Of a stretch of DNA of 64,000 nucleotides, positions 1 through 64,000 are shown one piece after another. The notes beneath the pieces were generated by a model that worked only from the letters and a program-made list of their open reading frames with translations, had not been told where the DNA came from and made no database searches. Numbering within the stretch: position 1 is the stretch's first letter; each line of letters opens with the position of its first letter. Made by a program: the position numbers and the translations under genes. Source of the DNA: an uncultured Candidatus Saccharibacteria bacterium (lineage in GTDB: Bacteria > Patescibacteriota > Minisyncoccia > Phycocordibacterales > UBA9973); NCBI GenBank assembly GCA_964385945.1, contig CAYLQJ010000001.1, positions 8,034 to 72,033 of the forward strand, in the 5' to 3' direction.

Positions 1-444
1 TTTCACATTGATATCTATATATATTTCATTAGCTTTTGGAGTTTGAAATATACCATCTACTATAGAAAGTCCTCCATAAACCGGATAAGCATCATCGACT
101 ACTGTCATAGATACTGGAGTATTCAAGTCCCCTTTAGTGAGAATCCCCGAGAAATCATACTGACCAGAAGATTTAATCACCCCTATCTCATCACCTAAAA
201 CTGTATCTAACTGCGTTTCGGTCAATTCATAATTTGATTCGATAGATATATCTCCACCGACTAATTCTTTATTTTTATCTTCCAGGAAAAGCGAACTAGA
301 ATTCGTAAAAAGTAAAACTGTGAAAACAATGAGCGTCGTAAAAGTCAAAGACAAAAATGGCAAAACAAATTTCCTCCATTCGCGAAATAAAATACGAAAA
401 CTGTATTTAAATATTGTTTTAAAATTAAGCACGTTTAATTTCAT
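1..444 (-). CDS. ABC transporter permease (FtsX/MacB-like), N-terminal part; gene runs off the window edge
   Basis: Reverse-strand translation from ATG at 444 gives MKLNVLNFKTIFKYSFRILFREWRKFVLPFLSLTFTTLIVF..., a TM helix then a periplasmic domain. The start overlaps the stop of the upstream ATPase gene by 20 nt. Absent from the ORF track because it is edge-truncated. Confidence 0.5.
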   Translation of the reverse strand, partial: MKLNVLNFKTIFKYSFRILFREWRKFVLPFLSLTFTTLIVFTVLLFTNSSSLFLEDKNKELVGGDISIESNYELTETQLDTVLGDEIGVIKSSGQYDFSGILTKGDLNTPVSMTVVDDAYPVYGGLSIVDGIFQTPKANEIYIDINVK

Positions 445-1120
445 GTAAATTTTTATCTTTTAATTCAAAAATTCTATCCATCTTCTCGGCTATCTTCATG
501 TCGTGAGTTATGATTATCAAAGTTTTAGAGCGTTTTTCAACTTCTCTTAAAAGTAAATCCAAAACCATATCGCCTGTCGTACGGTCGAGACTACCTGTCG
601 GTTCATCAGCAAGTATAATATCAGTATTAGAAGCGAGAGCTCGAGCTATAGCTACTCTTTGTTTCTCTCCACCCGAGAGAGTATTCGGGAAAGAAGACTT
701 TCTTTCACTTAGTCCCACATCTGCTAATAAAGTTTTCACTGTATTTTCTATTTCTTTATTAGAAATGCCTCCTCTGATATCAAGTGGCGCTCTAATATTC
801 TCAAATGCAGTAAAAGGATTGATCAATTCAAAAGATTGAAAAATAATAGCTATCTCACGATTACGATAATCCGAGAGTTGATTTTCTGTAAGAGTATTGA
901 TAAGGGTATCTTTTACATATATTTCACCTTGAGAGACTTTATCAAGACCAGCAAGTAGAGATAAAAGCGTGGATTTACCGGAACCCGAAGAACCAATAAT
1001 AGCTATCTTTTCTCCTTGTTTGATTTCTAAATTAGTATTTTCAAAAATTACCAAAGCCGGATCAACATCAGTAAATTCTTTCTTTAAGTTTTGTATTTTT
1101 ATAATTGTATTTTTATTCAT
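425..1120 (-). CDS. ABC transporter ATP-binding protein (MacB/LolD/FtsE-like)
   Basis: Walker A GSSGSGKST, ABC signature LSGGEKQRVAIARAL, Walker B ILADEPTGSLD. Probable start MNKNTIIKIQNL. Confidence 0.85.
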   Translation of the reverse strand: MNKNTIIKIQNLKKEFTDVDPALVIFENTNLEIKQGEKIAIIGSSGSGKSTLLSLLAGLDKVSQGEIYVKDTLINTLTENQLSDYRNREIAIIFQSFELINPFTAFENIRAPLDIRGGISNKEIENTVKTLLADVGLSERKSSFPNTLSGGEKQRVAIARALASNTDIILADEPTGSLDRTTGDMVLDLLLREVEKRSKTLIIITHDMKIAEKMDRIFELKDKNLHEIKRA

Positions 1121-1169
1121 ATAGTTACTACATTTTACCATTTTTTAACCAAATGAACAAAATTAATAT

Positions 1170-2531
1170 TTAGACACTCTCCGGTATATCGAAAATACTT
1201 TTTTCTAATTTTTCTTTCAAGAATATTTCACTAATTCTTTTACCTCCATACACAGACGGCAAAATACCTACCCCATTACAGCCCAGATTGTATAATAAAG
1301 TTTGATTCTTAGGCTCAGGTCCTATGAGTCGAATGCCATTTTTGGTATAACCCATAAGTCCATGCCAAGTATACACATAATCAATCTCTTTATTTGGTTT
1401 CGTGTCATACACAGTCTTTACAAAATTATCGATCATCTTGATCATATCTTCGGGAAATTCTTTCTTTCGGGAATAGAATGTCCCATCTTCAATATCAACT
1501 TCGGGTCCACCTATAGAAATCAAATTATAATTTTTATCTGTTTCATAATTTCTACGAGTTAAATAAAAATACGGATCGTCGGTAGTCGCGTCAGGATTCG
1601 TAAAATAACTTATAGCGATAGGATTCTTGTCCATTGGTTCTAAATACCCCGACATATATCCGATAGTACCTTTGACCAGGTGATGAAATTTAGTATCGAT
1701 ATCTAAACCTCCTTCATTTAAAATATGAAATCCTTCAAAACCATTGGTGCATAAAATAATATTTTTTGATTCTACCGTATTACTCTCAGCATCAAGGATT
1801 GCATAGTCCCCTTTTAATACAACTTTACTAATTAAAGTTTTTTCATAAAGATGGAATCTATCTCCGTATTTTTCAATTAGATAGAGTAGTACCTCCTCGC
1901 AAAACAAAGCACTATTCACGCAACCTTTTTGATATGACAAAACGGCTAGGAAACTCCTCTCTTCTGTCTCTAGTAATTCCAATATCTCTTTGTGTGGAGT
2001 TAAAGTATATAAATCTTTATACTCATTAGGTATAGTAGAAAGAAAAGGCGCATCTTCATAAATCCAGATCCTTTCTGTATCGAGTCCTCCCATTTTTCTT
2101 AAAGTGTTATTTTTTAGATGCAATAAAACTTGCTCCAAGCTAGAGAGTCCGGCATGACCCAAGAATCGAGAGAAATTAATATCCATGCGAGCGTCGGTAT
2201 ACATCTCATCAAGTAGATTCCAAGCATCTTCTATGTCTTTCTGACCGCGACTAGCAAGCTCAAGCCCAAAGCTATCCACCAGGCTAGCAAACCCTCTCTC
2301 AAAATAACTCACCACCTGACCTGCATTGTGTCCCGTCGCCCCATGAGCTAATTTATTTTTCTCTAAAATCACAACATTCTTATCAGTATATTTCAGCAAG
2401 AAAAAAGCAGTGGAAATACCAGCAATTCCCCCTCCCATTATCGCAATATCAGTTTTTATATCTTGTTCTAATTTAAAATGAACTCTATCTTTGCGTAATT
2501 GAGTCAGCCAAGGTGATTTATTTTCTTTCAT
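1170..2531 (-). CDS. FAD-dependent oxidoreductase (DAO/PuuB-like)
   Basis: N-terminal Rossmann dinucleotide-binding motif IAIMGGGIAGISTAFFL followed by GATGHNAGQ. Confidence 0.6.
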   Translation of the reverse strand: MKENKSPWLTQLRKDRVHFKLEQDIKTDIAIMGGGIAGISTAFFLLKYTDKNVVILEKNKLAHGATGHNAGQVVSYFERGFASLVDSFGLELASRGQKDIEDAWNLLDEMYTDARMDINFSRFLGHAGLSSLEQVLLHLKNNTLRKMGGLDTERIWIYEDAPFLSTIPNEYKDLYTLTPHKEILELLETEERSFLAVLSYQKGCVNSALFCEEVLLYLIEKYGDRFHLYEKTLISKVVLKGDYAILDAESNTVESKNIILCTNGFEGFHILNEGGLDIDTKFHHLVKGTIGYMSGYLEPMDKNPIAISYFTNPDATTDDPYFYLTRRNYETDKNYNLISIGGPEVDIEDGTFYSRKKEFPEDMIKMIDNFVKTVYDTKPNKEIDYVYTWHGLMGYTKNGIRLIGPEPKNQTLLYNLGCNGVGILPSVYGGKRISEIFLKEKLEKSIFDIPESV

Positions 2532-2566
2532 GAATTTATTATAACCAAAAATACTGGATATTAAAA

Positions 2567-3292
2567 TTACTTAACATTATCGAGAAGTCTCTGCTCCACC
2601 GCGGTAACATCAAAGTATCCGCTATCTAAAATAATAGTTTGTAACTTTTTCTCATAACCCGTAGCAATAAGGATTCCTAAAATCACAAAAATGATTCCTA
2701 GAATTCTTTTGAAATTACCTCTACCATCAGAGAGTACTCCCAAGCGATTTGAAAACTTTTGACCAAGTAATGCTATCAATAATAGTACGATAGATAAACC
2801 TAAAACGTAGGCAAGAATATAAGTTGCTCCTAAGAAAAATGATACTGGCAAGACGGTCGCTAGTATCACGAAATATGTCGGTGAACAAGTAGAAAATATT
2901 GGACCTAGAGCAAAACCGATAAGTACATCACCCCAGAAACTCTTCTTCTGATATCCGGTGCCGAGTAATTTATTGGCTCCGATAGATACTTTTGAAATTC
3001 CAGGAATACTTTCCCAAATGCTCGGAAAAACTAAAGTTATACCAAACAATATCAAAATCCCTCCTGAGATATAAGTCCAGACTTCTGGCGCAATCGATAC
3101 ACACATGGCCGAAGCTTTAAGAAGAAAAGTAAAAAGAATTATAGATAAAGCCAAAGATCCTACTACTATATACGGAGTATACTTACTACGACCACTAGCC
3201 GAAGAACCTACCACTACCGGCAATAGAGGTAAAATGCACGGAGCGAGGACTGTGAGCGCTCCAGCAATAAAAGATATAACAAGTAGGGTCAT
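2567..3292 (-). CDS. ccdA: thiol-disulfide transporter CcdA (DsbD transmembrane-domain family)
   Basis: Polytopic membrane protein with conserved Cys in TM1 (LAPCILPLLP) and a second Cys (STCSP). Sits in an operon with thioredoxin-like and MsrA genes. Confidence 0.7.
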   Translation of the reverse strand: MTLLVISFIAGALTVLAPCILPLLPVVVGSSASGRSKYTPYIVVGSLALSIILFTFLLKASAMCVSIAPEVWTYISGGILILFGITLVFPSIWESIPGISKVSIGANKLLGTGYQKKSFWGDVLIGFALGPIFSTCSPTYFVILATVLPVSFFLGATYILAYVLGLSIVLLLIALLGQKFSNRLGVLSDGRGNFKRILGIIFVILGILIATGYEKKLQTIILDSGYFDVTAVEQRLLDNVK

Positions 3293-3847
3293 TTATTTTA
3301 TTTCAGCTAGCAAGCTATTAAGACTTCGAGAACCTTGCCATTTTTTAATCATATTTCCTTGTGAATCAACTTCTACTAGAGTGTGTTGATATGTGACTCC
3401 GTATTTAGCTTTCAAATCTTTGGAATTATCATAGTTCACGTCGAGGATAGTCACTCCATTGGGAATATTTGAAATGTTTGCTTTAATATCTTTATCAAGC
3501 GTACGACAAGTCGGGCACCAAGATGCACGGAAGAAAAGTATTACATGACCATCATTTGCATAGGCCAATTTAGAAGAATCATAAGCTTCATATGAACCAG
3601 TTCGAGGAGCGACTAAGGTAGTTGTATTTTCTATTTTTGTAGCTACTGTTGGATTCGTATTAGTAGCAGTATTTGTATCTTCCACAGCAAGCTCACTTTC
3701 TTCTTGATTCAAATTAGTATTTTGTTGTTGTTCTTGTTTTACTTCTGGAATGAAAACTTCACTTTCTTTAAATTCTAAAGTATATATCTTGTATCCAACC
3801 AAGATAATTATAACAATAGATACCACAATCATCATATTTTTACTCAT
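3293..3847 (-). CDS. membrane-anchored thioredoxin-like thiol:disulfide oxidoreductase (TlpA/ResA/Etrx-like)
   Basis: N-terminal TM helix, Q/N/T-rich linker, thioredoxin active site FFRASWCPTCR. Confidence 0.7.
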   Translation of the reverse strand: MSKNMMIVVSIVIIILVGYKIYTLEFKESEVFIPEVKQEQQQNTNLNQEESELAVEDTNTATNTNPTVATKIENTTTLVAPRTGSYEAYDSSKLAYANDGHVILFFRASWCPTCRTLDKDIKANISNIPNGVTILDVNYDNSKDLKAKYGVTYQHTLVEVDSQGNMIKKWQGSRSLNSLLAEIK

Positions 3848-3917
3848 AATATTTTCAAATTTATTTAATACTTTTAATATACCTATTGTATAAAATAGAG
3901 ACGAATAAGTAAAATCC

Positions 3918-4610
3918 TTAGATTGATGTTTCTTGGTCTTGCAAGAATTTAATAGCTGCGTCTCTACCCCAAGTCTCTTCTACAAAACCTTTTCTACCAG
4001 AAGCTTTTTTATACAGTTCATAATGAATCGAAGATTTTTTATAATAATCTTGATGATATTCTTCGGCTTTAAAAAAGTTAGTAAATTCAATTATCGGAGT
4101 AGCTATAGGTTTATCAAAAAGGCCACTCTCTTCTAAGCGCTTTTTTGAATCTAGAGCTATTTCTTTTTGCTCTTCTGTGTGATAAAAAATAGCTGTAGTG
4201 TATTGTGCTCCTGTATCAGCAAATTGACCTTTTGCATTCGTAGGATCTATATGAGACCAATAAATATCCAAAATTTTCTTAGTTGATATTATACTAGGAT
4301 CGTAAGTCACTTCTACGGCTTCTCTGTGAGCAGTTTCACCTGTTGATACTTTTAAATAAGAAGCGTCTTCTTCGCTTCCTCCAGCATAACCCGAAATAGA
4401 ATCTATAACTCCCGGCTCTTCTTGAAAATACGCTTCCGTACACCAAAAGCATCCTCCCGCTAGAGTTATAACTTCATAAGTTTTATTTGGATCCCTTAAT
4501 TGATTATTAGGTATACTTTTATTTGTGTTTATATTGATTCTTGAAATAAATAAAAATATTAAAAATATTACAGGAAAGATTAGATAAAGGTAATATTTGT
4601 TTAATTTCAT
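3918..4610 (-). CDS. msrA: peptide methionine sulfoxide reductase MsrA, exported or membrane-anchored
   Basis: GCFWCTE active site, GYAGG, C-terminal AEEYHQDYY motif, N-terminal hydrophobic anchor. Confidence 0.85.
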   Translation of the reverse strand: MKLNKYYLYLIFPVIFLIFLFISRININTNKSIPNNQLRDPNKTYEVITLAGGCFWCTEAYFQEEPGVIDSISGYAGGSEEDASYLKVSTGETAHREAVEVTYDPSIISTKKILDIYWSHIDPTNAKGQFADTGAQYTTAIFYHTEEQKEIALDSKKRLEESGLFDKPIATPIIEFTNFFKAEEYHQDYYKKSSIHYELYKKASGRKGFVEETWGRDAAIKFLQDQETSI

Positions 4611-4665
4611 TATTTGATTATAGCATCAATTTTTTTATTGATTAAATATAGATAGTATTTTTAGA

Positions 4666-5121
4666 TTATTTAAAACTACAAGTCAAAACACATTGTAGTG
4701 TGCAAACTTCAGCGTCTTTATCATGCCTACAAGCCGACGCACATCCGTTCCATTCTCCTCCACGAGCCACACACATATTTTCTGAGAAAGAATTAATCTC
4801 ACAAATATTACCAGTCGCATACCATACTCCGGAATTAGATTCACATTCAGTTTTATTTTTAATATTTAATTTTTGATTCGGTTCACCTTTATCTATTATT
4901 ACTTCTTTATCTGGAACAATATTTGTATCAATATCATTTTCATTAATAATAGGACTTGATTCTACTTCTTCATTATTTATATCTTCTACTACTAATGAAG
5001 GATCAACTACTTGATTCTTAAAGTCAAAAACATAAATTTTAAAAATAAAGAATAATATACCAAATACTAGCAAAGCCAAGAGGACTAAGCCTCTCCCCAT
5101 AAAAAAATTTCTTAATGTCAT
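4666..5121 (-). CDS. hypothetical membrane-anchored cysteine-rich protein
   Basis: N-terminal TM helix; C-terminal ~60 aa contain 10 Cys (CESNSG...CVARGGEWNGCASACRHDKDAEVCTLQCVLTC). Confidence 0.4.
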   Translation of the reverse strand: MTLRNFFMGRGLVLLALLVFGILFFIFKIYVFDFKNQVVDPSLVVEDINNEEVESSPIINENDIDTNIVPDKEVIIDKGEPNQKLNIKNKTECESNSGVWYATGNICEINSFSENMCVARGGEWNGCASACRHDKDAEVCTLQCVLTCSFK

Positions 5122-5166
5122 AATCTACATTATAACATGATTTATTAGATAATATAAAACTGCACT

Positions 5167-5415
5167 TTAACGATGAGGGCAACCTGCAAAACAACAAGGT
5201 CTTTTCTTGCCTGTTTTCAATTCTTCTATAGCTCTCTCTAGTCTACGCTCTCTCGTCTCTGTTTTTTTAGCCGAAATAATCCAGCATATCCATTCATTCT
5301 GAGCGAGTTCGGTCACCTGCCCCCAAGCTTGTTTTGATTTAGAATCCTGAGCTAAAGCTAATTTAAAATCTTTCGGCATTGTATGTAATTTTTCTTTTTT
5401 AAGCATAGTTTTCAC
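5167..5415 (-). CDS. YdeI/OmpD-associated family protein (PF13376-like)
   Basis: PKDFKLALAQ...AQNEWICWIISAKKTETRERRLERAIEELKTGKK matches the YdeI C-terminal signature from memory. Confidence 0.6.
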   Translation of the reverse strand: MKTMLKKEKLHTMPKDFKLALAQDSKSKQAWGQVTELAQNEWICWIISAKKTETRERRLERAIEELKTGKKRPCCFAGCPHR

Positions 5416-5417
5416 TA

Positions 5418-5909
5418 CTACTCCTTAGGAGGTGTATCGAATCCAGCCCAAGCGTTGCTCGTACCTATATTAGAAACACCATTTGCTTTGATGTACAAAA
5501 AAAGTTGCATTTTATAAGCTGTAATCCATTTTAAAGCATTTAATAAATGCATTGAGAGTTTATCGCTCATACCGAAAAAAGATGCTTCTTTTTCTAGTTG
5601 TTCAGAAGTTAATAAATTTATTTGTTCGGTAACTACTTTTATTTGTTCATCTATTTTTGAAATAAAATTCTCAGCATTTACCGTATCCTTTGCTTTGGAA
5701 AGTTCCATATAATCATTTTTTATAGGATCCAAAAAGGACATTATTGCTGTTACTGAGATATGTCCTAAATATTGCATCAGCTCTAAAGTAGAACGTTGCT
5801 TCTCTGACGGTCGATACTCGAGCATCTCTGGTGTTATTTTCTCTGCTAAATGTTTAATAATTTCTAACTCCTTAACGAAACTTTTAATATACTGTTCTTT
5901 TGTAATCAT
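5418..5909 (-). CDS. DinB/YfiT-like (DinB_2 superfamily) protein
   Basis: EMLEYRPSEKQRSTLELMQYLGHIS is a DinB_2-type N-terminal motif; 163 aa. Confidence 0.45.
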   Translation of the reverse strand: MITKEQYIKSFVKELEIIKHLAEKITPEMLEYRPSEKQRSTLELMQYLGHISVTAIMSFLDPIKNDYMELSKAKDTVNAENFISKIDEQIKVVTEQINLLTSEQLEKEASFFGMSDKLSMHLLNALKWITAYKMQLFLYIKANGVSNIGTSNAWAGFDTPPKE

Positions 5910-6032
5910 GTGAATATCATAGCATAAAAATACTTAAGGTACTCTCGTTATATTCCCAATCTTGACTTTTAATACAAAGTATTATATAAATTAAAAAGAT
6001 TTTGATTTTTAATTTATAAAACAATAAAAAAA

Positions 6033-6332
6033 ATGGATAGAGTATGTATCGTAAAAGCAGTTAACTATTGGGGCAGTTTTTTTACCGAGCTGAGACCTGA
6101 CAAGGTCGATGATTTTAAAAAAGATATTATAGATTTGCTGGAAGAAGAACTTTCTGTAGGAAATACAGTTATCTTAAGTACAGATTCAGGCCCAAAAGGT
6201 CCTTTGATTAAATTTTTAAATGATAATGGTTTACCTACAAATTATTTTCCTAATCAAACGGTAATGAATGTAAAGACCGATCAGATTACTGTAAGAGAAT
6301 CAGGGAAAGAAGTCCTGAGGTACCCAAATTAA
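6033..6332 (+). CDS. hypothetical protein
   Basis: 99-aa ORF with protein-like composition, followed by a terminator hairpin. Confidence 0.35.
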   Translation: MDRVCIVKAVNYWGSFFTELRPDKVDDFKKDIIDLLEEELSVGNTVILSTDSGPKGPLIKFLNDNGLPTNYFPNQTVMNVKTDQITVRESGKEVLRYPN

Positions 6333-6355
6333 AAAACAAAAATATTTTGTTTTAA

Positions 6356-6390
6356 AAGCCCTTTCGTTAATGGAAGGGCTTTTTATTTTT
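6356..6390. terminator. bidirectional rho-independent terminator between convergent genes
   Basis: GCCCTT-N10-AAGGGC hairpin followed by TTTTTATTTTT, with an A-tract on the other side. Confidence 0.6.
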
Positions 6391-6409
6391 CAAAAAAATT
6401 AAATTAAGA

Positions 6410-7198
6410 TTATTTTAGAATATCCTTTTTATAATGTTTTAAATACGCGACTAAAATAAAACTAATGATAACCAATAAGAACCATGAAGTTATCTTGGAC
6501 GTTGAGACTACGGACCATTCGTGAACCTGACTCGGGTATTTCCAGGCACCGAAATACGTAGCGATATTCTCTGCGATCCAGATAAAGAAAGCAATCAGCA
6601 GAAAGGCGACGTTCATATGCATAGACCAAACTTTATTAGTCACAATGAAGTTCACTTTAGTTTTGAAAAATAAAATAAAAACAGCCAGAATTAAAAACCA
6701 ACGGACATCATATACATAATGATTAGTAAAGAAGTTTAAGTAAATCAAGGCACACAAAACAACACTAAGAAAATAATATTTATAATTCACGAGTTCTAAT
6801 TTCATAATCTTCCATGACTGACTAATGTAACTCCCCACAGCTGCGTACATGAACCCACTATATAAAGGCACCGTAGCAATTTTCAAAAACCCGTCTTCGG
6901 GATAACTCCAAGAAGCGACCTCTGGGCTCGTCTTATAGAGTTCGAGTACTAGCCCGATAATATGAAAAAGGAATATTACTTTAACTTCATCTTTGGTTTC
7001 TAGTTTTGTAAAATATAGAATTATTTGAATGACAACGGCTGAGATAAAAAGAAAATCATAGCGAGCAAAATTTCCTAAAGGAATATAATTTGAAATAAAA
7101 AGTAAAACAAAAAACAAGCCCGCGAATATAGAGGCTCGGGCTTGTTTGATACCAAAAATCCAAAATTCGTAAATATAATTTTTAAACTTTTTCTGCAT
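6410..7198 (-). CDS. integral membrane protein (possibly DUF817-like)
   Basis: 262 aa with about 7 predicted TM helices. Confidence 0.45.
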   Translation of the reverse strand: MQKKFKNYIYEFWIFGIKQARASIFAGLFFVLLFISNYIPLGNFARYDFLFISAVVIQIILYFTKLETKDEVKVIFLFHIIGLVLELYKTSPEVASWSYPEDGFLKIATVPLYSGFMYAAVGSYISQSWKIMKLELVNYKYYFLSVVLCALIYLNFFTNHYVYDVRWFLILAVFILFFKTKVNFIVTNKVWSMHMNVAFLLIAFFIWIAENIATYFGAWKYPSQVHEWSVVSTSKITSWFLLVIISFILVAYLKHYKKDILK

Positions 7199-7204
7199 AA
7201 TTTT

Positions 7205-7564
7205 TTATTTTTCAGACTCTTCTTTAAGTCTTGATTTAATTATTTTAGTAATTAAAGTTACAGGTAAAGGTTTATCGTAAGGGAATCTAATACAACCTTT
7301 TGAATAGCTAATCCCCTTTTTTACTAGCTCATCTTCAAAAGGCTTTATTCCTGAAGGGCTAGGATAGAAACCAAGATGCCCTTTCATAGCAGCGTAATGC
7401 ACAAAGTTCTTGCCATTCAGTTCTACAGTAGGTATACCGTATTTAATAGATTCCACACCGCGAGGAATGAACTTATTCACCAAAGCCCGCATTTCTTTAA
7501 GCTTAGGTAAAAAATCTTTCGGTGTGTCTTTTATGTATTCATTTATATTTTTGTAGGATTTCAT
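7205..7564 (-). CDS. DUF1801 (YdhG-like) domain protein
   Basis: INEYIKDTPKDFLPKLKEMRALV...KYGIPTVELNGKNFVHYAAMKGHLGFYPSPS matches the DUF1801 pattern from memory. Confidence 0.6.
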   Translation of the reverse strand: MKSYKNINEYIKDTPKDFLPKLKEMRALVNKFIPRGVESIKYGIPTVELNGKNFVHYAAMKGHLGFYPSPSGIKPFEDELVKKGISYSKGCIRFPYDKPLPVTLITKIIKSRLKEESEK

Positions 7565-7568
7565 AAGA

Positions 7569-8405
7569 TTAATTTACTTTAAATAAATGTTTAGAAATAA
7601 ATAAGGTTACCCATGTCGCAAGGACGAAAGGTGCTGTCAAAGCTATTACTCCTAATTTATTAAACATAATTAAAAATACTACCGACAAAACAACAGCAAT
7701 GCTTGCAAAAACTAAAGCATTTTTCTTTTCAGTAAATGCCATACTTGCAAGTATCGCATTATAACCAAACAGACCAAGATTAATAGCAAGTACAGGAAGA
7801 GCGAAAACATAACCAATAATCAAACTCAAAATAGAACCATACAAAGCATAGTAAAAATATTTTGGTGAATTAATAAAAATACCTAGAATAAAAAACAATC
7901 CTGTTATTATATTATCTTGAAACATAACTTCTCCGAAGCCCTTAGCTGTTGATTCAAAAATATTTATTTTATCAGCAAAAATACTAGGTGAAGTTAGGAA
8001 ATAATCTGGAAAGAAATATAAAAGAATATAAATAATAATCCATGTTGATATTACAAATGCAGAAGTATAAGCAGGTATTCTCTTTTTTATAAGATTCATC
8101 AGTAAAGATGATATAAATGCACCAACAATTACTCCAACAAGACCTATATAATTAATTTGAAAGAAAAATAAAATTGCTATTCCCACCAAAGTACCATTAA
8201 AACCATAAAGACCGTTTTGAATATCATCCCTGTCATAACCCAATATTTTCGCCGAAAAAGTACTAATAAAATTTCCCAAAATAGCTCCTACTCCCAAAAT
8301 CCAAGAATTAAAGAAAATACCAACCAAAAACAATAATCCCGTCCATGTATTATTTTGGAAAAATACTTGACCAAAACCTTTTAAAATTATTTTCATATTG
8401 TTCAT
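7569..8405 (-). CDS. urea-transporter (UT) family membrane protein
   Basis: Two internal repeats, each starting G(F)GQVFFQNNTWTGLLFLVGIFFNS and GFGEVMFQDNIITGLFFILGIFINS, typical of UT-family inverted-repeat topology. Confidence 0.5.
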   Translation of the reverse strand: MNNMKIILKGFGQVFFQNNTWTGLLFLVGIFFNSWILGVGAILGNFISTFSAKILGYDRDDIQNGLYGFNGTLVGIAILFFFQINYIGLVGVIVGAFISSLLMNLIKKRIPAYTSAFVISTWIIIYILLYFFPDYFLTSPSIFADKINIFESTAKGFGEVMFQDNIITGLFFILGIFINSPKYFYYALYGSILSLIIGYVFALPVLAINLGLFGYNAILASMAFTEKKNALVFASIAVVLSVVFLIMFNKLGVIALTAPFVLATWVTLFISKHLFKVN

Positions 8406-8412
8406 AAAAATA

Positions 8413-9369
8413 TTATACATTATTTATGTTTTCCGGACGTCCAACGTCCGGATACACTATTTGTAAAACAACATTACCTTTCTTTCTACCAGTATCGACG
8501 TATGTGTGAGCCTCCACGATTTCGTTCATGGTAAATGTCTTGTCTATTACTGCTTGATATTTACCATCCTCATATAATTTCTTGAGTAGTTCTAATTGCT
8601 CTTTACTATCAGAAGCAACATCAAATCCTTCGACGGTTATATATACACCATTGTCATTTAAAAGATGAACACATTCCTTTTTAGAAGTTTTACCAACAGC
8701 GTCAAATATAATATCAAAAGTGTCTTTTTGTTTAGTAAAATCTTCCTTATCATATTGGATAACGTGATCTGCCCCTAAATTACGCGCTAATTCAAATCCA
8801 TCAGAACTACAAACTGTAGTAACTTCTGCTCCATAATATTTAGCTATTTGTATAGCAGAAGTCCCTACTGCTCCAGTACCTCCAATAACTAAAATTTTAA
8901 GACCAGTTCTTTTACTTATCCCAGCCTTATTCAAAAAATAGATAGCTGTCTGTCCACCAAAAACCAAAGAAGCAGCTTGATCAAATGAAGCATTTTTGGG
9001 AATTATTATAACTGCACTTTTTTCATTAACAGTAATATACTCTGCATAAGTACCAAATTTAAAACCAGTTGCACCAAATACATGGTCCCCAATTTTAAAA
9101 TCTGAAACCTGACTACCAACACTTTCAACAATACCTGAAAATACAGTTCCTAATATTGGTTGTCTTGGTTTGGAAAAACCTAAAACAAATCTCATTACTA
9201 TTTTCATGAATCCTTCGACTCTAAGTGCCCTGACTCTAACATCACCAGAATTTACAGTAGTGCTCATTATTTTAACTAGAATTTCATTATTTTTTAGAGT
9301 AGGTTTATCTACTTCATGAATTTCTAAAACCTCCGGTGGTCCATACTTTGTACAAATTATTGCTTTCAT
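8413..9369 (-). CDS. NADPH:quinone oxidoreductase / zinc-type alcohol dehydrogenase (MDR family)
   Basis: MKAIICTKYGPPEVLEI start and the NAD(P)-binding motif LVIGGTGAVGTSAIQIAK. The last ~13 codons (YPDVGRPENINNV) are encoded by a repeat hairpin. Confidence 0.75.
   Translation of the reverse strand: MKAIICTKYGPPEVLEIHEVDKPTLKNNEILVKIMSTTVNSGDVRVRALRVEGFMKIVMRFVLGFSKPRQPILGTVFSGIVESVGSQVSDFKIGDHVFGATGFKFGTYAEYITVNEKSAVIIIPKNASFDQAASLVFGGQTAIYFLNKAGISKRTGLKILVIGGTGAVGTSAIQIAKYYGAEVTTVCSSDGFELARNLGADHVIQYDKEDFTKQKDTFDIIFDAVGKTSKKECVHLLNDNGVYITVEGFDVASDSKEQLELLKKLYEDGKYQAVIDKTFTMNEIVEAHTYVDTGRKKGNVVLQIVYPDVGRPENINNV
8432..8452. repeat. REP-like perfect hairpin TCCGGACG-TCCAA-CGTCCGGA at the 3' end of the quinone oxidoreductase gene
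   Basis: Same family as 11258-11276 and 12196-12214. It encodes the extra C-terminal tail PDVGRPEN. Confidence 0.55.
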
Positions 9370-9413
9370 TTGTACAGTATAACAGAAATTTAAACTCAAA
9401 GTTTATTGTTTTA

Positions 9414-9884
9414 AACTAGCTCATCGCGAATCTTCATCCAAATATTACCCAACATGCTAATTCCGTCTTTATTTGGTCCAAGACCCCAAAAGCTATCTAC
9501 GGGTGAATTTTCAGCTATTCTTCTATTCCCTGTTCTTTTCAGAGCGTCTCTGACGTCTTCATGTTGAGAGAATTTAGCTCTCAGTATTTCTCACATTATT
9601 CCTACTTTTATATCCGCCCAGTTTTTCGGTTTCTTGTCCTTATTGGCTTGAGTAATTTTTGCCACCATATATGGACTTACTGCATTTAAAATCTCTGTTC
9701 CGATAGCGGGCTCTACTTCGGAGAATTTTTTCCACTGAAAAGCATGCTCTGAGGTTGGGAAATTATTATTCCAAATATTCACTCTGTGTGGAGACCAATT
9801 ATTTAATGGTTCAAAAGGAACAGTAAAAAAATATACTCCTTCGTCTGTTTCTTGATTTAAACCTTCACTGGAATCTGGATACAT
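9414..9884 (-). pseudogene. NADAR (YbiA-like) domain gene interrupted by an in-frame TGA
   Basis: WSPHRVNIWNNNFPTSEHAFQWKKF aligns to E. coli YbiA WPIKVDGKTWPTSEHYFQAQKF. After the TGA at 9591-9593 the same frame continues EILRAKFSQHEDVRDALKRT...DSFWGLGPNKDG, matching the YbiA C-terminus. Confidence 0.55.
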
Positions 9885-9891
9885 ATTTTTA

Positions 9892-10329
9892 TTATATCAA
9901 ACTACATTTAATAAGCTTAGTAATTTGAATAAGTTCATCATCAGGAGAAATTTGAGTCCGTGCTCCAGGGCGATATAAAAATTCCCTAGGTTCGTATTGA
10001 TAAACTCCAGCATCACCTTGTTTTCTTGGAATTACATGTAAATGAAAATGTTCAACAGATTGACCTCCAATTTTTTCTTCATTCCATGCATAATTAAAAC
10101 CTTCTGCATTTAAAACTTTTTTTAAAGAAGTTTTTAAAATCCCTCTTAATTTTTCAATCGCTTGTATTTCTTCTAAAGAATGATCTTCATAATACTTAAT
10201 ATGTCTTTTTGGAGATATTAAAATGTGGCCTGGAACAATAGGAGTATGTGTAAGAAAAGCAAAAGCTAAATCATTTTCTATAATAATTCTATTACTTAAA
10301 TCTTCTCTTTTACAAAATTGGCAATCCAT
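9892..10329 (-). CDS. HIT-family hydrolase
   Basis: Histidine triad VEHFHLHVIPR; N-terminal CQFC. Confidence 0.8.
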   Translation of the reverse strand: MDCQFCKREDLSNRIIIENDLAFAFLTHTPIVPGHILISPKRHIKYYEDHSLEEIQAIEKLRGILKTSLKKVLNAEGFNYAWNEEKIGGQSVEHFHLHVIPRKQGDAGVYQYEPREFLYRPGARTQISPDDELIQITKLIKCSLI

Positions 10330-10343
10330 ATTATTTCAATAAC

Positions 10344-10739
10344 TTACAAATTCTCATCAAGAAATTTTTTTAAAGCAATCAAATCTTTCTTTTCTTTGTC
10401 ATAATGATAAGAAATAATTCCTACTGACTCGGCGGATTTTACTGCATCTGAATTATGTTCAAAATATATTACGTCATTTTTAGCAAAATTATATTTCTCA
10501 AGTAAAGTTTTAAAATAAATATGTTCTACTTTATCAGGATTATGCTTCATTGTAAAAACAGGATAAGGCACAGAATCAAGACCAAATTTGATCATTTGCT
10601 CATCATCAGCATTAGTTAGGATAAGTTTTGGATTTGGATATGTTTCAAGTAAATCAAATAATTCTTTATATTGAATATTATCACCTTCATCATTTTTTAT
10701 AATTACAGTATTAACTGCATCAACGAGTATTGTTTTCAT
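10344..10739 (-). CDS. HAD-like superfamily protein (non-canonical motif I)
   Basis: MKTILVDAVNTV resembles HAD motif I with the second Asp replaced. Confidence 0.35.
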   Translation of the reverse strand: MKTILVDAVNTVIIKNDEGDNIQYKELFDLLETYPNPKLILTNADDEQMIKFGLDSVPYPVFTMKHNPDKVEHIYFKTLLEKYNFAKNDVIYFEHNSDAVKSAESVGIISYHYDKEKKDLIALKKFLDENL

Positions 10740-10814
10740 GTTTATATTATATCAAATATTTAATAAATCTTGATAAGGTCCAACCTTGTCACCTAGTTTT
10801 ATTATACTAAAATA

Positions 10815-10854
10815 AATTTAATTCTTAGAAAGTCAAAATCTCTATATTTTAAAA
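10815..10854. repeat. intergenic repeat part A copy 1 (AAATTTAATTCTTAGAAAGTCAAAATCTCTATATTTTAAAA)
   Basis: Near-identical to 12148-12190; tail CTATATTTTAAAA recurs at 11238-11250. Confidence 0.6.
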
Positions 10855-11172
10855 TTTAACCATAGTGCCACTTGCTGTGACTGTTATCATATTTGCTATC
10901 TGAGTCTCTATCGATACTCCTATCACTGCATGAGCTCCGAATCCTCTAGCTCTTTCTTCTAATTCTTTCAAGCATTCAGTTCGAGCTTTATTTAAAACTC
11001 CTTCTAGAGTAGTAGAACGTCCACCCCAAAAATCAGTCAAAGAAGCTACCATGTCTCGCACAGCATTCACTCCGACGACGTTCTCAGAAGTAACTATTCC
11101 CATGTATACGATATTATCTTTACCTTGAATAATATCTGTTGTTGTTAATAAAAAATTATTATTTGTTTCCAT
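10849..11172 (-). CDS. YbjQ/UPF0145 family protein
   Basis: YMGIVTSENVVGVNAVRDMVASLTDFWGGRSTTLE...GAHAVIGVSIE matches UPF0145 from memory; likely start METNNN. Confidence 0.6.
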   Translation of the reverse strand: METNNNFLLTTTDIIQGKDNIVYMGIVTSENVVGVNAVRDMVASLTDFWGGRSTTLEGVLNKARTECLKELEERARGFGAHAVIGVSIETQIANMITVTASGTMVKF

Positions 11173-11246
11173 ATGTTCAAAATTATAACATAAAAAGAAT
11201 AACAAATAATAACAAGAATCCTTTTGCTATATATAATGCCTATATT

Positions 11247-11594
11247 TTAAAAGCTTTTCGGGTGTCGGACATCCGGAGACAATTCAAAATTTATAATTTT
11301 AACTTCTGAGTCTTTGTTTACCTTATCTCCATAGAATTTTATAAAATCAACATACATTTCTTCTTCAGAATTATATCTAGCATGCCCTACCCAATCTTGT
11401 TCATCTAAAGTACTGAGGGTTTTAATTTTAAGAGAAATTATTTTCCCATAGCCAAAAGTCTCAAGAGTTTCTTTGTTTATGAATTCGAGTTCGTCTCCAA
11501 CTTGCAGATCCTTATCATCAAAAAGCCTCCAAGTAGAAGTCTTTTTTCCGGTTAATATTTTATCAACCAAATCTGAATTAAATTTAAGGGTTTT
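11247..11594 (-). CDS. ASCH (PUA-like) domain protein
   Basis: MKTLKFNSDLVDKILTGKKTSTWR is an ASCH N-terminal signature. The C-terminal tail SPDVRHPKSF is encoded by a repeat hairpin. Confidence 0.6.
   Translation of the reverse strand, partial: KTLKFNSDLVDKILTGKKTSTWRLFDDKDLQVGDELEFINKETLETFGYGKIISLKIKTLSTLDEQDWVGHARYNSEEEMYVDFIKFYGDKVNKDSEVKIINFELSPDVRHPKSF
11253..11281. repeat. REP-like hairpin repeat part B copy (GCTTTTCGGGTGTCGGACATCCGGAGACA)
   Basis: Imperfect inverted repeat; family members at 12191-12219 and 8432-8452. Confidence 0.55.
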
Positions 11595-11642
11595 CATAAT
11601 TAGAATTTTTAGGATTTTCACTATAACAGTTATAACAAAACA

Positions 11643-12128
11643 TTAAAATGACTCTAAAAATTTTACGTCCTCTATATCCACCTCTCTCATAATTTTTTTC
11701 TTATATGAAATCAAAGCCTCTTTAGGTATCACAGGAACCATGATTCCATATACTTCTTTATTTTCATTAAGAGTTAGGTCTCTATGTGCAGGAATCCAAA
11801 CTTTATTTTCTTTATCAAAGATTTTTATATTATCTCTACCCGCAAGATCAATCTTCTGATTTTCATATTTTAAAGTAACTAAATTCAAATCCCATTCATC
11901 ATCTACATAATGCTCAGGCCCGTAAATTATATAATCTTTTATATCTAAAAAAATAGTTTTAAAACTATCATCAGGAATACCTATATCTATATCAGCTAAT
12001 TCACGAGTGGATCCATAAATCCGAACAGCAAAACCTCCAGAGATTTGAAAAGGTATATTATATTTTCTTAATATACCAACAATCCATTTGAAGGCAGCTT
12101 CTGTATTTTTTTCTAATTTTGTTTCCAT
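11643..12128 (-). CDS. Lnu(A)/LinA-like nucleotidyltransferase family protein
   Basis: 161 aa; FQISGGFAVRIYGSTRELADIDIGIP aligns with the Lnu(A) WLDGGWGVDVLTG...DIDIDF nucleotidyltransferase motif (recalled). Confidence 0.5.
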   Translation of the reverse strand: METKLEKNTEAAFKWIVGILRKYNIPFQISGGFAVRIYGSTRELADIDIGIPDDSFKTIFLDIKDYIIYGPEHYVDDEWDLNLVTLKYENQKIDLAGRDNIKIFDKENKVWIPAHRDLTLNENKEVYGIMVPVIPKEALISYKKKIMREVDIEDVKFLESF

Positions 12129-12147
12129 TTTTTTATTATACTACAAT

Positions 12148-12219
12148 AAATTTAATTCTTAGAAAAAGTTAAAATCTCTATATTTTAAAAGCTTTCCGGG
12201 TGTTGGACACCTGGAGACA
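12148..12219. repeat. composite intergenic repeat (part A + part B hairpin CCGGGTGTTGGACACCTGG)
   Basis: Contiguous A+B copy upstream of the nucleotidyltransferase gene; TATAAT-like box (GTAGTATAAT) between repeat and ATG on the gene strand. Confidence 0.55.
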
Positions 12220-12278
12220 TGATCTTTAACACTTTCATCTTAGCATTTCCACGGTCTTTGAGTACCTATAATTTGTAT

Positions 12279-13079
12279 TTATTTACTGGAAAGTAGGTCA
12301 TCTATTAATTTAATATTTCCACTTCTGTCACTATTAATTACTTTATTATCATATAAATCTTTTGCTAGTGCCACACATATACCTATAGATTGAGATATCA
12401 ATAAATCCTCATCTGGCTTTTCAATAAAGAAATAATTGCCCGACTCATCTTTATTGGTAAAAGATTCAATTCCTTGAATGTCTAAATGTACAAAAGAAGA
12501 TAATTGTCTGTATACAAGATGATACATCAGTTCAAAATGTCCAGGTTCAGCATCAGGAATTTTAGCCTTGTCACATAATTTTGTTTTCTCTAATAAATCA
12601 GGATCTTTATCTTTATCGGTCAGGTTGTTCCCTTTAATAATAGCTGTCCTGTGTTTATTAATTTCTTCTAGTGTCTTATCTTGGTAATCGTTATTATATA
12701 AGCTATTTGAATCATTGGATAAAAAATTAGGGTAATCTTTAACCAATTTTTTAAAAGCATTTACTACTGTTATTCTCCAATCAAACTGTCTCTTTGCGGC
12801 AATGGCAAGCTTCTTATCAGTACTATCACTTGTGTAATATTGAATATTTATGTGTGTCTCAAGTAGACTTCTGAGTAATGATTGTGCTGCATTAAATTTC
12901 TTTTCTTTGCATAAAATAATTATCGCCTCAGTGTAGTTGAATACTGGGGCTACGGTAAAATACAGATAATTTTGAATATGTGTTTGATTAGTTAGCTTAT
13001 GATTTAAATTTGAATCGATCTCTTTTTTTAAAGAGTAGAAATATTCAACAACTTTTTGATTTTTTTCTGAAAGACTCAT
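12279..13079 (-). CDS. hypothetical protein
   Basis: 266-aa ORF with no recognisable motif; last gene of the islet next to tRNA-Gln. Confidence 0.35.
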   Translation of the reverse strand: MSLSEKNQKVVEYFYSLKKEIDSNLNHKLTNQTHIQNYLYFTVAPVFNYTEAIIILCKEKKFNAAQSLLRSLLETHINIQYYTSDSTDKKLAIAAKRQFDWRITVVNAFKKLVKDYPNFLSNDSNSLYNNDYQDKTLEEINKHRTAIIKGNNLTDKDKDPDLLEKTKLCDKAKIPDAEPGHFELMYHLVYRQLSSFVHLDIQGIESFTNKDESGNYFFIEKPDEDLLISQSIGICVALAKDLYDNKVINSDRSGNIKLIDDLLSSK

Positions 13080-13111
13080 AATTATTTAACATTTTTGAGC
13101 TAGCTCATATT

Positions 13112-13130
13112 GGCTGGGGGTACATGGAAT
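13112..13130 (-). repeat. partial duplicate of tRNA-Gln 3' end (att-like remnant)
   Basis: GCTGGGGGTACATGGAATT versus the tRNA 3' region GCTGGGGTACATGGATTC, 155 bp downstream of the tRNA 3' end. Confidence 0.5.
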
Positions 13131-13283
13131 TTCTCCCGCGACTAAACTTTTTGTCGTCACAAAAAATTTGTCTGGGCACCGACTCATAGATTTTAGTTGC
13201 TACAAAAATCATATTCCGTCGTTCGAATCCATGGCGTAAGCAAAGCAGATTGCTTACTTACCCAGAGCTTCGCTCCGCTCGTG

Positions 13284-13354
13284 CTGGGGTACATGGATTC
13301 GAACCACGATTAAAGGCTTCAAAGGCCTCTGTCCTACCATTAGACGATACCCCA
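13284..13354 (-). tRNA. tRNA-Gln (anticodon UUG)
   Basis: Hand-folded cloverleaf: acceptor TGGGGTA/TACCCCA, D-arm GTCT-AATGGTA-GGAC, anticodon stem GAGGC/GCCTT with loop CTTTGAA, T-arm CGTGG-TTCGAAT-CCATG, discriminator G. Confidence 0.7.
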
Positions 13355-13393
13355 ATTTATTTAATTTTCAAAAACACTACTTTTAGCTTTAGG

Positions 13394-13407
13394 GACGATA
13401 CCCCAAT
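13394..13407 (-). repeat. 14-nt duplicate of tRNA-Gln 5' end
   Basis: GACGATACCCCAAT is identical to 13343-13356. Confidence 0.45.
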
Positions 13408-13525
13408 ATTGCAAAAGCAATAATTAAAAGATAACACAAAAATAGACTATTTTCAACTATTATTGATTTTATTCTGAATATATAGTATTGTTACAAAAAT
13501 ATTTGTTCACAAAAAATTCAATATT

Positions 13526-14866
13526 ATGTTTAGTAGAGACACTTTCATCAACAGGAGAAAATCATTGTTAGATTTAATGATTTCAAAAGGTGCCCAAGGA
13601 CACATAGTTCTTGTAGGCAACAGTTATGTACCTTATAATTATAAGGCAAACTATCATCTTTTTTTCAAACAGGACAGCACCTTCCGTTATTTTTTTGGTT
13701 TAAATGAACCCGACCTTATTGGAGTCATTTCACTTGAAACAGGAAAAGCTTTTATTGCAGGTAAAGACCCTGATCTTGAAGATATTGTTTGGTCAGGTAA
13801 ACCAGAAAAAAGTCTTCCAGATAGAGCTGATGCTTTAGCTGGTATTACAGAGATAACTGATACACTGTCTTCAAAAATATTAGAGGGTAAAATACACTCA
13901 ATAGCACCCTACAGATTCCCTTCAATTATTACTGACAAAGATGTTTCTATAGATTTAATCAAATCAATAGTTGCTCTACGCAGTATAAAAAGTGAAGAAG
14001 AAATAGCCCACATGACTGAGATACAAAAGGTATCTTGCGAAATGTTTAATGTAGCCGAAGATCTGGCTAGTAAAAATGCAGCACCATTCAGTATCTATAG
14101 TGCTATGCAAGAAATAGCACTAAGAAATCGTGGAAATTTCTCTTTCCCGCCAATAATAAGCACAGAGGGTCAGATTCTACATAATCCTAATTTTTATTCA
14201 ACAGAAAGACCAGGAAAAGGTAAGCTATATCTAATTGATGCAGGCTTTGATTCAGAGCATGGATACACGACTGACCAAACAAGAGTTTTCTTAATTGTGG
14301 GTAATAATACTATGGATCGTAAAGAATCTGATTGGACTACTTGTCAGCGTAACATTAACTGGATAGTATTGGATGCTTACCAAAAAATACTTAACACAGC
14401 TTCCCCTGATTTCAACTATTTTGAAATGCATATGTTAGCTGTTAGAGAAATTGTTGAAGGGTTAAAAGGGATTAATATTATGCGTGGAGACATAGACTCA
14501 ATAATTCAATCTGGTGCATACACAACGTTTTTCCCTCACGGATTGGGACATATGATGGGCATGGATGTTCATGACATGGAAAATTTGGGAGAAGACTATG
14601 TTGGGTATGATAACAGTACAAAGAGAAGCACCCAATTCGGCTTAAAGTATTTACGGATGGCAAGAAAATTGGAACCTGGAATGGTTGTGACTAATGAACC
14701 TGGAATATATTTTATTCCTGCACTCATAGAACAATCTAAACAAAATTTTAAAAGCTTCATTAATTATAATGAGGTCGAGAAATACATGAGCGTAAAAGGT
14801 ATAAGAATTGAGGACGATATATTAATAACCCAAAATGGTAATCAGAATCTAGGACTATACTCATAA
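13526..14866 (+). CDS. Xaa-Pro aminopeptidase / M24 metallopeptidase
   Basis: LIDAGFDSEHGYTTDQTRVF, HGLGHMMGMDVHD, NEPGIYF, IRIEDD are metal-ligand motifs of the M24B creatinase/prolidase fold. Confidence 0.8.
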   Translation: MFSRDTFINRRKSLLDLMISKGAQGHIVLVGNSYVPYNYKANYHLFFKQDSTFRYFFGLNEPDLIGVISLETGKAFIAGKDPDLEDIVWSGKPEKSLPDRADALAGITEITDTLSSKILEGKIHSIAPYRFPSIITDKDVSIDLIKSIVALRSIKSEEEIAHMTEIQKVSCEMFNVAEDLASKNAAPFSIYSAMQEIALRNRGNFSFPPIISTEGQILHNPNFYSTERPGKGKLYLIDAGFDSEHGYTTDQTRVFLIVGNNTMDRKESDWTTCQRNINWIVLDAYQKILNTASPDFNYFEMHMLAVREIVEGLKGINIMRGDIDSIIQSGAYTTFFPHGLGHMMGMDVHDMENLGEDYVGYDNSTKRSTQFGLKYLRMARKLEPGMVVTNEPGIYFIPALIEQSKQNFKSFINYNEVEKYMSVKGIRIEDDILITQNGNQNLGLYS

Positions 14867-14878
14867 AGCAAATAAAAA

Positions 14879-14915
14879 AAGCATTCACCTTGCATAAGGT
14901 GAATGCTTTTTAATT
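14879..14915. terminator. bidirectional rho-independent terminator
   Basis: 11-bp stem GCATTCACCTT/AAGGTGAATGC, loop GCAT, then TTTTT; lies between convergent genes. Confidence 0.7.
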
Positions 14916-14933
14916 TTTAAATTACAAAAAAAA

Positions 14934-15323
14934 TTAAGAAATTTTAATAATTTCTTCCTGACCGATAAAGTTAGTAACTTTAATTTGCCCTAAGGAAACT
15001 TCCATTTTAGTAGACTGACGGAAAAGTTTTTTGTCTATTCCTGAATCTGAAACCAAGGTTTCAAATTCTCCTATTGGAAATTCCTTTGTTTCAATAATAA
15101 AACTCTCATTTTCTTCAAGCTTTAAAATTATATAAACTGCAAGTTTTTTTGCGAAATTATCCAACTCTTTTGCTGTTGGATAATTTATTTGCAATTGAAT
15201 CTCCAAAATTGTCGGTTCTGGATTCTGCTCAAAACCGTCGTCTTCTTCTGCTGGTTTTAAATATTTAACCCAGTAATTTACAGCTTTCTTAACTGTTTCG
15301 TTTAATAAATCTTGATTTCCCAT
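14934..15323 (-). CDS. hypothetical protein
   Basis: 129-aa ORF, acidic, no motif recognised. Confidence 0.35.
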   Translation of the reverse strand: MGNQDLLNETVKKAVNYWVKYLKPAEEDDGFEQNPEPTILEIQLQINYPTAKELDNFAKKLAVYIILKLEENESFIIETKEFPIGEFETLVSDSGIDKKLFRQSTKMEVSLGQIKVTNFIGQEEIIKIS

Positions 15324-15476
15324 TTTTAATGTTTTTGGAATGTTGTGGAATGTACGTTTTAAAATTCTTATGTATTATATCATATAAAATAAATATAGTC
15401 AACAAAATATGCTTTGCTTTAAAATATTATATATATGCTATAATTAAAGTACATTATTAGTAATAAATTAAAATAT

Positions 15477-15752
15477 ATGTCATTAGAATTCAAAACAGAT
15501 TTTGGTACAAAAGAAGTAATAAAAACAATGGAGTCAAAAAATATTCCAGAAGGTTCTATAGAGAAAATAATGAATTTTTTTAACCAACCAGGATATAAAT
15601 CTATTACCAGAGAAGAAGCAATAGATTTTATTATAGAGTTTAGAAAAGACATTGAAGAAAATCAAAAGAAAACTGAAGCAGCAATTATAGAAATGCAAAC
15701 CGGTCAAGCTTCTGAAAATGAGGTTATGGATCTAGGACAAACAGCTTCGTAA
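15477..15752 (+). CDS. hypothetical small protein
   Basis: 91-aa ORF followed immediately by a terminator. Preferred over the overlapping antisense ORF on composition. Confidence 0.3.
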   Translation: MSLEFKTDFGTKEVIKTMESKNIPEGSIEKIMNFFNQPGYKSITREEAIDFIIEFRKDIEENQKKTEAAIIEMQTGQASENEVMDLGQTAS

Positions 15753-15768
15753 GAAGCTGTTTTTTTTA
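15741..15768 (+). terminator. rho-independent terminator
   Basis: ACAGCTTC-GTAA-GAAGCTGT hairpin then TTTTTTTT. Confidence 0.65.
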
Positions 15769-16830
15769 CTCTTTACTCAAAATATCAATCAAAGCTATCT
15801 CTAACGGCAAGGATGGAATAAATGTATTATTTGTATTAGCATAAGCTTCAAGGAGATTTATCAGTCCTTTTGAACGAAAGACTGCTCCTTTGTCATTCTT
15901 TACTAAATCTTTTAGGAATTGTATATCTTCATCTCTCAAATCCCCTTTCATATTCTCTATCTGACTCGGAGCGTATCTCAAAATCACCGCTAATCTAAAC
16001 TTCTGTAAAATTAATTTTAAAAATAATTCCATGTCTAGATTGTCAGATACAGCTTGTTTTATTATATTGAGTCCGGCTTCGAGATTGTTCTCACCTAGTG
16101 CAGACAGGACTCCATTCACGAGGTTTCTCTTTGGAGCCCCGGTGACGCCTTCTATTTCTTCTATGCTGATCTGAGACGACTTGGCATTAGTTTTCTTTTT
16201 TTCTTTTTTCGCAAAATTTAGAACTTTATCTAGTACTCCTAAGGCATCTCGGAAAGATCCGTCACCGAGTATAGCAATGAGTTCCGCCCCGCCTTCTTCG
16301 AGAGTGTACCCTTCTTTTTCGGAAACGGCGTTTAGATGATTCTTCAAAATCATATCCGTAGGCTTTTTGAATACGAAAGTCTGACAACGAGAGATAATAG
16401 TATCAGGGACTTTATGAAGCTCGGTCGTAGCGAGAATAAATATTACATGCTTTGGAGGTTCTTCGAGAGTCTTAAGCAAGGCGCCCCAAGCATCACGAGA
16501 AAGCATATGCACCTCGTCGATGATATATATCTTGTATTTAGAATCAAAAGGTAAGACTCTGACTCCGTCGCGTAGTTCGCGAATATCTTCGATACCGCGA
16601 TTTGACGCGGCATCTATTTCGTAGAGGTCGCTCGGAGATGTCCCGAGACCGGCGGCGAAAATACGAGCAAGTGAAGTCTTCCCTGTACCACGAGAACCAA
16701 TAAAAAGATAAGCGTGAGAGACGTTCCCGGTATATACCGAGTTCTCTAAAACTTTAACGATATGTTCTTGACCTAAAACTCCTTCAAAACTGTCTGGTCG
16801 ATATTTACGATATAAAGCTAAATGATCCAT
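15766..16830 (-). CDS. dnaX: DNA polymerase III subunit gamma/tau (short form)
   Basis: YRKYRP start, Walker A LFIGSRGTGKTSLARIFA, clamp-loader AAA+ core; 354 aa. Confidence 0.8.
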   Translation of the reverse strand: MDHLALYRKYRPDSFEGVLGQEHIVKVLENSVYTGNVSHAYLFIGSRGTGKTSLARIFAAGLGTSPSDLYEIDAASNRGIEDIRELRDGVRVLPFDSKYKIYIIDEVHMLSRDAWGALLKTLEEPPKHVIFILATTELHKVPDTIISRCQTFVFKKPTDMILKNHLNAVSEKEGYTLEEGGAELIAILGDGSFRDALGVLDKVLNFAKKEKKKTNAKSSQISIEEIEGVTGAPKRNLVNGVLSALGENNLEAGLNIIKQAVSDNLDMELFLKLILQKFRLAVILRYAPSQIENMKGDLRDEDIQFLKDLVKNDKGAVFRSKGLINLLEAYANTNNTFIPSLPLEIALIDILSKE

Positions 16831-17061
16831 ACGTATAAGTATAACAAAATATATATATTACCCAAAGTATTGACTAAAAAATTAGTATTAGTCATAATTA
16901 ATAAAATTGTAAATCATGAAAATAGAAACACCGTCAATCAAACAAAAAATGTTTTTTGTTGTAGCATTCAGTATCATAGTTATTTTTAATTATTTAGAAA
17001 AACTAGAAAAAATAATTGAGAAAAAAATGCATATTGATTAATAATGCAAAACAAAAAAAAT

Positions 17062-17101
17062 GAGTAGGTTCAAAATTATTTTTGAGCCTACTATTTTTTT
17101 A
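17062..17101. terminator. bidirectional terminator hairpin
   Basis: AGTAGGTTCAAAA-TTATT-TTTTGAGCCTACT followed by T-tracts on both strands. Confidence 0.5.
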
Positions 17102-18119
17102 AAAATTCATTTACAATATTTTCTATCTCAGCATAATCTTTAGCTTCCATAAGTTTAACTCTGAGTTCCTTGGCTCCGTCAAAGCCGTGAACATAAGCCT
17201 TGTAATGCTTTTTCATAATAGCTAAATTCTTGTGACCACCTAAGACTTCTTCAAAGAGTTTCGTATGTTCTAGCATGACTTTTAATTTCTCGGGAAGTGA
17301 CGGAGCGGAATTAATCAGAATTTTGTCATGGTCTGGTTGAGACGAAGGCGACCCGAGGACCTGAGAAAATTCTTGATTAATTACGCTCCTATCGAACAAC
17401 CAAGGATTTCCAAAAATAGCGCGCCCGAGCATAACTCCGTCGCAACCAGTTTCAAGGACTTTCTTTTTCGCGTCTACTAGATCAGTCGCGTCGCCATTAC
17501 CTAAGATTAAAGTATTTGGAGCGACTTCGTCTCGTAATTTAACAATACTTTCCATAAGTTCCCAATGCGCCGGCACGAGGGACATCTCTTTCCTTGTACG
17601 CAAATGCACAGTCAGTACAGCAATATCTTGCTTCAAGATTTCTCGTATCCAAGTATCTATTTCATTTTTATTATATCCAATACGAGTTTTAACTGAGATA
17701 GGGATACCCGGCGCGCCGTCTTTAGCAGCTTGGATCACAGCTTTCGCAGATTCGATATTTTTAATCATACCCGAGCCGGCACCTTGCTTCTCGATACTTT
17801 TATCAGGGCAACCCATATTGATATCAATCCCATCAAAACCAAGCTCCATACATAGAGCCGAAGCGGATTTAATATTCTCGGTATTCGAGCCGAAAATCTG
17901 AGCAACTATCGGATGTTCACTAGGATCGAATTTTAAATCTATCAAAAGTTTCTCGCGAGCTTTAGGGTGAGCGAGGCCATCGGCCGATACGAACTCTGTC
18001 CAGAGTACGTCGGGTTTACCGTATTTATTGATGATAGTCCGGAAAGCATAATCCGTGACGTCAGCCATAGGTGCAAGTACGAATATTGGCTTATTTAATT
18101 GGGTCCAGAAATTTTTCAT
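17091..18119 (-). CDS. dus: tRNA-dihydrouridine synthase
   Basis: VLAPMADVTDYAFR, INMGCP, TIM-barrel FMN motifs. Confidence 0.85.
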   Translation of the reverse strand: MKNFWTQLNKPIFVLAPMADVTDYAFRTIINKYGKPDVLWTEFVSADGLAHPKAREKLLIDLKFDPSEHPIVAQIFGSNTENIKSASALCMELGFDGIDINMGCPDKSIEKQGAGSGMIKNIESAKAVIQAAKDGAPGIPISVKTRIGYNKNEIDTWIREILKQDIAVLTVHLRTRKEMSLVPAHWELMESIVKLRDEVAPNTLILGNGDATDLVDAKKKVLETGCDGVMLGRAIFGNPWLFDRSVINQEFSQVLGSPSSQPDHDKILINSAPSLPEKLKVMLEHTKLFEEVLGGHKNLAIMKKHYKAYVHGFDGAKELRVKLMEAKDYAEIENIVNEFLKK

Positions 18120-18154
18120 TTAATCTTTATAACACAAAATGGTATTTTAAAAAA

Positions 18155-19009
18155 CTATTCTTTAAACTTGTAGTACACTTTATTATTAAATCTCAAATCC
18201 AAATATAAGAGTGAAGGATATTTTTCTTTGAATTCTGTCTTTAAAGGGTCCGTCTTGATAGCGGCTTCTAAATTCTGATATATTTTTAGATAATCAACTT
18301 CTGAATTAAAAATTATTTTAGGCGCATCTGGAGCCGGAATATTGGATGACAAATACATATCGACTTCATTCTCGGGTTTTAATAACATGGATACCGGGTT
18401 GATACCGATATGTTTTAAGTTAGAAATAAATAAAATATAATTATTGAAATTCTCTCCTCCATAATAATACCCTTCTGTTGGACCGTAGAATTTAAAATAA
18501 GCGTTACCGGAGAAATACGGAGCTTGATCAAAAACGTATCCTTTATCATCCATGAAGTCACATTTATGATCCTCGAGTCTGACCGTCTTGTCCGGTATAG
18601 TCTCCCCGCACCAAGTATAAACAGGCTTGCGTTCAGATATCTCAATCTTTAAAGTTTTAGAATCAGACAAGTCGAAAGAGATAGTCTCGATACGACGAAA
18701 AGTACTCGATAATTCTTTCTTGATCTTAGAACGAGGCAACAGGACGAAATTCGTCTTTGGGAAAAGCCAGAGATATTTACCACTAATCTCCTTTTGCACT
18801 AATTGTTCGAGAGCTTGGGTCTCTAATACTTTATTGCCAGTGATTTCAATCTTGTTGATATTCACCTCATGCCATTTAGATAAGAAATATAGACCTACTA
18901 GAAAAAGTAAAAATAAAATAGAAAAAATAATAACTTTAATCTTAAAGATTTTACGTCTTCTTTTCTTTAATTCTTCAACGTGAGAAGAAGTAAATTTACG
19001 AGGTTGCAT
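18155..19009 (-). CDS. cell-division protein FtsQ/DivIB-like (POTRA domain)
   Basis: Basic cytoplasmic N-terminus, one TM helix, then a POTRA-like segment KIEITGNKVL...ISERKPVYTW. Confidence 0.45.
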   Translation of the reverse strand: MQPRKFTSSHVEELKKRRRKIFKIKVIIFSILFLLFLVGLYFLSKWHEVNINKIEITGNKVLETQALEQLVQKEISGKYLWLFPKTNFVLLPRSKIKKELSSTFRRIETISFDLSDSKTLKIEISERKPVYTWCGETIPDKTVRLEDHKCDFMDDKGYVFDQAPYFSGNAYFKFYGPTEGYYYGGENFNNYILFISNLKHIGINPVSMLLKPENEVDMYLSSNIPAPDAPKIIFNSEVDYLKIYQNLEAAIKTDPLKTEFKEKYPSLLYLDLRFNNKVYYKFKE

Positions 19010-19011
19010 TT

Positions 19012-20289
19012 TTATTTATCTTTTCTTTTTATAAATTCCATGCCTCCCATATAAGGACGCAATACTTCAGGGATTTTGATACTACCGTCTTCTTGCTGAT
19101 AGTTTTCGATTAATGATGCAGGTAAACGTGAAGTCGCACAAGCAGTATTGTTTAATGAATGCACAAAACGTAGCTTGCCGTCGTCGTCTCTATAACGAAT
19201 ATTTAAACGACGAGTTTGAAAATCATGAAAGTATGAAGAAGAATGAGTTTCACGATATTTATCTTGGGATGGCATCCAAGCTTCGATATCGTATTTCTTG
19301 ACTTGTCCAAGACCTAAGTCTCCTCCGCAGTTCACCACCACATGATAAGGTAAACGCAATTCTTGCATTAAATATTCTACGTGAGCCGTTATCTCTTCGT
19401 GCCATTTTACAGATTCAGCGTGACTAGCCTCAGTGAGAATAACTTGTTCTATTTTGAAAAATTCGTGTACTCGGATAATACCTTTGACGTCTTTGCCATG
19501 CTTGCCGGCTTCCGCTCGGAAACAAGGAGAGAAAGAGATAAACTTTTTAGGTAAATCTGACTTCTCTAGAGTTTCATTCATATGATAGCCCATAGTTGCA
19601 ACTTCGGCTGTACCAGCTAGGTATTCATTCTCACCTACTTTATATAAATCATCTTCTGATTGAGGTAGCATACCTGTACCTATTAGGGATTCTTTACGAA
19701 CCAGAGAAGGTACTATCATTGGAGTATAACCTTTTGATATAAAATAATTTAAAAAATATTGCCACAAAGCAAAGAAAAGCATAGCTCCTTCATTCTTCAT
19801 AAAATATCCGCGAAAACCAGAGACTTTCACTCCGCGTTCAAAATCTACCATATCTAAATCTTCAAGAAGTTTAATGTGATCTTTTGGTTCGAAAGTAAAT
19901 ACTGGCTTTTCTCCCCAAGTTCGAATCTCTACGTTGTCTTCGTCACTCGCTCCTTCAGGGACTGACATATCAGGAACGTTTGGTACATGAACCATAAGTT
20001 TCTGCCATTCTATCATCACCTCTTTTAATTTCTCTTCTCTATTTTTGATATCTTCTTTGACTAGACGCATCTCATCTATGAGTTGGATTTTTAAAGCTGG
20101 GTCTTGATCACGGACTATGTCATTAGAGACTCTATTAACCTCACTTCTGTATTCTTCTATTTCTTTCATGAGTTTTAACCTCTCATCGTCAAGAGTGATA
20201 AGTCTTTCAATATCAATATCTACGTGCTTTTTCTTAGCACCAGAGGCAACTATATCTTTATTTTCACGAATAAATTTTATATCTAGCAT
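19012..20289 (-). CDS. serS: seryl-tRNA synthetase
   Basis: MLDIKFIREN start, class II motifs (FRxE: SPCFRAEAG; motif 3 GLGQ...). The ORF track adds 19 spurious N-terminal residues. Confidence 0.9.
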   Translation of the reverse strand: MLDIKFIRENKDIVASGAKKKHVDIDIERLITLDDERLKLMKEIEEYRSEVNRVSNDIVRDQDPALKIQLIDEMRLVKEDIKNREEKLKEVMIEWQKLMVHVPNVPDMSVPEGASDEDNVEIRTWGEKPVFTFEPKDHIKLLEDLDMVDFERGVKVSGFRGYFMKNEGAMLFFALWQYFLNYFISKGYTPMIVPSLVRKESLIGTGMLPQSEDDLYKVGENEYLAGTAEVATMGYHMNETLEKSDLPKKFISFSPCFRAEAGKHGKDVKGIIRVHEFFKIEQVILTEASHAESVKWHEEITAHVEYLMQELRLPYHVVVNCGGDLGLGQVKKYDIEAWMPSQDKYRETHSSSYFHDFQTRRLNIRYRDDDGKLRFVHSLNNTACATSRLPASLIENYQQEDGSIKIPEVLRPYMGGMEFIKRKDK

Positions 20290-20453
20290 AAATATAGTAT
20301 ATAATATTGTTAAGAGAAAAACAAAATAATTTTTAATTTTTAACAAAATGGATCTCGTTAAGTATTTTAAATAACGGGTATAAATATATTAATATAATTA
20401 AAGAATGATTAACGTGTAATAGTATTGTAAGATAATCAAAAATATTTAACGGG

Positions 20454-21314
20454 ATGGAAATAAAAAAATTAGCAAAAGAATATTGGCCAATAGGACTAGA
20501 CGAAATCCCTCAACCTCCGGAGGAACTCTATATCTTGGGTGAATTCCCAGAGGAAGATCTCATATATCTCTGTGTCGTCGGTTCTCGCAAATTCACTTCT
20601 TATGGACGTGAAGTCTGTGAGAAGTTAATAGCTGGATTGAAAGGCTATCCGATAGCTATTGTTTCCGGCTTTGCTATCGGTATCGATACTATTGCTCACA
20701 AGAAAGCACTCGAGATAGGACTGAAGACTTTAGTCTTCCCGGGTTCCGGACTTGGTAAAGATGCAATCTACCCAAAAACTAATATTAAAATAATGGAAGA
20801 AGTTATAAATAAAGGAGGATGCTTTATTTCAGAATACGAACCTGACTTCAAAGCAACACAATGGTCTTTCCCAATGAGAAATAGACTTATGGCAGGGATA
20901 TCGAAAGCTGTGTTAGTAATAGAAGCTGAAGAGCGTTCAGGGACTATGATAACAGCTCGCCTCGCCACAGAATATAATAGAGACGTCTTGGCGATCCCAG
21001 GTCCGATATTCTCGCCGAATTCTAAAGGTACCAATAAACTTCTTCGTCTCGGAGCGACTCCAATCACGAACTCGCTCGAACTCTTAGAAGCATTAGGTTT
21101 TGAAACAGAACAAGATGAAAATATCCAACAGAAACTTTTTGAAGATTTATCAGAAGAAGAAAAGAAAGTTATAAAAATACTAAGAGAACCAAAATCTAGA
21201 GATGAATTAATAAATGAATTAAATATGCCAATACAAAAAGCAAATTCTTTACTCTCAGTGATGGAAATAAAAAATCTAATAAAAGAAGAAATGGGAGAAA
21301 TGAGATTAAAATAA
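20454..21314 (+). CDS. dprA: DNA processing protein DprA/Smf
   Basis: VVGSRKFTSYG, IVSGFAIGIDTIAHKKALE, C-terminal winged helix. Confidence 0.85.
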   Translation: MEIKKLAKEYWPIGLDEIPQPPEELYILGEFPEEDLIYLCVVGSRKFTSYGREVCEKLIAGLKGYPIAIVSGFAIGIDTIAHKKALEIGLKTLVFPGSGLGKDAIYPKTNIKIMEEVINKGGCFISEYEPDFKATQWSFPMRNRLMAGISKAVLVIEAEERSGTMITARLATEYNRDVLAIPGPIFSPNSKGTNKLLRLGATPITNSLELLEALGFETEQDENIQQKLFEDLSEEEKKVIKILREPKSRDELINELNMPIQKANSLLSVMEIKNLIKEEMGEMRLK

Positions 21315-21372
21315 AAATAGGCATCTTTTTTAAAAGACGCCTATTGTTAATGATTGAGTTAGGTTGCAAAAC

Positions 21373-21891
21373 TTAACTTTTTTTACGAATAATCCCATTT
21401 TTATCTCCTTCAAGGATAACGATTTTCTTCTTTAAAGCTTTTTGATCAAAAAACAATCTTGATCCTTCACCCGAAGTTAATTTATAAAATTTTTTTGGGC
21501 TTACTTTTTTTGAAGTGCTCATACTCGAGTACACAACACTATCTTGATGTTCTGACCAAAGACAAATCTGATAATACCCGTCGTCATTCAAACAATACAC
21601 AAAAAAGTTGTCTTTGTTGGAAATAATACCATCACCATCACCATCACCATCACCCAAAAAAACTTTTATCTCTTTTGGTGATGCTTCATTATAAACAACT
21701 CGACATCTTGTCTTTTTTTTGATTTTTAACACTTCAACAGCATTTTCACACTCAATCCCAATATTAGGATCAGAGAAAATGGGCGTATTTTCCGGTAAAA
21801 TTTTTATTGTATCGTAATTTAAGGGAACTAAATTACGACCACAAGAAATTAAAAGAACTAAAAAAAAGAAAAAGAAAATCTGATTTTTCAT
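21373..21891 (-). CDS. hypothetical lipoprotein with (Gly-Asp)4 repeat
   Basis: Lipobox LLISC; GDGDGDGDG encoded by a (CCATCA)4 microsatellite at 21629-21652. Confidence 0.4.
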   Translation of the reverse strand: MKNQIFFFFFLVLLISCGRNLVPLNYDTIKILPENTPIFSDPNIGIECENAVEVLKIKKKTRCRVVYNEASPKEIKVFLGDGDGDGDGIISNKDNFFVYCLNDDGYYQICLWSEHQDSVVYSSMSTSKKVSPKKFYKLTSGEGSRLFFDQKALKKKIVILEGDKNGIIRKKS

Positions 21892-21969
21892 TTTTAATAT
21901 TTTTGATGTTATTGGAACAATTTATCATAAAAATATTAACATATCTTAGTAATTTTGTCAAAAAAAGTA

Positions 21970-22455
21970 TTAGTCCTCTTCCTCCTTTTCGTTGTTAGAA
22001 TATTTGCCTGTATTAGTGTTTGATTTTTGAGTTGTTGTATTAACAGTATTTATTGTATTGATTGATTCAGAATTTACAGACTGACCAAGATCCCCAATAT
22101 AATAGTCTTTCAATAAATTCCAAGCAAAGTTCGAATGAATAGCGGAGAATACCGCTGAAGCTTCCCCTCCACATTCATCTACTATCTTTTTCACTCCTCC
22201 CGGATGAGCATCAATAAAAGAAGCGACACTATAAACAGAACCTTTTACAATAAGATAACAATCTTGTTTCGTATTGTGCTTGGCGATTTCTGCTAAATCC
22301 AAAGTCACTACAGGTAAAGACGGATTCGGGACTACTTTGATATTTTGGGTATTATTCACCGGACTATTAATAGTACCTACCGGCAAAAAAGCTAGAGATA
22401 CAATACCTCCAACAAAAATAATAAAAGATGCAAGTGTTAGATATTTTAATTTCAT
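21970..22455 (-). CDS. exported cytochrome b5-like heme-binding domain protein
   Basis: N-terminal signal/TM; CYLIVKGSVYSVASFIDAHPGG (HPGG heme-binding motif). Confidence 0.55.
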   Translation of the reverse strand: MKLKYLTLASFIIFVGGIVSLAFLPVGTINSPVNNTQNIKVVPNPSLPVVTLDLAEIAKHNTKQDCYLIVKGSVYSVASFIDAHPGGVKKIVDECGGEASAVFSAIHSNFAWNLLKDYYIGDLGQSVNSESINTINTVNTTTQKSNTNTGKYSNNEKEEED

Positions 22456-22468
22456 ATATTTTTTAATT

Positions 22469-23767
22469 TTATAGACTAAATTCTTCTGAATAAATAGAAC
22501 TTCCTGGAACGCCTTTTAAAGAGAATTGCTTCTTTAAAGCTCGAATCATAAATACTGGCGAGCAAATAAAAATACTTTTATTGTCGATAGAGCCAGATTT
22601 TTCTTTAATAATATCTGCATTGATGAAACCCATAGTATCAGAAAAATGAGGAATAATATTTACCTTGTCGTCTTTTAAAGCTAAAAGTTCTTCTAGATAA
22701 ACTGCTTCTTTAGAATTACGTACACAATAATACAAATCCACGTCATAGCCGTTTTCTTTCTGGATAGATTTCGCCATACTTAAAAATGGAGTGACGCCTA
22801 TGCCTCCGGCGATCCAGATTTGTTTCTTGGAGTTGGCAGTATTGTATGAAAACTTTCCGAAAGGTCCTTCTATATTTGCTATTGTGCCTACTTTTAGATT
22901 TTTGACCCTAGAGGTAAAGTCTCCGAGATTTTTAATTGTGAAAGAAATATTATTTTCTCCTTCTTTAGATGAAAGAGAAAATGGATGACTCTCCCGCCCC
23001 GTCTCGGCGCTATCAAAACTAATAAAAGCGTATTGCCCAGATTTAAAAGGAATCTTCTCTCCTTTTGTAGCTAGTATCACTTCAGTAATATTTTCTCCTA
23101 AATCTTTCACCTCATACACAGCGTATTTATATTTTTTAGTAGTATAAATTCCTAGAACGGTATGATAAATATATGAATAAATAGCTACAGCCGAAATAAA
23201 AAGCATATAGACACGAAGTGGCAAGAAACTAGAAGTATCACTCGGTATTAGAAATACATGAAGTCCGGCTAAGAAAAAAGCGATTCCCATGAATTTATGA
23301 GTCCATTTCCAAATATTATACTTAGGTCGGAAATATAAAGTTAGGAATATTAGAACGATCATTAGATAAACAGCTATGATTCCAAAATTATTAGCCCAAG
23401 TATAAGGACTAGGGGTCAAGAAAGAAATAGCTCGATCGAAAGACAAATCAGTATATTTATAAAGTAGTAGCAAAGGATGAAAAAGCATCATCATAAAAGC
23501 TATCTGCCCTATCTGATTGTGACGTTCGTAAACTTTATTTAATCCATAAAAGATATTTTCTAGAAAATGAAACCGAGCCGAGAGGATTAATGAAGTCGCA
23601 AATAAAGTCATACCTAAAATCCCGGCGACTTTCCCGAGCAGTAGAGTCGTATTGTAAGTAGTACTAAAATCAAAAACAAAACTTGGCGAAATAAACAATA
23701 AGACAAGAGCCACGAGTTGAATAATAAAGACAAAAATTATACCTAAATTGTATTTTATATTTTTCAT
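22469..23767 (-). CDS. NOX/ferric-reductase-like membrane flavocytochrome (FRD TM domain + FAD- and NAD-binding domains)
   Basis: Six-TM His-containing N-domain, HPFSLSS FAD motif, GGIGVTPFLSMAK NAD(P)H-binding motif. Confidence 0.65.
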   Translation of the reverse strand: MKNIKYNLGIIFVFIIQLVALVLLFISPSFVFDFSTTYNTTLLLGKVAGILGMTLFATSLILSARFHFLENIFYGLNKVYERHNQIGQIAFMMMLFHPLLLLYKYTDLSFDRAISFLTPSPYTWANNFGIIAVYLMIVLIFLTLYFRPKYNIWKWTHKFMGIAFFLAGLHVFLIPSDTSSFLPLRVYMLFISAVAIYSYIYHTVLGIYTTKKYKYAVYEVKDLGENITEVILATKGEKIPFKSGQYAFISFDSAETGRESHPFSLSSKEGENNISFTIKNLGDFTSRVKNLKVGTIANIEGPFGKFSYNTANSKKQIWIAGGIGVTPFLSMAKSIQKENGYDVDLYYCVRNSKEAVYLEELLALKDDKVNIIPHFSDTMGFINADIIKEKSGSIDNKSIFICSPVFMIRALKKQFSLKGVPGSSIYSEEFSL

Positions 23768-23830
23768 AATTTCTGAAATTATATCACAAAATTTGCCAAA
23801 AAAATATAATTCGTGTAATACTTAGGAATA

Positions 23831-26038
23831 ATGAAACTATTAATTGTAGAGTCACCAAGTAAAGCAAAGACCATCGAGAAGTATCTCGAAGGTGCTTTTA
23901 CTGTGCGTGCATCAGTCGGACATATACGAGATTTACCAAAATCGAACAAGCAAGCTATAGATATAGAAGGTGGATTTATTCCTCATTATGAGATCTCAAA
24001 AGGTAAAGAAAAAGTCGTTCACGAACTCCAAGACTTGGCTAAGAAAGCAACTCAGATATTACTCGCGACGGACCCCGACCGTGAAGGAGAAGCTATTGCT
24101 TGGCATATTGAAGAAATATTAAAACAGGACAAGAAAATCAAAGCTCCTATCAAGAGAGTGACTTTTCACGAAATCACAAAGAGAGCTGTTGAAGAAGCTC
24201 TCAAAGAACCTCGAGAAATAGATACAAATTTAAGAAAAGCTCAAGAAGCTCGTAGAGTGCTCGATAGACTCGTAGGATATGACCTCTCTGGAATAATCTG
24301 GAAAAAAGTACGTTATGGACTCTCGGCTGGACGGGTGCAATCTCCAGCACTCCGTATCATCATGGAACGCGAACGCGAGATTCGGGCTTTTATTCCGGAA
24401 AAATATTTTAGAATTTGGGGAGATTTCAAAACTATCAAGAAAGAAGATATTAGACTTGAATGCGTCGAAGAACCAAGAGATGAAAAATTAGTAGATAGAA
24501 TTCTAGAAATTGGTAACAAGGGTTCTTGGATAGTGGACGAAGTTAAAGAGAGTGAACAAAAAAGAGTCGCTCGTGCACCTTTCACAACTTCAAGCTTGCA
24601 ACAAACAGCTTCTTCCCGTCTCGGATATTCACCTTCCCGTACGATGCAACTCGCTCAGAAATTATACGAAGCAGGTCATATTACTTATATGCGTACCGAT
24701 AGTACAAATCTCTCGAAAGACTCTCAAGCTCAATTTTTAAAATTTATTCAAAAAGAATACGGCTCTGAATACGCCGAAGCTCATACTTATAAAACCAAAT
24801 CTAAAAACGCTCAAGAGGCTCACGAAGCTATACGTCCGACTCATGTCGAGGTGATGCATGCCGGTACCGAAGAGCAACAAAAACTCTACCGACTTATCTG
24901 GGAGAGAGCTGTATCAAGTCAGATGACTGATGCAAAATTACTGAAAACTAAAATCAAAGCCGTCATCGAAGGTCAACCTGATCTACCTGGTTTTGCTGCG
25001 AATGGATCTAGACTACTTTTCCCTGGATGGCTCAAAGTAGACTCTGGAGCGCGAGGTGAAGACGTAGAATTACCAATATGTAAAGTGGGTGAAAAATTGG
25101 AATTAATACAACTTGAAAAATTAGAGAAATTTACTGAACCACCTGGTAGATATAGTGAAGCTGGACTCGTAAAAGAACTAGAAGAACGCGGTATCGGGCG
25201 TCCGTCTACATACGCGTCCATCATGCGTACACTCGAGGATCGTGAATATGTAAAAAAAGAAGGCAAGACTTTATTCCCTACTGATACCGGTGAAGTTGTA
25301 TCTGATTTCCTAGAGACAAATTTTGCAGAATATATCTCAGATACTTTCACCGCCGAAATGGAAGACGAGCTTGATGAGATTTCTCGCGGAGAAAGAGAGT
25401 ATGTAAAAACTCTCAAGGATTTTTATGGACCATTCTTAAAAGATGTGAAGATTAAAGATAAACTCGAAAAAGCTACAAACTTAGGAGATGCACCGGAAGG
25501 TACAGTCTGTCCGAAATGTGGTAAAAAAATGATTATCAAACTTGCTCGCGCTGGTAAATTCTATTCTTGTAGTGACTATCCAGAATGTACAGGAGCTCTA
25601 ACTCTCGACGGTAAAGAGCTCGAAGGACCAAAAGAAATAGGCGAAATGTGCCCTGTCTGTGGTGAGAAAAAAGGTAAATCAGGTGGAGGCAAACTCGTCA
25701 TACGTGAGAGACGTGACGGTACAGGGACTTTTATTTCTTGTTCTCGTTATCCTAAATGTAAATTCGTAAAGCAAGATGAAGAAGAAGTGAAAAGAAAAAC
25801 TACCGACGTCCTCTGCCCTGTTTGTAAAAAGGCCAACATGATGGAACGTCGTGGTAGATTTGGAATTTTTTATTCTTGTGCGAATTATCCTGATTGTAAA
25901 AACGCTATCAAAGCGAAACCAACTGGCAATATCTGCCCTATGTGTCAAAGTCTAATGATGGAAGGCACAAAAACAATCCCAGAGAGATGCAGTAATAAGT
26001 TGTGTGTAAACCATAACCCGCATAAATTAATGAAGTAG
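23831..26038 (+). CDS. topA: DNA topoisomerase I with C-terminal zinc ribbons
   Basis: TOPRIM MKLLIVESPSKAKTIEKYLEG, active-site Tyr region, three or four CxxC...CxxC ribbons. Confidence 0.9.
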   Translation: MKLLIVESPSKAKTIEKYLEGAFTVRASVGHIRDLPKSNKQAIDIEGGFIPHYEISKGKEKVVHELQDLAKKATQILLATDPDREGEAIAWHIEEILKQDKKIKAPIKRVTFHEITKRAVEEALKEPREIDTNLRKAQEARRVLDRLVGYDLSGIIWKKVRYGLSAGRVQSPALRIIMEREREIRAFIPEKYFRIWGDFKTIKKEDIRLECVEEPRDEKLVDRILEIGNKGSWIVDEVKESEQKRVARAPFTTSSLQQTASSRLGYSPSRTMQLAQKLYEAGHITYMRTDSTNLSKDSQAQFLKFIQKEYGSEYAEAHTYKTKSKNAQEAHEAIRPTHVEVMHAGTEEQQKLYRLIWERAVSSQMTDAKLLKTKIKAVIEGQPDLPGFAANGSRLLFPGWLKVDSGARGEDVELPICKVGEKLELIQLEKLEKFTEPPGRYSEAGLVKELEERGIGRPSTYASIMRTLEDREYVKKEGKTLFPTDTGEVVSDFLETNFAEYISDTFTAEMEDELDEISRGEREYVKTLKDFYGPFLKDVKIKDKLEKATNLGDAPEGTVCPKCGKKMIIKLARAGKFYSCSDYPECTGALTLDGKELEGPKEIGEMCPVCGEKKGKSGGGKLVIRERRDGTGTFISCSRYPKCKFVKQDEEEVKRKTTDVLCPVCKKANMMERRGRFGIFYSCANYPDCKNAIKAKPTGNICPMCQSLMMEGTKTIPERCSNKLCVNHNPHKLMK

Positions 26039-26045
26039 TTTTGAA

Positions 26046-26080
26046 GCATTTAGCCTTCGCTAAATGCGAAATAGGTTTTT
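26046..26080 (+). terminator. possible terminator hairpin after topA
   Basis: GCATTTAGC-CTTC-GCTAAATGC followed by a delayed T-run. Confidence 0.35.
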
Positions 26081-26228
26081 GTGAAGCGGAGCTATATTTT
26101 TTCAGCAGAAAAAATAGCGAGCTTGGGTCGCGAAAAATTCGAGCGACGGCGAGAATTTATTTGTGACCAAAGACTATTCCAAAAACCATTTATTTGCTTT
26201 TATTTCTTAAAATAGTGATAATAAATAA

Positions 26229-27701
26229 ATGACAGATTACAAAGAAATCATAAAACTAATCGAAGGTGGTGTAAGTAAAAACGACGAAACTTTAATTGAA
26301 AAAGCTTACCATTTCGCTATGCGCGCTCACGAAGGTCAGAAAAGAATGAGTGGCGAACCATATTTTATTCATGTCTTTGAAACTGCAAAGATCCTCGCCC
26401 GTCTCGGTATGGACGCTAAGACAATCTCGGCTGGACTTATGCACGACGTCCTAGAAGATACAGAAATAACAGAAGAAGAAATGCAAAAAGAATTCGGAGA
26501 AGAAATAGTATTCTTAGTAAAAGGTGTTACCAAACTCGGAACTCTAAAATACAGAGGTCATGATAGGCACGTTGAAAGTCTCAGGAAATTCTTTGTAGCT
26601 ATGGCGAATGACTTGCGTGTGGTTATTATTAAATTCGCAGATAGATTGCACAATCTAAGAACTTTAGAACACGTACGCGAAGACAAGCGCGAACGTATTG
26701 CACTCGAATCTATTCAGATATATGCCCCACTTGCGAATCGTCTCGGTATGGGTAAATTAAAAAGCGAAATCGAGGAAGAAGCTTTCCCTTATGCATATCA
26801 AAAAGAATATAAAAAAGTAAATGACCTCCTAGAAGAAAGAAAAGAAGAATATCACGAAAATTTAGAACAAATAAAAAATGAACTAGAAAAAGATTTAAAA
26901 GACAACAATATAAATTTTAGTGAAATAAGTTATCGTGTAAAAACCAAGTACAGTCTCTGGAAGAAATTGGAACGCTACGATATGGACTTAGACAAGATTC
27001 ATGATATTGTCGCTATACGTGTAGTAGTAGAAAGTTTAGAAGATTGTTATCGTATATTAGGTATTATTCACTCTATCTGGAAACCGATGCTTGGCCGTAT
27101 TAAAGATTATATTTCTTTACCTAAACCCAACGGCTACAGATCTCTCCATACTACAGTCTTCACAGGTAAAACTGGTATCGCTGAGATACAGATAAGAACT
27201 AAAGAAATGCATGCCGAGGCAGCCTACGGTATCGCAGCTCACTTTGCTTACAAAGAAAATGGTAGTGAAAAAGCAGAAAATGATAAAGGTAAATTCGAAT
27301 GGGTAGAACAATTAAAAGAATTAAACTACAATCCTGACAAGCCTCAAACTTTTTTTGAAAATCTTAAAACCGACTTTTTTAATGACCGCATATTTATACT
27401 CACTCCTAAAGGAGACGTCGTTGATTTACCAGAAAATTCCAGCCCGATAGATTTCGCTTATGCTATCCACTCAGATATCGGAGATCATATCTCAGCAGTT
27501 CGTATCAACGGTAAAATGGTCCAGATATTCTCTACTCTAAAAAATGGAGATATCGTCGAGATAATAACTAAAAAAGATGCGAACCCTTCTCGAAAATGGT
27601 TAGAGCATGCTAAAACTAACATCGCTCGCAAACATATCAGATCTTATTTAGAGAATCACGATACCGGAATACTTTCAAGAATTAGAAATTTTGGACAATA
27701 A
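26229..27701 (+). CDS. RelA/SpoT-family (p)ppGpp synthetase/hydrolase, short form (HD + synthetase + TGS, no ACT)
   Basis: HD motif FIHVFET...HD, synthetase RxKxxxSxxxK-like region YRVKTKYSLWKK, TGS segment IFILTPKGDVVDLP. Confidence 0.85.
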   Translation: MTDYKEIIKLIEGGVSKNDETLIEKAYHFAMRAHEGQKRMSGEPYFIHVFETAKILARLGMDAKTISAGLMHDVLEDTEITEEEMQKEFGEEIVFLVKGVTKLGTLKYRGHDRHVESLRKFFVAMANDLRVVIIKFADRLHNLRTLEHVREDKRERIALESIQIYAPLANRLGMGKLKSEIEEEAFPYAYQKEYKKVNDLLEERKEEYHENLEQIKNELEKDLKDNNINFSEISYRVKTKYSLWKKLERYDMDLDKIHDIVAIRVVVESLEDCYRILGIIHSIWKPMLGRIKDYISLPKPNGYRSLHTTVFTGKTGIAEIQIRTKEMHAEAAYGIAAHFAYKENGSEKAENDKGKFEWVEQLKELNYNPDKPQTFFENLKTDFFNDRIFILTPKGDVVDLPENSSPIDFAYAIHSDIGDHISAVRINGKMVQIFSTLKNGDIVEIITKKDANPSRKWLEHAKTNIARKHIRSYLENHDTGILSRIRNFGQ

Positions 27702-27703
27702 AA

Positions 27704-27742
27704 AAAGAGGATGCGTAATGCATCCTCTTTTTTATTTTTACT
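27704..27742. terminator. bidirectional rho-independent terminator
   Basis: AGAGGATGC-GTAAT-GCATCCTCT then TTTTTTATTTTT, between convergent relA-like and parB genes. Confidence 0.7.
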
Positions 27743-28928
27743 AAACGCTGAAGTTAGAAATATTATATAAATCAGTGTTGTCTTCTTCAACTATCTCTTC
27801 TTTACTTCTATCATCAAGCAGTTCCTCTTCTTCTTGTGCAACTAGTTCTTGTTGCTGTTGTTCTTGAGACACTGGAGATATTGGAGGTACTGAAGGGATA
27901 TTATTTTCTATAGTATCGGGAATTGTATTTTCAGCTACAAGTACAGGCTCAGATGTAGGAGCGTTAATCTCTAAAGGTTGCTCGGCGACTACGTTAGTAA
28001 CAACTGGAGTAACTATCGGATTAGTAGCAACATTAGCATTTAAATTATTCAATTCTTTAGTCTTTTCGATATGATTATCAAGGAGAGCGTTGCTACTACC
28101 CGCCCCTGTTTTATTAATCAAATCTAGTATAGATCTCAAATCTTCAGTAGAGAAGAAATCTATTTTTATCTGACCACCGAGGTCTTTCCTGTCTATATGA
28201 ACCCGAGTACCGAGTTTGTCTTGGAATTCTTCTTCAAGTTCGGTAATCTCTGGGTCCGGCATAAATTCTTTCTTGCGAACTCGGTCATAAGCAATCTTAC
28301 GAGCCAATCTCTCGGCTTCACGAACTGTGATTTTCTTGTAGACAATCTCTTTAAATAATACGAGTTGCTCTTCAGGATGATCGGCGAGCATTAGTATCGG
28401 ACGAGTATGACCTTCGCTTATTTTTCCTTCGGATAAAGCGTTCAATACTTCTTCAGGTAAAGATAGTATTCTCAAAGAGTTAGATACATATTCACGACTA
28501 CGGCCCATCTTCTTTGCAACTTCTGCATGAGTGAATTTAAATTCACTCACCAATCGGAAAAAGGCTCGCGCTCGGTCGACAGCATTCAAATCTTCACGTT
28601 GCAAGTTCTCAAGAATAGCGAGCTCGAGTTTCATCAATGAACTATCTCCCACACGGATGATGACTGGGACTTGTAAAACTTGAGCAATCTTAGAAGCGCG
28701 TAGACGTCTCTCTCCAGCAATAAGTTCGTATTCAGTTACGAGTCCACCATCTGCTTTTTCTTTCTCTACACGAGATACAGTCAAAGGTTGGAGCACACCG
28801 TATTGCTTTATAGAGTCTGCTAATTCTAAAAGTCTCGCTTCGTCGAATTCACGACGAGGTTGATAAGGGTTAGGTTTGATTTTATCTGTTTCGATCCAGA
28901 AAATTGAATTGGAATATAAATTAGACAT
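27741..28928 (-). CDS. parB: ParB/Spo0J-like partition protein with long low-complexity C-terminal tail
   Basis: ParB N-domain QPRREFDE...LIAGERRLRASK and an HTH; ~110 aa of P/T/V/E-rich C-terminal extension. Confidence 0.8.
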   Translation of the reverse strand: MSNLYSNSIFWIETDKIKPNPYQPRREFDEARLLELADSIKQYGVLQPLTVSRVEKEKADGGLVTEYELIAGERRLRASKIAQVLQVPVIIRVGDSSLMKLELAILENLQREDLNAVDRARAFFRLVSEFKFTHAEVAKKMGRSREYVSNSLRILSLPEEVLNALSEGKISEGHTRPILMLADHPEEQLVLFKEIVYKKITVREAERLARKIAYDRVRKKEFMPDPEITELEEEFQDKLGTRVHIDRKDLGGQIKIDFFSTEDLRSILDLINKTGAGSSNALLDNHIEKTKELNNLNANVATNPIVTPVVTNVVAEQPLEINAPTSEPVLVAENTIPDTIENNIPSVPPISPVSQEQQQQELVAQEEEELLDDRSKEEIVEEDNTDLYNISNFSV

Positions 28929-29033
28929 AGATTGATTTTAACATAAATATTATATTTTTTATAATATAGCAATCTGTGAATAAAAAGTGTAAAAGTTGAA
29001 TAAATAAGTAAAAAATAGTATTATAAACTAATT

Positions 29034-29115
29034 GCCGGAGTGGCGGAATTGGTAGACGCGCACGACTCAAAATCGTGTATCGCAAGGTGTGAGAGTTCGA
29101 TTCTCTCCTCCGGCA
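29034..29115 (+). tRNA. tRNA-Leu (anticodon CAA), long variable arm
   Basis: Acceptor GCCGGAG/CTCCGGC, anticodon stem CACGA/TCGTG with loop CTCAAAA, 13-nt variable arm, T-arm GAGAG-TTCGATT-CTCTC. Confidence 0.75.
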
Positions 29116-29176
29116 CAAAATAATTATCCACAGTTATATATTTACAATATATCATATATGATATATTCTTTATTAT

Positions 29177-30688
29177 ATGAAAAATAATATACAACAAAGT
29201 ATTGGAATATTTATTAAAAATTTACGCGAACAAAAAGGCTTAACTCAAGGGGATTTTGCAAAAGCTTTAAGCACTTCACAAAGTGCCGTAGCCCGTATGG
29301 AAAAAGGAGAACAGAATTTCACAACAGAACTTTTAAATAAAATCGGTGACGTTTTAAATCATAATATTTTATCAATAAATAATTCTATAGATTTTCAAAT
29401 AACAGGTGGCAAAAAATTGCATGGTGAAATAACAACAGGATTTTCTAAAAATGGCTCAGTAGGGTTACTCTGCGCTTCCCTTTTAAATAAAGGTACCACA
29501 ACTCTCCATGGCATCGCTCGTATTGAAGAAGTTTATAGAGTTATAGAAATCCTAGAGAGCATAGGAGTTAAAATAACTTGGATTGCTCAAAATTCTATAA
29601 AAATCGTCCCTCCAGAAAAAATTAATTTACAAAAATTAAACATAGAATCTGCAATAAAAACTCGTTCCATAATAATGCTTATAGGACCGTTGATACATAT
29701 TTTACCTTCATTCTCTATACCACATGCTCAAGGTTGCAGTTTGGGTAAAAGAACAATTTCAGCTCATACTTATGCCCTAGAAGAAATAGGGATTAAAATT
29801 AAAACCACAAACAATAGCTATGACGTCTCTGCTAAGAAATTAAAAGCTAATGCTTTAGTTATGTATGAGGCTGGAGATACGGCTTGTGAGAATATTTTAA
29901 TGGCTTCATCAAAAATCCCAGGTATAACTACAATCAAAAATATGAGTGGTAATTATATGGTGCAAGAAATGTGCTTTTTCCTCGAGAAACTAGGAGTAAA
30001 AATAGAAGGTATAGGAACTTCATCAATAACAATTTATGGAATAAAAGAAATAAATTGTAATATAGAATATTCAAATAGCGAAGACCCTATAGAGTCTATG
30101 ATGCTTTTTTCAGCTGCAATTACAACTAATTCAACTTTAAAAATAAAAAGATGTCCTGTAGATTTTCTAACACTTGAATTATATAGATTAAAAACTATGG
30201 GTCTTAAATATAAAAAATCAAACGAATATCTTTCCTATAATAATAAAACTAAATTAATAGATATTGAAATCTACCCTTCGAATTTAATCGCAAACAAAGA
30301 CAAGATTCACGCCAATCCATACCCAGGAATAAATATAGACAACTTGCCTTTCTTTGTGCCAATAGCCGTAGTTTCCAAAGGTACTACTATGATTCATGAT
30401 TGGTTTTATGAAAATAGAGCTATTTATGCGACAGAATTAAATCGCTTAGGTGCTAATGTAACCCTAGCTGATCCTCACCGTTTATACATCACAGGTGGCT
30501 CAAAATTAAAGTCAGCCCAAATAGTCTGCCCTCCGGCCCTACGTCCTTCTATGGTCATTCTGATAGCAATGATGGCCTCTGAGGGGACTTCAATATTACG
30601 TAACGTGTATATGATTAACCGAGGTTACGAAGATATAGCAGAGAGATTAAACTCAATAGGAGCGGATATAAAAATCATAAAGAATTAA
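29177..30688 (+). CDS. murA: UDP-N-acetylglucosamine 1-carboxyvinyltransferase (MurA) with N-terminal XRE-type HTH domain
   Basis: Residues 1-70 are an HTH (LTQGDFAKALSTSQSAVARMEKGEQNFT). The rest aligns to E. coli MurA from its N-terminus (ITGGKKLHGEITTGFSKNG ~ VQGPTKLQGEVTISGAKNA; GCSLGKR ~ GCTIGAR; YENRAIYATELNRLGA ~ FENRFMHVPELSRMGA). Confidence 0.75.
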   Translation: MKNNIQQSIGIFIKNLREQKGLTQGDFAKALSTSQSAVARMEKGEQNFTTELLNKIGDVLNHNILSINNSIDFQITGGKKLHGEITTGFSKNGSVGLLCASLLNKGTTTLHGIARIEEVYRVIEILESIGVKITWIAQNSIKIVPPEKINLQKLNIESAIKTRSIIMLIGPLIHILPSFSIPHAQGCSLGKRTISAHTYALEEIGIKIKTTNNSYDVSAKKLKANALVMYEAGDTACENILMASSKIPGITTIKNMSGNYMVQEMCFFLEKLGVKIEGIGTSSITIYGIKEINCNIEYSNSEDPIESMMLFSAAITTNSTLKIKRCPVDFLTLELYRLKTMGLKYKKSNEYLSYNNKTKLIDIEIYPSNLIANKDKIHANPYPGINIDNLPFFVPIAVVSKGTTMIHDWFYENRAIYATELNRLGANVTLADPHRLYITGGSKLKSAQIVCPPALRPSMVILIAMMASEGTSILRNVYMINRGYEDIAERLNSIGADIKIIKN

Positions 30689-30699
30689 ATTCTAAAATA

Positions 30700-31566
30700 A
30701 TGAAAGAAAAAGTTATTGTAATATTAGGACCTACTGCTATTGGGAAAAGTTCTTTAGCTGTTAAAATAGCCAAACTTTATAATGGTGAGGTTATTTCAGC
30801 TGACTCACGACAAGTTTATAAATATCTAGATATTGGTACAGGTAAAATCACCCAAAAAGAGATGGACAATATTCCCCACCACGGCCTAGATTTAGTAAGT
30901 CCTAAGAAAACTTATAGCGTAGTCCTATATCAAAAATATGCTTTAAAGAAAATCAAAGATATACTCAAACGAGGCAAGACTCCTATCATTTGTGGAGGGA
31001 CGGGATTCTATATTGATGCTGTTACTCAAAACTTCATCTTACCTACCGTACCAGCGAATCCAATATTAAGAAAAGAATTGAATAAAAATACTCCTGAAGA
31101 GAATTATAAAATTTTATTATCTCTAGATCCCGAACGTGCTCTGAATATTGATAATAAAAACAATGTAAGACTTATCAGAGCTATAGAAATTACTAAAGTT
31201 TTGGGCAAAGTTCCTAACTTGGCGGTAGAACCACTAACTGAATGTAAATACGAATTTATTAAAATAGGACTAACTCTACCTCAAGAAGATTTATATAAGA
31301 ATATAGAAACTAGAGTAAAAATAATGTTTAAAGACGGCTTACTTAATGAAATAGAAAAATTAGCACAAATGAAAATAAGTACAGATAAACTTCGTGAATT
31401 TGGTTTTGAATATTATAATCCTACTTTAGAATCAGTTATCTCTGGATCACGAAAATACGCCAAGCGTCAGATGACTTGGTTTAAGAGAGATAAAGATATC
31501 AATTGGTTCTCTCCAAAAGATTTTCTAAAAATTATAAAGTGTATTAATCAAAAACTAAAGTCTTAA
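30700..31566 (+). CDS. miaA: tRNA dimethylallyltransferase
   Basis: P-loop GPTAIGKSSLAV, ISADSRQVYKYLDIGTGK. Confidence 0.85.
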   Translation: MKEKVIVILGPTAIGKSSLAVKIAKLYNGEVISADSRQVYKYLDIGTGKITQKEMDNIPHHGLDLVSPKKTYSVVLYQKYALKKIKDILKRGKTPIICGGTGFYIDAVTQNFILPTVPANPILRKELNKNTPEENYKILLSLDPERALNIDNKNNVRLIRAIEITKVLGKVPNLAVEPLTECKYEFIKIGLTLPQEDLYKNIETRVKIMFKDGLLNEIEKLAQMKISTDKLREFGFEYYNPTLESVISGSRKYAKRQMTWFKRDKDINWFSPKDFLKIIKCINQKLKS

Positions 31567-31573
31567 TATATTT

Positions 31574-32173
31574 TTATTTATTATTAGCTTTTTTGTTTTT
31601 TATTAATTCTACAAATATAGGAACTATAGACAATAAAACCACGATGATTACTACGAAATGCATATAGTTTTTAATTCCAGGGAAAACATGACCAAAGAAA
31701 TATCCCACCAAGGTAACAACAGTAGACCACAACAGAGAACCAAAGAAGCTATATTTCAAAAATAATAAATAATTCATTCGAGCTATACCCGCCCCAATAG
31801 GAGTAAAAGTACGCACGATAGGCACAAAACGAGAAAAGACAACAGCAATCTTACCGTATTTTTCAAAGAAAACTCGGGCTTGCTCGATATTTTTTTCTTT
31901 CAAAATCATTCTAAAAAAAGAAAATTTACGAAGATTAGGTAAATATACACCTATTTCATAACCCACTACCGCTCCAAAAAATGTACTAATGAAAATCAAA
32001 GCAATAACTAAATAAATATTTAAAAATCCCGCTGCTGCAAAAAGTCCAACAGTGAATAGCAATGAATCTCCCGGCAAAGCAAAAAATATCCCTGACTCGA
32101 GGAATACTACCGTAAAAATACCTACGTATCCATAAGTTTCTAATAAATAATTGATATTAAATAATTCAAGCAT
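31574..32173 (-). CDS. DedA/TVP38-family membrane protein
   Basis: VFLESGIFFALPGDSLL DedA signature. Confidence 0.75.
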   Translation of the reverse strand: MLELFNINYLLETYGYVGIFTVVFLESGIFFALPGDSLLFTVGLFAAAGFLNIYLVIALIFISTFFGAVVGYEIGVYLPNLRKFSFFRMILKEKNIEQARVFFEKYGKIAVVFSRFVPIVRTFTPIGAGIARMNYLLFLKYSFFGSLLWSTVVTLVGYFFGHVFPGIKNYMHFVVIIVVLLSIVPIFVELIKNKKANNK

Positions 32174-32178
32174 AGAGT

Positions 32179-32847
32179 TTAGGTTTTAAAAGGATTAAAG
32201 TTAGTGTTTTCATCATAATAATCCTCACCTTCTTTCTTTTTCAAAAATGCAATAACTCTATAAGTCAAAGGAGTAAATAATACTTCTACTAGAGTTTTAA
32301 AAATATAATTAGAAATTATTAAAGTTAAAAGTAATGACGACGGCAGTATCCCAACAAAAGCTATTAAAATAAATAAAGTACTATCTACTAATTCTCCAAC
32401 AACAGTCGAACCGATAGTCCTCACCCAGAGCTTTTTACCTTTTGACCAGATTTTCATTTTCGCCAGGATAAAAGCATTTGAAAAAGAGCCTAGAGTGTAT
32501 GCAACTAAACTCGCGAGTACGATACGCGGAGTTAATCCTAGGATTTTATCGTAAGCTTCTTGATTGCCCCAGTCAGGTGCGGCCGGTAGAGCACCAACGA
32601 TTATAAATACGAGAGACATGAGTAGAGCCATAAAGAATCCAAGCCAGATAACCTGTTTGGATTTCTTGTATCCATAAACTTCAGTCAAAATATCTCCAAA
32701 AATATAAGACAAGGGGAAAAGTAGAGTTCCAGCATCAAAAGTAAATTTTCCAAAATCCACGATCTTTGTCGAAGCGACGTTAGATATCAAAAGCACAGAC
32801 ACAAAAAACACAGAAATAGTACCTAAATATTTATAATTTTTATCCAT
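32179..32847 (-). CDS. queuosine-precursor transporter YhhQ family
   Basis: VASTKIVDFG...DAGTLLFPLSYIFGDILTEVYGY matches COG1738/YhhQ from memory. Confidence 0.65.
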   Translation of the reverse strand: MDKNYKYLGTISVFFVSVLLISNVASTKIVDFGKFTFDAGTLLFPLSYIFGDILTEVYGYKKSKQVIWLGFFMALLMSLVFIIVGALPAAPDWGNQEAYDKILGLTPRIVLASLVAYTLGSFSNAFILAKMKIWSKGKKLWVRTIGSTVVGELVDSTLFILIAFVGILPSSLLLTLIISNYIFKTLVEVLFTPLTYRVIAFLKKKEGEDYYDENTNFNPFKT

Positions 32848-32918
32848 ATAGAGATAGTTTACTATAAATATAAGATATTTAATATTTGACAGAATCTATT
32901 TTTTATTTCACAATTTAA

Positions 32919-34310
32919 TTACTCCCCCATCAAAGTTCTACTCCTAGAACCAAAGAATCCAGTACCAGGAAGCTTATTTGCTTTCTGAAATCTAATCAGA
33001 GCAGAACGAGTAGCTGGACCGAATTTAGTAGTTTCTTTACCTTTTGAGCCTGGACCTGATTTTGCTATTGTATAACCGTTATTATTTAAATATTGTTGTA
33101 GTAATTTAACTTCAGAATGAATGTTCCCTAGTTTTAGATCTTTAGTGAATGTTAGTTTTGTAGGAGTTTCAAATTTAGTACAAGGTGTGCCTGTAGTAGG
33201 ATGATATGATTGACCTACTTTACATAGAGTTTCAGCTTGAATAGTTTTAGTACGTAGACTATCTGAGAGTTGTTGTAAGAAAGCTACGGATACTGCACCA
33301 CCTGCTGTACTTGATACTGAGACTGTAGGTGTAGGAGTACCAAAGAGACTGAATACAGAGAAGTTAGTTGTGGTACAAGTTACAGTGTTTAGAGTTGTGT
33401 TTACAATACAACCAGTCAATAGTGTCCATGTAGCTCCATCCCATCGATAGATAACTAGTGTTGATTCGTTTATACCAACGACATCACTGTCTTGGTATGT
33501 CATAGTGATTGTAATCGGTTGCAAGAAAGTAGTAACACTAGTATCTACACCAGTTAAGGCTTTAAGGTCGAATGCGTAGTCACCTGCTTTAGTGACTCCA
33601 CTTGGTGTACCTGAAGTTAGGAATACAGCTGTTTGGTCTAGAGATTTGATTTGGTAAGTTGCATCAGCTCCTGTTGCTCCTGTTGGTATTGTTAAGAGTA
33701 TTCCAGTAAGACCTGAAGTAAGGGTGGAGGTACCTCCAGTTGCAGTGACTATACTTGAAGCTGTCTCGTCTTCTACCGTAGCAGATCCAGTACAGCCGGT
33801 GGTGGTGAATGTATTGTCTATGCCTACTCCTAAATTTAAAGCTGCATCTTGAGACATAACTCTATAATGATAAGTAGTACAAGCCACAAGACTTGGTAAT
33901 GTTACAGTATGATTTGTAACTCTTGGAGAAGTATCTATTTCTGTGGTAGTTGTTCCATAACTATTTGTTAAGCCATAATTTACCATACTTGAAGAAAGTT
34001 CATTAGTGGTGAAGGTGATGGTGCTGGTGGTGGATGTGGGAGTAGAAAGAATACTTGAAAAAGTTGGGGCTACAGAATCAGGAATGGTAGCAGAGCCTGA
34101 TACAGGATTACCAGTACCACTACTGTTTACTGCACTTACTCTAAAGTTATAGACAGTCTCACTAGAAAGTCCTGTTACAGTAGCTGTGGTTCCAGCTGAA
34201 ACACCGTCTGTAAAAGTTGTCCAAGTACTTGATGCACTTGTTTTATATTCAACTAAATAATCAGTAATAGATGCACCACCATTAGATACAGGTGCTGTCC
34301 AAGAAACGCA
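32919..34310 (-). pseudogene. secreted FN3-repeat / C-terminal peptidoglycan-binding (PG_binding_1) surface protein, 5'-truncated
   Basis: The frame stays open upstream of the annotated Met. It encodes FN3 signatures (TAPVSNGGASITDYLVEYKT...VTGLSSETVYNFRVSAVNSSGTG) and a C-terminal LQQYLNNNGY...GPATRSALIRFQKANKL PG-binding domain. The N-terminus is lost at the junction with the recombinase remnant at ~34300. Confidence 0.5.
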
Positions 34311-34798
34311 TACTTGAATTGTATGCGAATGGAAATATTGAGAGAGCAGATTACTCTAAGAAAAATCAAGAATATGATGCGGAGATAGAGAAGCTTGGAA
34401 ATGAGAAGATTGAACTGGTAAAGCAAATTCCCCTACTGCACAAACCTTCGGTAATCGAATTAAGCATCGCCCAGTACTGCGATGAGGTTAGATCGAGAGC
34501 ACATCAGTGTAAAGATTTTGAAACATACAGACAATTTTTCCTAGACTTCGTAGACCACATTGTGTACTACAAAAATCTAGTTGAACTGCATGGATATGTG
34601 AAAATACAATCAACTAATGAAGATGATCCTGAAACCAGAATCGAATACAAGATCATAACTGAAATCGAATGGGCTGAGAGATTTTCTAACTACAGAAAAA
34701 AGATGAATGGCACCCGCATTAGCTTAATGGACTTCAATAGTATGGTTGGACAGAGCAAGAGGATAATGAAGGATAAAAAGTTATTTTCTAATGAGTAG
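34292..34798 (+). pseudogene. 3' fragment (last ~165 aa) of a large serine recombinase
   Basis: RILELYANGNIERADYSKKNQEYDAEIEKLGNEKIELVKQ...CDEVRSRAHQCKDFETYRQFFLDFVDHIVYY parallels the C-termini of the intact recombinases at 44162-47424. No catalytic domain; in-frame stop at 34283. Confidence 0.7.
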
Positions 34799-35300
34799 AT
34801 ATGTCATTAAAATAAATTTGTTGATCTTTTGGAACATCTGATATGGTTTTATATGCCTTAGTTTCACCAGAAACTGTATCAACAACTAAGTATGTTGGAA
34901 TGTCAGAAACTACCTCATATGAGCTCTCCATCAGTTGTCCATTCTGAAATAATTCCTGATAGTAGGTGTTTTTAATTCCGTCTGACGAACTATTTTTTAT
35001 ATTTTTTTTGTTAATAACGAAGATTTTATTATCAGAATATATATACTGATTTCGGTTATAAACCCTAGCAATTTCATAGTTGTGAATATGATCTTTTATT
35101 GACAGATAGTCCATATCCCAACCATCATTGATCGCGATTACTCCCTGACAATCTACAAAATTTCCCCAATAAGGATAATAACCTTGGCATTTTTCTGCAA
35201 TCTCTTTTTTTGGCACTACAAAGATAAAGTAATACAACAAGGGGATGCTTATTACTAATACAACAACTAAACTAATTATTATTTTTGTCTTTTTAATCAT
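34788..35300 (-). CDS. putative immunity protein of orphan RHS toxin module
   Basis: 170 aa with N-terminal TM helix, 1 nt downstream of the orphan RHS C-terminal domain, which is the canonical immunity position. Confidence 0.4.
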   Translation of the reverse strand: MIKKTKIIISLVVVLVISIPLLYYFIFVVPKKEIAEKCQGYYPYWGNFVDCQGVIAINDGWDMDYLSIKDHIHNYEIARVYNRNQYIYSDNKIFVINKKNIKNSSSDGIKNTYYQELFQNGQLMESSYEVVSDIPTYLVVDTVSGETKAYKTISDVPKDQQIYFNDISTH

Positions 35301-35301
35301 T

Positions 35302-36123
35302 TTATTTCTTTACTTTATCACTAATTTTAATATTTACTCCATAATTACTCAATATTCCGTTTCCTTGATCTTTATATGCCTGAGTTGCTGGTAATCTTGT
35401 AACAGTCCCTTTATATGTCTGTGAATTTGTAGGATTAAAATCATATCTATCTGTTACCGTACTGTTTACTACCCATGCCCCATCTTGCTGTGTTACCTGT
35501 GATTCAATATTTGCTCCGTGAAGTGAATAATACAAATCACTTCTACCCTCAAATTCAAAATCTCCACTATTTGTCATTTGTCCATTTTGGGCACGCTGAA
35601 TAGTTTTGTCTATATAAGATTTATATTGACTAGTTTCCATTATCTTTTCAATTGGATTGCCGTATTGTTTTTGATTGTTTGAATCTATTGTTAAATTATT
35701 TGGTTCGAGAGAAGCAGAGTGTCTCAATAAAGATGCCGAGAATGGTTTATTAAATAGATTACCTGCTAAAGAAAATACATTCCAGCCAATAACGTTTCTA
35801 ATACTTTCTATTGGATTATTTATCAGCGCATCAAAAGAAAGATTGCCGTCTGGATCAGAATACCTAAGTGGATTATTCCTTCCATATGCGTAACTATTTA
35901 ATTGTTGTGGATCTGTTAATAACTCTTCTAAGCTGATTCCGACTTTTTGTCTAATTTTATAGTTATCACCCATTGCTACAAATATGGGATCCTGACTTAT
36001 GAACTGCCCACGGGACCCCTCGTAGTAACGAGCATTCAGGTAGCTTAATCCTGTATCGACATCATATTCTTGTCCAATATAAATGCGATGACCGACACCC
36101 TCAACGCTTTTTCCAGATCTCAC
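35302..36123 (-). CDS. orphan RHS C-terminal module (end of RHS core + variable toxin domain)
   Basis: YIGQEYDVDTGLSYLNARYYEGSRGQFISQDPIF...NSYAYGRNNPLRYSDPDGN is near-identical in pattern to the core end of the 2661-aa RHS protein, followed by a different 178-aa C-terminal domain. Confidence 0.7.
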   Translation of the reverse strand: MRSGKSVEGVGHRIYIGQEYDVDTGLSYLNARYYEGSRGQFISQDPIFVAMGDNYKIRQKVGISLEELLTDPQQLNSYAYGRNNPLRYSDPDGNLSFDALINNPIESIRNVIGWNVFSLAGNLFNKPFSASLLRHSASLEPNNLTIDSNNQKQYGNPIEKIMETSQYKSYIDKTIQRAQNGQMTNSGDFEFEGRSDLYYSLHGANIESQVTQQDGAWVVNSTVTDRYDFNPTNSQTYKGTVTRLPATQAYKDQGNGILSNYGVNIKISDKVKK

Positions 36124-36256
36124 TATATATTAAAAGTCTAGTTTCCTAGTTTGCCAGGTTTGCTCCAAACAATCTATTAGCACTATTTCAGACTTTTTAT
36201 CTCAAAGATCGACATCTCTTAGACCTAACTTATTATAGCAATTTTATAATAAAAAA

Positions 36257-36306
36257 GTGACAAAAGTGACACATCTAGCACTTTAAAGTTACAGTCACGT
36301 GTCACT
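36257..36306. promoter_or_regulatory. cluster of GTGAC(A) direct and inverted repeats upstream of orphan RHS-CT gene
   Basis: GTGACAAAAGTGACAC ... GTCACGTGTCAC, plus TCTAGA/CTAGA repeats nearby; operator-like. Confidence 0.3.
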
Positions 36307-36335
36307 TAAATAGTGAGTCTAGATACTTCAATGTA

Positions 36336-37253
36336 TTACTCAAAACCCACCTTCGGATCTTTGATTATTTTAATAAACTCAAGTCTCTCTTTAAGAGTTT
36401 TTGAGTCTATTTGTGCTTGGTATTCTTCAACTTCACCAACTATTGACGAAGAAAATCCTGTCCTTTTTCTAAGTAAAAAGTGTAGATAATCACCGTCTTG
36501 AGCTGGATCAAGTGGCAGTGATTCTATTGCTTTCATCATTTTAACCCGATCAAGTTCAGGGTTATTTAATAAGAAGATAAGGACTTCCATCATTGTAATT
36601 TCTTCACGCTCAAAAGTAATTTCTTCATCACCCCATACAACTTTTGCAGCCTTAGAAGAACTGTCTGAGAGTTCATAAGTATACAAGTTCTTTGCGGTGG
36701 CTGCTTTATCTATCACGGAATAGAGATCTTTAGCAATTTTTTTTACTGTTTTACCCATAAACTTTTTAACCTGTAAAGAATTTTCGGTACCGATTATGTC
36801 ATTTCTCACATCTATTCCTAAGTGTTTATGAAGAAATGTAAGAAATAACTTTTTATCCTTAGATAAATTATCTATCTGGGGTAAATTAAAACGCCCGTAG
36901 CGATGATCTTCGTAAAATCTAGAAAGAAGCGTGAGTAATCCTGTATGAACAGAACCTAAATCTAGAACAACACTTTTCTTTAGTCTGCTATAGAGAGTAA
37001 TATGATCATGGGTAATTAGAGTTTTTTCAAATTCATCGACATTAGTGTCATCATTAAACTCTACTAGAACAATAGCGACCTTAAACATCCTCTCTAACCC
37101 TATTGAAAGATTATAAAGAACTGGAAATATTTCAGTTTCTAGATTCAGAGTTTCCATCTCGTGAAGATTTCTTAATCCATCATAGATAAAGTTACAAGCA
37201 ATCTCTTGTTCTTCTCCCATCTTAAAGTTTTGCCAAAATTCTCTTGGATTCAT
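36336..37253 (-). CDS. HEPN-motif protein tightly linked to Gabija (possible accessory defence gene)
   Basis: 305 aa; exact Rx4HxY motif RFYEDHRY at ~aa 110; 13-nt gap to gajB stop, same strand. Confidence 0.4.
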   Translation of the reverse strand: MNPREFWQNFKMGEEQEIACNFIYDGLRNLHEMETLNLETEIFPVLYNLSIGLERMFKVAIVLVEFNDDTNVDEFEKTLITHDHITLYSRLKKSVVLDLGSVHTGLLTLLSRFYEDHRYGRFNLPQIDNLSKDKKLFLTFLHKHLGIDVRNDIIGTENSLQVKKFMGKTVKKIAKDLYSVIDKAATAKNLYTYELSDSSSKAAKVVWGDEEITFEREEITMMEVLIFLLNNPELDRVKMMKAIESLPLDPAQDGDYLHFLLRKRTGFSSSIVGEVEEYQAQIDSKTLKERLEFIKIIKDPKVGFE

Positions 37254-37266
37254 ATTCTATAAAAAA

Positions 37267-38295
37267 TTAATTTACTACAAACGCAACACTATGTCTTGCG
37301 CGAGTAATTGCAACATACAACTTACTAATATCTCCGGCTTTAGTATGATCTTTTGTATTCACAAACTGAACCATATTCTTTGTCGGGAAAACCAGAACCC
37401 TATCGTATGTTCTGCCTTTTGACAGCCCTATATTTAGCGCCGTGTGCACTCCAGTTTTTGTTCTTTTATCATACCTAAGCAGAAATGGTTGGTGCTGTTT
37501 AATATATTCATCTAATTCACTTCTTTTAACCAAAAAAATGCCGTCGTGACCAGTTGTCACAGTGTTTTTTGAAGTAGTCTTTGGTAACGCAGGGTAAAGT
37601 AAATCTGCAAGATCACAGATAATCTGATTACACCTGTGGCAGTCAGTCTTTTCTTCGATAATGATATTTCCTTTTTGCTCTTGTTCCTGTAACCAATCGT
37701 AGATTTTTGAGCCTTTATATTTTGAGTTCTTAGATGAATTATTGGTTGCAAAAGTAGATTGTCTAGGGTCACCAACAGCAACTACCTCAATTGCCGAATT
37801 AAAAAGCTCTTCAAAAAAGTTAAGATCGTAACCTGCAAAGTCCTGCAATTCATCAATAAAAATATGGCTGTATATTTTTTCTAACCTTTTAATCACTAAA
37901 CCTCCGCTTTTTAAATTACACTCATATACAAATTCAGATAATTTCGTGCTGTAGATGTAGTTATTTTTTGTAAAATAATCATCTTTCCTGTGAAATCTAC
38001 TGAGAGTGCTTTGAAATAATATTGATTCAACACGAGGAGATGATGACATACAATTTTGATACGGTCTGACACCATCTCTGAGTAAAAAAGTAAACCAAGG
38101 CACTACATATATGTTTTGTGGAATAAATCCATTTTGCTCAATAATGGATTGTTTAATTTGATCAATATTTTCGTTCGTGTATGTTGTAATCAGAACGTTA
38201 GAATCTTTTACTTTTAAAGCTTCACTAACAATAAGAGTAGTTTTTCCAGATCCTGCGCACGCAACCACAGCTTTATTTGATGGCATCTTCGACAT
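37267..38295 (-). CDS. gajB: Gabija GajB-like UvrD/PcrA-type helicase (short form)
   Basis: Walker A VVACAGSGKTTLIV, motif II FIDELQDFAGYD, motif III VAVGDPRQSTF, motif VI LYVAITRARHSVAFVV. The start overlaps the gajA end. Confidence 0.7.
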   Translation of the reverse strand: MSKMPSNKAVVACAGSGKTTLIVSEALKVKDSNVLITTYTNENIDQIKQSIIEQNGFIPQNIYVVPWFTFLLRDGVRPYQNCMSSSPRVESILFQSTLSRFHRKDDYFTKNNYIYSTKLSEFVYECNLKSGGLVIKRLEKIYSHIFIDELQDFAGYDLNFFEELFNSAIEVVAVGDPRQSTFATNNSSKNSKYKGSKIYDWLQEQEQKGNIIIEEKTDCHRCNQIICDLADLLYPALPKTTSKNTVTTGHDGIFLVKRSELDEYIKQHQPFLLRYDKRTKTGVHTALNIGLSKGRTYDRVLVFPTKNMVQFVNTKDHTKAGDISKLYVAITRARHSVAFVVN

Positions 38296-39901
38296 AATCA
38301 GGAAATGTAATAGTGTGTGATGTTTCGAATATCCGAAGAGCACATTCAGTTTTATTACTTTCCATATAATTTAATAAATCGATATCATTTGCGTGTTTCG
38401 TAGAAAAAATATTATTTAAAATAGCCAAGCTGTTTGCTTTGAGCATCTGAGGTTCTAGTGTCTTAGCTGTATCGTCCTCAGAGCGACATATTTTTATGTT
38501 AGTACTCAGTTTGTATGGAGCATATTTTTTATCTACCTTGTTCGCAAAATCACCATCATTATCTGTCACAACACATACATCTTTATTTAGTTTCTCTGCA
38601 ATTTGCAAAAACCTTTCAAAAGACAGACCTCTAACATTAATAACATCAACACCTGCCTCTATCGGCAAAACTCCATGTTTTTGCTTATAGGCTTTTTGAA
38701 CTACAAGCTCGTCTGATGGACCCTCAACAAGAATGGTCTTTTTTGCCAAGACTAGACGCAAAGTGTCGTAACCTGATAGCTTCATGAAATAGTTTTGAGT
38801 ATCTTTAGATAAAGAGGCTAGAGATGTGGATTTATTGCCACTCAGCAATATCAAGTTTTCCAAACCTAATTTATTAAGGACATATGCACTATGCGTCGTA
38901 ATGATGATTTGTTTGCCTGCACACTTCTCGTGGATTTTTGTAATTAAAATATTCATAGAAGAAAAAGAAAGGTGGTTTTCTGGTTCTTCAATGAGAATTA
39001 TATTTGATGCCCCAGCTTTTCGCTCAAGAGCAAGCATTATTTTAAGTGCGTTTTGTTCTCCCTTTCCTACCATTTGGAATGGTAGCTGATCTAGGTGAGG
39101 TATAAGGTTTGTCTCCCAGTTTGTTTTTTGAGACATATCTATGGATATAGATAAATCCTTTTGGGTAATGGCGGCTTTCTTACTCGTCAGCTTTCCGTTA
39201 ATTGTTCCAATGGAGGGTTCTTTGGAAAAGATTTCTTTCAACTTACGAAAAGCAACACTTAGCCCTACTCGCTCCTTTGGATCTAGGTCTGTTTTGATAA
39301 TATCCTGAAGATAATAGTCAGTACCATTTTGAAGCCTAATATTTGTTGCGTCTATGTATGACAACCGTAGGGGTAAACTTCGGAGCGTTATTGCATTATT
39401 TGCAAAAGAGTACCAATGTATTTTGTAATACTCAGAAGGTATTAGATCTAAATCACTAGCCGAAGTTTTGATTAAATTCTCGTACTCCTCTTTATAATCT
39501 TCGTCAAAAACTATTTCTATTTTAACACCAATGGAATCCTCATTTTTTGAGTTCATTTTACCCCTTAAATATTCTAGGTCGGGACTGTCACCTAAATAGA
39601 GTTCTATAATTATTTCAGGCAATGATGCAGTTTTTCCACCCTTAATAGCAGTGATGTAGTCGTCTACACACTTTTTATTAAAAAGATAAGGAGATAATTC
39701 ATTCTCGATAGCTCTACCGTTCAGCTTCTTAGTAGATGCTAAATTGATAGCTTCAAGGATTGTTGATTTACCAACCTCATTATCTCCCACAAGAATATTC
39801 AAATTATCATTCAACTCTAGGTCGAAGTTATCAAAGATTTTGTAGTTTTTAATATAAATTTTTTTAATCATAGAAACTAAGCAAGATAGAGCTACCTGCA
39901 C
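38273..39901 (-). CDS. gajA: Gabija GajA-like OLD-family ATP-dependent endonuclease (ABC ATPase + TOPRIM)
   Basis: Walker A GDNEVGKSTILEAI, ABC-like HLSFSS and Walker B IILIEEPENHL, C-terminal TOPRIM ILVEGPSDE...VCVVTDNDGD. Confidence 0.75.
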   Translation of the reverse strand: MQVALSCLVSMIKKIYIKNYKIFDNFDLELNDNLNILVGDNEVGKSTILEAINLASTKKLNGRAIENELSPYLFNKKCVDDYITAIKGGKTASLPEIIIELYLGDSPDLEYLRGKMNSKNEDSIGVKIEIVFDEDYKEEYENLIKTSASDLDLIPSEYYKIHWYSFANNAITLRSLPLRLSYIDATNIRLQNGTDYYLQDIIKTDLDPKERVGLSVAFRKLKEIFSKEPSIGTINGKLTSKKAAITQKDLSISIDMSQKTNWETNLIPHLDQLPFQMVGKGEQNALKIMLALERKAGASNIILIEEPENHLSFSSMNILITKIHEKCAGKQIIITTHSAYVLNKLGLENLILLSGNKSTSLASLSKDTQNYFMKLSGYDTLRLVLAKKTILVEGPSDELVVQKAYKQKHGVLPIEAGVDVINVRGLSFERFLQIAEKLNKDVCVVTDNDGDFANKVDKKYAPYKLSTNIKICRSEDDTAKTLEPQMLKANSLAILNNIFSTKHANDIDLLNYMESNKTECALRIFETSHTITFPDYVEDAIK

Positions 39902-40257
39902 TATTATTTTAGCATTTTTTGCTTGATTTTTCTATCTTTCATTGTCTTTTGTTTTGTTGTTTATTTACCTCTGGAGCATGGGATCCCTGCCAAGGATTCT
40001 TGCACACAATTAACTTCTACTAATCTATTCTTTTATTTACTAAAAATATTTCGATTGGTAATAATATCCATTTATATAAGGATATTTTCAATAATATGCT
40101 ACTGAACACTCGCAACTAAAGAGTGTAATTTGATTAGTCGACATCCATTTAAATTCTATCTACCTAGTATTCTGATTATGTAACACATGGTTGTCATTTT
40201 TTCTAGAAAAGTGACTTTCAAGAAGTTGCATTATTAGTAATCTTTAATAAATATTTT

Positions 40258-41538
40258 ATGAAAAAAGAAGAATTAAGATGGGCTGTAGACATTCGCAAGC
40301 TCACAATATTAAAAAATTGGAAAGAAAATCCTAGAACGATAACTAAGGTGGCTTTAGAAAAGCTAAAAGAAAGAATCGTACAGCGTGGTTTCCATAGCGT
40401 CATTGTTATTGATACAGATAACACGATACTCTCTGGAAATCAGCGAGGGTTGGCTCTAAGACAACTTGGAATTAAGGAAGTAAATGTATTAGTTCCAAGC
40501 CGTAAATTAACTACTGAAGAAAGAAGAAAAATAGCTCTTGAGAGTAATTTAAACGATGGAGAATGGAATATGGAAGCTTTGAAGTCGTTTAATATAGATT
40601 TGCTAACTGATGTCGGATTTGACCAAATGAAGCTAGTTGAGTTTTGGGACAAAGATACCGAAATAAAAGAAGAATCATTTGATCTAAAGAAAGAAATAAA
40701 GCTTGCTCAAAAAACAAACATAAAACGAGGTAATATGTACCAACTCGGTAGACATCGTTTAATTTGCGAGGACGCTTTGAACCCCAATACAGTTCTAAAA
40801 TTAATGGGTAAAGTAAAGGCAGACCTTATAAATCAGGACCCCCCATTCAACATAAATTTATCATATGACAAGGGTGTTGGTGGGAAGAAAAGTAATAAGA
40901 ACTATGGTGGTCAAACCCAAGATAATATGAGCGATGAGGGCTATGCTGACTTCATTAGAAAGATGATGAAGAATGCACTTTCTGTTTCAAAAAAAGATTG
41001 TCACTATGCCTACTGGAGCGATGAACGGTTCGTCTGGATTTTTCAGACCTTATACAAAGAACTCGGTATTGCTTCAAAGAGACTACTTATATGGGCAAAA
41101 AACAACGCTTCACCAACGCCACAGGTGGCTTTCAATAAAGCTACCGAGTATGTGGTCTATGGAACAATTGGATCTCCTTATCTTTCACCTAATGTTCAAA
41201 ATGCTAATGAAATTATAAATCACGATACAACTACTGGAAACAACTTACTTGAAGAACTAAGTAATATAATTCTCCAAAAAAGACTACCAAGTAACCAGTA
41301 CTCACACCCCACGCAGAAGGATCCGCATGTTCACTATAAGATACTTAAGCGTTGTACAAAGATTGGTGACGCTGTGCTTGATTTAACGGCTGGGTCTGGG
41401 AGCATAATGTCTGCTTGTGAACAATTAGGTCGAACTGCCTATATGTGTGATTACGAACCTGTATTTTGTCAGGTAATTTTGAATAGGTATAAAAAAATGA
41501 CTGGGCTTAATCCAATACAAATCTATGAAGAAAAATAA
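40258..41538 (+). CDS. ParB-like nuclease domain / DNA methyltransferase fusion (N6-A or N4-C, beta class)
   Basis: N-terminal ParB domain ILSGNQRGLALRQLG; motif IV DPPF (INQDPPFNIN) precedes motif I DLTAGSGS. This is the arrangement usual upstream of phage terminase genes. Confidence 0.8.
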   Translation: MKKEELRWAVDIRKLTILKNWKENPRTITKVALEKLKERIVQRGFHSVIVIDTDNTILSGNQRGLALRQLGIKEVNVLVPSRKLTTEERRKIALESNLNDGEWNMEALKSFNIDLLTDVGFDQMKLVEFWDKDTEIKEESFDLKKEIKLAQKTNIKRGNMYQLGRHRLICEDALNPNTVLKLMGKVKADLINQDPPFNINLSYDKGVGGKKSNKNYGGQTQDNMSDEGYADFIRKMMKNALSVSKKDCHYAYWSDERFVWIFQTLYKELGIASKRLLIWAKNNASPTPQVAFNKATEYVVYGTIGSPYLSPNVQNANEIINHDTTTGNNLLEELSNIILQKRLPSNQYSHPTQKDPHVHYKILKRCTKIGDAVLDLTAGSGSIMSACEQLGRTAYMCDYEPVFCQVILNRYKKMTGLNPIQIYEEK

Positions 41539-41920
41539 ACTGCAAGATAAGTTTTTTGAAGAACTAAGAAATGTTCCTATTGTTCAAGTAGGATGTGAGA
41601 AAACAGGAATTTCTAGAAATAGTGTATATCGTTGGAAAAAAGAAGATAAAACTTTCGCAAAGAAAATGGATCAAGCTCTTGCTGATGGAGTTACCTTTGT
41701 TAGCGATATGAGTGAGAGTCAACTATTGACTTTGATTAAAGAGAAGGATTATAGAGCTATTAGCTTTTGGCTAAAACATAGAAATGATAACTACAAAAAT
41801 AAGGTTGAATTATCTGGAACAATACATACAAAGGAAGAACCTTTAACAAAAGACCAAAAGAAAGTAATTCGAGAAGCTTTAAGGTTATCATCACTAAAAA
41901 GCTATGCCAAAAAGAAATAA
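41525..41920 (+). CDS. terminase small subunit-like HTH protein
   Basis: HTH VQVGCEKTGISRNSVYRWKKEDKTFAKKM; overlaps the methyltransferase end and TerL start. Confidence 0.5.
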   Translation: MKKNKLQDKFFEELRNVPIVQVGCEKTGISRNSVYRWKKEDKTFAKKMDQALADGVTFVSDMSESQLLTLIKEKDYRAISFWLKHRNDNYKNKVELSGTIHTKEEPLTKDQKKVIREALRLSSLKSYAKKK

Positions 41921-43355
41921 TGAAAATGAAATACTATTTGAGCGTGTTTTAAAGGATCAGAGATTACGCCAGGAGCTTGTTAAAAAGAGTCTTGAATTCT
42001 TCTTCCCAATATACATGCATGAATATATAGGATATGAAACCGCACCATTTCATAAAGAGTTATTTCGTATTCTCCAAAATGAAAAACACAAACTTGCCGT
42101 TATTACTGCATTTCGAGGATCTGCTAAATCAACAATAGTAACAACGGCATATGTTCTGTGGTCTATTCTTGGTATACAGCAGAAGAAGTTTATTATTATC
42201 TGTTCACAAACAGAAGTAAAAGCTAGACAGCACTTAATGAACATAAAAAATCAACTTCTTCATAATGAGCTTTTAAAAAAAGACTTAGGACCATTTGAAG
42301 AAGAGAAAAATAACTTAGGTAATGCTACAGCAATCATTATTAAGCGAATGAATGTCAAAATAATGATTTGCTCAATTGAACAAAGTATTCGTGGAATGCG
42401 TCATGATCAACACCGTCCTGATCTTATCATCCTGGATGACATTGAGGATTTAGATTCTGTTAAAACCAAAGAAGGTCGTAATAAGAGTTTTGATTGGCTT
42501 ACAGGTGATATTATTCCTGCAGGTACTAGAAAAACTCGTATTATTGCTATTGGAAACTTGCTTCATGAAGACTGCGTATTAAAACGCTTAGAGAGAAAAA
42601 TAGAAAATGGTGAGATGAACAGAATGAATGGTATTTATCGTGAGTACCCAATTGTTGATACTAAGGGCAACCCACTTTGGATTGGTAAATATCCAACTCA
42701 TGAATCTATTGAAGAAGAACGAGAGAAAACTATGAATGATATCGCTTGGCACAGAGAGTATTTGCTTAAAATAATTTCAAGTGATGAGCAGATTGTAAAG
42801 AAAGAGTGGATTAAATTTTACAATACACTTCCTGCTGATGGATTTAGGGGTATCTGTATCGGAGTAGATTTGGCTATTGGAGAAAAAGAAACGAATGACT
42901 GTACCTCTATGGTTACTGGGTATGTTTATGGTGTCGGAAAGAAGATGAGAATATATATCCGTCCAAAACCATTCAATTCAAGAGTCTCATTTCCTGAACA
43001 AGCTGAATATTTGGCTAGTCTTATAGCGAGAGAAAAGGTCACGCACAACAGAGTAAAAGTATATGTCGAAGATGTTGGATACCAAAGGGCGTTAGTGCAG
43101 TATTTTGACAGCAACAAGTACGACATAGAAGCCGTACCAGTTGGAAGAATGAGCAAATCTTTAAGATTGCAACTAACAACACCACTTCTAAAAGAAAGTA
43201 GAGTTCTATTTCAAGAAGAAGGATGTGAAGAGCTTGTCGAGCAATTGCTTGGATTCGGGAAAGAGAAACACGATGATCTAGTAGATGCATTTTCCTTGCT
43301 CGTGATGAAAGTTATTGAGAATAACCCTAATGGATCAGGGATTCTTGTGGGGTAA
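41904..43355 (+). CDS. phage terminase large subunit
   Basis: Deviant Walker A VITAFRGSAKST, Walker B LIILDDIED, RNaseH-like nuclease acidic residues (GVDLAIGEKETNDCTS, HDDLVDAFSLLV). Confidence 0.75.
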   Translation: MPKRNNENEILFERVLKDQRLRQELVKKSLEFFFPIYMHEYIGYETAPFHKELFRILQNEKHKLAVITAFRGSAKSTIVTTAYVLWSILGIQQKKFIIICSQTEVKARQHLMNIKNQLLHNELLKKDLGPFEEEKNNLGNATAIIIKRMNVKIMICSIEQSIRGMRHDQHRPDLIILDDIEDLDSVKTKEGRNKSFDWLTGDIIPAGTRKTRIIAIGNLLHEDCVLKRLERKIENGEMNRMNGIYREYPIVDTKGNPLWIGKYPTHESIEEEREKTMNDIAWHREYLLKIISSDEQIVKKEWIKFYNTLPADGFRGICIGVDLAIGEKETNDCTSMVTGYVYGVGKKMRIYIRPKPFNSRVSFPEQAEYLASLIAREKVTHNRVKVYVEDVGYQRALVQYFDSNKYDIEAVPVGRMSKSLRLQLTTPLLKESRVLFQEEGCEELVEQLLGFGKEKHDDLVDAFSLLVMKVIENNPNGSGILVG

Positions 43356-43814
43356 ATTATTAATTAAATCTCTTAATTCATCTAGTTTCTTTTTTATCTC
43401 ATACGGATGAGCTACATGTTGTAAGATTATTTCTTTACCACCTGATCCCGCTGTGTTTATATACAACTGTCCACTTTTAGTAAAACTTTTATCCAAGAAA
43501 GATTCTTTCACTGTAACATCTGTTATTTTACTGTAATCTACACTCACTAAATCTGTCGAGAAAAAGCCTCTATGTATTAGGACTCTTTTATTTGTAAATC
43601 CATAAATATTTGCCTTTGGTAAGTAAACTTTTAGATACAGGTAAGCAATTGCAAATACAAAGGGGGCTAGAAAAACGGTGCACAAACTAATAATTCCCCA
43701 AATAATAAGATATGTCTTTATGTACTGACTTCCTATTGAAAACTCATATTTAAGTTCTTCGTTTGAACTAAGAACTTTGCTCCAAACTTGCTCGTTGCGA
43801 TTTTGGTTATTCAT
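43335..43814 (-). CDS. bacterial PH-domain (bPH_2/YdbT-like) membrane protein
   Basis: One TM hairpin followed by FTNKRVLIHRGFFSTDLVSVDYSKITDVTV, a PF03703-like pattern. Confidence 0.55.
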   Translation of the reverse strand: MNNQNRNEQVWSKVLSSNEELKYEFSIGSQYIKTYLIIWGIISLCTVFLAPFVFAIAYLYLKVYLPKANIYGFTNKRVLIHRGFFSTDLVSVDYSKITDVTVKESFLDKSFTKSGQLYINTAGSGGKEIILQHVAHPYEIKKKLDELRDLINNLPHKNP

Positions 43815-44161
43815 AATTTTTTTCTTGCGTATTATTTATAATTCTAGGGTAAGACGCAAAAAGCCTACCACTAGGTAGAGTCTTGCGACTCATATATCCG
43901 TTTCCAGATATAACGCAACGAGCGACCCTAGTGATAGGTTCTTTATGCTCGTTGCGATTTGCAACCATATCCTTAAGAAATCTTAAGGGGTTAGGTCGAC
44001 TGTATTTAGTTGTAAATGAATAATAACATTTTCGACCCTATTATTCAATCAACATTGTATCGCTGATACATAGTTTTGCTAAGGGTAATATCGCGAGTAT
44101 GCGACATATTTTTAGTTCTGCATAGCTATACACCACCCACCAGTCTGTCATTAATATATGT
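43815..44161. promoter_or_regulatory. 345-bp non-coding region upstream of tandem recombinases, rich in palindromes (candidate att/regulatory region)
   Basis: Inverted repeats GCAACGAGC (43915-43923) and GCTCGTTGC (43947-43955); palindrome CCTTAAGAAATCTTAAGG (43971-43988); nested hairpin AGACGCAA..CCTACC-ACT-AGGTAG..TTGCGACT at ~43850-43895. Confidence 0.35.
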
Positions 44162-45754
44162 ATGGAAAAAGCAGTATTGTATGCAAGAGTAAGTTCAGAT
44201 ATACAACAAAAAGAGCGGTCAATTGATAGTCAAATCGCGGAACTTAAGAAACAAATTACCAGTACTGGTAACAAGCTTGTAATGGAGTATATTGATGACG
44301 GTTATAGTGGTGCCTTACTCGACCGACCTGCTATGAATCAACTTCGTGAGGATCTAAAAACGGATAAATTTCAAGTTATTTACATACTGAATACTGACCG
44401 TATCGCACGCGACGTTACTTATCAAAATATAATCGTTGGGGAAATTTTAAGATACAAGAAACAACTCATCATTAATGGAAAAGATTATATTCATAATCCA
44501 GAGAACAAATTTACACTTACAGTGTTAGGAGCCGTATCTGAACTTGAAAGAGCCAAACTAATTGAGCGTACGACTCGTGGTAGACAACATAGACTCAAGC
44601 AAGGCCATCTAATGAGTAACGGATGGCAAACATATGCATATCGATATATTAAAAAATCAGCTACTGCTTTTCCTTCTTACGAGATCATTAGAGAAGAAGC
44701 TGATGTGGTCAAGTATATCTTCGAGACGTATGCAAATGGAAAAATTGGTATACAGTCAATAGCTATTCAACTTGAAGCAATGGGAGTCCCTAAAATCAAA
44801 GGGAGAAATTGTCTTAATCAATCTCAACTGAAAGCCATCCTAAAGAACGAGATGTATACAGGAATCAGATATTTCAACACAATGAAAACTGTGAAGATTG
44901 GCGACCCAATGAAGAAGCAGGTCAAAAGAAAAGAATATACAAATAGAGCCGAGTGGATAGGAATTAAAGTGCCAACAATTATCTCGAAGGAATTATATGA
45001 CAAAGTGCAGATAAAACTTGCATATAATTATTCCAACTGGAGGAACTCAAAACGAGTCCAACTTCTCTCAAATCTGGTCTGTTGTGGGAAATGTGATTCA
45101 AAATGTTTTTCATATAAACGACCTAGAGAAAAATTTGCATACAAGTGCAACAATAGAAAAATTGGGGTTCATAACCCAGAAATTAATGTCAAACAGCTTG
45201 AATCTACTGTATGGGAAATGATTGAGGAGATTATACTTGATCCCAAAAAACTCTATTCTTCGATAGAAATATTAAAGAGAAGAAGTCGAACAAATCATGG
45301 ACGAATCGAAATTAAAATAAAGGATATTGAAAAACAGATATCTGATTTATCAAACCAGAAAAAAAGAATCATAGACTTGTATGCATCTGGAAGTCTCGAA
45401 AAGGATGAATCGGCAACCAGAATAAATAATTACGACAAGAGTATTAAAAAAATAAAATCCGAGAAAATCGAGCTATTAAAATACCTTCCCCTCTTTGAAA
45501 AGTCTGACCTCATTCAAGAAAACGTCAGAACTTACTGCGAAAAGGTGCGTGCAAGATTTAATAAGTGTGCTGATTTTGAAACACAAAGACAGTTTCTTAT
45601 GGATTACATAAGCAAAGTGACTTTCTACAGAAAAGGTAAAAAATATAGCAGGATAAGAATATATGGATCAGTACCGATCAGCTACATAAATAATGAAGAT
45701 GTCATTCCTGTCGGGTTTAAATTTGAGAAAGTCTTAACCGAATCAAAACTATGA
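44162..45754 (+). CDS. large serine recombinase (resolvase catalytic domain + recombinase domain + zinc ribbon)
   Basis: AVLYARVSSDIQQKERSIDSQ catalytic Ser, DRIARD, recombinase domain, CCGKCDSKC...YKCNNRK ribbon, coiled-coil tail. Confidence 0.9.
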   Translation: MEKAVLYARVSSDIQQKERSIDSQIAELKKQITSTGNKLVMEYIDDGYSGALLDRPAMNQLREDLKTDKFQVIYILNTDRIARDVTYQNIIVGEILRYKKQLIINGKDYIHNPENKFTLTVLGAVSELERAKLIERTTRGRQHRLKQGHLMSNGWQTYAYRYIKKSATAFPSYEIIREEADVVKYIFETYANGKIGIQSIAIQLEAMGVPKIKGRNCLNQSQLKAILKNEMYTGIRYFNTMKTVKIGDPMKKQVKRKEYTNRAEWIGIKVPTIISKELYDKVQIKLAYNYSNWRNSKRVQLLSNLVCCGKCDSKCFSYKRPREKFAYKCNNRKIGVHNPEINVKQLESTVWEMIEEIILDPKKLYSSIEILKRRSRTNHGRIEIKIKDIEKQISDLSNQKKRIIDLYASGSLEKDESATRINNYDKSIKKIKSEKIELLKYLPLFEKSDLIQENVRTYCEKVRARFNKCADFETQRQFLMDYISKVTFYRKGKKYSRIRIYGSVPISYINNEDVIPVGFKFEKVLTESKL

Positions 45755-47424
45755 AAAAAGCAGTTCTCTATGCTCGCGTAAGTACAGATATTCAACAAAA
45801 AGAAGGTACTATTGAAAGCCAGGTAGTTGCACTTAAACAGCAAATCGTAGATAACGGAGATGTATTAGTGAAAGAGTACATAGATGCAGGACATAGTGGT
45901 GCTAAGATAGACAGACCAGCACTTGATCAATTGCGAAAAGACCTGAAGACAGATCTCTTCGACTCTATCTATTTCTTAAACACTGACCGTATAGCTCGTG
46001 ATGTTACATATCAAAACATCATCATTACAGAGGTACTTAAATACAAGAAGCAGATAATTATTAATGGAAAAGACTATATTCATAACTCAGAAAATAAATT
46101 TGAGCTGACCGTTCTGGGAGCTGTCGCAGAACTTGAAAGAGCAAAGATGATTGAACGCAGTATGCGTGGAAAGCAACACAAACTACGGAATGGATTTCTG
46201 CTCAGTCACGGATACAACATATATGGATATAACTATATTCCGCGATTCGGTGACTCACCTGCTCGACTGGATATTAACGAAAAAGAAGCATGGGTAATTC
46301 GATATGTCTTTGAGACGTATGCATCAGGAGAAATGAGTTGGGCTGGAATCATACGAGATCTTGAAAAAATGGGAGCAACAACAAAGAAAGGCAATAAACA
46401 CTGGCCTCAACATCAAGTTCGGCAAATTCTAAAAAATTCAACATATTCAGGAGTCCGATATTTCAATAAATGCAGACACGTAAAGACAGAATCGAGTCCA
46501 TTGCGTAAAATAAAATATGGCAAGAAAGTATATCGTGATAAATCTGAATGGATCGCAGTGAAAGTTCCTGCAATTGTGTCTAAAGTCCTCTTTGACAAAG
46601 TGCAGAAGAAAATGGAAGAAAGCAGTAGTAAGTACAAAAGTCCTAAACAAGTGCAACTACTTTCTAACCTTGTTCGTTGTGGAGAATGCGGACGTTTTTG
46701 TATTGCCTACCGCCGTTATATGCGACACTACTACAAATATAAAGGCGTGACGAAGAAAGTGACAGGCAACGTATATTACAAAGCGGCTTATAAATGCAAT
46801 CGACGTTGGATGGATCGGGTTCATTTAAAAACTTTGGATATTAAGCGTTGCACTAATCCTGAGGTATCGGTTCGAGTACTTGATCCAGTAATCTGGAATA
46901 TGGTTGAAGAGAAAATATTGAATCCGAAAGAACTAAAGAAACATCTAGTTGATTGGGAATCAGACGTTAAATCAGTTCAAACTAAAATGGAGAAAAAGCT
47001 AAGAAAATTAGATCAAGAGGAACAATATCTAAAAAGTAATAGAGAAGAAACACTAGAACAATACGCGATAGGAAAATTAGATCATAAGATATATCTAGAG
47101 AAATGTCTTACTTACGACATTGAAACAAATCGCTTAAAACTAGACAGAGATCAAGTTACCAAAAAGATTCCAATCTTACACAAGAAAGAAGTTATAGAAG
47201 CAAATATAAGATTCTTTTGTGGTTCTGCCCAGATTCGATTTGATAAATGTAAGACTTTTGATAACAAGCGAAGATTTGTTTTAGATTTGGTTGAAGAAAT
47301 TCTTTATAACCATGGAAAAGTTATTTTGAAAGGCTCAGTACCATTACAACTAAAAACAACCGAAAATTCTGATTCTCAAGAACAAGAAAAAATCAGTTTT
47401 TCTATAGAGAAAAATATCAAATAG
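45751..47424 (+). CDS. large serine recombinase, paralogue of upstream gene (tandem pair, 4-nt overlap ATGA)
   Basis: AVLYARVSTDIQQKEGTIESQ, DRIARD, CGECGRFC...YKCNRR ribbon; ~50% similar to the upstream gene. Confidence 0.9.
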   Translation: MKKAVLYARVSTDIQQKEGTIESQVVALKQQIVDNGDVLVKEYIDAGHSGAKIDRPALDQLRKDLKTDLFDSIYFLNTDRIARDVTYQNIIITEVLKYKKQIIINGKDYIHNSENKFELTVLGAVAELERAKMIERSMRGKQHKLRNGFLLSHGYNIYGYNYIPRFGDSPARLDINEKEAWVIRYVFETYASGEMSWAGIIRDLEKMGATTKKGNKHWPQHQVRQILKNSTYSGVRYFNKCRHVKTESSPLRKIKYGKKVYRDKSEWIAVKVPAIVSKVLFDKVQKKMEESSSKYKSPKQVQLLSNLVRCGECGRFCIAYRRYMRHYYKYKGVTKKVTGNVYYKAAYKCNRRWMDRVHLKTLDIKRCTNPEVSVRVLDPVIWNMVEEKILNPKELKKHLVDWESDVKSVQTKMEKKLRKLDQEEQYLKSNREETLEQYAIGKLDHKIYLEKCLTYDIETNRLKLDRDQVTKKIPILHKKEVIEANIRFFCGSAQIRFDKCKTFDNKRRFVLDLVEEILYNHGKVILKGSVPLQLKTTENSDSQEQEKISFSIEKNIK

Positions 47425-47447
47425 TAATTATTACTAAGCTAGAAAAA

Positions 47448-47978
47448 TTAAAACTGGATTCCAGAAATTAAATAGTTTAGTAAATCTCTTGTATCTGAAT
47501 CGTTGATTTGTACTTCTTTGTTTTTGTACCAAGAACAAAGTTCTTTATTGGAATTAATGAAAAAATCTTTAATTTCTATTGTTTTAACTTTAGCACTTGA
47601 GTCTTCCGATATTTGTAATAAATATTCTGTGTTTACTTTTTTAACGTAAAAGATATTATTATTCTTGAAATAGTAACTAACTTCTGATTTTCCTGTTTCA
47701 CCAAAAAAGATTTGTTTGATAAAAACAATTTTTCCATCTAGTGTGTAATTTGTTTGTTCCCCTCCCTCAGTAGACTGTCCAAATATATCTTTCGTAGTAA
47801 ATGCATAATTTTTTGTATTTTTTTCAATATTCTCAGCTATGCTATAACTATCTGTTACAGGACTATTGTCACACGAAGTAGATAAATTTTTTGGTGTTAA
47901 ATTATAATGTCTGTACATTGGATAGCCAGAAATAATAACGATTAGCAATATAGTTAATGATATTGTAAGTTTTTTCAT
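47448..47978 (-). CDS. putative secreted/lipoprotein immunity-like protein downstream of RHS toxin
   Basis: 176 aa with signal peptide; second gene after the RHS C-terminal domain. Confidence 0.4.
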   Translation of the reverse strand: MKKLTISLTILLIVIISGYPMYRHYNLTPKNLSTSCDNSPVTDSYSIAENIEKNTKNYAFTTKDIFGQSTEGGEQTNYTLDGKIVFIKQIFFGETGKSEVSYYFKNNNIFYVKKVNTEYLLQISEDSSAKVKTIEIKDFFINSNKELCSWYKNKEVQINDSDTRDLLNYLISGIQF

Positions 47979-48090
47979 ATTTATTACTTTAATGTCTTAA
48001 GTAAACTTTTATTGACTGCCCAAAACTAATTTCAAGGCGTGGATAGTCAATATATCCTGCCAACAATTTAGTAAGATTTTTCTTAAATAA

Positions 48091-48462
48091 TTATTTCTTT
48101 ATTTGAAAACTTGTTAACTCTGGCTCCCATGGTCCATTACATGATTTATGTGTTAATTTTAGATCCTTGTTAAATATAAAAGCAACTCCGGTATTACTGA
48201 CCCATTTTTCGCTTACATATGGTACAGATAAATGAATTTCTTCATTATTAATACGAACTGTAGGATAGTATTTATTTAATTTTTCTGAAACCACTACAAA
48301 ATCATCAGAAATATTTATAGTATTACAGACTTCAATTAAATCAAGACTTTTTCCTTTGTTCAATTTAAAATTTATATTTTCTTGATGCAAATTAAGAATT
48401 ACAGCCAAAAGAATATTTTCGATAATAAGTATCACTACAAATAACATTATATAATTTTTCAT
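48091..48462 (-). CDS. putative immunity protein of RHS toxin
   Basis: 123 aa, N-terminal TM helix, start 1 nt after the RHS stop. Confidence 0.4.
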   Translation of the reverse strand: MKNYIMLFVVILIIENILLAVILNLHQENINFKLNKGKSLDLIEVCNTINISDDFVVVSEKLNKYYPTVRINNEEIHLSVPYVSEKWVSNTGVAFIFNKDLKLTHKSCNGPWEPELTSFQIKK

Positions 48463-48463
48463 A

Positions 48464-51400
48464 TTAATTTCCTTTTATTTTATTAATAATTGTTCTAACT
48501 CCATTGGAAACCGCTTGAGTTGCCCTATTTATTGCACCACCAACTTGTCGCCCAGTTTCTCGAGAGCCATAATTACTTACAGCCGATAAATTTGCAGCTC
48601 CCATTGTACCATTTGCTTTAACATAATTACTTGGAATTGCTTGTCCGTAACCTGGATCAATGCCTGGAGCATTACCATTCCATGGCAAGTTTTCAACTCC
48701 TGCCCCACGAAGAAGTGTTGTCGCAAAATTATTTGAATTATATCCGTTATTTACAAATGGATCATATGCTGCATCTTCATTATACGCATTATATTGGTTA
48801 GTAATATTTTTAATAAATTCTGTATCAGAAACACCTGATGGCATTTGAACCTGAACAGTCGATTTCATTTTACCTTTCTGCTGATCTGGCATAGAATACC
48901 CGTTTTGAACCACAGAAACGTCACTAGGCGCATTTCTACCTTTAATTAGGTTGCCATTATCACCAGCATAACCTCCGAGCGTCCAAGCATCTCCAGATTT
49001 CATACCGAAATCTCCCGGATTATTGGGTGCTATCAAAAGAAAAACATGAGTTCCTGCACTATTATTTTCTATTTCTTTTGAAACCGCATATACACTTCTT
49101 CCCGTTGGGTCACTTAGTGTAATAGGATTATTCCTTGCATATGCATATGAGTTTTGATTTTGTGGGTCGAGCAACCAATCTAGTGAAGTAACCCAAAACT
49201 CAGGATCCTGGCTTATAAACTGACCTCTAGCCCCGTTGTAGTAACGGGCGTTAAGATAAGATAATTGTGTGTCTTCGTCATACTCCTGTCCTATATACTG
49301 CTTAGCATTTGTAAATGATCCTGAAGAAATTCTTTGGTCTCCATAAGGGAAGTAATCTAACAATTCAACTTGTGCCCCTGTGTCATCTGTTACTACATTT
49401 GTACCTCCAAGGTGATCAGTGTGAACATAATACGGGCTTACGACAGTGCTTATTGTTTCAATTGTTGAAACAAGAGCATCCCCAGCATAAATACTTTTTG
49501 TTTCTTTTCCTGACGGGTCCACATTGTATAGCTTGTTCGCATAATAAGTATTATCACTATCATTCTTTGCTCTAACTCTTTGTCCCTCATGGTCATACCA
49601 GTATTCCAGCACATCAACACCATTATCTGATTCTATCAATTGTTGTTTATAATTCCAAGTGTTTGCAAGAGTTTCATCATCTAAGAGGTTTCCATCTTTG
49701 TCGTAAGTGTAGGTAATCTCTCCTGATGGTGCATGCACCACAACGGTGCGTATTTTACCTGGAGCTGAGTTACCAATAGAATCTTCGACATTATAAATAA
49801 GCTGATATGTACCTGCGATTGCAGTATTAACTGTTCCAGTTACATCAACATCACCAGTAATAGTTCCGTCTTCAGTGTCAGCTGCTGAATATCCTGGCTC
49901 GGTCCATGTATCATTAACATCTAAATCAATTAGATCAGAACCAGTAAGTGTGATGACAGGATTGTCATTTGGAGGAGGTACAGAAGAAGCTACTACAGTA
50001 AATGTACCACTACTAGTAAATTTATGAATTGTATATGCTCCAGATGTACTTACTGTACCACCAGTAGATGTATTAGAAACACCATCACTACCATCAGTTT
50101 TATAAGTAACTATAACTATACCTGAACCACCATTTTGACTACCACTATAACCATTACCACCTCCACCACCACCTGTATTAGAGGTTCCAGACTCACCAGA
50201 ATAACTTCCATCACCTCCACCACAAGTGCCATCTCCTGGACTACCACCATTTCTAACTCCACCTCCACCACCTGCATAACATACACTTGTTCCACTTATA
50301 TCAGTAGTAAAACCTGGACCACCATTAGATGCAGGGGCACTCGATCCTCCTGTTTGCCCTGCTCCTGTTGCACCTCCTCCACCTCCAGAATTTAACCAAG
50401 AGCCTCCTCCAGCATAACCTTGTCCACTTGTTCCACTACCTCCTGAACCATCTGCTGAACCACCTCCACCAGAACCTCCAGAATTTCCATGTTTACTTCC
50501 TGCTGACAAAGAACCGCCTCTACCTCCCCCAACAGCTGTCAAACTACTGAAAACAGAATTTCCCCCATTAGACCAACTATTACCACCACTTCCAACAGTT
50601 ATTGAATAAGCCTGAGCTGTTACAGAATGAGAAGTATGATAAAGCACACCACCTGCTCCACCTCCACCACTATAGTACATAGATGCTTGTCCACCCGAAC
50701 CTCCTCCAGCAACTACTAATGCTTTTACAGATAGAGAAGGTGGAACATATGGGTCATGAACTACAATAGTACGTATTTTACCAGGTGCAGGGGCATCTGC
50801 TGAGTCTTCAACGTTATAAATCAATTGATACACTCCAGAGACAGCAGTATTGACCGATCCTGTTACTGTTACATCACTAGTGATTGTCCCATCTTCAAAG
50901 TCAGATGCAGAATATCCTGGTTCTGTCCATGTGTCATTCACATTTAAATCAATTAAACTACTTCCAGACAGAGTAATTGTTGGATTGTTGTTGGATACTA
51001 CATCATTAATAAATGTAATAGCATGTGGATTAGCATAATTTGATCCTGTTGAGCCAGCATATGTATATGACCCCAAAGGACTTGATGTTATATTTCCAAT
51101 AGCATCATAAAAATAAGATTGAATATAAGTAGATTGACCACCAGCAACACTTGTAGCAGTTGCTGAGGTCATACGATTTAAATCGTCGTAAACATACGCA
51201 ACTGTTTTTGAAGCATCAGTATTAGAATTATCTATAATTTGAGTAATGTTTCCATTTTCATCGTAGGTATAAGCAATATCTTGGAAAATAGTGGTGGATG
51301 GAATAGAATATGTGACTTCAAGTTTTGGATCGGAAGAAGTGCCTGAATATTCTCCAGCTCTAATAATAAGGTAATTGTTTTGACCAGAAGTTCCAGTAAA

Positions 51401-54400
51401 TGGACTGTCTATAACATCGTGACCTTCACGTAACCCCAATTTAGTAAAACCAGTTTTGTTTACCCACCCTTTACCAGTAGTATTTAAATTAAATGTAAGA
51501 TATGCGCTGGTGGAAACACTAGTAATATCTTTCCTTTCTCCAGTGTCGACACCTTCTGTAGGATTATTTATACTTCCAGCAAGATCAAAATCTGAATTTG
51601 CAAGTGCTGTATTACTTGGTTGCGACGTTTGAACCACTGTTACCCAATCATCTCCGTCGTTATCATTATTAAGTTTAGAATTAATATATGTTTTTAGTTT
51701 TGCATCAGAAATTACTGCATCATCAGGCAAAGAGGAAGTATCAAAAGGTAGAAAAGCTCTACGAATTCGATAACTTGTAGCACTTGCTTTTCCATTACCA
51801 GTATAAAATGTAGTACCGGTATAGCTTGAAACAACTCCCGACGTGGCGTCGTGTCCAGTATCCCAATTTGTATTGTCATTATATACATATCCATCACCCG
51901 CAGCAGGATAAAAAGTAACAGTTGTTGGTGTCCCGCCACTATAATATGAAGTATATTTTCGAGTTAATCTGTATATTTTAGTTTCATCATATGTATTTGT
52001 AGTGTTAGTTCCGTTAGAATTCATCTGATAAGTTATTTTTCCATGCGGTCCATAATCAAAATCAGAAACTACATCAGTATATGAGCCACCATTTTCTTTT
52101 CTCTCAACTTTCTCTAATTGCCCAGCAGTATTATAGGTGTATTTAATTTGAGCACTATCAGGATAAGTGATAACTAATTTGTTCCCAAGACGATCGTATG
52201 TGTGGGAGGTGGTGTACGCATTGCTGTTAATTGTCTTTACCTCACTTACAGTGTTGCCATTTGAATCATAGGTATAATCAGTATCCGCTCCAGCGAGCAT
52301 ATCCACCGCACAAACCTTCCCTATTCCGTTCATGCAAGAATCATATGTGTAAGTAATTTCGGTTCCGCTTCCGACTGTTTCATTTTCGGTAAGCACACGA
52401 TTTATATCATCATAAGTATAGTTCACTGTTTTTGCTTCAGGACTTACTGACTGAATCATATTACTTGCATCATCATATGTGTATGACCAAGAACCAAACG
52501 TAGCATCTCCCGAAGCATGCAAATCTTCAGCGGTTAATCTTCTTCCTAAACCATCATATGTAAAGTTACGGAAGTTGCTTAGAGCATCCGTTATCTTAGT
52601 AAGTTTTTTGTTTAGATTCCATTCGTAGTTCGTGATGTATGTGGACCCGCTATTTACTTCCTCTACTTTGATTAGGTTGTCGTGCGCATCTTTATAATAG
52701 TTCTTCACTTTGCTTCGTGGGTCAGTAGTAGTAGTCTTCCAGTCGTCATAGGTATAGTTTGTAGTACCTACTGCATCTACGACAGTAGAATATCGTTGCA
52801 TTGGATCATAGGTATATGTTTTGTATAGTGCTGTCGTACTAGTAGCTGTAGTTCTAGAAGTCCCGGAAGAATCATAAGGTAAGGATTCTTTTTGAAGTAA
52901 GCCAACATTGTTATACAGATAATCCCGAGCAACATAACTTGATTCACTTTCAGTTCTATCTTGAATCTTTCTATTAAGTCCATCAAGATATGTGTAGCTG
53001 TCCACACTATTTGAACCATCTAGGTTATCTGTCTTCTGTACTGCAACTGCACCAGAGGTATCTGTATATGTATATGCTGTTTTTGTAACTGCAGAATACG
53101 GAGAACCGAAATCAGGAACTTTTTCAGTAAGTACTCTGTCTAGTCCGTCATAGGTTCGTTGGTACACAAAACCATTCGGTTCAGTTACCTGTTTAATATT
53201 TCCTGAAGCATAATCATAGGTGTAATCGGTATCATTTGAAAGCGGATCGGTAACGGTTGCTGGATACAAATAATTTGCATCGTAGGTGTATGAAGTAACT
53301 TTTCCTCGCTCATCGGTGGAAGAAGTAGGAATACCATACGTAGTGTTGTAACCTTTCTGAGTATTTACATAGGTACTACTCACTTTCCATTTTTCAACTT
53401 TAGTTGGATTACCATCAGTTACAGTGCCTAAAGACTGAGCATCATAATATGTTTTGGTTTCTCGAACCTTGGCAGCACTTTGATCTACGACGGTGTCCTG
53501 ATATGGAAGACCTACAATCCAGTCAGTAGTGTTTGCGGTGTAAGTAATTGTCTCTACCGTCTTATCTGTCCCTGTGTCTGTGTAAGATCCGTCATCGCTT
53601 CCCGTGACTTCACCCCACATTGTTTTAGTAGTGATATTTCCATAGGTATCATCATATGTATATTCAGTAGTGGTATCTTTATGATCACTATCGCCGTCGT
53701 ACGACAGAACTGTTGAACGAACTAACTTCACAAAATCTCTTCCTGTTCCTTGATTATATTTATCCCACTTGTTTACGGTTTTTTGATAAATATTGTTGGA
53801 AGTATCTGCTATTTCCGTTCTGTAGATTTTTCCTGCTTTAGAAATATGATCGCTGTATTCTCCCTGTGAAGAATTTGTAGAGTTTCCTTGGTGGAAATAA
53901 TTAGTGGTTTTTGTAGTACCATCATCTTCTATGATTTTTCCGAAACCAGTGATTTTACGATCAAGATGAGTGTTAAAGTAATAGTCGCCTTCCTGGTAGC
54001 TGTACGTTTTGGTAATAGTTGGGTTACTGAAACCGCTTGTTGTCGCTATTTGATAGACCGTATCTAGAACAGCAGGCAGATGAGGATTTAAGGTTGCTCC
54101 ACCACTTGCATACTTAGGTGAACTTTTGTACGTGACTGTGGAAACTCCACCAAATCTGTTCATGATTGTAGAAAGTAAATCTGCTTTTATTCTTTGGTTT
54201 TTAGAAAGAGTTGCTGAGCTCTGAGCACTATCATAAAAATCAAGCATCCCATCACCATCAAAATCAGTTAGACGTGTTACGGGATTAGTAGTTAAGGGTA
54301 TTCCAGCCAAAGGAAATTGCGAATTTGTTGTAAATTGCCACCCTGGGCTCTTATTCAAATATGCACCATTTGTGCTTGTTGACCCAGACAAAATATCTAT

Positions 54401-56449
54401 TAGTCCATCACCGTTTATATCTCCAAAAAGTGTGCCGGTACTTGTAGACAATGAGCCATTATCAGAAACCCCAAAAACAATAGGAGGAGTATAACTTGTG
54501 TCTTCTGACCATGTTTTGTCTCCATTATTTTTGTATGCTATTTTTGTTTCAACATTTGAAGAATTTTTGTGTCCCTTCAAAATATCAACCAGTCCATCTC
54601 CGTTGTAATCCACTAATATAACACCTAGTCTCATATCAACAGGAAGAACCCATCCTGAGTCACTACTCCAACCATTACCAGTGTTTAAAGAAACTGTCGT
54701 CGTAATAGGAGCAGCTCCATTGTTATCCCCTAAAGCATTAATAAAATCAGGAAGTCCATCTCCGTTTATATCTACTAGACGAGTCCCTGTATCATTTGTG
54801 TTCCCAAGGAAAGAACCAGCGGGAGCCCAATTGGAGTCAAGATACCAAGAGGTTCCTTGGTTAATGTACGTGCGAGACACCTGACCACCTCCTGTGTTAC
54901 CACTTTGAACAATGTCAGCCCTTCCGTCACCGTTAACGTCAGCTGCACGGATTCCTTCTTCCATCATATGCCCACCTGGAGCACAAGGACAAGAAAAGGG
55001 AGTAGGAGCATTAAGTGCAGATGTGTAGGTCCAACTTCCGTCACCATCATTTAGATACGTACCTTTTGTCCAGACACCAGCGCTTTCTGTTGATTCCATC
55101 AGGTCAGGAAGAGCATCTCCATTCAAATCAGCAACAATAGCACCGAAGTTAGCAGCAGTATTGATGCTAGCGGAAACAGCAGTACTCCAAGCAAAGTCAG
55201 TCACAAACTCTGACCCCGTACCAGTTGCTTGATAAGTAAAAGCCACCGCTGGTAAGGTCGTCACATTCGACGATTCATCCTGCCCAGATTCTGTAATAGT
55301 ATTCAAAAGAGAACGCTGAGTATTGTCTCCCGTAGTGTACGCAAGCACATATTTATGTCTCCATGTACCACTTACCTTTGATTGAATATCAGTAATTTTA
55401 TAATTTGTGGTAACTCCAAACCCATATTTATTTTGAGTAATTGCATCACTTCTACTGGAACGAGTGAAAACAACACTAAAAATACCGTCTGTTGTGTTGT
55501 TTCCTGTATATGTAATTGTGTCAGGATAAACTTGTCCAGCATCTTTGTAGTACGAATATTCAATATAATTATCATTTGTGTCACGAATTTCTTCAAGCAT
55601 CCATCGTCCAACATTTGAAGAATTACCAGTATCATCTTCTCTTGAATTTGAAGTAAGTCCAAATTTATATACTGTTCCCTGCTTATCGGTCACGGTCCAA
55701 ACATTTGAAGACAGAGAATACTTTAAGAAATCTCCATTTTCAGTTTTTGGAGCATAGTCACCACCTGAAGTATTTACGAGTTCACCCGAAAGAGACGAAT
55801 TAAAATAGTTATCTGTGTACAACTTCTCAATTCCACTTTTATTTACTCTCTCAATGTATGGAATATTAACAGACCAGCCATAACCAAAAATAGATGCCTG
55901 ATCAGCATCTTGACTTGAGTATTTAAGAGAAACTTTTGGATTCAATCCATTTCTTCCTGGAGGAACAGTAAGTGGGTACTCGTATGTTAACCCCCCTGTT
56001 GATTGATCTGTTTGAGGTAAACTTAAATTAGTAGCATCACGAGTGTCTCCAAAGAAACCTCCGGAACTTTGAGACATCATCATCTGCGGTTCTTCTTCCT
56101 CGTTTACAGGAATCACCTCTTCTGCTGGTTCATCTGTAATCTCTGGAGTAATGACATCTTCCTTTACTGGGCCAGTATCTAATATATCTTTTATAGTTTC
56201 TTCATTTGATTCTATGGGATTATTTACTGGTTCACCTAACACTTGTTCGATATCAGTTGAAGTATCTAAAATAACAGGATCATTGATTTCTGCACTTAAA
56301 GAAGGTTGCTCAATTTGAGTTGTTTCTGTTTGGATTACATCCACCGCCTCTTGGGCAAAAACCTGAGCTACAGGAGAAACAAAAAGAGAGATTATTAAAA
56401 GAGAACTAAAAACTTTTTGTAGAAACCGAACAGGAGCAGATGATTTCAT
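48464..56449 (-). CDS. secreted polymorphic toxin: SpvB/TcB-like N-domain + FG-GAP/VCBS beta-propeller + RHS/YD repeats + 2x DUF5011 Ig-like domains flanking a Gly-rich tract + RHS core + variable C-terminal toxin domain
   Basis: Signal peptide; SpvB-like region (GGLTYEYPL...); DINGDGLPD/DVNGDGRAD/DYNGDGLVD FG-GAP repeats; many YD repeats (YTYD.., RYxYD); duplicated ITL(S/T)GS.LIDL.VNDTWTEPGYSA.D.EDGTIT...; core end ...YYNGARGQFISQDPEF...ARNNPITLSDPTGRS (DPxG) at ~49101-49111, then a 211-aa C-terminal domain. Confidence 0.85.
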   Translation of the reverse strand: MKSSAPVRFLQKVFSSLLIISLFVSPVAQVFAQEAVDVIQTETTQIEQPSLSAEINDPVILDTSTDIEQVLGEPVNNPIESNEETIKDILDTGPVKEDVITPEITDEPAEEVIPVNEEEEPQMMMSQSSGGFFGDTRDATNLSLPQTDQSTGGLTYEYPLTVPPGRNGLNPKVSLKYSSQDADQASIFGYGWSVNIPYIERVNKSGIEKLYTDNYFNSSLSGELVNTSGGDYAPKTENGDFLKYSLSSNVWTVTDKQGTVYKFGLTSNSREDDTGNSSNVGRWMLEEIRDTNDNYIEYSYYKDAGQVYPDTITYTGNNTTDGIFSVVFTRSSRSDAITQNKYGFGVTTNYKITDIQSKVSGTWRHKYVLAYTTGDNTQRSLLNTITESGQDESSNVTTLPAVAFTYQATGTGSEFVTDFAWSTAVSASINTAANFGAIVADLNGDALPDLMESTESAGVWTKGTYLNDGDGSWTYTSALNAPTPFSCPCAPGGHMMEEGIRAADVNGDGRADIVQSGNTGGGQVSRTYINQGTSWYLDSNWAPAGSFLGNTNDTGTRLVDINGDGLPDFINALGDNNGAAPITTTVSLNTGNGWSSDSGWVLPVDMRLGVILVDYNGDGLVDILKGHKNSSNVETKIAYKNNGDKTWSEDTSYTPPIVFGVSDNGSLSTSTGTLFGDINGDGLIDILSGSTSTNGAYLNKSPGWQFTTNSQFPLAGIPLTTNPVTRLTDFDGDGMLDFYDSAQSSATLSKNQRIKADLLSTIMNRFGGVSTVTYKSSPKYASGGATLNPHLPAVLDTVYQIATTSGFSNPTITKTYSYQEGDYYFNTHLDRKITGFGKIIEDDGTTKTTNYFHQGNSTNSSQGEYSDHISKAGKIYRTEIADTSNNIYQKTVNKWDKYNQGTGRDFVKLVRSTVLSYDGDSDHKDTTTEYTYDDTYGNITTKTMWGEVTGSDDGSYTDTGTDKTVETITYTANTTDWIVGLPYQDTVVDQSAAKVRETKTYYDAQSLGTVTDGNPTKVEKWKVSSTYVNTQKGYNTTYGIPTSSTDERGKVTSYTYDANYLYPATVTDPLSNDTDYTYDYASGNIKQVTEPNGFVYQRTYDGLDRVLTEKVPDFGSPYSAVTKTAYTYTDTSGAVAVQKTDNLDGSNSVDSYTYLDGLNRKIQDRTESESSYVARDYLYNNVGLLQKESLPYDSSGTSRTTATSTTALYKTYTYDPMQRYSTVVDAVGTTNYTYDDWKTTTTDPRSKVKNYYKDAHDNLIKVEEVNSGSTYITNYEWNLNKKLTKITDALSNFRNFTYDGLGRRLTAEDLHASGDATFGSWSYTYDDASNMIQSVSPEAKTVNYTYDDINRVLTENETVGSGTEITYTYDSCMNGIGKVCAVDMLAGADTDYTYDSNGNTVSEVKTINSNAYTTSHTYDRLGNKLVITYPDSAQIKYTYNTAGQLEKVERKENGGSYTDVVSDFDYGPHGKITYQMNSNGTNTTNTYDETKIYRLTRKYTSYYSGGTPTTVTFYPAAGDGYVYNDNTNWDTGHDATSGVVSSYTGTTFYTGNGKASATSYRIRRAFLPFDTSSLPDDAVISDAKLKTYINSKLNNDNDGDDWVTVVQTSQPSNTALANSDFDLAGSINNPTEGVDTGERKDITSVSTSAYLTFNLNTTGKGWVNKTGFTKLGLREGHDVIDSPFTGTSGQNNYLIIRAGEYSGTSSDPKLEVTYSIPSTTIFQDIAYTYDENGNITQIIDNSNTDASKTVAYVYDDLNRMTSATATSVAGGQSTYIQSYFYDAIGNITSSPLGSYTYAGSTGSNYANPHAITFINDVVSNNNPTITLSGSSLIDLNVNDTWTEPGYSASDFEDGTITSDVTVTGSVNTAVSGVYQLIYNVEDSADAPAPGKIRTIVVHDPYVPPSLSVKALVVAGGGSGGQASMYYSGGGGAGGVLYHTSHSVTAQAYSITVGSGGNSWSNGGNSVFSSLTAVGGGRGGSLSAGSKHGNSGGSGGGGSADGSGGSGTSGQGYAGGGSWLNSGGGGGATGAGQTGGSSAPASNGGPGFTTDISGTSVCYAGGGGGVRNGGSPGDGTCGGGDGSYSGESGTSNTGGGGGGNGYSGSQNGGSGIVIVTYKTDGSDGVSNTSTGGTVSTSGAYTIHKFTSSGTFTVVASSVPPPNDNPVITLTGSDLIDLDVNDTWTEPGYSAADTEDGTITGDVDVTGTVNTAIAGTYQLIYNVEDSIGNSAPGKIRTVVVHAPSGEITYTYDKDGNLLDDETLANTWNYKQQLIESDNGVDVLEYWYDHEGQRVRAKNDSDNTYYANKLYNVDPSGKETKSIYAGDALVSTIETISTVVSPYYVHTDHLGGTNVVTDDTGAQVELLDYFPYGDQRISSGSFTNAKQYIGQEYDEDTQLSYLNARYYNGARGQFISQDPEFWVTSLDWLLDPQNQNSYAYARNNPITLSDPTGRSVYAVSKEIENNSAGTHVFLLIAPNNPGDFGMKSGDAWTLGGYAGDNGNLIKGRNAPSDVSVVQNGYSMPDQQKGKMKSTVQVQMPSGVSDTEFIKNITNQYNAYNEDAAYDPFVNNGYNSNNFATTLLRGAGVENLPWNGNAPGIDPGYGQAIPSNYVKANGTMGAANLSAVSNYGSRETGRQVGGAINRATQAVSNGVRTIINKIKGN
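49738..50998 (-). repeat. internal tandem duplication of a DUF5011-like Ig domain (49738-49985 and 50752-50998) flanking a Gly/Ser-rich low-complexity tract
   Basis: The two ~82-aa segments are ~75% identical at protein level. The intervening DNA is full of CCACCTCCACC-type direct repeats. Confidence 0.7.
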
Positions 56450-56685
56450 ATATTTAATTTGTTAATTATTTATAATAACTATTAAACAAATTATATCTGA
56501 TAAAAAGGAAAAGACAATGTACGTACTAAAACAACGTTTTTAAAGAGAATTAACAACTTTTACGATGTACTAGTACACTAAAGGTTCGTAAACTTTAATA
56601 CTACGGATAATTCTGTAAAAATGGCTGAATCGGGCTAGGGTTTTGATATTTCCATTTCTAAACACACTAATGTAAAATCATATAT

Positions 56686-57444
56686 ATGCCCCCCGAAAGA
56701 TTTCTGTACCCAACAAAAGACCTTAGATATAAAATCTGTGAGTTCTTGATTGATAAAAGAATAAAGACACCTGGTCTTGGTAATATATTAAAAATTAAAG
56801 GCGAAGAGATAAGAGATTTGCTTGAATTTGCAATTACTTCTAATGGGAATACTCGTGAAGATGTTTTTATAGAGGAATTAATCCACATAGAGGACGAGGT
56901 GTTTAATGATACCAAATTACTGATAATAGAAAATAAAGAAGTGTTAAATAATTTTGATCAATGGATAAGAGGAGGGTCTGTTCTGAAGGTTAGATGTGAT
57001 AGTAAAATGTTAGAAAATTATATATCAGAATTAAAAAATAGAACACGAGTCGCTCTTAGAAATTTAGGTTTAGCTGAAATAAAACCATTACCTAGTGGTG
57101 GGATAGAAGTTATTTTAGGTGACAAAGAAATGAAAGTTCACATGACCAAAAAACATGATTTTAATTTATATATTACAATTATTCAACTTACGAGTGGGGC
57201 AGTAATTACAATGAATGGGAATGAACGCATTCTAGAAAAGAACTACAAAAAAGGTGATCACATTTCTTATAATCAATTACTTGAAATTTTAAGAAGTATT
57301 GAGGGCAATGAGAATACAGACGAATCCAAAATTAATGACAAATCAATAAAAGATGCAATAAGATACATAAACAGTAGAGCGGAAACAGAACTTGGTATAT
57401 CCTTATTGGAGAAAGATAAAACAGGTTTAAAGTGGGTTAGATAG
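56686..57444 (+). CDS. hypothetical protein, divergent from RHS gene
   Basis: 252-aa ORF, no motif recognised, followed by a terminator. Confidence 0.35.
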   Translation: MPPERFLYPTKDLRYKICEFLIDKRIKTPGLGNILKIKGEEIRDLLEFAITSNGNTREDVFIEELIHIEDEVFNDTKLLIIENKEVLNNFDQWIRGGSVLKVRCDSKMLENYISELKNRTRVALRNLGLAEIKPLPSGGIEVILGDKEMKVHMTKKHDFNLYITIIQLTSGAVITMNGNERILEKNYKKGDHISYNQLLEILRSIEGNENTDESKINDKSIKDAIRYINSRAETELGISLLEKDKTGLKWVR

Positions 57445-57469
57445 ATTCTATATTGAAATATCAAATTAA

Positions 57470-57499
57470 AAAACACCGACGCAATGTTGGTGTTTTTTA
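57470..57499 (+). terminator. rho-independent terminator
   Basis: AACACCGAC-GCAAT-GTTGGTGTT then TTTTTT. Confidence 0.6.
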
Positions 57500-57623
57500 A
57501 TTTTACTCACCTTAACTCACTTTACTCACTAGCCTAAATGCATACTAAAAAAATTACTTTATTTTAGATAGTCGTAATTAAAAGTAAAAGGAATAAAGAA
57601 AAAAAGTTATTTAAAAATTAAAT

Positions 57624-57854
57624 ATGAAAACAATTCACTTACTTCTCTGCGAAGCACCGATCTGTGCAGATGACCAAAATCCTAACTTTAAAAATGAGAT
57701 ATCCTGGTTGCCTGGTGAGAAAGTGTGTACAAGAATGCCTTACGAAAAGTTTCAAAAGAAACAACTTGAAATAAATAAGTTGGTTAAGGAAAAAAAGTTT
57801 AAAAATATGGACCGTGGCTATACGGCAAACGAGCTAGAGAATAACTCTATATAG
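57624..57854 (+). CDS. hypothetical small protein
   Basis: 76-aa ORF; weak support. Confidence 0.25.
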   Translation: MKTIHLLLCEAPICADDQNPNFKNEISWLPGEKVCTRMPYEKFQKKQLEINKLVKEKKFKNMDRGYTANELENNSI

Positions 57855-58268
57855 CCTCTGTACGAAAACCCTCCTAAAATTAGCCTTAATTTACAAGGGT
57901 TCAAAATAGGCTCCTCGCATCTAAATTTAAAAAAGGATGTGAGAGGCAGCTTAAGACAAAAATTAACAATCAATTAAACAAAAAAATGAAAAAACAAAAC
58001 AAAAGAGATAACAAATTAATAGAACTAGAAGAGGAATTTTGGGATGCAGAAATTCCAGAGAAAGACGAAGACGGTATTGATATTAACAAACCCTAAAACA
58101 AATTAAAAAGTAGTCGCTTTTAAAAATTACTAATTAACCAAATCATGATTGACTTAGAAGAATTCAAAAAGATATTAGGAGATAAAAATGGATTATCTGA
58201 AGAAGATATCATTAAACTCAAAGAAAATCAGGAAAATATGGCTGAAATATTTTTTAATTCTTGGCTAA

Positions 58269-59988
58269 GTGAAAATGATATATAATGTAAGTATTAAGAT
58301 GAAAAATAACGAAAAAACTAAAAACTGTATAATCTACTGTCGCGTAAGTTCCTCCAAACAAGCACAACAAGGCGAAAGTCTAGAACTACAAGAAAAAATA
58401 TGTACTGAGATTGCTCAGAAGACTGGATTAAAGGTTATCCATGTTTTTAAAGAGTCATTTTCTGGAAGAAAAGAAGAAAGACCACTGATAGACGAGGCCT
58501 TTGCTTACATAAAAGCAAACCCAAAAAAAATAGACGTATTCATAATACGTGCGATAGACAGATTCACCAGAGGTGGCACGCTTGGATATGAAAGCTTAGT
58601 TAAATTCTTAAGAACGCATGGAGTTACCCTAATAGACAGTTGCGGAATCATACAGCCTGCTCAAAACACATTAGGTCATTTGGACATTGAGTACGACTGG
58701 AGTATTACTCGTCCAAGTGAAATAACTGAACTTGTCATGGCCCAACAAGGCAAACATGAAGTCACTCAAATACTAACCAGAACAATAGGAGCAGAAATAG
58801 CCTTGGTTAGAGATGGCTACCATATTGGACCTCCAAGAGAAGGTTATATTAATGCAAAACTTTCACTTGAATGAAAGAAAAAAGCCCATCCAAGTTCCAG
58901 ACCCAACCTCTGCTCCATTTTTTGTCAAAATGTTTGAATTAAGAGGCGCTGGAGCCCACACAGACCAGGAAATAGTAGATCAGATAAATGCCATGGGTTA
59001 CAAATCTAAAACGAGACATAAGTGGTCGACAGGCAAAGAAAGAGTCGTTGGCACAACAGGTGGAATAAAGTTAACTATCCAACATTTACAGAGCATCATA
59101 TCCAACCCTATCTATTGTGGAGTTAATAACGGGGTATGGAACATAAAACCCATTAAAACAAAATATCCTGGTCTAGTAACCATTGAAGCCTTTAATAGAG
59201 CAAATAAAGGTAAAAAATTTATAGAAGAAAAACTAGATGGCAGTATTACCATCCACAAAGACTACAATCCTCATAGTTTAAAGAGAACAAAAGACAACCT
59301 ACAGTTCCCTTTCAAATCTGTAGTTCTTTGCCCCGAATGCAATAAACCATTTTTAGGTAGTTTCTCCAAAGGTAAGTCTGGAGCAAAATTCCCTTTTTAT
59401 CACTGTTCTAGAAAACATAAGTATTTGGGGGTAAATAAAAACAAACTAGAAGTAGGACTCGCTTACTTTCTAAATAACCTAAAATATGAAACAAGATTTA
59501 TCGAAAGTTTCGAGTTCATGCTCACGGACAAGTACAAAGAGAAGAAAAAAGAACTAGGTGACTTTTCCAGCAAAGTTACAATAAATATCGAAGAATTAGA
59601 AATAGAAAAAATAAATAAAATTGACGCTTTTACAAGCACTCAAAATGCAATAATACGAAAAGAGATAGAGAAGCAAATCGAAAAACTAGAGAAACAAATA
59701 GCAGATGCTAGAACTGAAATAAGTAAAATAAACGTAACCGAACATGATATAAAGTCATTCATTAAATACACAAAATATTTAATGGAACACCCTGAAAAAA
59801 TGCTTATAAAGCAAAAGAATCTTACTATTTTAAAAGCTCTTTTTGGGTTAGTTTTTGATGAACTACCAACCTATACAGAAATAGTTAATGGAACACCTAA
59901 ATTATCTTTAGCCTACAAGCTATCTAACGAGTTTAAGGATGATAAATCCTTCGCTGCGGACTTGATGTTTGGATTTCAGAACTTTTGA
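58269..59988 (+). pseudogene. large serine recombinase disrupted by a +1 frame change near 58860-58880
   Basis: Frame 1 gives the catalytic domain (IIYCRVSSSKQ...GYHIGPPREGYINAKLSLE*). Frame +1 continues with the recombinase domain and zinc ribbon (CPECNKPF...YHCSRKHK) and coiled-coil, ending ...ADLMFGFQNF* inside core repeat A. Confidence 0.7.
59955..59984. repeat. core repeat copy A (TGCGGACTTGATGTTTGGATTTCAGAACTT) inside the 3' end of the recombinase gene; right flank type R1 to ~60020
   Basis: Core + 35-bp right flank nearly identical to 62971-63037. Confidence 0.8.
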
Positions 59989-60097
59989 AAAGTCGTGATT
60001 TAGTCAGAATTAGTATTAATAATATTTAAATAAAAATAATAAAAGGCTGAACGTTTTCACGAACAGCCTAAATAAATTCTATACTATTTTATAGTTA

Positions 60098-60559
60098 TTA
60101 CTCTTTACCGTTACGAGGTTCGAGTAGTATGTTTGGTACATTCACCTCACCAGTATATACTTTTGTATTACTTTTAGGGCTTTTTGAGAAAAGTTCTAAT
60201 GTCAATACAGGATGTCCACTTCCACTTACACCTCCCATAATTCTAAAACCAGTCCAATTAATTTTTTTATCTACATTAGTAATTTCAATTAAAAAATTAA
60301 ATAACTTTTCAGTCTTTGTTTGACGAATAATACCTTCAATATCAAAATATCCTGGCCCTTGACCTAAGTGTTCTTTAAAACAAAAATACGCATGATCAGA
60401 ATATGTTTGAAGATTATCTACGCCAATAAGTAGATCATCTTCAGCGTAAGTATCTGGAAAATTATATTGAACTAAAAACATATAACGTGCTTTACTAAAT
60501 GCTCCAAGTTGTAAAGGTCTATAAGGTTCAGCAGGATAAACCTTGAGTAAGTTTGCCAT
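60098..60559 (-). CDS. hypothetical protein (array gene 1)
   Basis: 153-aa ORF between core copies A and B. Confidence 0.4.
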   Translation of the reverse strand: MANLLKVYPAEPYRPLQLGAFSKARYMFLVQYNFPDTYAEDDLLIGVDNLQTYSDHAYFCFKEHLGQGPGYFDIEGIIRQTKTEKLFNFLIEITNVDKKINWTGFRIMGGVSGSGHPVLTLELFSKSPKSNTKVYTGEVNVPNILLEPRNGKE

Positions 60560-60703
60560 TTTTTATATTTTAAAAAATTAAAAAATTTGTCTAAGGACAA
60601 TATCAAATAATCTATACCATATTTTTACAAAAAAAGCAAATTCTTTAACAGAGTAATTCTCATAGAGAAAACAACCAAGTTCACAACATTCACAATGTTC
60701 ACG

Positions 60704-60762
60704 AGCGGGCTTGAGGTGTGGACCCAGTCACTCGAGAGTAACGGGTTAAAATTTCAGAACTT
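60704..60762. repeat. core repeat copy B, split by a 29-bp insertion (CCCAGTCACTCGAGAGTAACGGGTTAAAA)
   Basis: AGCGGGCTTGAGGTGTGGA ... TTTCAGAACTT. Preceded by three tandem heptamers TTCACAA / TTCACAA / TTCACGA at 60680-60703. Confidence 0.7.
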
Positions 60763-60787
60763 ATAAATAACCATGAATTAGTAAAAT

Positions 60788-61216
60788 TTACCCTTCATTT
60801 TGAAATTCTGAAAAAGTAATTCCTTTTAAGTAATCATTAATAGCAGACCTGACAGAAGGCACCATATTTTCTGGTAATTCCTTAAGTGGAACCCATCTCA
60901 ACTCATCACACTTCTCTGGTTCTTTATTCTCTGGTTCTATGCCCTTATATTCGGATACAAAAAAGAAGTCAATATATTGAGACATTCTGTGCATCGTATG
61001 AACCAGCTTAATATCTTCTGGTTTTAGTAATAAACCAATCTCCTCTTCTACTTCTCTTGATAACCCTTGTGAGATTGTTTCATTTGGGTCCAAATGTCCA
61101 GCAGGCAAACTATAGTTACCATCTTGCCAACCAGTATTACACCTTCGGGATAAAAGTATCTTATCTTCTTTTATTAAAAATAAATAAACAGCAACTTTGA
61201 GTTTTAATCTTTCCAT
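60788..61216 (-). CDS. NUDIX hydrolase (array gene 2)
   Basis: Nudix box GHLDPNETISQGLSREVEEEIGL. Extended -10 TGGTATAAT only 7 nt upstream of the ATG, so near-leaderless. Confidence 0.75.
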   Translation of the reverse strand: MERLKLKVAVYLFLIKEDKILLSRRCNTGWQDGNYSLPAGHLDPNETISQGLSREVEEEIGLLLKPEDIKLVHTMHRMSQYIDFFFVSEYKGIEPENKEPEKCDELRWVPLKELPENMVPSVRSAINDYLKGITFSEFQNEG

Positions 61217-61294
61217 AATTTGTATTATACCAAAAGTTCGGAATTACACTACGGTATACAAACTTAGACCCATAAATATATAGGTTTTATGATG

Positions 61295-61323
61295 TGCGGG
61301 CTTGAGGTTTGGATTTCAGAACT
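61295..61323. repeat. core repeat copy C; right flank type R2 (TTAATTAAATTAAGTATT)
   Basis: TGCGGGCTTGAGGTTTGGATTTCAGAACT. Confidence 0.8.
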
Positions 61324-61386
61324 AATAAAGAGCTATACTTTAATTAAATTAAGTATTCAAAACCTTACAATAAACGAATAAACCCG

Positions 61387-61764
61387 TCACGATCGTGGCG
61401 GGTTTTTATGTAAATTTGGTAAAATAATAAATTTAACAAGGAAAATCATAGCTACTATCCCGATTGCATACATTATTAAACTATCAGGAATAATTATACC
61501 GAAAAAAAATTCTACATAATGAGAAATAAATCCAGTATCATATTGACTTAAGTTTGCCTGACTCTTGAGATAATTTTCAAGAATCATTAACGGACACCTT
61601 CCTTCTGTTGCAAGATAGTACCACTGAATAATAAACATAGGGATTGCAGGTATAATATACCATTTAGCTTCTTTGACTTTTTTTGTAGGAATAAGCAAAA
61701 CAGATAAAAAATATACAGTGACAGCACCATGCAATAGTGCTACAAGGTTTGCTAACGTATTCAT
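61387..61764 (-). CDS. small membrane protein, possibly DUF2784-like (array gene 3)
   Basis: 125 aa, 3 TM helices, GRCPLMILE motif. Confidence 0.45.
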   Translation of the reverse strand: MNTLANLVALLHGAVTVYFLSVLLIPTKKVKEAKWYIIPAIPMFIIQWYYLATEGRCPLMILENYLKSQANLSQYDTGFISHYVEFFFGIIIPDSLIMYAIGIVAMIFLVKFIILPNLHKNPPRS

Positions 61765-61796
61765 TATTTTTATTATTTAATTGTTTAAAAAAAAAT

Positions 61797-61997
61797 TATT
61801 AAGTTCTTTTAATCCCCACAAAGAAACTAAGAGAACCTAACAAAATTTAATAATTAAATACAATATCAAAGAACCCTACTATTTCAAATAGAATAACATA
61901 TTTTAGTATTTTGTCAACTGCGGGCTTGAGGTTTGGATTTCAGAACTTATAAAAAACCACACATTAATTAAATTAAGTATTAAAAATATTAAAACTA
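61797..61997. repeat. core repeat copy D with full left module L1 (61797-61918), core (61919-61948) and R2 flank
   Basis: Left module is ~85% identical to 63784-63905. On the gene strand the core abuts TTGACA-N16-TGTTATTCT. Confidence 0.8.
61885..61918 (-). promoter_or_regulatory. candidate sigma70-type promoter inside repeat module L1 (-35 TTGACA, extended -10 TGTTATTCT)
   Basis: Reverse complement of 61885-61918 reads TTGACAAAATACTAAAATATGTTATTCT; a TATTTCAAATA palindrome lies just downstream. Confidence 0.4.
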
Positions 61998-62070
61998 GCT
62001 AAAATAAAAAGTCTCTACTCCATAAAGAAGTAAAGACTATTTAAAAAATTAGTGAATTCAGAGAACAGAA

Positions 62071-62646
62071 TTATGATTTTTGTATTCCTACAAGATAAAA
62101 ATCTCCATACCAACAAGTAAAATCTTTACCTAAGAAGGACATATTAAATAAATTATCTGACAGGTACAATCCTGGTATTACTTGTGTATTTGGTTTGTGC
62201 GGCATATTGTACGGAGGTATTTCATCTGCGTCAATCCCCCCAAAAGGTGTTCCAAATTTATCTGTAATCTTATTTGCCATCCGAACAAAGAAGGTTGGTG
62301 ACAGCAACCATCCATCAATATCAATTTCCTCTCGTTTGTTCCTTTCAAATAAAGAGTAAAGCACAGGTAATCCTCCATAATCTAGACCGTTTTCTGATAA
62401 GAATTTTCTACAATCCGAGACCTCTATTTCCTTAGGGTTGTTTACTTTAAAAATTGAAGCTATTTTTCTTTCTGAAACTAGCTGCATTTCATTTTGGTCA
62501 CAGTTTAACACATTAAAGTAATACCACAAAAACGAAAAACTTCTTTTTTTGGAAACATCACGCTCCCATTGATCGTCTACAATTGCTTTCGGGTTAATTT
62601 CCGTTAAAGGAAAAATTTCAATTTTTTTTATCAATTCAAATTCCAT
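62071..62646 (-). CDS. hypothetical protein (array gene 4)
   Basis: About 190-aa ORF; likely start MEFELIKK. Confidence 0.4.
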   Translation of the reverse strand: MEFELIKKIEIFPLTEINPKAIVDDQWERDVSKKRSFSFLWYYFNVLNCDQNEMQLVSERKIASIFKVNNPKEIEVSDCRKFLSENGLDYGGLPVLYSLFERNKREEIDIDGWLLSPTFFVRMANKITDKFGTPFGGIDADEIPPYNMPHKPNTQVIPGLYLSDNLFNMSFLGKDFTCWYGDFYLVGIQKS

Positions 62647-62671
62647 TTTATATGTATTATTTTTTTGCAAT

Positions 62672-63037
62672 ATTGCTCTCTAAAAACCATAAAATGACTT
62701 CCAGGAAGCAATATACAAAATAACACAATCAAAATATCAAAGAACTCTAATATTTCAAGTAGAATAACATATTTTAGGATTTTGTCAACTGCGGGCGATG
62801 AGAGAATCAGTCAGGAATAATTTTGTTTTCGTCAAAACAAAATTTTCACGACCCTGGCTCACTTCTTTTTTGTGCTCAAAAAATATAGTTCCGCCTTTCG
62901 ATTCCTCACACAGGCAAAGTAGTTTGCCTGCTATCGCCCAACAAAAAAACAGCTTATCCTGTTCTTTTTTTGCGGACTTGATGTTTGGATTTCAGAACTT
63001 TTAAGGAGTCGTGCTTTGGTTGAGGTTAGTGTGAAAG
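62672..63037. repeat. core repeat copy E: L1-like left module + half core TGCGGGC (62790-62796), 174-bp insertion (62797-62970), then TGCGGAC-core remainder and R1 flank (62971-63037)
   Basis: The insertion is bracketed by TGCGGGC / TGCGGAC. The right part is a near copy of A (59955-60020). Confidence 0.75.
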
Positions 63038-63176
63038 ACTTAAGTCCCCTATCAAGTTCACAATATGCGTAATTTCACGGAAATGTTTTAAATTATTAAG
63101 ATTTTTCAAAAGGTGACATCTCAGAAATAATAAAAAAGAAAACCCACTACTGCAGATTTTCTTGCAATAGCGGGTA

Positions 63177-63752
63177 TTATTTTTGTTTCAAACAAAAAAT
63201 GAAAATATCTCCTCTGTGCCAAAATTGGTGTTTGTCATTTATATACCAACTCAGTTTTGTAATATCCGTGGTATTCCCGACTGCTCTATTACCTCTACTG
63301 AGAAATAAACTCAGACCAAAATGATTATTATCTATCTTAACTGATTCTCTGGTAACAAATAAATTACGTTGTATAAGTGCACCTTCATTTAATCTTTGAT
63401 AACCAAGTGTTGCATGTGCGGCGATTTCATACGGACATTCACTGACGATATACTTTATACCATCCAGCTCTACAACCGAACCAAGTGCTTTATTAACGAT
63501 AGTTTGATAATTTATGTATTTATTATCATCTTTTATGTTAAGCAAGCCTATGGAAGTTGTAATGAGTATGAGTTCATTTTGTACTGGATGCGTAATAAAA
63601 CTTCTGTTCTTAATCATAGGAATAGTATCCTCAGTTACAAGATCTTTATTAATAAGTTGATTAAGTATTTCTTCCTTACTTATTCCTCCATAAACACATT
63701 TTCCCAGAACTCTAAATTCTGAGTCGTTGTTAAATGACTTTATTGTTTTCAT
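63177..63752 (-). CDS. hypothetical protein (array gene 5)
   Basis: 191-aa ORF preceded on its strand by the conserved L1 module. Confidence 0.4.
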   Translation of the reverse strand: MKTIKSFNNDSEFRVLGKCVYGGISKEEILNQLINKDLVTEDTIPMIKNRSFITHPVQNELILITTSIGLLNIKDDNKYINYQTIVNKALGSVVELDGIKYIVSECPYEIAAHATLGYQRLNEGALIQRNLFVTRESVKIDNNHFGLSLFLSRGNRAVGNTTDITKLSWYINDKHQFWHRGDIFIFCLKQK

Positions 63753-63783
63753 TTTTTATATTTTAAATTGTTATAAATTATTT

Positions 63784-63935
63784 ATTAAGTTCTCTTAAAT
63801 CCCATAAAGAAACTAAGAGAACCTAACAAAATCTAACAATCAAATCCCATATAAAGAACCCTACTATTTCAAATAGAATAACATATTTTAGGATTTTGTC
63901 AATTGCGGGCTTGATGTTTGGATTTCAGAACTTTT
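63784..63935. repeat. core repeat copy F with full L1 module (core 63906-63935, TGCGGGCTTGATGTTTGGATTTCAGAACTT)
   Basis: Near-identical to D; the array probably continues beyond the window. Confidence 0.8.
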
Positions 63936-64000
63936 AAAAAATGACTCTTTGATTAAATCAAATATTATCAATTTTAAAAAATAAAAAAGGTAACTTATAA

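Follow-up and report, generated by a model that had tools for sequence, protein, structure and literature searches.

A recombinase-linked array of single-gene cassettes, probably built by serial insertion beside tRNA-Trp, in a Patescibacteria genome

The last 6 kb of the stretch analysed here (64,000 nt from an uncultured Candidatus Saccharibacteria bacterium, hereafter the window) hold a recombinase gene followed by an array of small genes separated by a repeated core. A pattern search of the window for TGCGGRCTTGAKGTTTGGATTTCAGAACTT (plus strand, at most one mismatch) recovered five intact 30-bp cores, at 59955, 61295, 61919, 62971 and 63904, where none is expected by chance (0 of 100 shuffles matched). 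All copies point the same way, and the core was not found in the other ~60 kb. A sequence-only reading of this DNA had counted six copies: the five intact cores stand, but the copy at 60704 is split by a 29-nt hairpin, that at 62790 consists of TGCGGGC only (a 7-nt stub, followed by a look-alike of the tRNA-Trp 3′ end and a structured element of ~170 nt), and the last copy, placed at 63906, starts at 63904. That each interval holds one small minus-strand gene was borne out by the ORFs (153 aa; NUDIX, 142 aa; DUF2784, 125 aa; 191/199 aa; 191 aa). The combinatorial shuffling of the flanks also stands, as repeat families D1-D5 place an L1 flank left of 61919, 62790 and 63904, R1-like flanks right of 59955 and 62971, and an R2 flank right of 61295 and 61919. 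The cassettes have their own promoters. The claim that cores abut a TTGACA promoter holds for the three L1 junctions, whose promoters are the best matches of the promoter scan (TTGACA-16-TG-TATTCT, minus strand), but not for the NUDIX and 153-aa genes, which carry other arms (L2 and L3). An Rfam search matched no family to the repeat, no attC-like folded palindrome was seen and no consensus fold was obtained; the copies also lack terminal inverted repeats and target duplications.

Profile searches gave no family match for the 153-aa protein, which has four relatives in 5.8 billion clusters, nor for the 191-aa ORFan of cassette 4, which among the same clusters matches only itself; the 191-aa protein of cassette 5 has three relatives among 1.84 billion representatives. 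The NUDIX protein also matches the PADLOC candidate family PDC-S07 (E=1.7e-11). An independent assembly (L013) reaches ~340 bp past the window and there contains the 3′ part of a further minus-strand gene. Several parts of the array recur in other loci: the split-core variant of site B in L005 at 6492, the L2 module abutting the crossover point in L002, L004 and L006, and the second L1 arm together with element X in L003 (84% identity to 4817-5152). Element X, which contains a tRNA-Trp 3′-end look-alike (pseudo-B′), a structured stretch and a tRNA-terminator-like arm B, has conserved closing stems; it sits immediately next to the genuine tRNA-Trp of L003 and of L006, and within arrays in L002 and L007.

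Table 1. Features of the recombinase and array region, in window coordinates (O, crossover point; P′ and B′, attP-type and attB-type right arms; L1-L3 and B, left arms)
Feature	Position	Strand	Evidence or remark
Conserved 46-aa ORF directly 5′ of the recombinase	58145..58285	+	Position kept in relatives
Large serine recombinase pseudogene	58299..59988	+	Pfam Resolvase and Recombinase, weak Zn ribbon
Site A: recombinase arm - O (TGCGG) - P′ (ACTTGATGTTTGGATTTCAGAAC)	59955..59984	+	L009 homology stops at 59959
Cassette 1 cargo, 153 aa, function unassigned; cassette spans 59960-60708	60098..60559	-	
Site B: L3 arm - AGCGG - P′ interrupted by a GC-rich hairpin of 29 nt (60723-60751)	60704..60762	+	
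Cassette 2 cargo, NUDIX hydrolase, 142 aa	60788..61216	-	PF00293, E=9e-20
L2 arm, promoter module of the NUDIX cassette, extended -10 (TGGTATAAT) near ATG	61217..61294	-	Read from sequence
Site C: L2 - O - P′	61295..61324	+	
Cassette 3 cargo, DUF2784 membrane protein, 125 aa	61387..61764	-	PF10861, E=1.2e-11
L1 arm: TTGACA-16-TGTTATTCT promoter and ~110-nt conserved leader	61765..61918	-	D2, D4, D5; promoter scan
Site D: L1 - O - P′	61919..61948	+	
Cassette 4 cargo, 191-aa ORFan (199 aa from upstream TTG)	62071..62646	-	
L1 arm, leader variant, same promoter	62647..62789	-	Repeat families, promoter scan
Element X: O + pseudo-B′ (TGCGGGCGATGAGAGAATC) + structured ~150 nt + arm B (...CTGTTCTTTTTT)	62790..62970	+	
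Site E: B arm - O - P′ (attL-like)	62971..63000	+	
Cassette 5 cargo, 191-aa protein, function unassigned	63177..63752	-	Intrinsic terminator 63142-63175
L1 arm (promoter and leader)	63753..63903	-	Repeat families, promoter scan
Site F: L1 - O - P′	63904..63933	+	
Start of sixth cassette, leaving the window	63934..64000	-	

The gene at the left end of the array carries domains PF00239 and PF07508 and is 97% identical to an intact 573-aa orthologue (P0001), against which it shows a 1-nt insertion at about 58872 and two substitutions. The resulting split into two ORFs recurs in the independent assembly L016. Pfam and the orthologue alignment thus confirm that the first core is the last 30 nt of a frameshifted large serine recombinase ORF. 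Because the final 10 codons are the core (site A), the recombinase 3′ end would act as the left arm (P) of an attachment site. Identity to phage integrases is about 24% and solved structures match in the catalytic domain only; by these comparisons the protein appears to be a divergent large serine recombinase, remotely related to characterised ones. The family resides in mobile elements with a relaxase, a T4 coupling protein and ArdC. The small ORF preceding the gene has counterparts of 46-52 aa at the same position in L009, L010, L011 and L022 (48-100% identity) and may encode an accessory or directionality factor.

TGCGG is antisense to the 3′ end of tRNA-Trp, and the junctions of tRNA, recombinase and cassettes all break inside it (core positions 2-5). 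Across nine loci, five left arms (L1, L2, L3, recombinase and B) are joined to three right arms (P′, true tRNA and pseudo-B′), always with the break at O. Core position 1 (T, A or G) tracks the left arm and positions 6 and 12 track the right flank, which places the exchange within positions 2-5. The sequence-only reading had seen an imperfect dyad, GTTTGGA-TT-TCAGAAC, with crossover at its central TT; the position of the junctions rejects this. Judged from the junctions, the crossover region is TGCGG, the first bases of the core, and the remainder is an attP-type right half-site, so that the 30-bp core amounts to O plus P′, that is, one half-site plus the crossover and not a complete symmetric site. 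The attachment point is likely TGC[GG]GC, antisense to the last bases of tRNA-Trp, and GG may be the exact crossover dinucleotide.

To the right of O lies either the tRNA body (B′, attB-type) or P′. Among 120 listed homologues of the recombinase, the GTPKL motif allowed 114 to be anchored. In 95 of these 114 the ORF runs into the antisense T-loop codons of tRNA-Trp, that is, into B′, with E at +28, which puts the end of GAAC 22 nt from the O codon; another 13 enter P′, with WN at +30 and GGAAC ending at 27 nt. The tail of the window recombinase has QN at +30. The GAAC motif is hence common to both arms with an invariant offset of 5 nt, which matches the 5-bp shift of the ZD motif between the attB and attP half-sites of large serine integrases (PMC3783163). 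Over 100 homologues carry the site in their own ORF end, which links the recombinase family to it. On inspection of the junctions, no recognisable inverted copy of the P′/B′ motif and no symmetry were found in the left arms (L1, L2, L3, recombinase 3′ end and B), so that the junctions do not establish a canonical dimer site, in which the two half-sites are related. The mosaics also break at the promoter/-10/leader boundary, implying that recombination elsewhere than at O also shapes the arrays.

Comparison with other genomes reveals an insertion polymorphism at the same point. In the close relative L009 (88.9% identity to the window in the RHS region, 97.7% in the recombinase), an intact recombinase is fused straight to tRNA-Trp (...TCCTTCAC, TGCGG and GCGATGAGAGAATCGAAC in succession). 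The alignment stops at 59959, the last base of TGCGG, so that the array is an insertion at TGCGG. A complete 9.7-kb reference element is present in L023. Its borders, B-O-P′ and recombinase-O-tRNA, have the same orientation and read (rpmG terminator)-GCGGGC-P′ at 1944 and recombinase-GCGGGC-tRNA-Trp at 11657. L022 has a recombinase-O-P′ junction and, 9 kb downstream, an identical P′ with another left arm, which is a tandem unit without recombinase. The core search that the earlier reading had suggested found the exact core at a single locus per genome in six of six MAGs, adjoining tRNA-Trp wherever the neighbourhood is visible, with no genome-wide dispersal. Arrays adjoining tRNA-Trp in CPR genomes (L003, L005/L019 and L006) carry different cargo in each genome, and cassettes are reused: the c153 cassette of the window recurs in L005/L019 (86% nucleotide identity) and an SDR cassette is found in L004 and L005 (84% identity, with homology beginning exactly at O), both with different neighbours. 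L1 is joined to at least six different genes. No recombinase was found in the 8-kb loci L001-L006 or within 10 kb of the L019 array. Taken together, the single locus, the variable cargo, the array-free L009 and the tie to the ORF end support the original proposal of a recombinase-linked cassette array, as opposed to a dispersed MITE or REP family.

We favour, with a probability of about 0.6, serial serine-integrase insertion of single-gene, promoter-bearing units beside tRNA-Trp, resembling a composite of SCC elements. Each cassette would then be a mini-element that combines P′ and its ~35-nt conserved flank with a terminator, a single gene and a promoter arm ending at O (L1, L2 or L3). A circular unit L-O-P′ would recombine with the tRNA-proximal junction, (any left arm)-O-B′, at the single attachment point; insertion would regenerate a junction with an intact tRNA, which could accept the next unit while older ones are pushed outward, a stacking comparable to that of SCC elements at rlmH. 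The recombinase-bearing unit would have entered first in the window, a state still present in L009; at least six one-gene units would have followed between it and the tRNA, and the frameshift would have inactivated the recombinase later. The region at 58.1-64.0 kb of the window, recombinase included, seems to be the distal part of the tRNA-Trp-anchored island, and tRNA-Trp presumably lies just past the window end, beyond the array. The model requires an attP-like × attR-like exchange, and this counts against it because canonical serine integrases recombine attP × attB only; SCC Ccr enzymes reportedly tolerate attP-like × attR-like recombination. The window's own recombinase is a pseudogene, which also counts against the model, as do the left arms without an inverted P′/B′ motif, the breakpoints away from O and the lack of a recombinase near the arrays of L001-L006 and L019.

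The units might instead be static scars, that is, larger serine-recombinase elements that lay in tandem at tRNA-Trp and decayed by deletion to one gene each, never having been mobile alone. The dead recombinase, the arrays without a nearby one, the larger units of the same architecture (9.7 kb in L023, 9 kb in L022) and the identical gene order in the independent assemblies L013, L014 and L016 all fit this. Random deletion, however, would not trim every unit precisely to O and leave each with a promoter arm from a set of three that are used repeatedly, nor yield O-bounded one-gene units (c153, SDR) that recur among other neighbours or an L1 arm joined to so many genes, and we consider this explanation unlikely. 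Less probable still is RecA-type exchange between terminator-core-promoter repeats with no site-specific enzyme, the repeats behaving like the PeSL modules of T4-type phages. The long conserved block (about 60 nt for core and flank, as much as 150 nt for promoter and leader) and the breakpoints away from O would suit it, but P′ and the tRNA body share only 7 nt (TGCGGGC), polymorphisms to the left and right of positions 2-5 go with separate arms, over 100 homologues have the recombinase ORF joined at this one point and the 5-bp B′/P′ rule would be meaningless under homologous recombination.

Slightly behind this, and also improbable, comes another enzyme, a tyrosine integrase or Xer-type recombinase using TGCGGGC as its overlap, with the serine recombinase as a passenger at a tRNA hot spot. 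Transfer RNA 3′ ends are classic tyrosine-integrase targets, 7 nt is the overlap size of such enzymes, element X has the 16-19-nt tRNA 3′-end repeat typical of their elements, and some arrays lack a neighbouring serine recombinase. Against this, a tyrosine recombinase was found neither within nor next to the array, be it in the window or in L001-L009, the 7-mer differs from arm to arm at positions 1 and 6, which would create heterology in the overlap, and cassette P′ arms equal in length and GAAC register those encoded in the recombinase ORF end. A promoter-carrying MITE or REP-like family, the alternative raised by the sequence-only reading, is rejected as very improbable: the repeat is short, conserved and promoter-bearing and small GC-rich hairpins are inserted inside arms, but each of six genomes has it at a single locus, and there is no copy in the rest of the window, one orientation, no terminal inverted repeats or target duplications and no Rfam match.

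Regarding known systems, the array had been likened to integrons (IntI, attI, attC), and it does share with them unidirectional, mostly one-gene and largely ORFan cassettes with a recombination site between them, an adjoining recombinase and a content that varies between relatives. Unlike integrons, its recombinase is of the serine and not the tyrosine type, its repeat does not fold like attC, its cassettes bring promoters along where integron cassettes depend on Pc, and it is anchored on a tRNA gene with crossover at the repeat edge. Like the CIMEs of streptococcal ICE/IME families, recombinase-less att-flanked units accumulate beside a recombinase element at one att site and could be mobilised in trans, the larger relatives having conjugation genes; described CIMEs are, in contrast, multi-kilobase remnants, mostly of tyrosine-integrase elements, whereas these units are minimal, numerous and equipped with standardised promoter arms. 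The PeSL modules of T4-type phages likewise place a repeated terminator/promoter module between small, unrelated, rapidly exchanged genes, but their shuffling is probably homology-driven and is not known to involve a dedicated recombinase or a tRNA anchor, whereas breakpoints here cluster at a 4-nt point common to the recombinase ORF and the tRNA.

The closest analogue is rather the tandem accretion of staphylococcal SCC elements. There, a large serine recombinase inserts elements into the 3′ end of a housekeeping gene that is conserved and stays intact; units lie one behind the other with direct repeats of the integration sequence between them, many have no recombinase of their own (pseudo-SCC), and the gene-proximal junction stays a target for more insertions. 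Titles and abstracts of the SCC literature describe integration at rlmH and multi-element composite islands. On our reading the array would share this layout of recombinase at a conserved 3′ end, tandem and recombinase-less units and reusable gene-proximal junction. It differs in its target (tRNA-Trp, not rlmH), in its CPR/Patescibacteria host, in a recombinase that, compared with phage integrases and solved structures, is only remotely related to characterised ones, in the recombinase stop codon lying inside the attachment site, and in its units, which comprise one gene with a promoter arm in 0.6-1 kb against 10-60 kb for SCC elements. If our reading is true, this would be a miniature SCC-like island at integron scale in a candidate-phyla-radiation bacterium.

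Six copies of a 30-nt core had been proposed for the array by the sequence-only reading. Five of them were recovered on the plus strand with at most one mismatch, the last of them starting at 63904 and not at 63906. At 62790, which had been given together with 62971, only TGCGGGC is present. In the copy reported at 60704 a 29-nt GC-rich hairpin splits the core. Shuffled sequences gave no match to the 30-nt pattern, and a pattern search of the other ~60 kb of the window found none either. ORF calling bore out that every interval between cores holds a single minus-strand ORF, and the sequences beside the cores are modular, as their shuffled appearance had implied. Units follow one another in tandem between direct copies of the integration sequence, at least six in the window and five in L019, a related locus. 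GC-rich hairpin mini-insertions of 25-36 nt, the one at 60704 included, occur within otherwise AT-rich arms and within one core; two of them, from different genomes, coincide in position although their stems have diverged.

Exact matches to the 22-nt centre of the core were found in six CPR MAGs, at one locus per genome, and in two metagenome contigs; viral contigs held no copy of the core. Here too the cores are arranged as direct arrays, spaced 0.55-1.4 kb apart, and in three cases (L003, L005/L019 and L006) the array terminates at tRNA-Trp(CCA), downstream of rpmG. One such junction reads L1 promoter-TGCGGGC-GATGAGAGAATCGAAC, in which TGCGGGC is antisense to the end of tRNA-Trp: the last acceptor bases, the discriminator and two bases of the trailer. 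Hence the core can be divided into O (TGCGG) and a right arm, P', for which the tRNA body (B') is the alternative right arm. That the whole core is a tRNA fragment was rejected, since the match to tRNA-Trp is limited to the first 7 nt and the remainder has no T-arm fold. Records matching the array at the tRNA-side end of the window are contigs of only 0.9-4.3 kb, and we infer that the tRNA-Trp end of this array lies beyond position 64000.

A table of all junctions across nine loci was used to locate the exchange. The right arms are P', the true tRNA and a pseudo-B' (the start of element X, described below); the left arms are the cassette upstream arms L1, L2 and L3, the 3' end of the recombinase gene, and B, the tRNA terminator region. 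P' is found joined to L1, L2, L3, the recombinase and B; the tRNA to the recombinase, L1 and B; and pseudo-B' to L1 and L2. Core position 1 (T/A/G) tracks the class of the left arm, and positions 6 (G/A) and 12 (G/T) that of the right flank, which places the exchange within core positions 2-5 (GCGG). This excludes the crossover at a central TT that had been suggested earlier. A crossover in the tRNA T-loop was also rejected, as authentic tRNA sequence begins directly after GCGGGC at the junctions. By analogy with the LI-integrase numbering, in which the motif ends at 24 and 19, the centre of the site would be the GG at core positions 4-5, which is invariant in all sites except one (L005 7035).

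It is a hallmark of serine integrases that the outer zinc-ribbon-domain (ZD) motif lies 5 bp further out in attP than in attB half-sites, at 16-24 and 11-19 respectively (PMC3783163). The array sites show this 5-bp shift, in a comparison that covers right arms only. Counted from the O codon, GAAC ends at 22 nt in every tRNA-type tail and at 27 nt in every non-tRNA tail and in the cassette core; it ends 22 nt into B' in 95 recombinase homologues and in L009, L023, L003, L005 and L006, and 27 nt into P' in 13 homologues and all cassette cores. Inspection of the junctions revealed no inverted GAAC-type motif in register in L1, L2, the recombinase 3' end or B, and among left arms only L3 has a GTTCA near the expected position. 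Unlike those of serine-integrase attachment sites, the two half-sites of the array sites do not form an imperfect inverted repeat around the crossover.

The large serine recombinase (LSR) gene at the start of the array was correctly read as frameshifted and as ending in the first core copy: its Resolvase plus Recombinase ORF has one extra nucleotide near 58872 when compared with an intact, 97%-identical orthologue, and in an independent assembly (L016) the gene is likewise split into two ORFs. Recoding of TGA (code 25) was rejected as an explanation of the stop, given the indel relative to L009, a close relative without the array, and a 2661-aa ORF that is open under code 11. The product has a resolvase-type N-terminal catalytic domain (PF00239, E=1.1e-18, on 58269-58874), matched also by the N-terminal domain of the TP901-1 integrase (E=4.7e-5), and a C-terminal Recombinase domain (PF07508, E=8e-7, above the curated cut-off). 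Zn_ribbon_recom scores 20.0 bits, below its cut-off of 25.3; the CxxC...HC residues and a Lys/Glu-rich helical stretch can be read in the sequence. Larger relatives are surrounded by relaxase, T4 coupling protein and ArdC genes; no relative was found on plasmids, and phages have only integrases of ~24% identity.

The search returned 787 homologues with E < 1e-10. ORF ends were inspected in the best 120 of these, of which 114 could be anchored at a conserved GTPKL motif. In 95 of the 114 the ORF tail consists of antisense tRNA T-loop and acceptor codons (...AGDERIELPP..LPLN and similar), in 13 it is a different one (...LEWNT......KWN.VF or ...DLGFDFWNKF), and in six it is cut off or unclassified; the window ORF runs into the cassette core (...DLMFGFQNF). 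Recombination rewrites the C-terminal tail of the integrase itself. Tail length varies with the arm joined, from ~30 aa for the native P' (LEWNT...KWN.VF among the best homologues, P0001-P0120) to ~20 aa for the antisense tRNA of the integrated state and 9 aa for the cassette core (59955-59988 in the window). Hydrophobic positions of the P'-encoded tail are kept through differing codons, a pattern which suggests a real peptide. Directly upstream of every family recombinase examined lies a conserved acidic ORF of 46-52 aa (48-100% identity), whose product may serve as an accessory factor or control directionality. Within the 3' part of the recombinase coding sequence there are also two direct copies of TTAATGGAACACC, which includes a word, AATGGAACAC, that is present in the P' arms of recombinase-type elements as well; these repeats could be additional binding sites inside the coding sequence.

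Three loci serve as references for insertion. In L023, a complete element of 9.7 kb is found in direct-repeat configuration, and its ends read as B-O-P' ... P-O-B', the layout expected of an integrated element; it carries defence-type cargo. In L022 a recombinase-O-P' junction is followed, 9 kb downstream, by an identical P' with another left arm, a tandem unit without recombinase. In L009 an intact recombinase is joined directly to tRNA-Trp. L009 and the window are 88.9% identical over the RHS gene and 97.7% over the recombinase, and their alignment ends at 59959, the final base of TGCGG; relative to L009, the window therefore carries a cassette insertion of at least 4 kb, placed precisely at O. 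No second copy of P', as a distal att site of the recombinase unit, was found anywhere upstream in the window.

We conclude that the array is the product of site-specific exchange at TGCGG beside tRNA-Trp, a reading to which we assign a probability of about 0.85. Less certain, though more likely than not, is that the array is assembled by this LSR family out of one-gene units which can each be inserted on their own. A circular unit L-O-P' would recombine at the junction nearest the tRNA, (arm)-O-B'; the tRNA would be restored upon insertion, since every left arm carries the discriminator and trailer bases, and the new proximal junction would be open to the next unit while older units shift outward. 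Such serial insertion would explain why all internal junctions are L-O-P', why the unit with the recombinase is the outermost of those in the window but adjoins the tRNA in L009, and why units without recombinase persist. Several findings speak against it: the left arms are unlike half-sites, no recombinase lies within 10 kb of the L019 array, and the recombinase of the window is dead. Canonical serine integrases are also not known to recombine attP-like with attR-like sites, a further weak point of the mechanism. The mobility of individual cassettes is an inference. More tentatively, and with rather less than even odds, CPR bacteria could have here what amounts to an integron run by a serine integrase, in which one-gene circles, equipped only with a P'-type half-site and one of the standard promoter arms, are captured singly at the tRNA-Trp junction. 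Recognition would proceed essentially via the right half-sites (P' versus the tRNA B'), with almost any left arm tolerated, and the integrase tail would be rewritten at each event (P'-encoded LEWNT...KWN, tRNA-encoded, or truncated by the core). The activity or directionality of the integrase might thereby be linked to the site's state.

Among known systems, SCC elements are understood to accumulate in tandem at rlmH by repeated insertion at the gene-proximal junction. The array resembles them in its tandem units between direct repeats of the integration sequence, some without recombinase (as the 9-kb unit of L022), and composite SCC islands and CIME accretion are its closest working likeness. 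It is set apart by target (tRNA-Trp versus rlmH) and host (CPR versus staphylococci); in its workings it is SCC-like, without belonging to that family. Unit size and ORFan content are those of integron cassettes. However, the adjacent recombinase is of the serine type, in contrast to the tyrosine type of IntI, and the ORFs next to the window array included none with a Phage_integrase domain. Furthermore, attC palindromes are absent (20 core-plus-flank copies gave no consensus fold on either strand, with an alifold energy of ~0), no GTTRRRY/RYYYAAC pair was found at unit ends, and array cassettes have their own promoters whereas integron cassettes are promoterless and rely on a platform promoter. 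A structured RNA or attC-like hairpin was rejected on the lack of an Rfam match and of a consensus fold in the 20 copies; the covariance models of Rfam 15, run over 59.8-64 kb with the core, leader and element X, gave nothing at gathering score, only chance-level hairpin matches (E up to 10), and an apparent covariation of core position 6 with the flank failed on scrutiny. A MITE or REP family, the alternative offered by the sequence-only reading, is excluded by the single locus per genome, the lack of any other copy in the window and the direct orientation of all copies. The literature searched contained no description of a tRNA-Trp serine-integrase cassette system.

Three of the five cargo proteins had no match in Pfam, NCBIfam or PADLOC. 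The 153-aa protein belongs to no matched family, and its structure prediction was unusable (pLDDT 42.6); the 191-aa protein of cassette 5 has three relatives among 1.84 billion representatives. The sole distant relative of the 153-aa protein (40% identity) is encoded on a 20-kb contig (L017) with many small co-directional ORFs together with PcfJ, DNA ligase and RNase H, which looks like a phage or plasmid and hints at the source of cassette cargo. The 153-aa cassette itself recurs in L005/L019 at 86% nucleotide identity, with other neighbours. An SDR cassette is common to L004 and L005 (84% identity); its homology begins exactly at O and, past the -10, stops ~18 nt before the ATG; from there on the promoter arms differ (L2 versus L3). 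Exchange at O is therefore not the sole process, and promoter arms are interchangeable too. Housekeeping genes between these loci are 67-78% identical, below the cassettes, in genome pairs that are not the same ones; the higher identity of the cassettes would be compatible with horizontal spread.

A strong promoter had been claimed to abut every core. Three TTGACA-16-TG-TATTCT promoters do so on the gene strand, and are the top matches of a promoter scan; the other cassettes differ. The NUDIX gene is preceded by an extended -10, TGGTATAAT, found also in the SDR cassette of L004/L005, and the 153-aa cassette has only its distinct upstream arm (L3), with no promoter seen. The L1 promoter is followed by a conserved 5' leader of ~110 nt, common to unrelated genes, in two variants, one with a clear hairpin; it has no Rfam match and is possibly a regulatory leader.

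The synteny tRNA-Leu-aroA-miaA-VTT-Vut_1 ... tRNA-Trp-rpmG is common to the window (~32850-64000), L019 (7843-16725) and L007 (from 11121 on). In L019 the stretch before tRNA-Trp measures ~9 kb; in the window it exceeds 31 kb and includes a Gabija-like pair, a methylase, a terminase-like gene, two more tandem LSR genes, a LOOT RNA and a giant RHS toxin. The whole region from 33 to beyond 64 kb may be one hypervariable island, with the cassette array as its tRNA-proximal part only. The tandem LSR pair is only ~20% identical to the array recombinase and adjoins terminase-like, HTH and DNA methylase genes, neighbours which indicate a second mobile element. In L009 the orthologue of the RHS toxin has a Tox-REase-7 tip, and L011, another related locus, has a similar giant gene near its recombinase. 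Element X (~130-180 nt) begins with a 16-19-nt antisense copy of the tRNA-Trp 3' end and ends in a tRNA terminator-like arm; its closing stems are conserved (GGGCGAT/ATCGCCC and GAGAGAATC/GATTCCTC) and its interior is variable. It directly adjoins the true tRNA in L003 and L006 and lies within arrays in three genomes. It might represent a mimic of attB, a small RNA derived from the tRNA, or what is left of a different type of element.

Features of the array, its island and related loci (window positions unless a locus is named)
Feature	Position	Strand	Remarks
OLD-family ATPase/TOPRIM and UvrD-like helicase	37267-39901	minus	Gabija-like defence pair
LOOT RNA	43877-43997	minus	RF03000, 84.6 bits; between bacterial PH-domain gene and two tandem LSR genes
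Two overlapping tandem LSR genes	44162-45754; 45751-47424	plus	each Resolvase + Recombinase + Zn-ribbon
Small ORFs downstream of RHS toxin	48091-48462; 47448-47978		may be immunity genes
SpvB/FG-GAP/RHS-YD polymorphic toxin	48464-56449	minus	2661 aa
Acidic ORF	58145-58285		upstream of array recombinase
TTAATGGAACACC repeats	59773-59791; 59879-59897		
Core copies	59955; 61295; 61919; 62971; 63904	plus	
Interrupted core	60704-60762		hairpin at 60723-60751
GC-rich mini-insertions	60723-60751; L004 ~6420-6480; L005 ~5605-5645 and ~6440-6480		
NUDIX hydrolase		minus	cassette 2 cargo
DUF2784 membrane protein		minus	cassette 3 cargo
191-aa ORFan		minus	cassette 4 cargo
L1 leaders	61765-61869; 62647-62732; 63753-63855		
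Element X	62790-62970; L002 ~4805-4935 and ~6434-6564; L003 ~4821-5003; L006 3805-3937; L007 ~11900-12067		
L023 left end	1944		(rpmG terminator)-GCGGGC-TTTAAAAGATTAGAATGGAAC
L023 cargo	2301-9273		SIR2_2 and DUF87 (HerA-like) genes, trypsin-like protease
L023 right end	11657		recombinase 3' end-GCGGGC-GATGGAGGAATCGAAC (tRNA-Trp)
Relative of 153-aa protein	L017 9697-10248		

More than 100 natural junctions show the attB-type and attP-type half-sites in a directly readable form. They make up a natural data set on the rules of attB/attP recognition, for use in integrase engineering, and may also exemplify serine-integrase recombination at sites of which one arm is conserved. The genomes of CPR/Patescibacteria are tiny, and to our knowledge little is known of how these bacteria acquire genes. 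This locus is a defined, sequence-readable capture point beside tRNA-Trp that has a serine integrase family of its own (more than 780 homologues), and its cargo ranges from single ORFan genes to defence systems (SIR2 and DUF87 in L023 and, in the wider island, the Gabija-like pair). Should single cassettes be mobile, it would represent a second, mechanistically independent answer to the problem that integrons solve, that of storing and expressing small genes.
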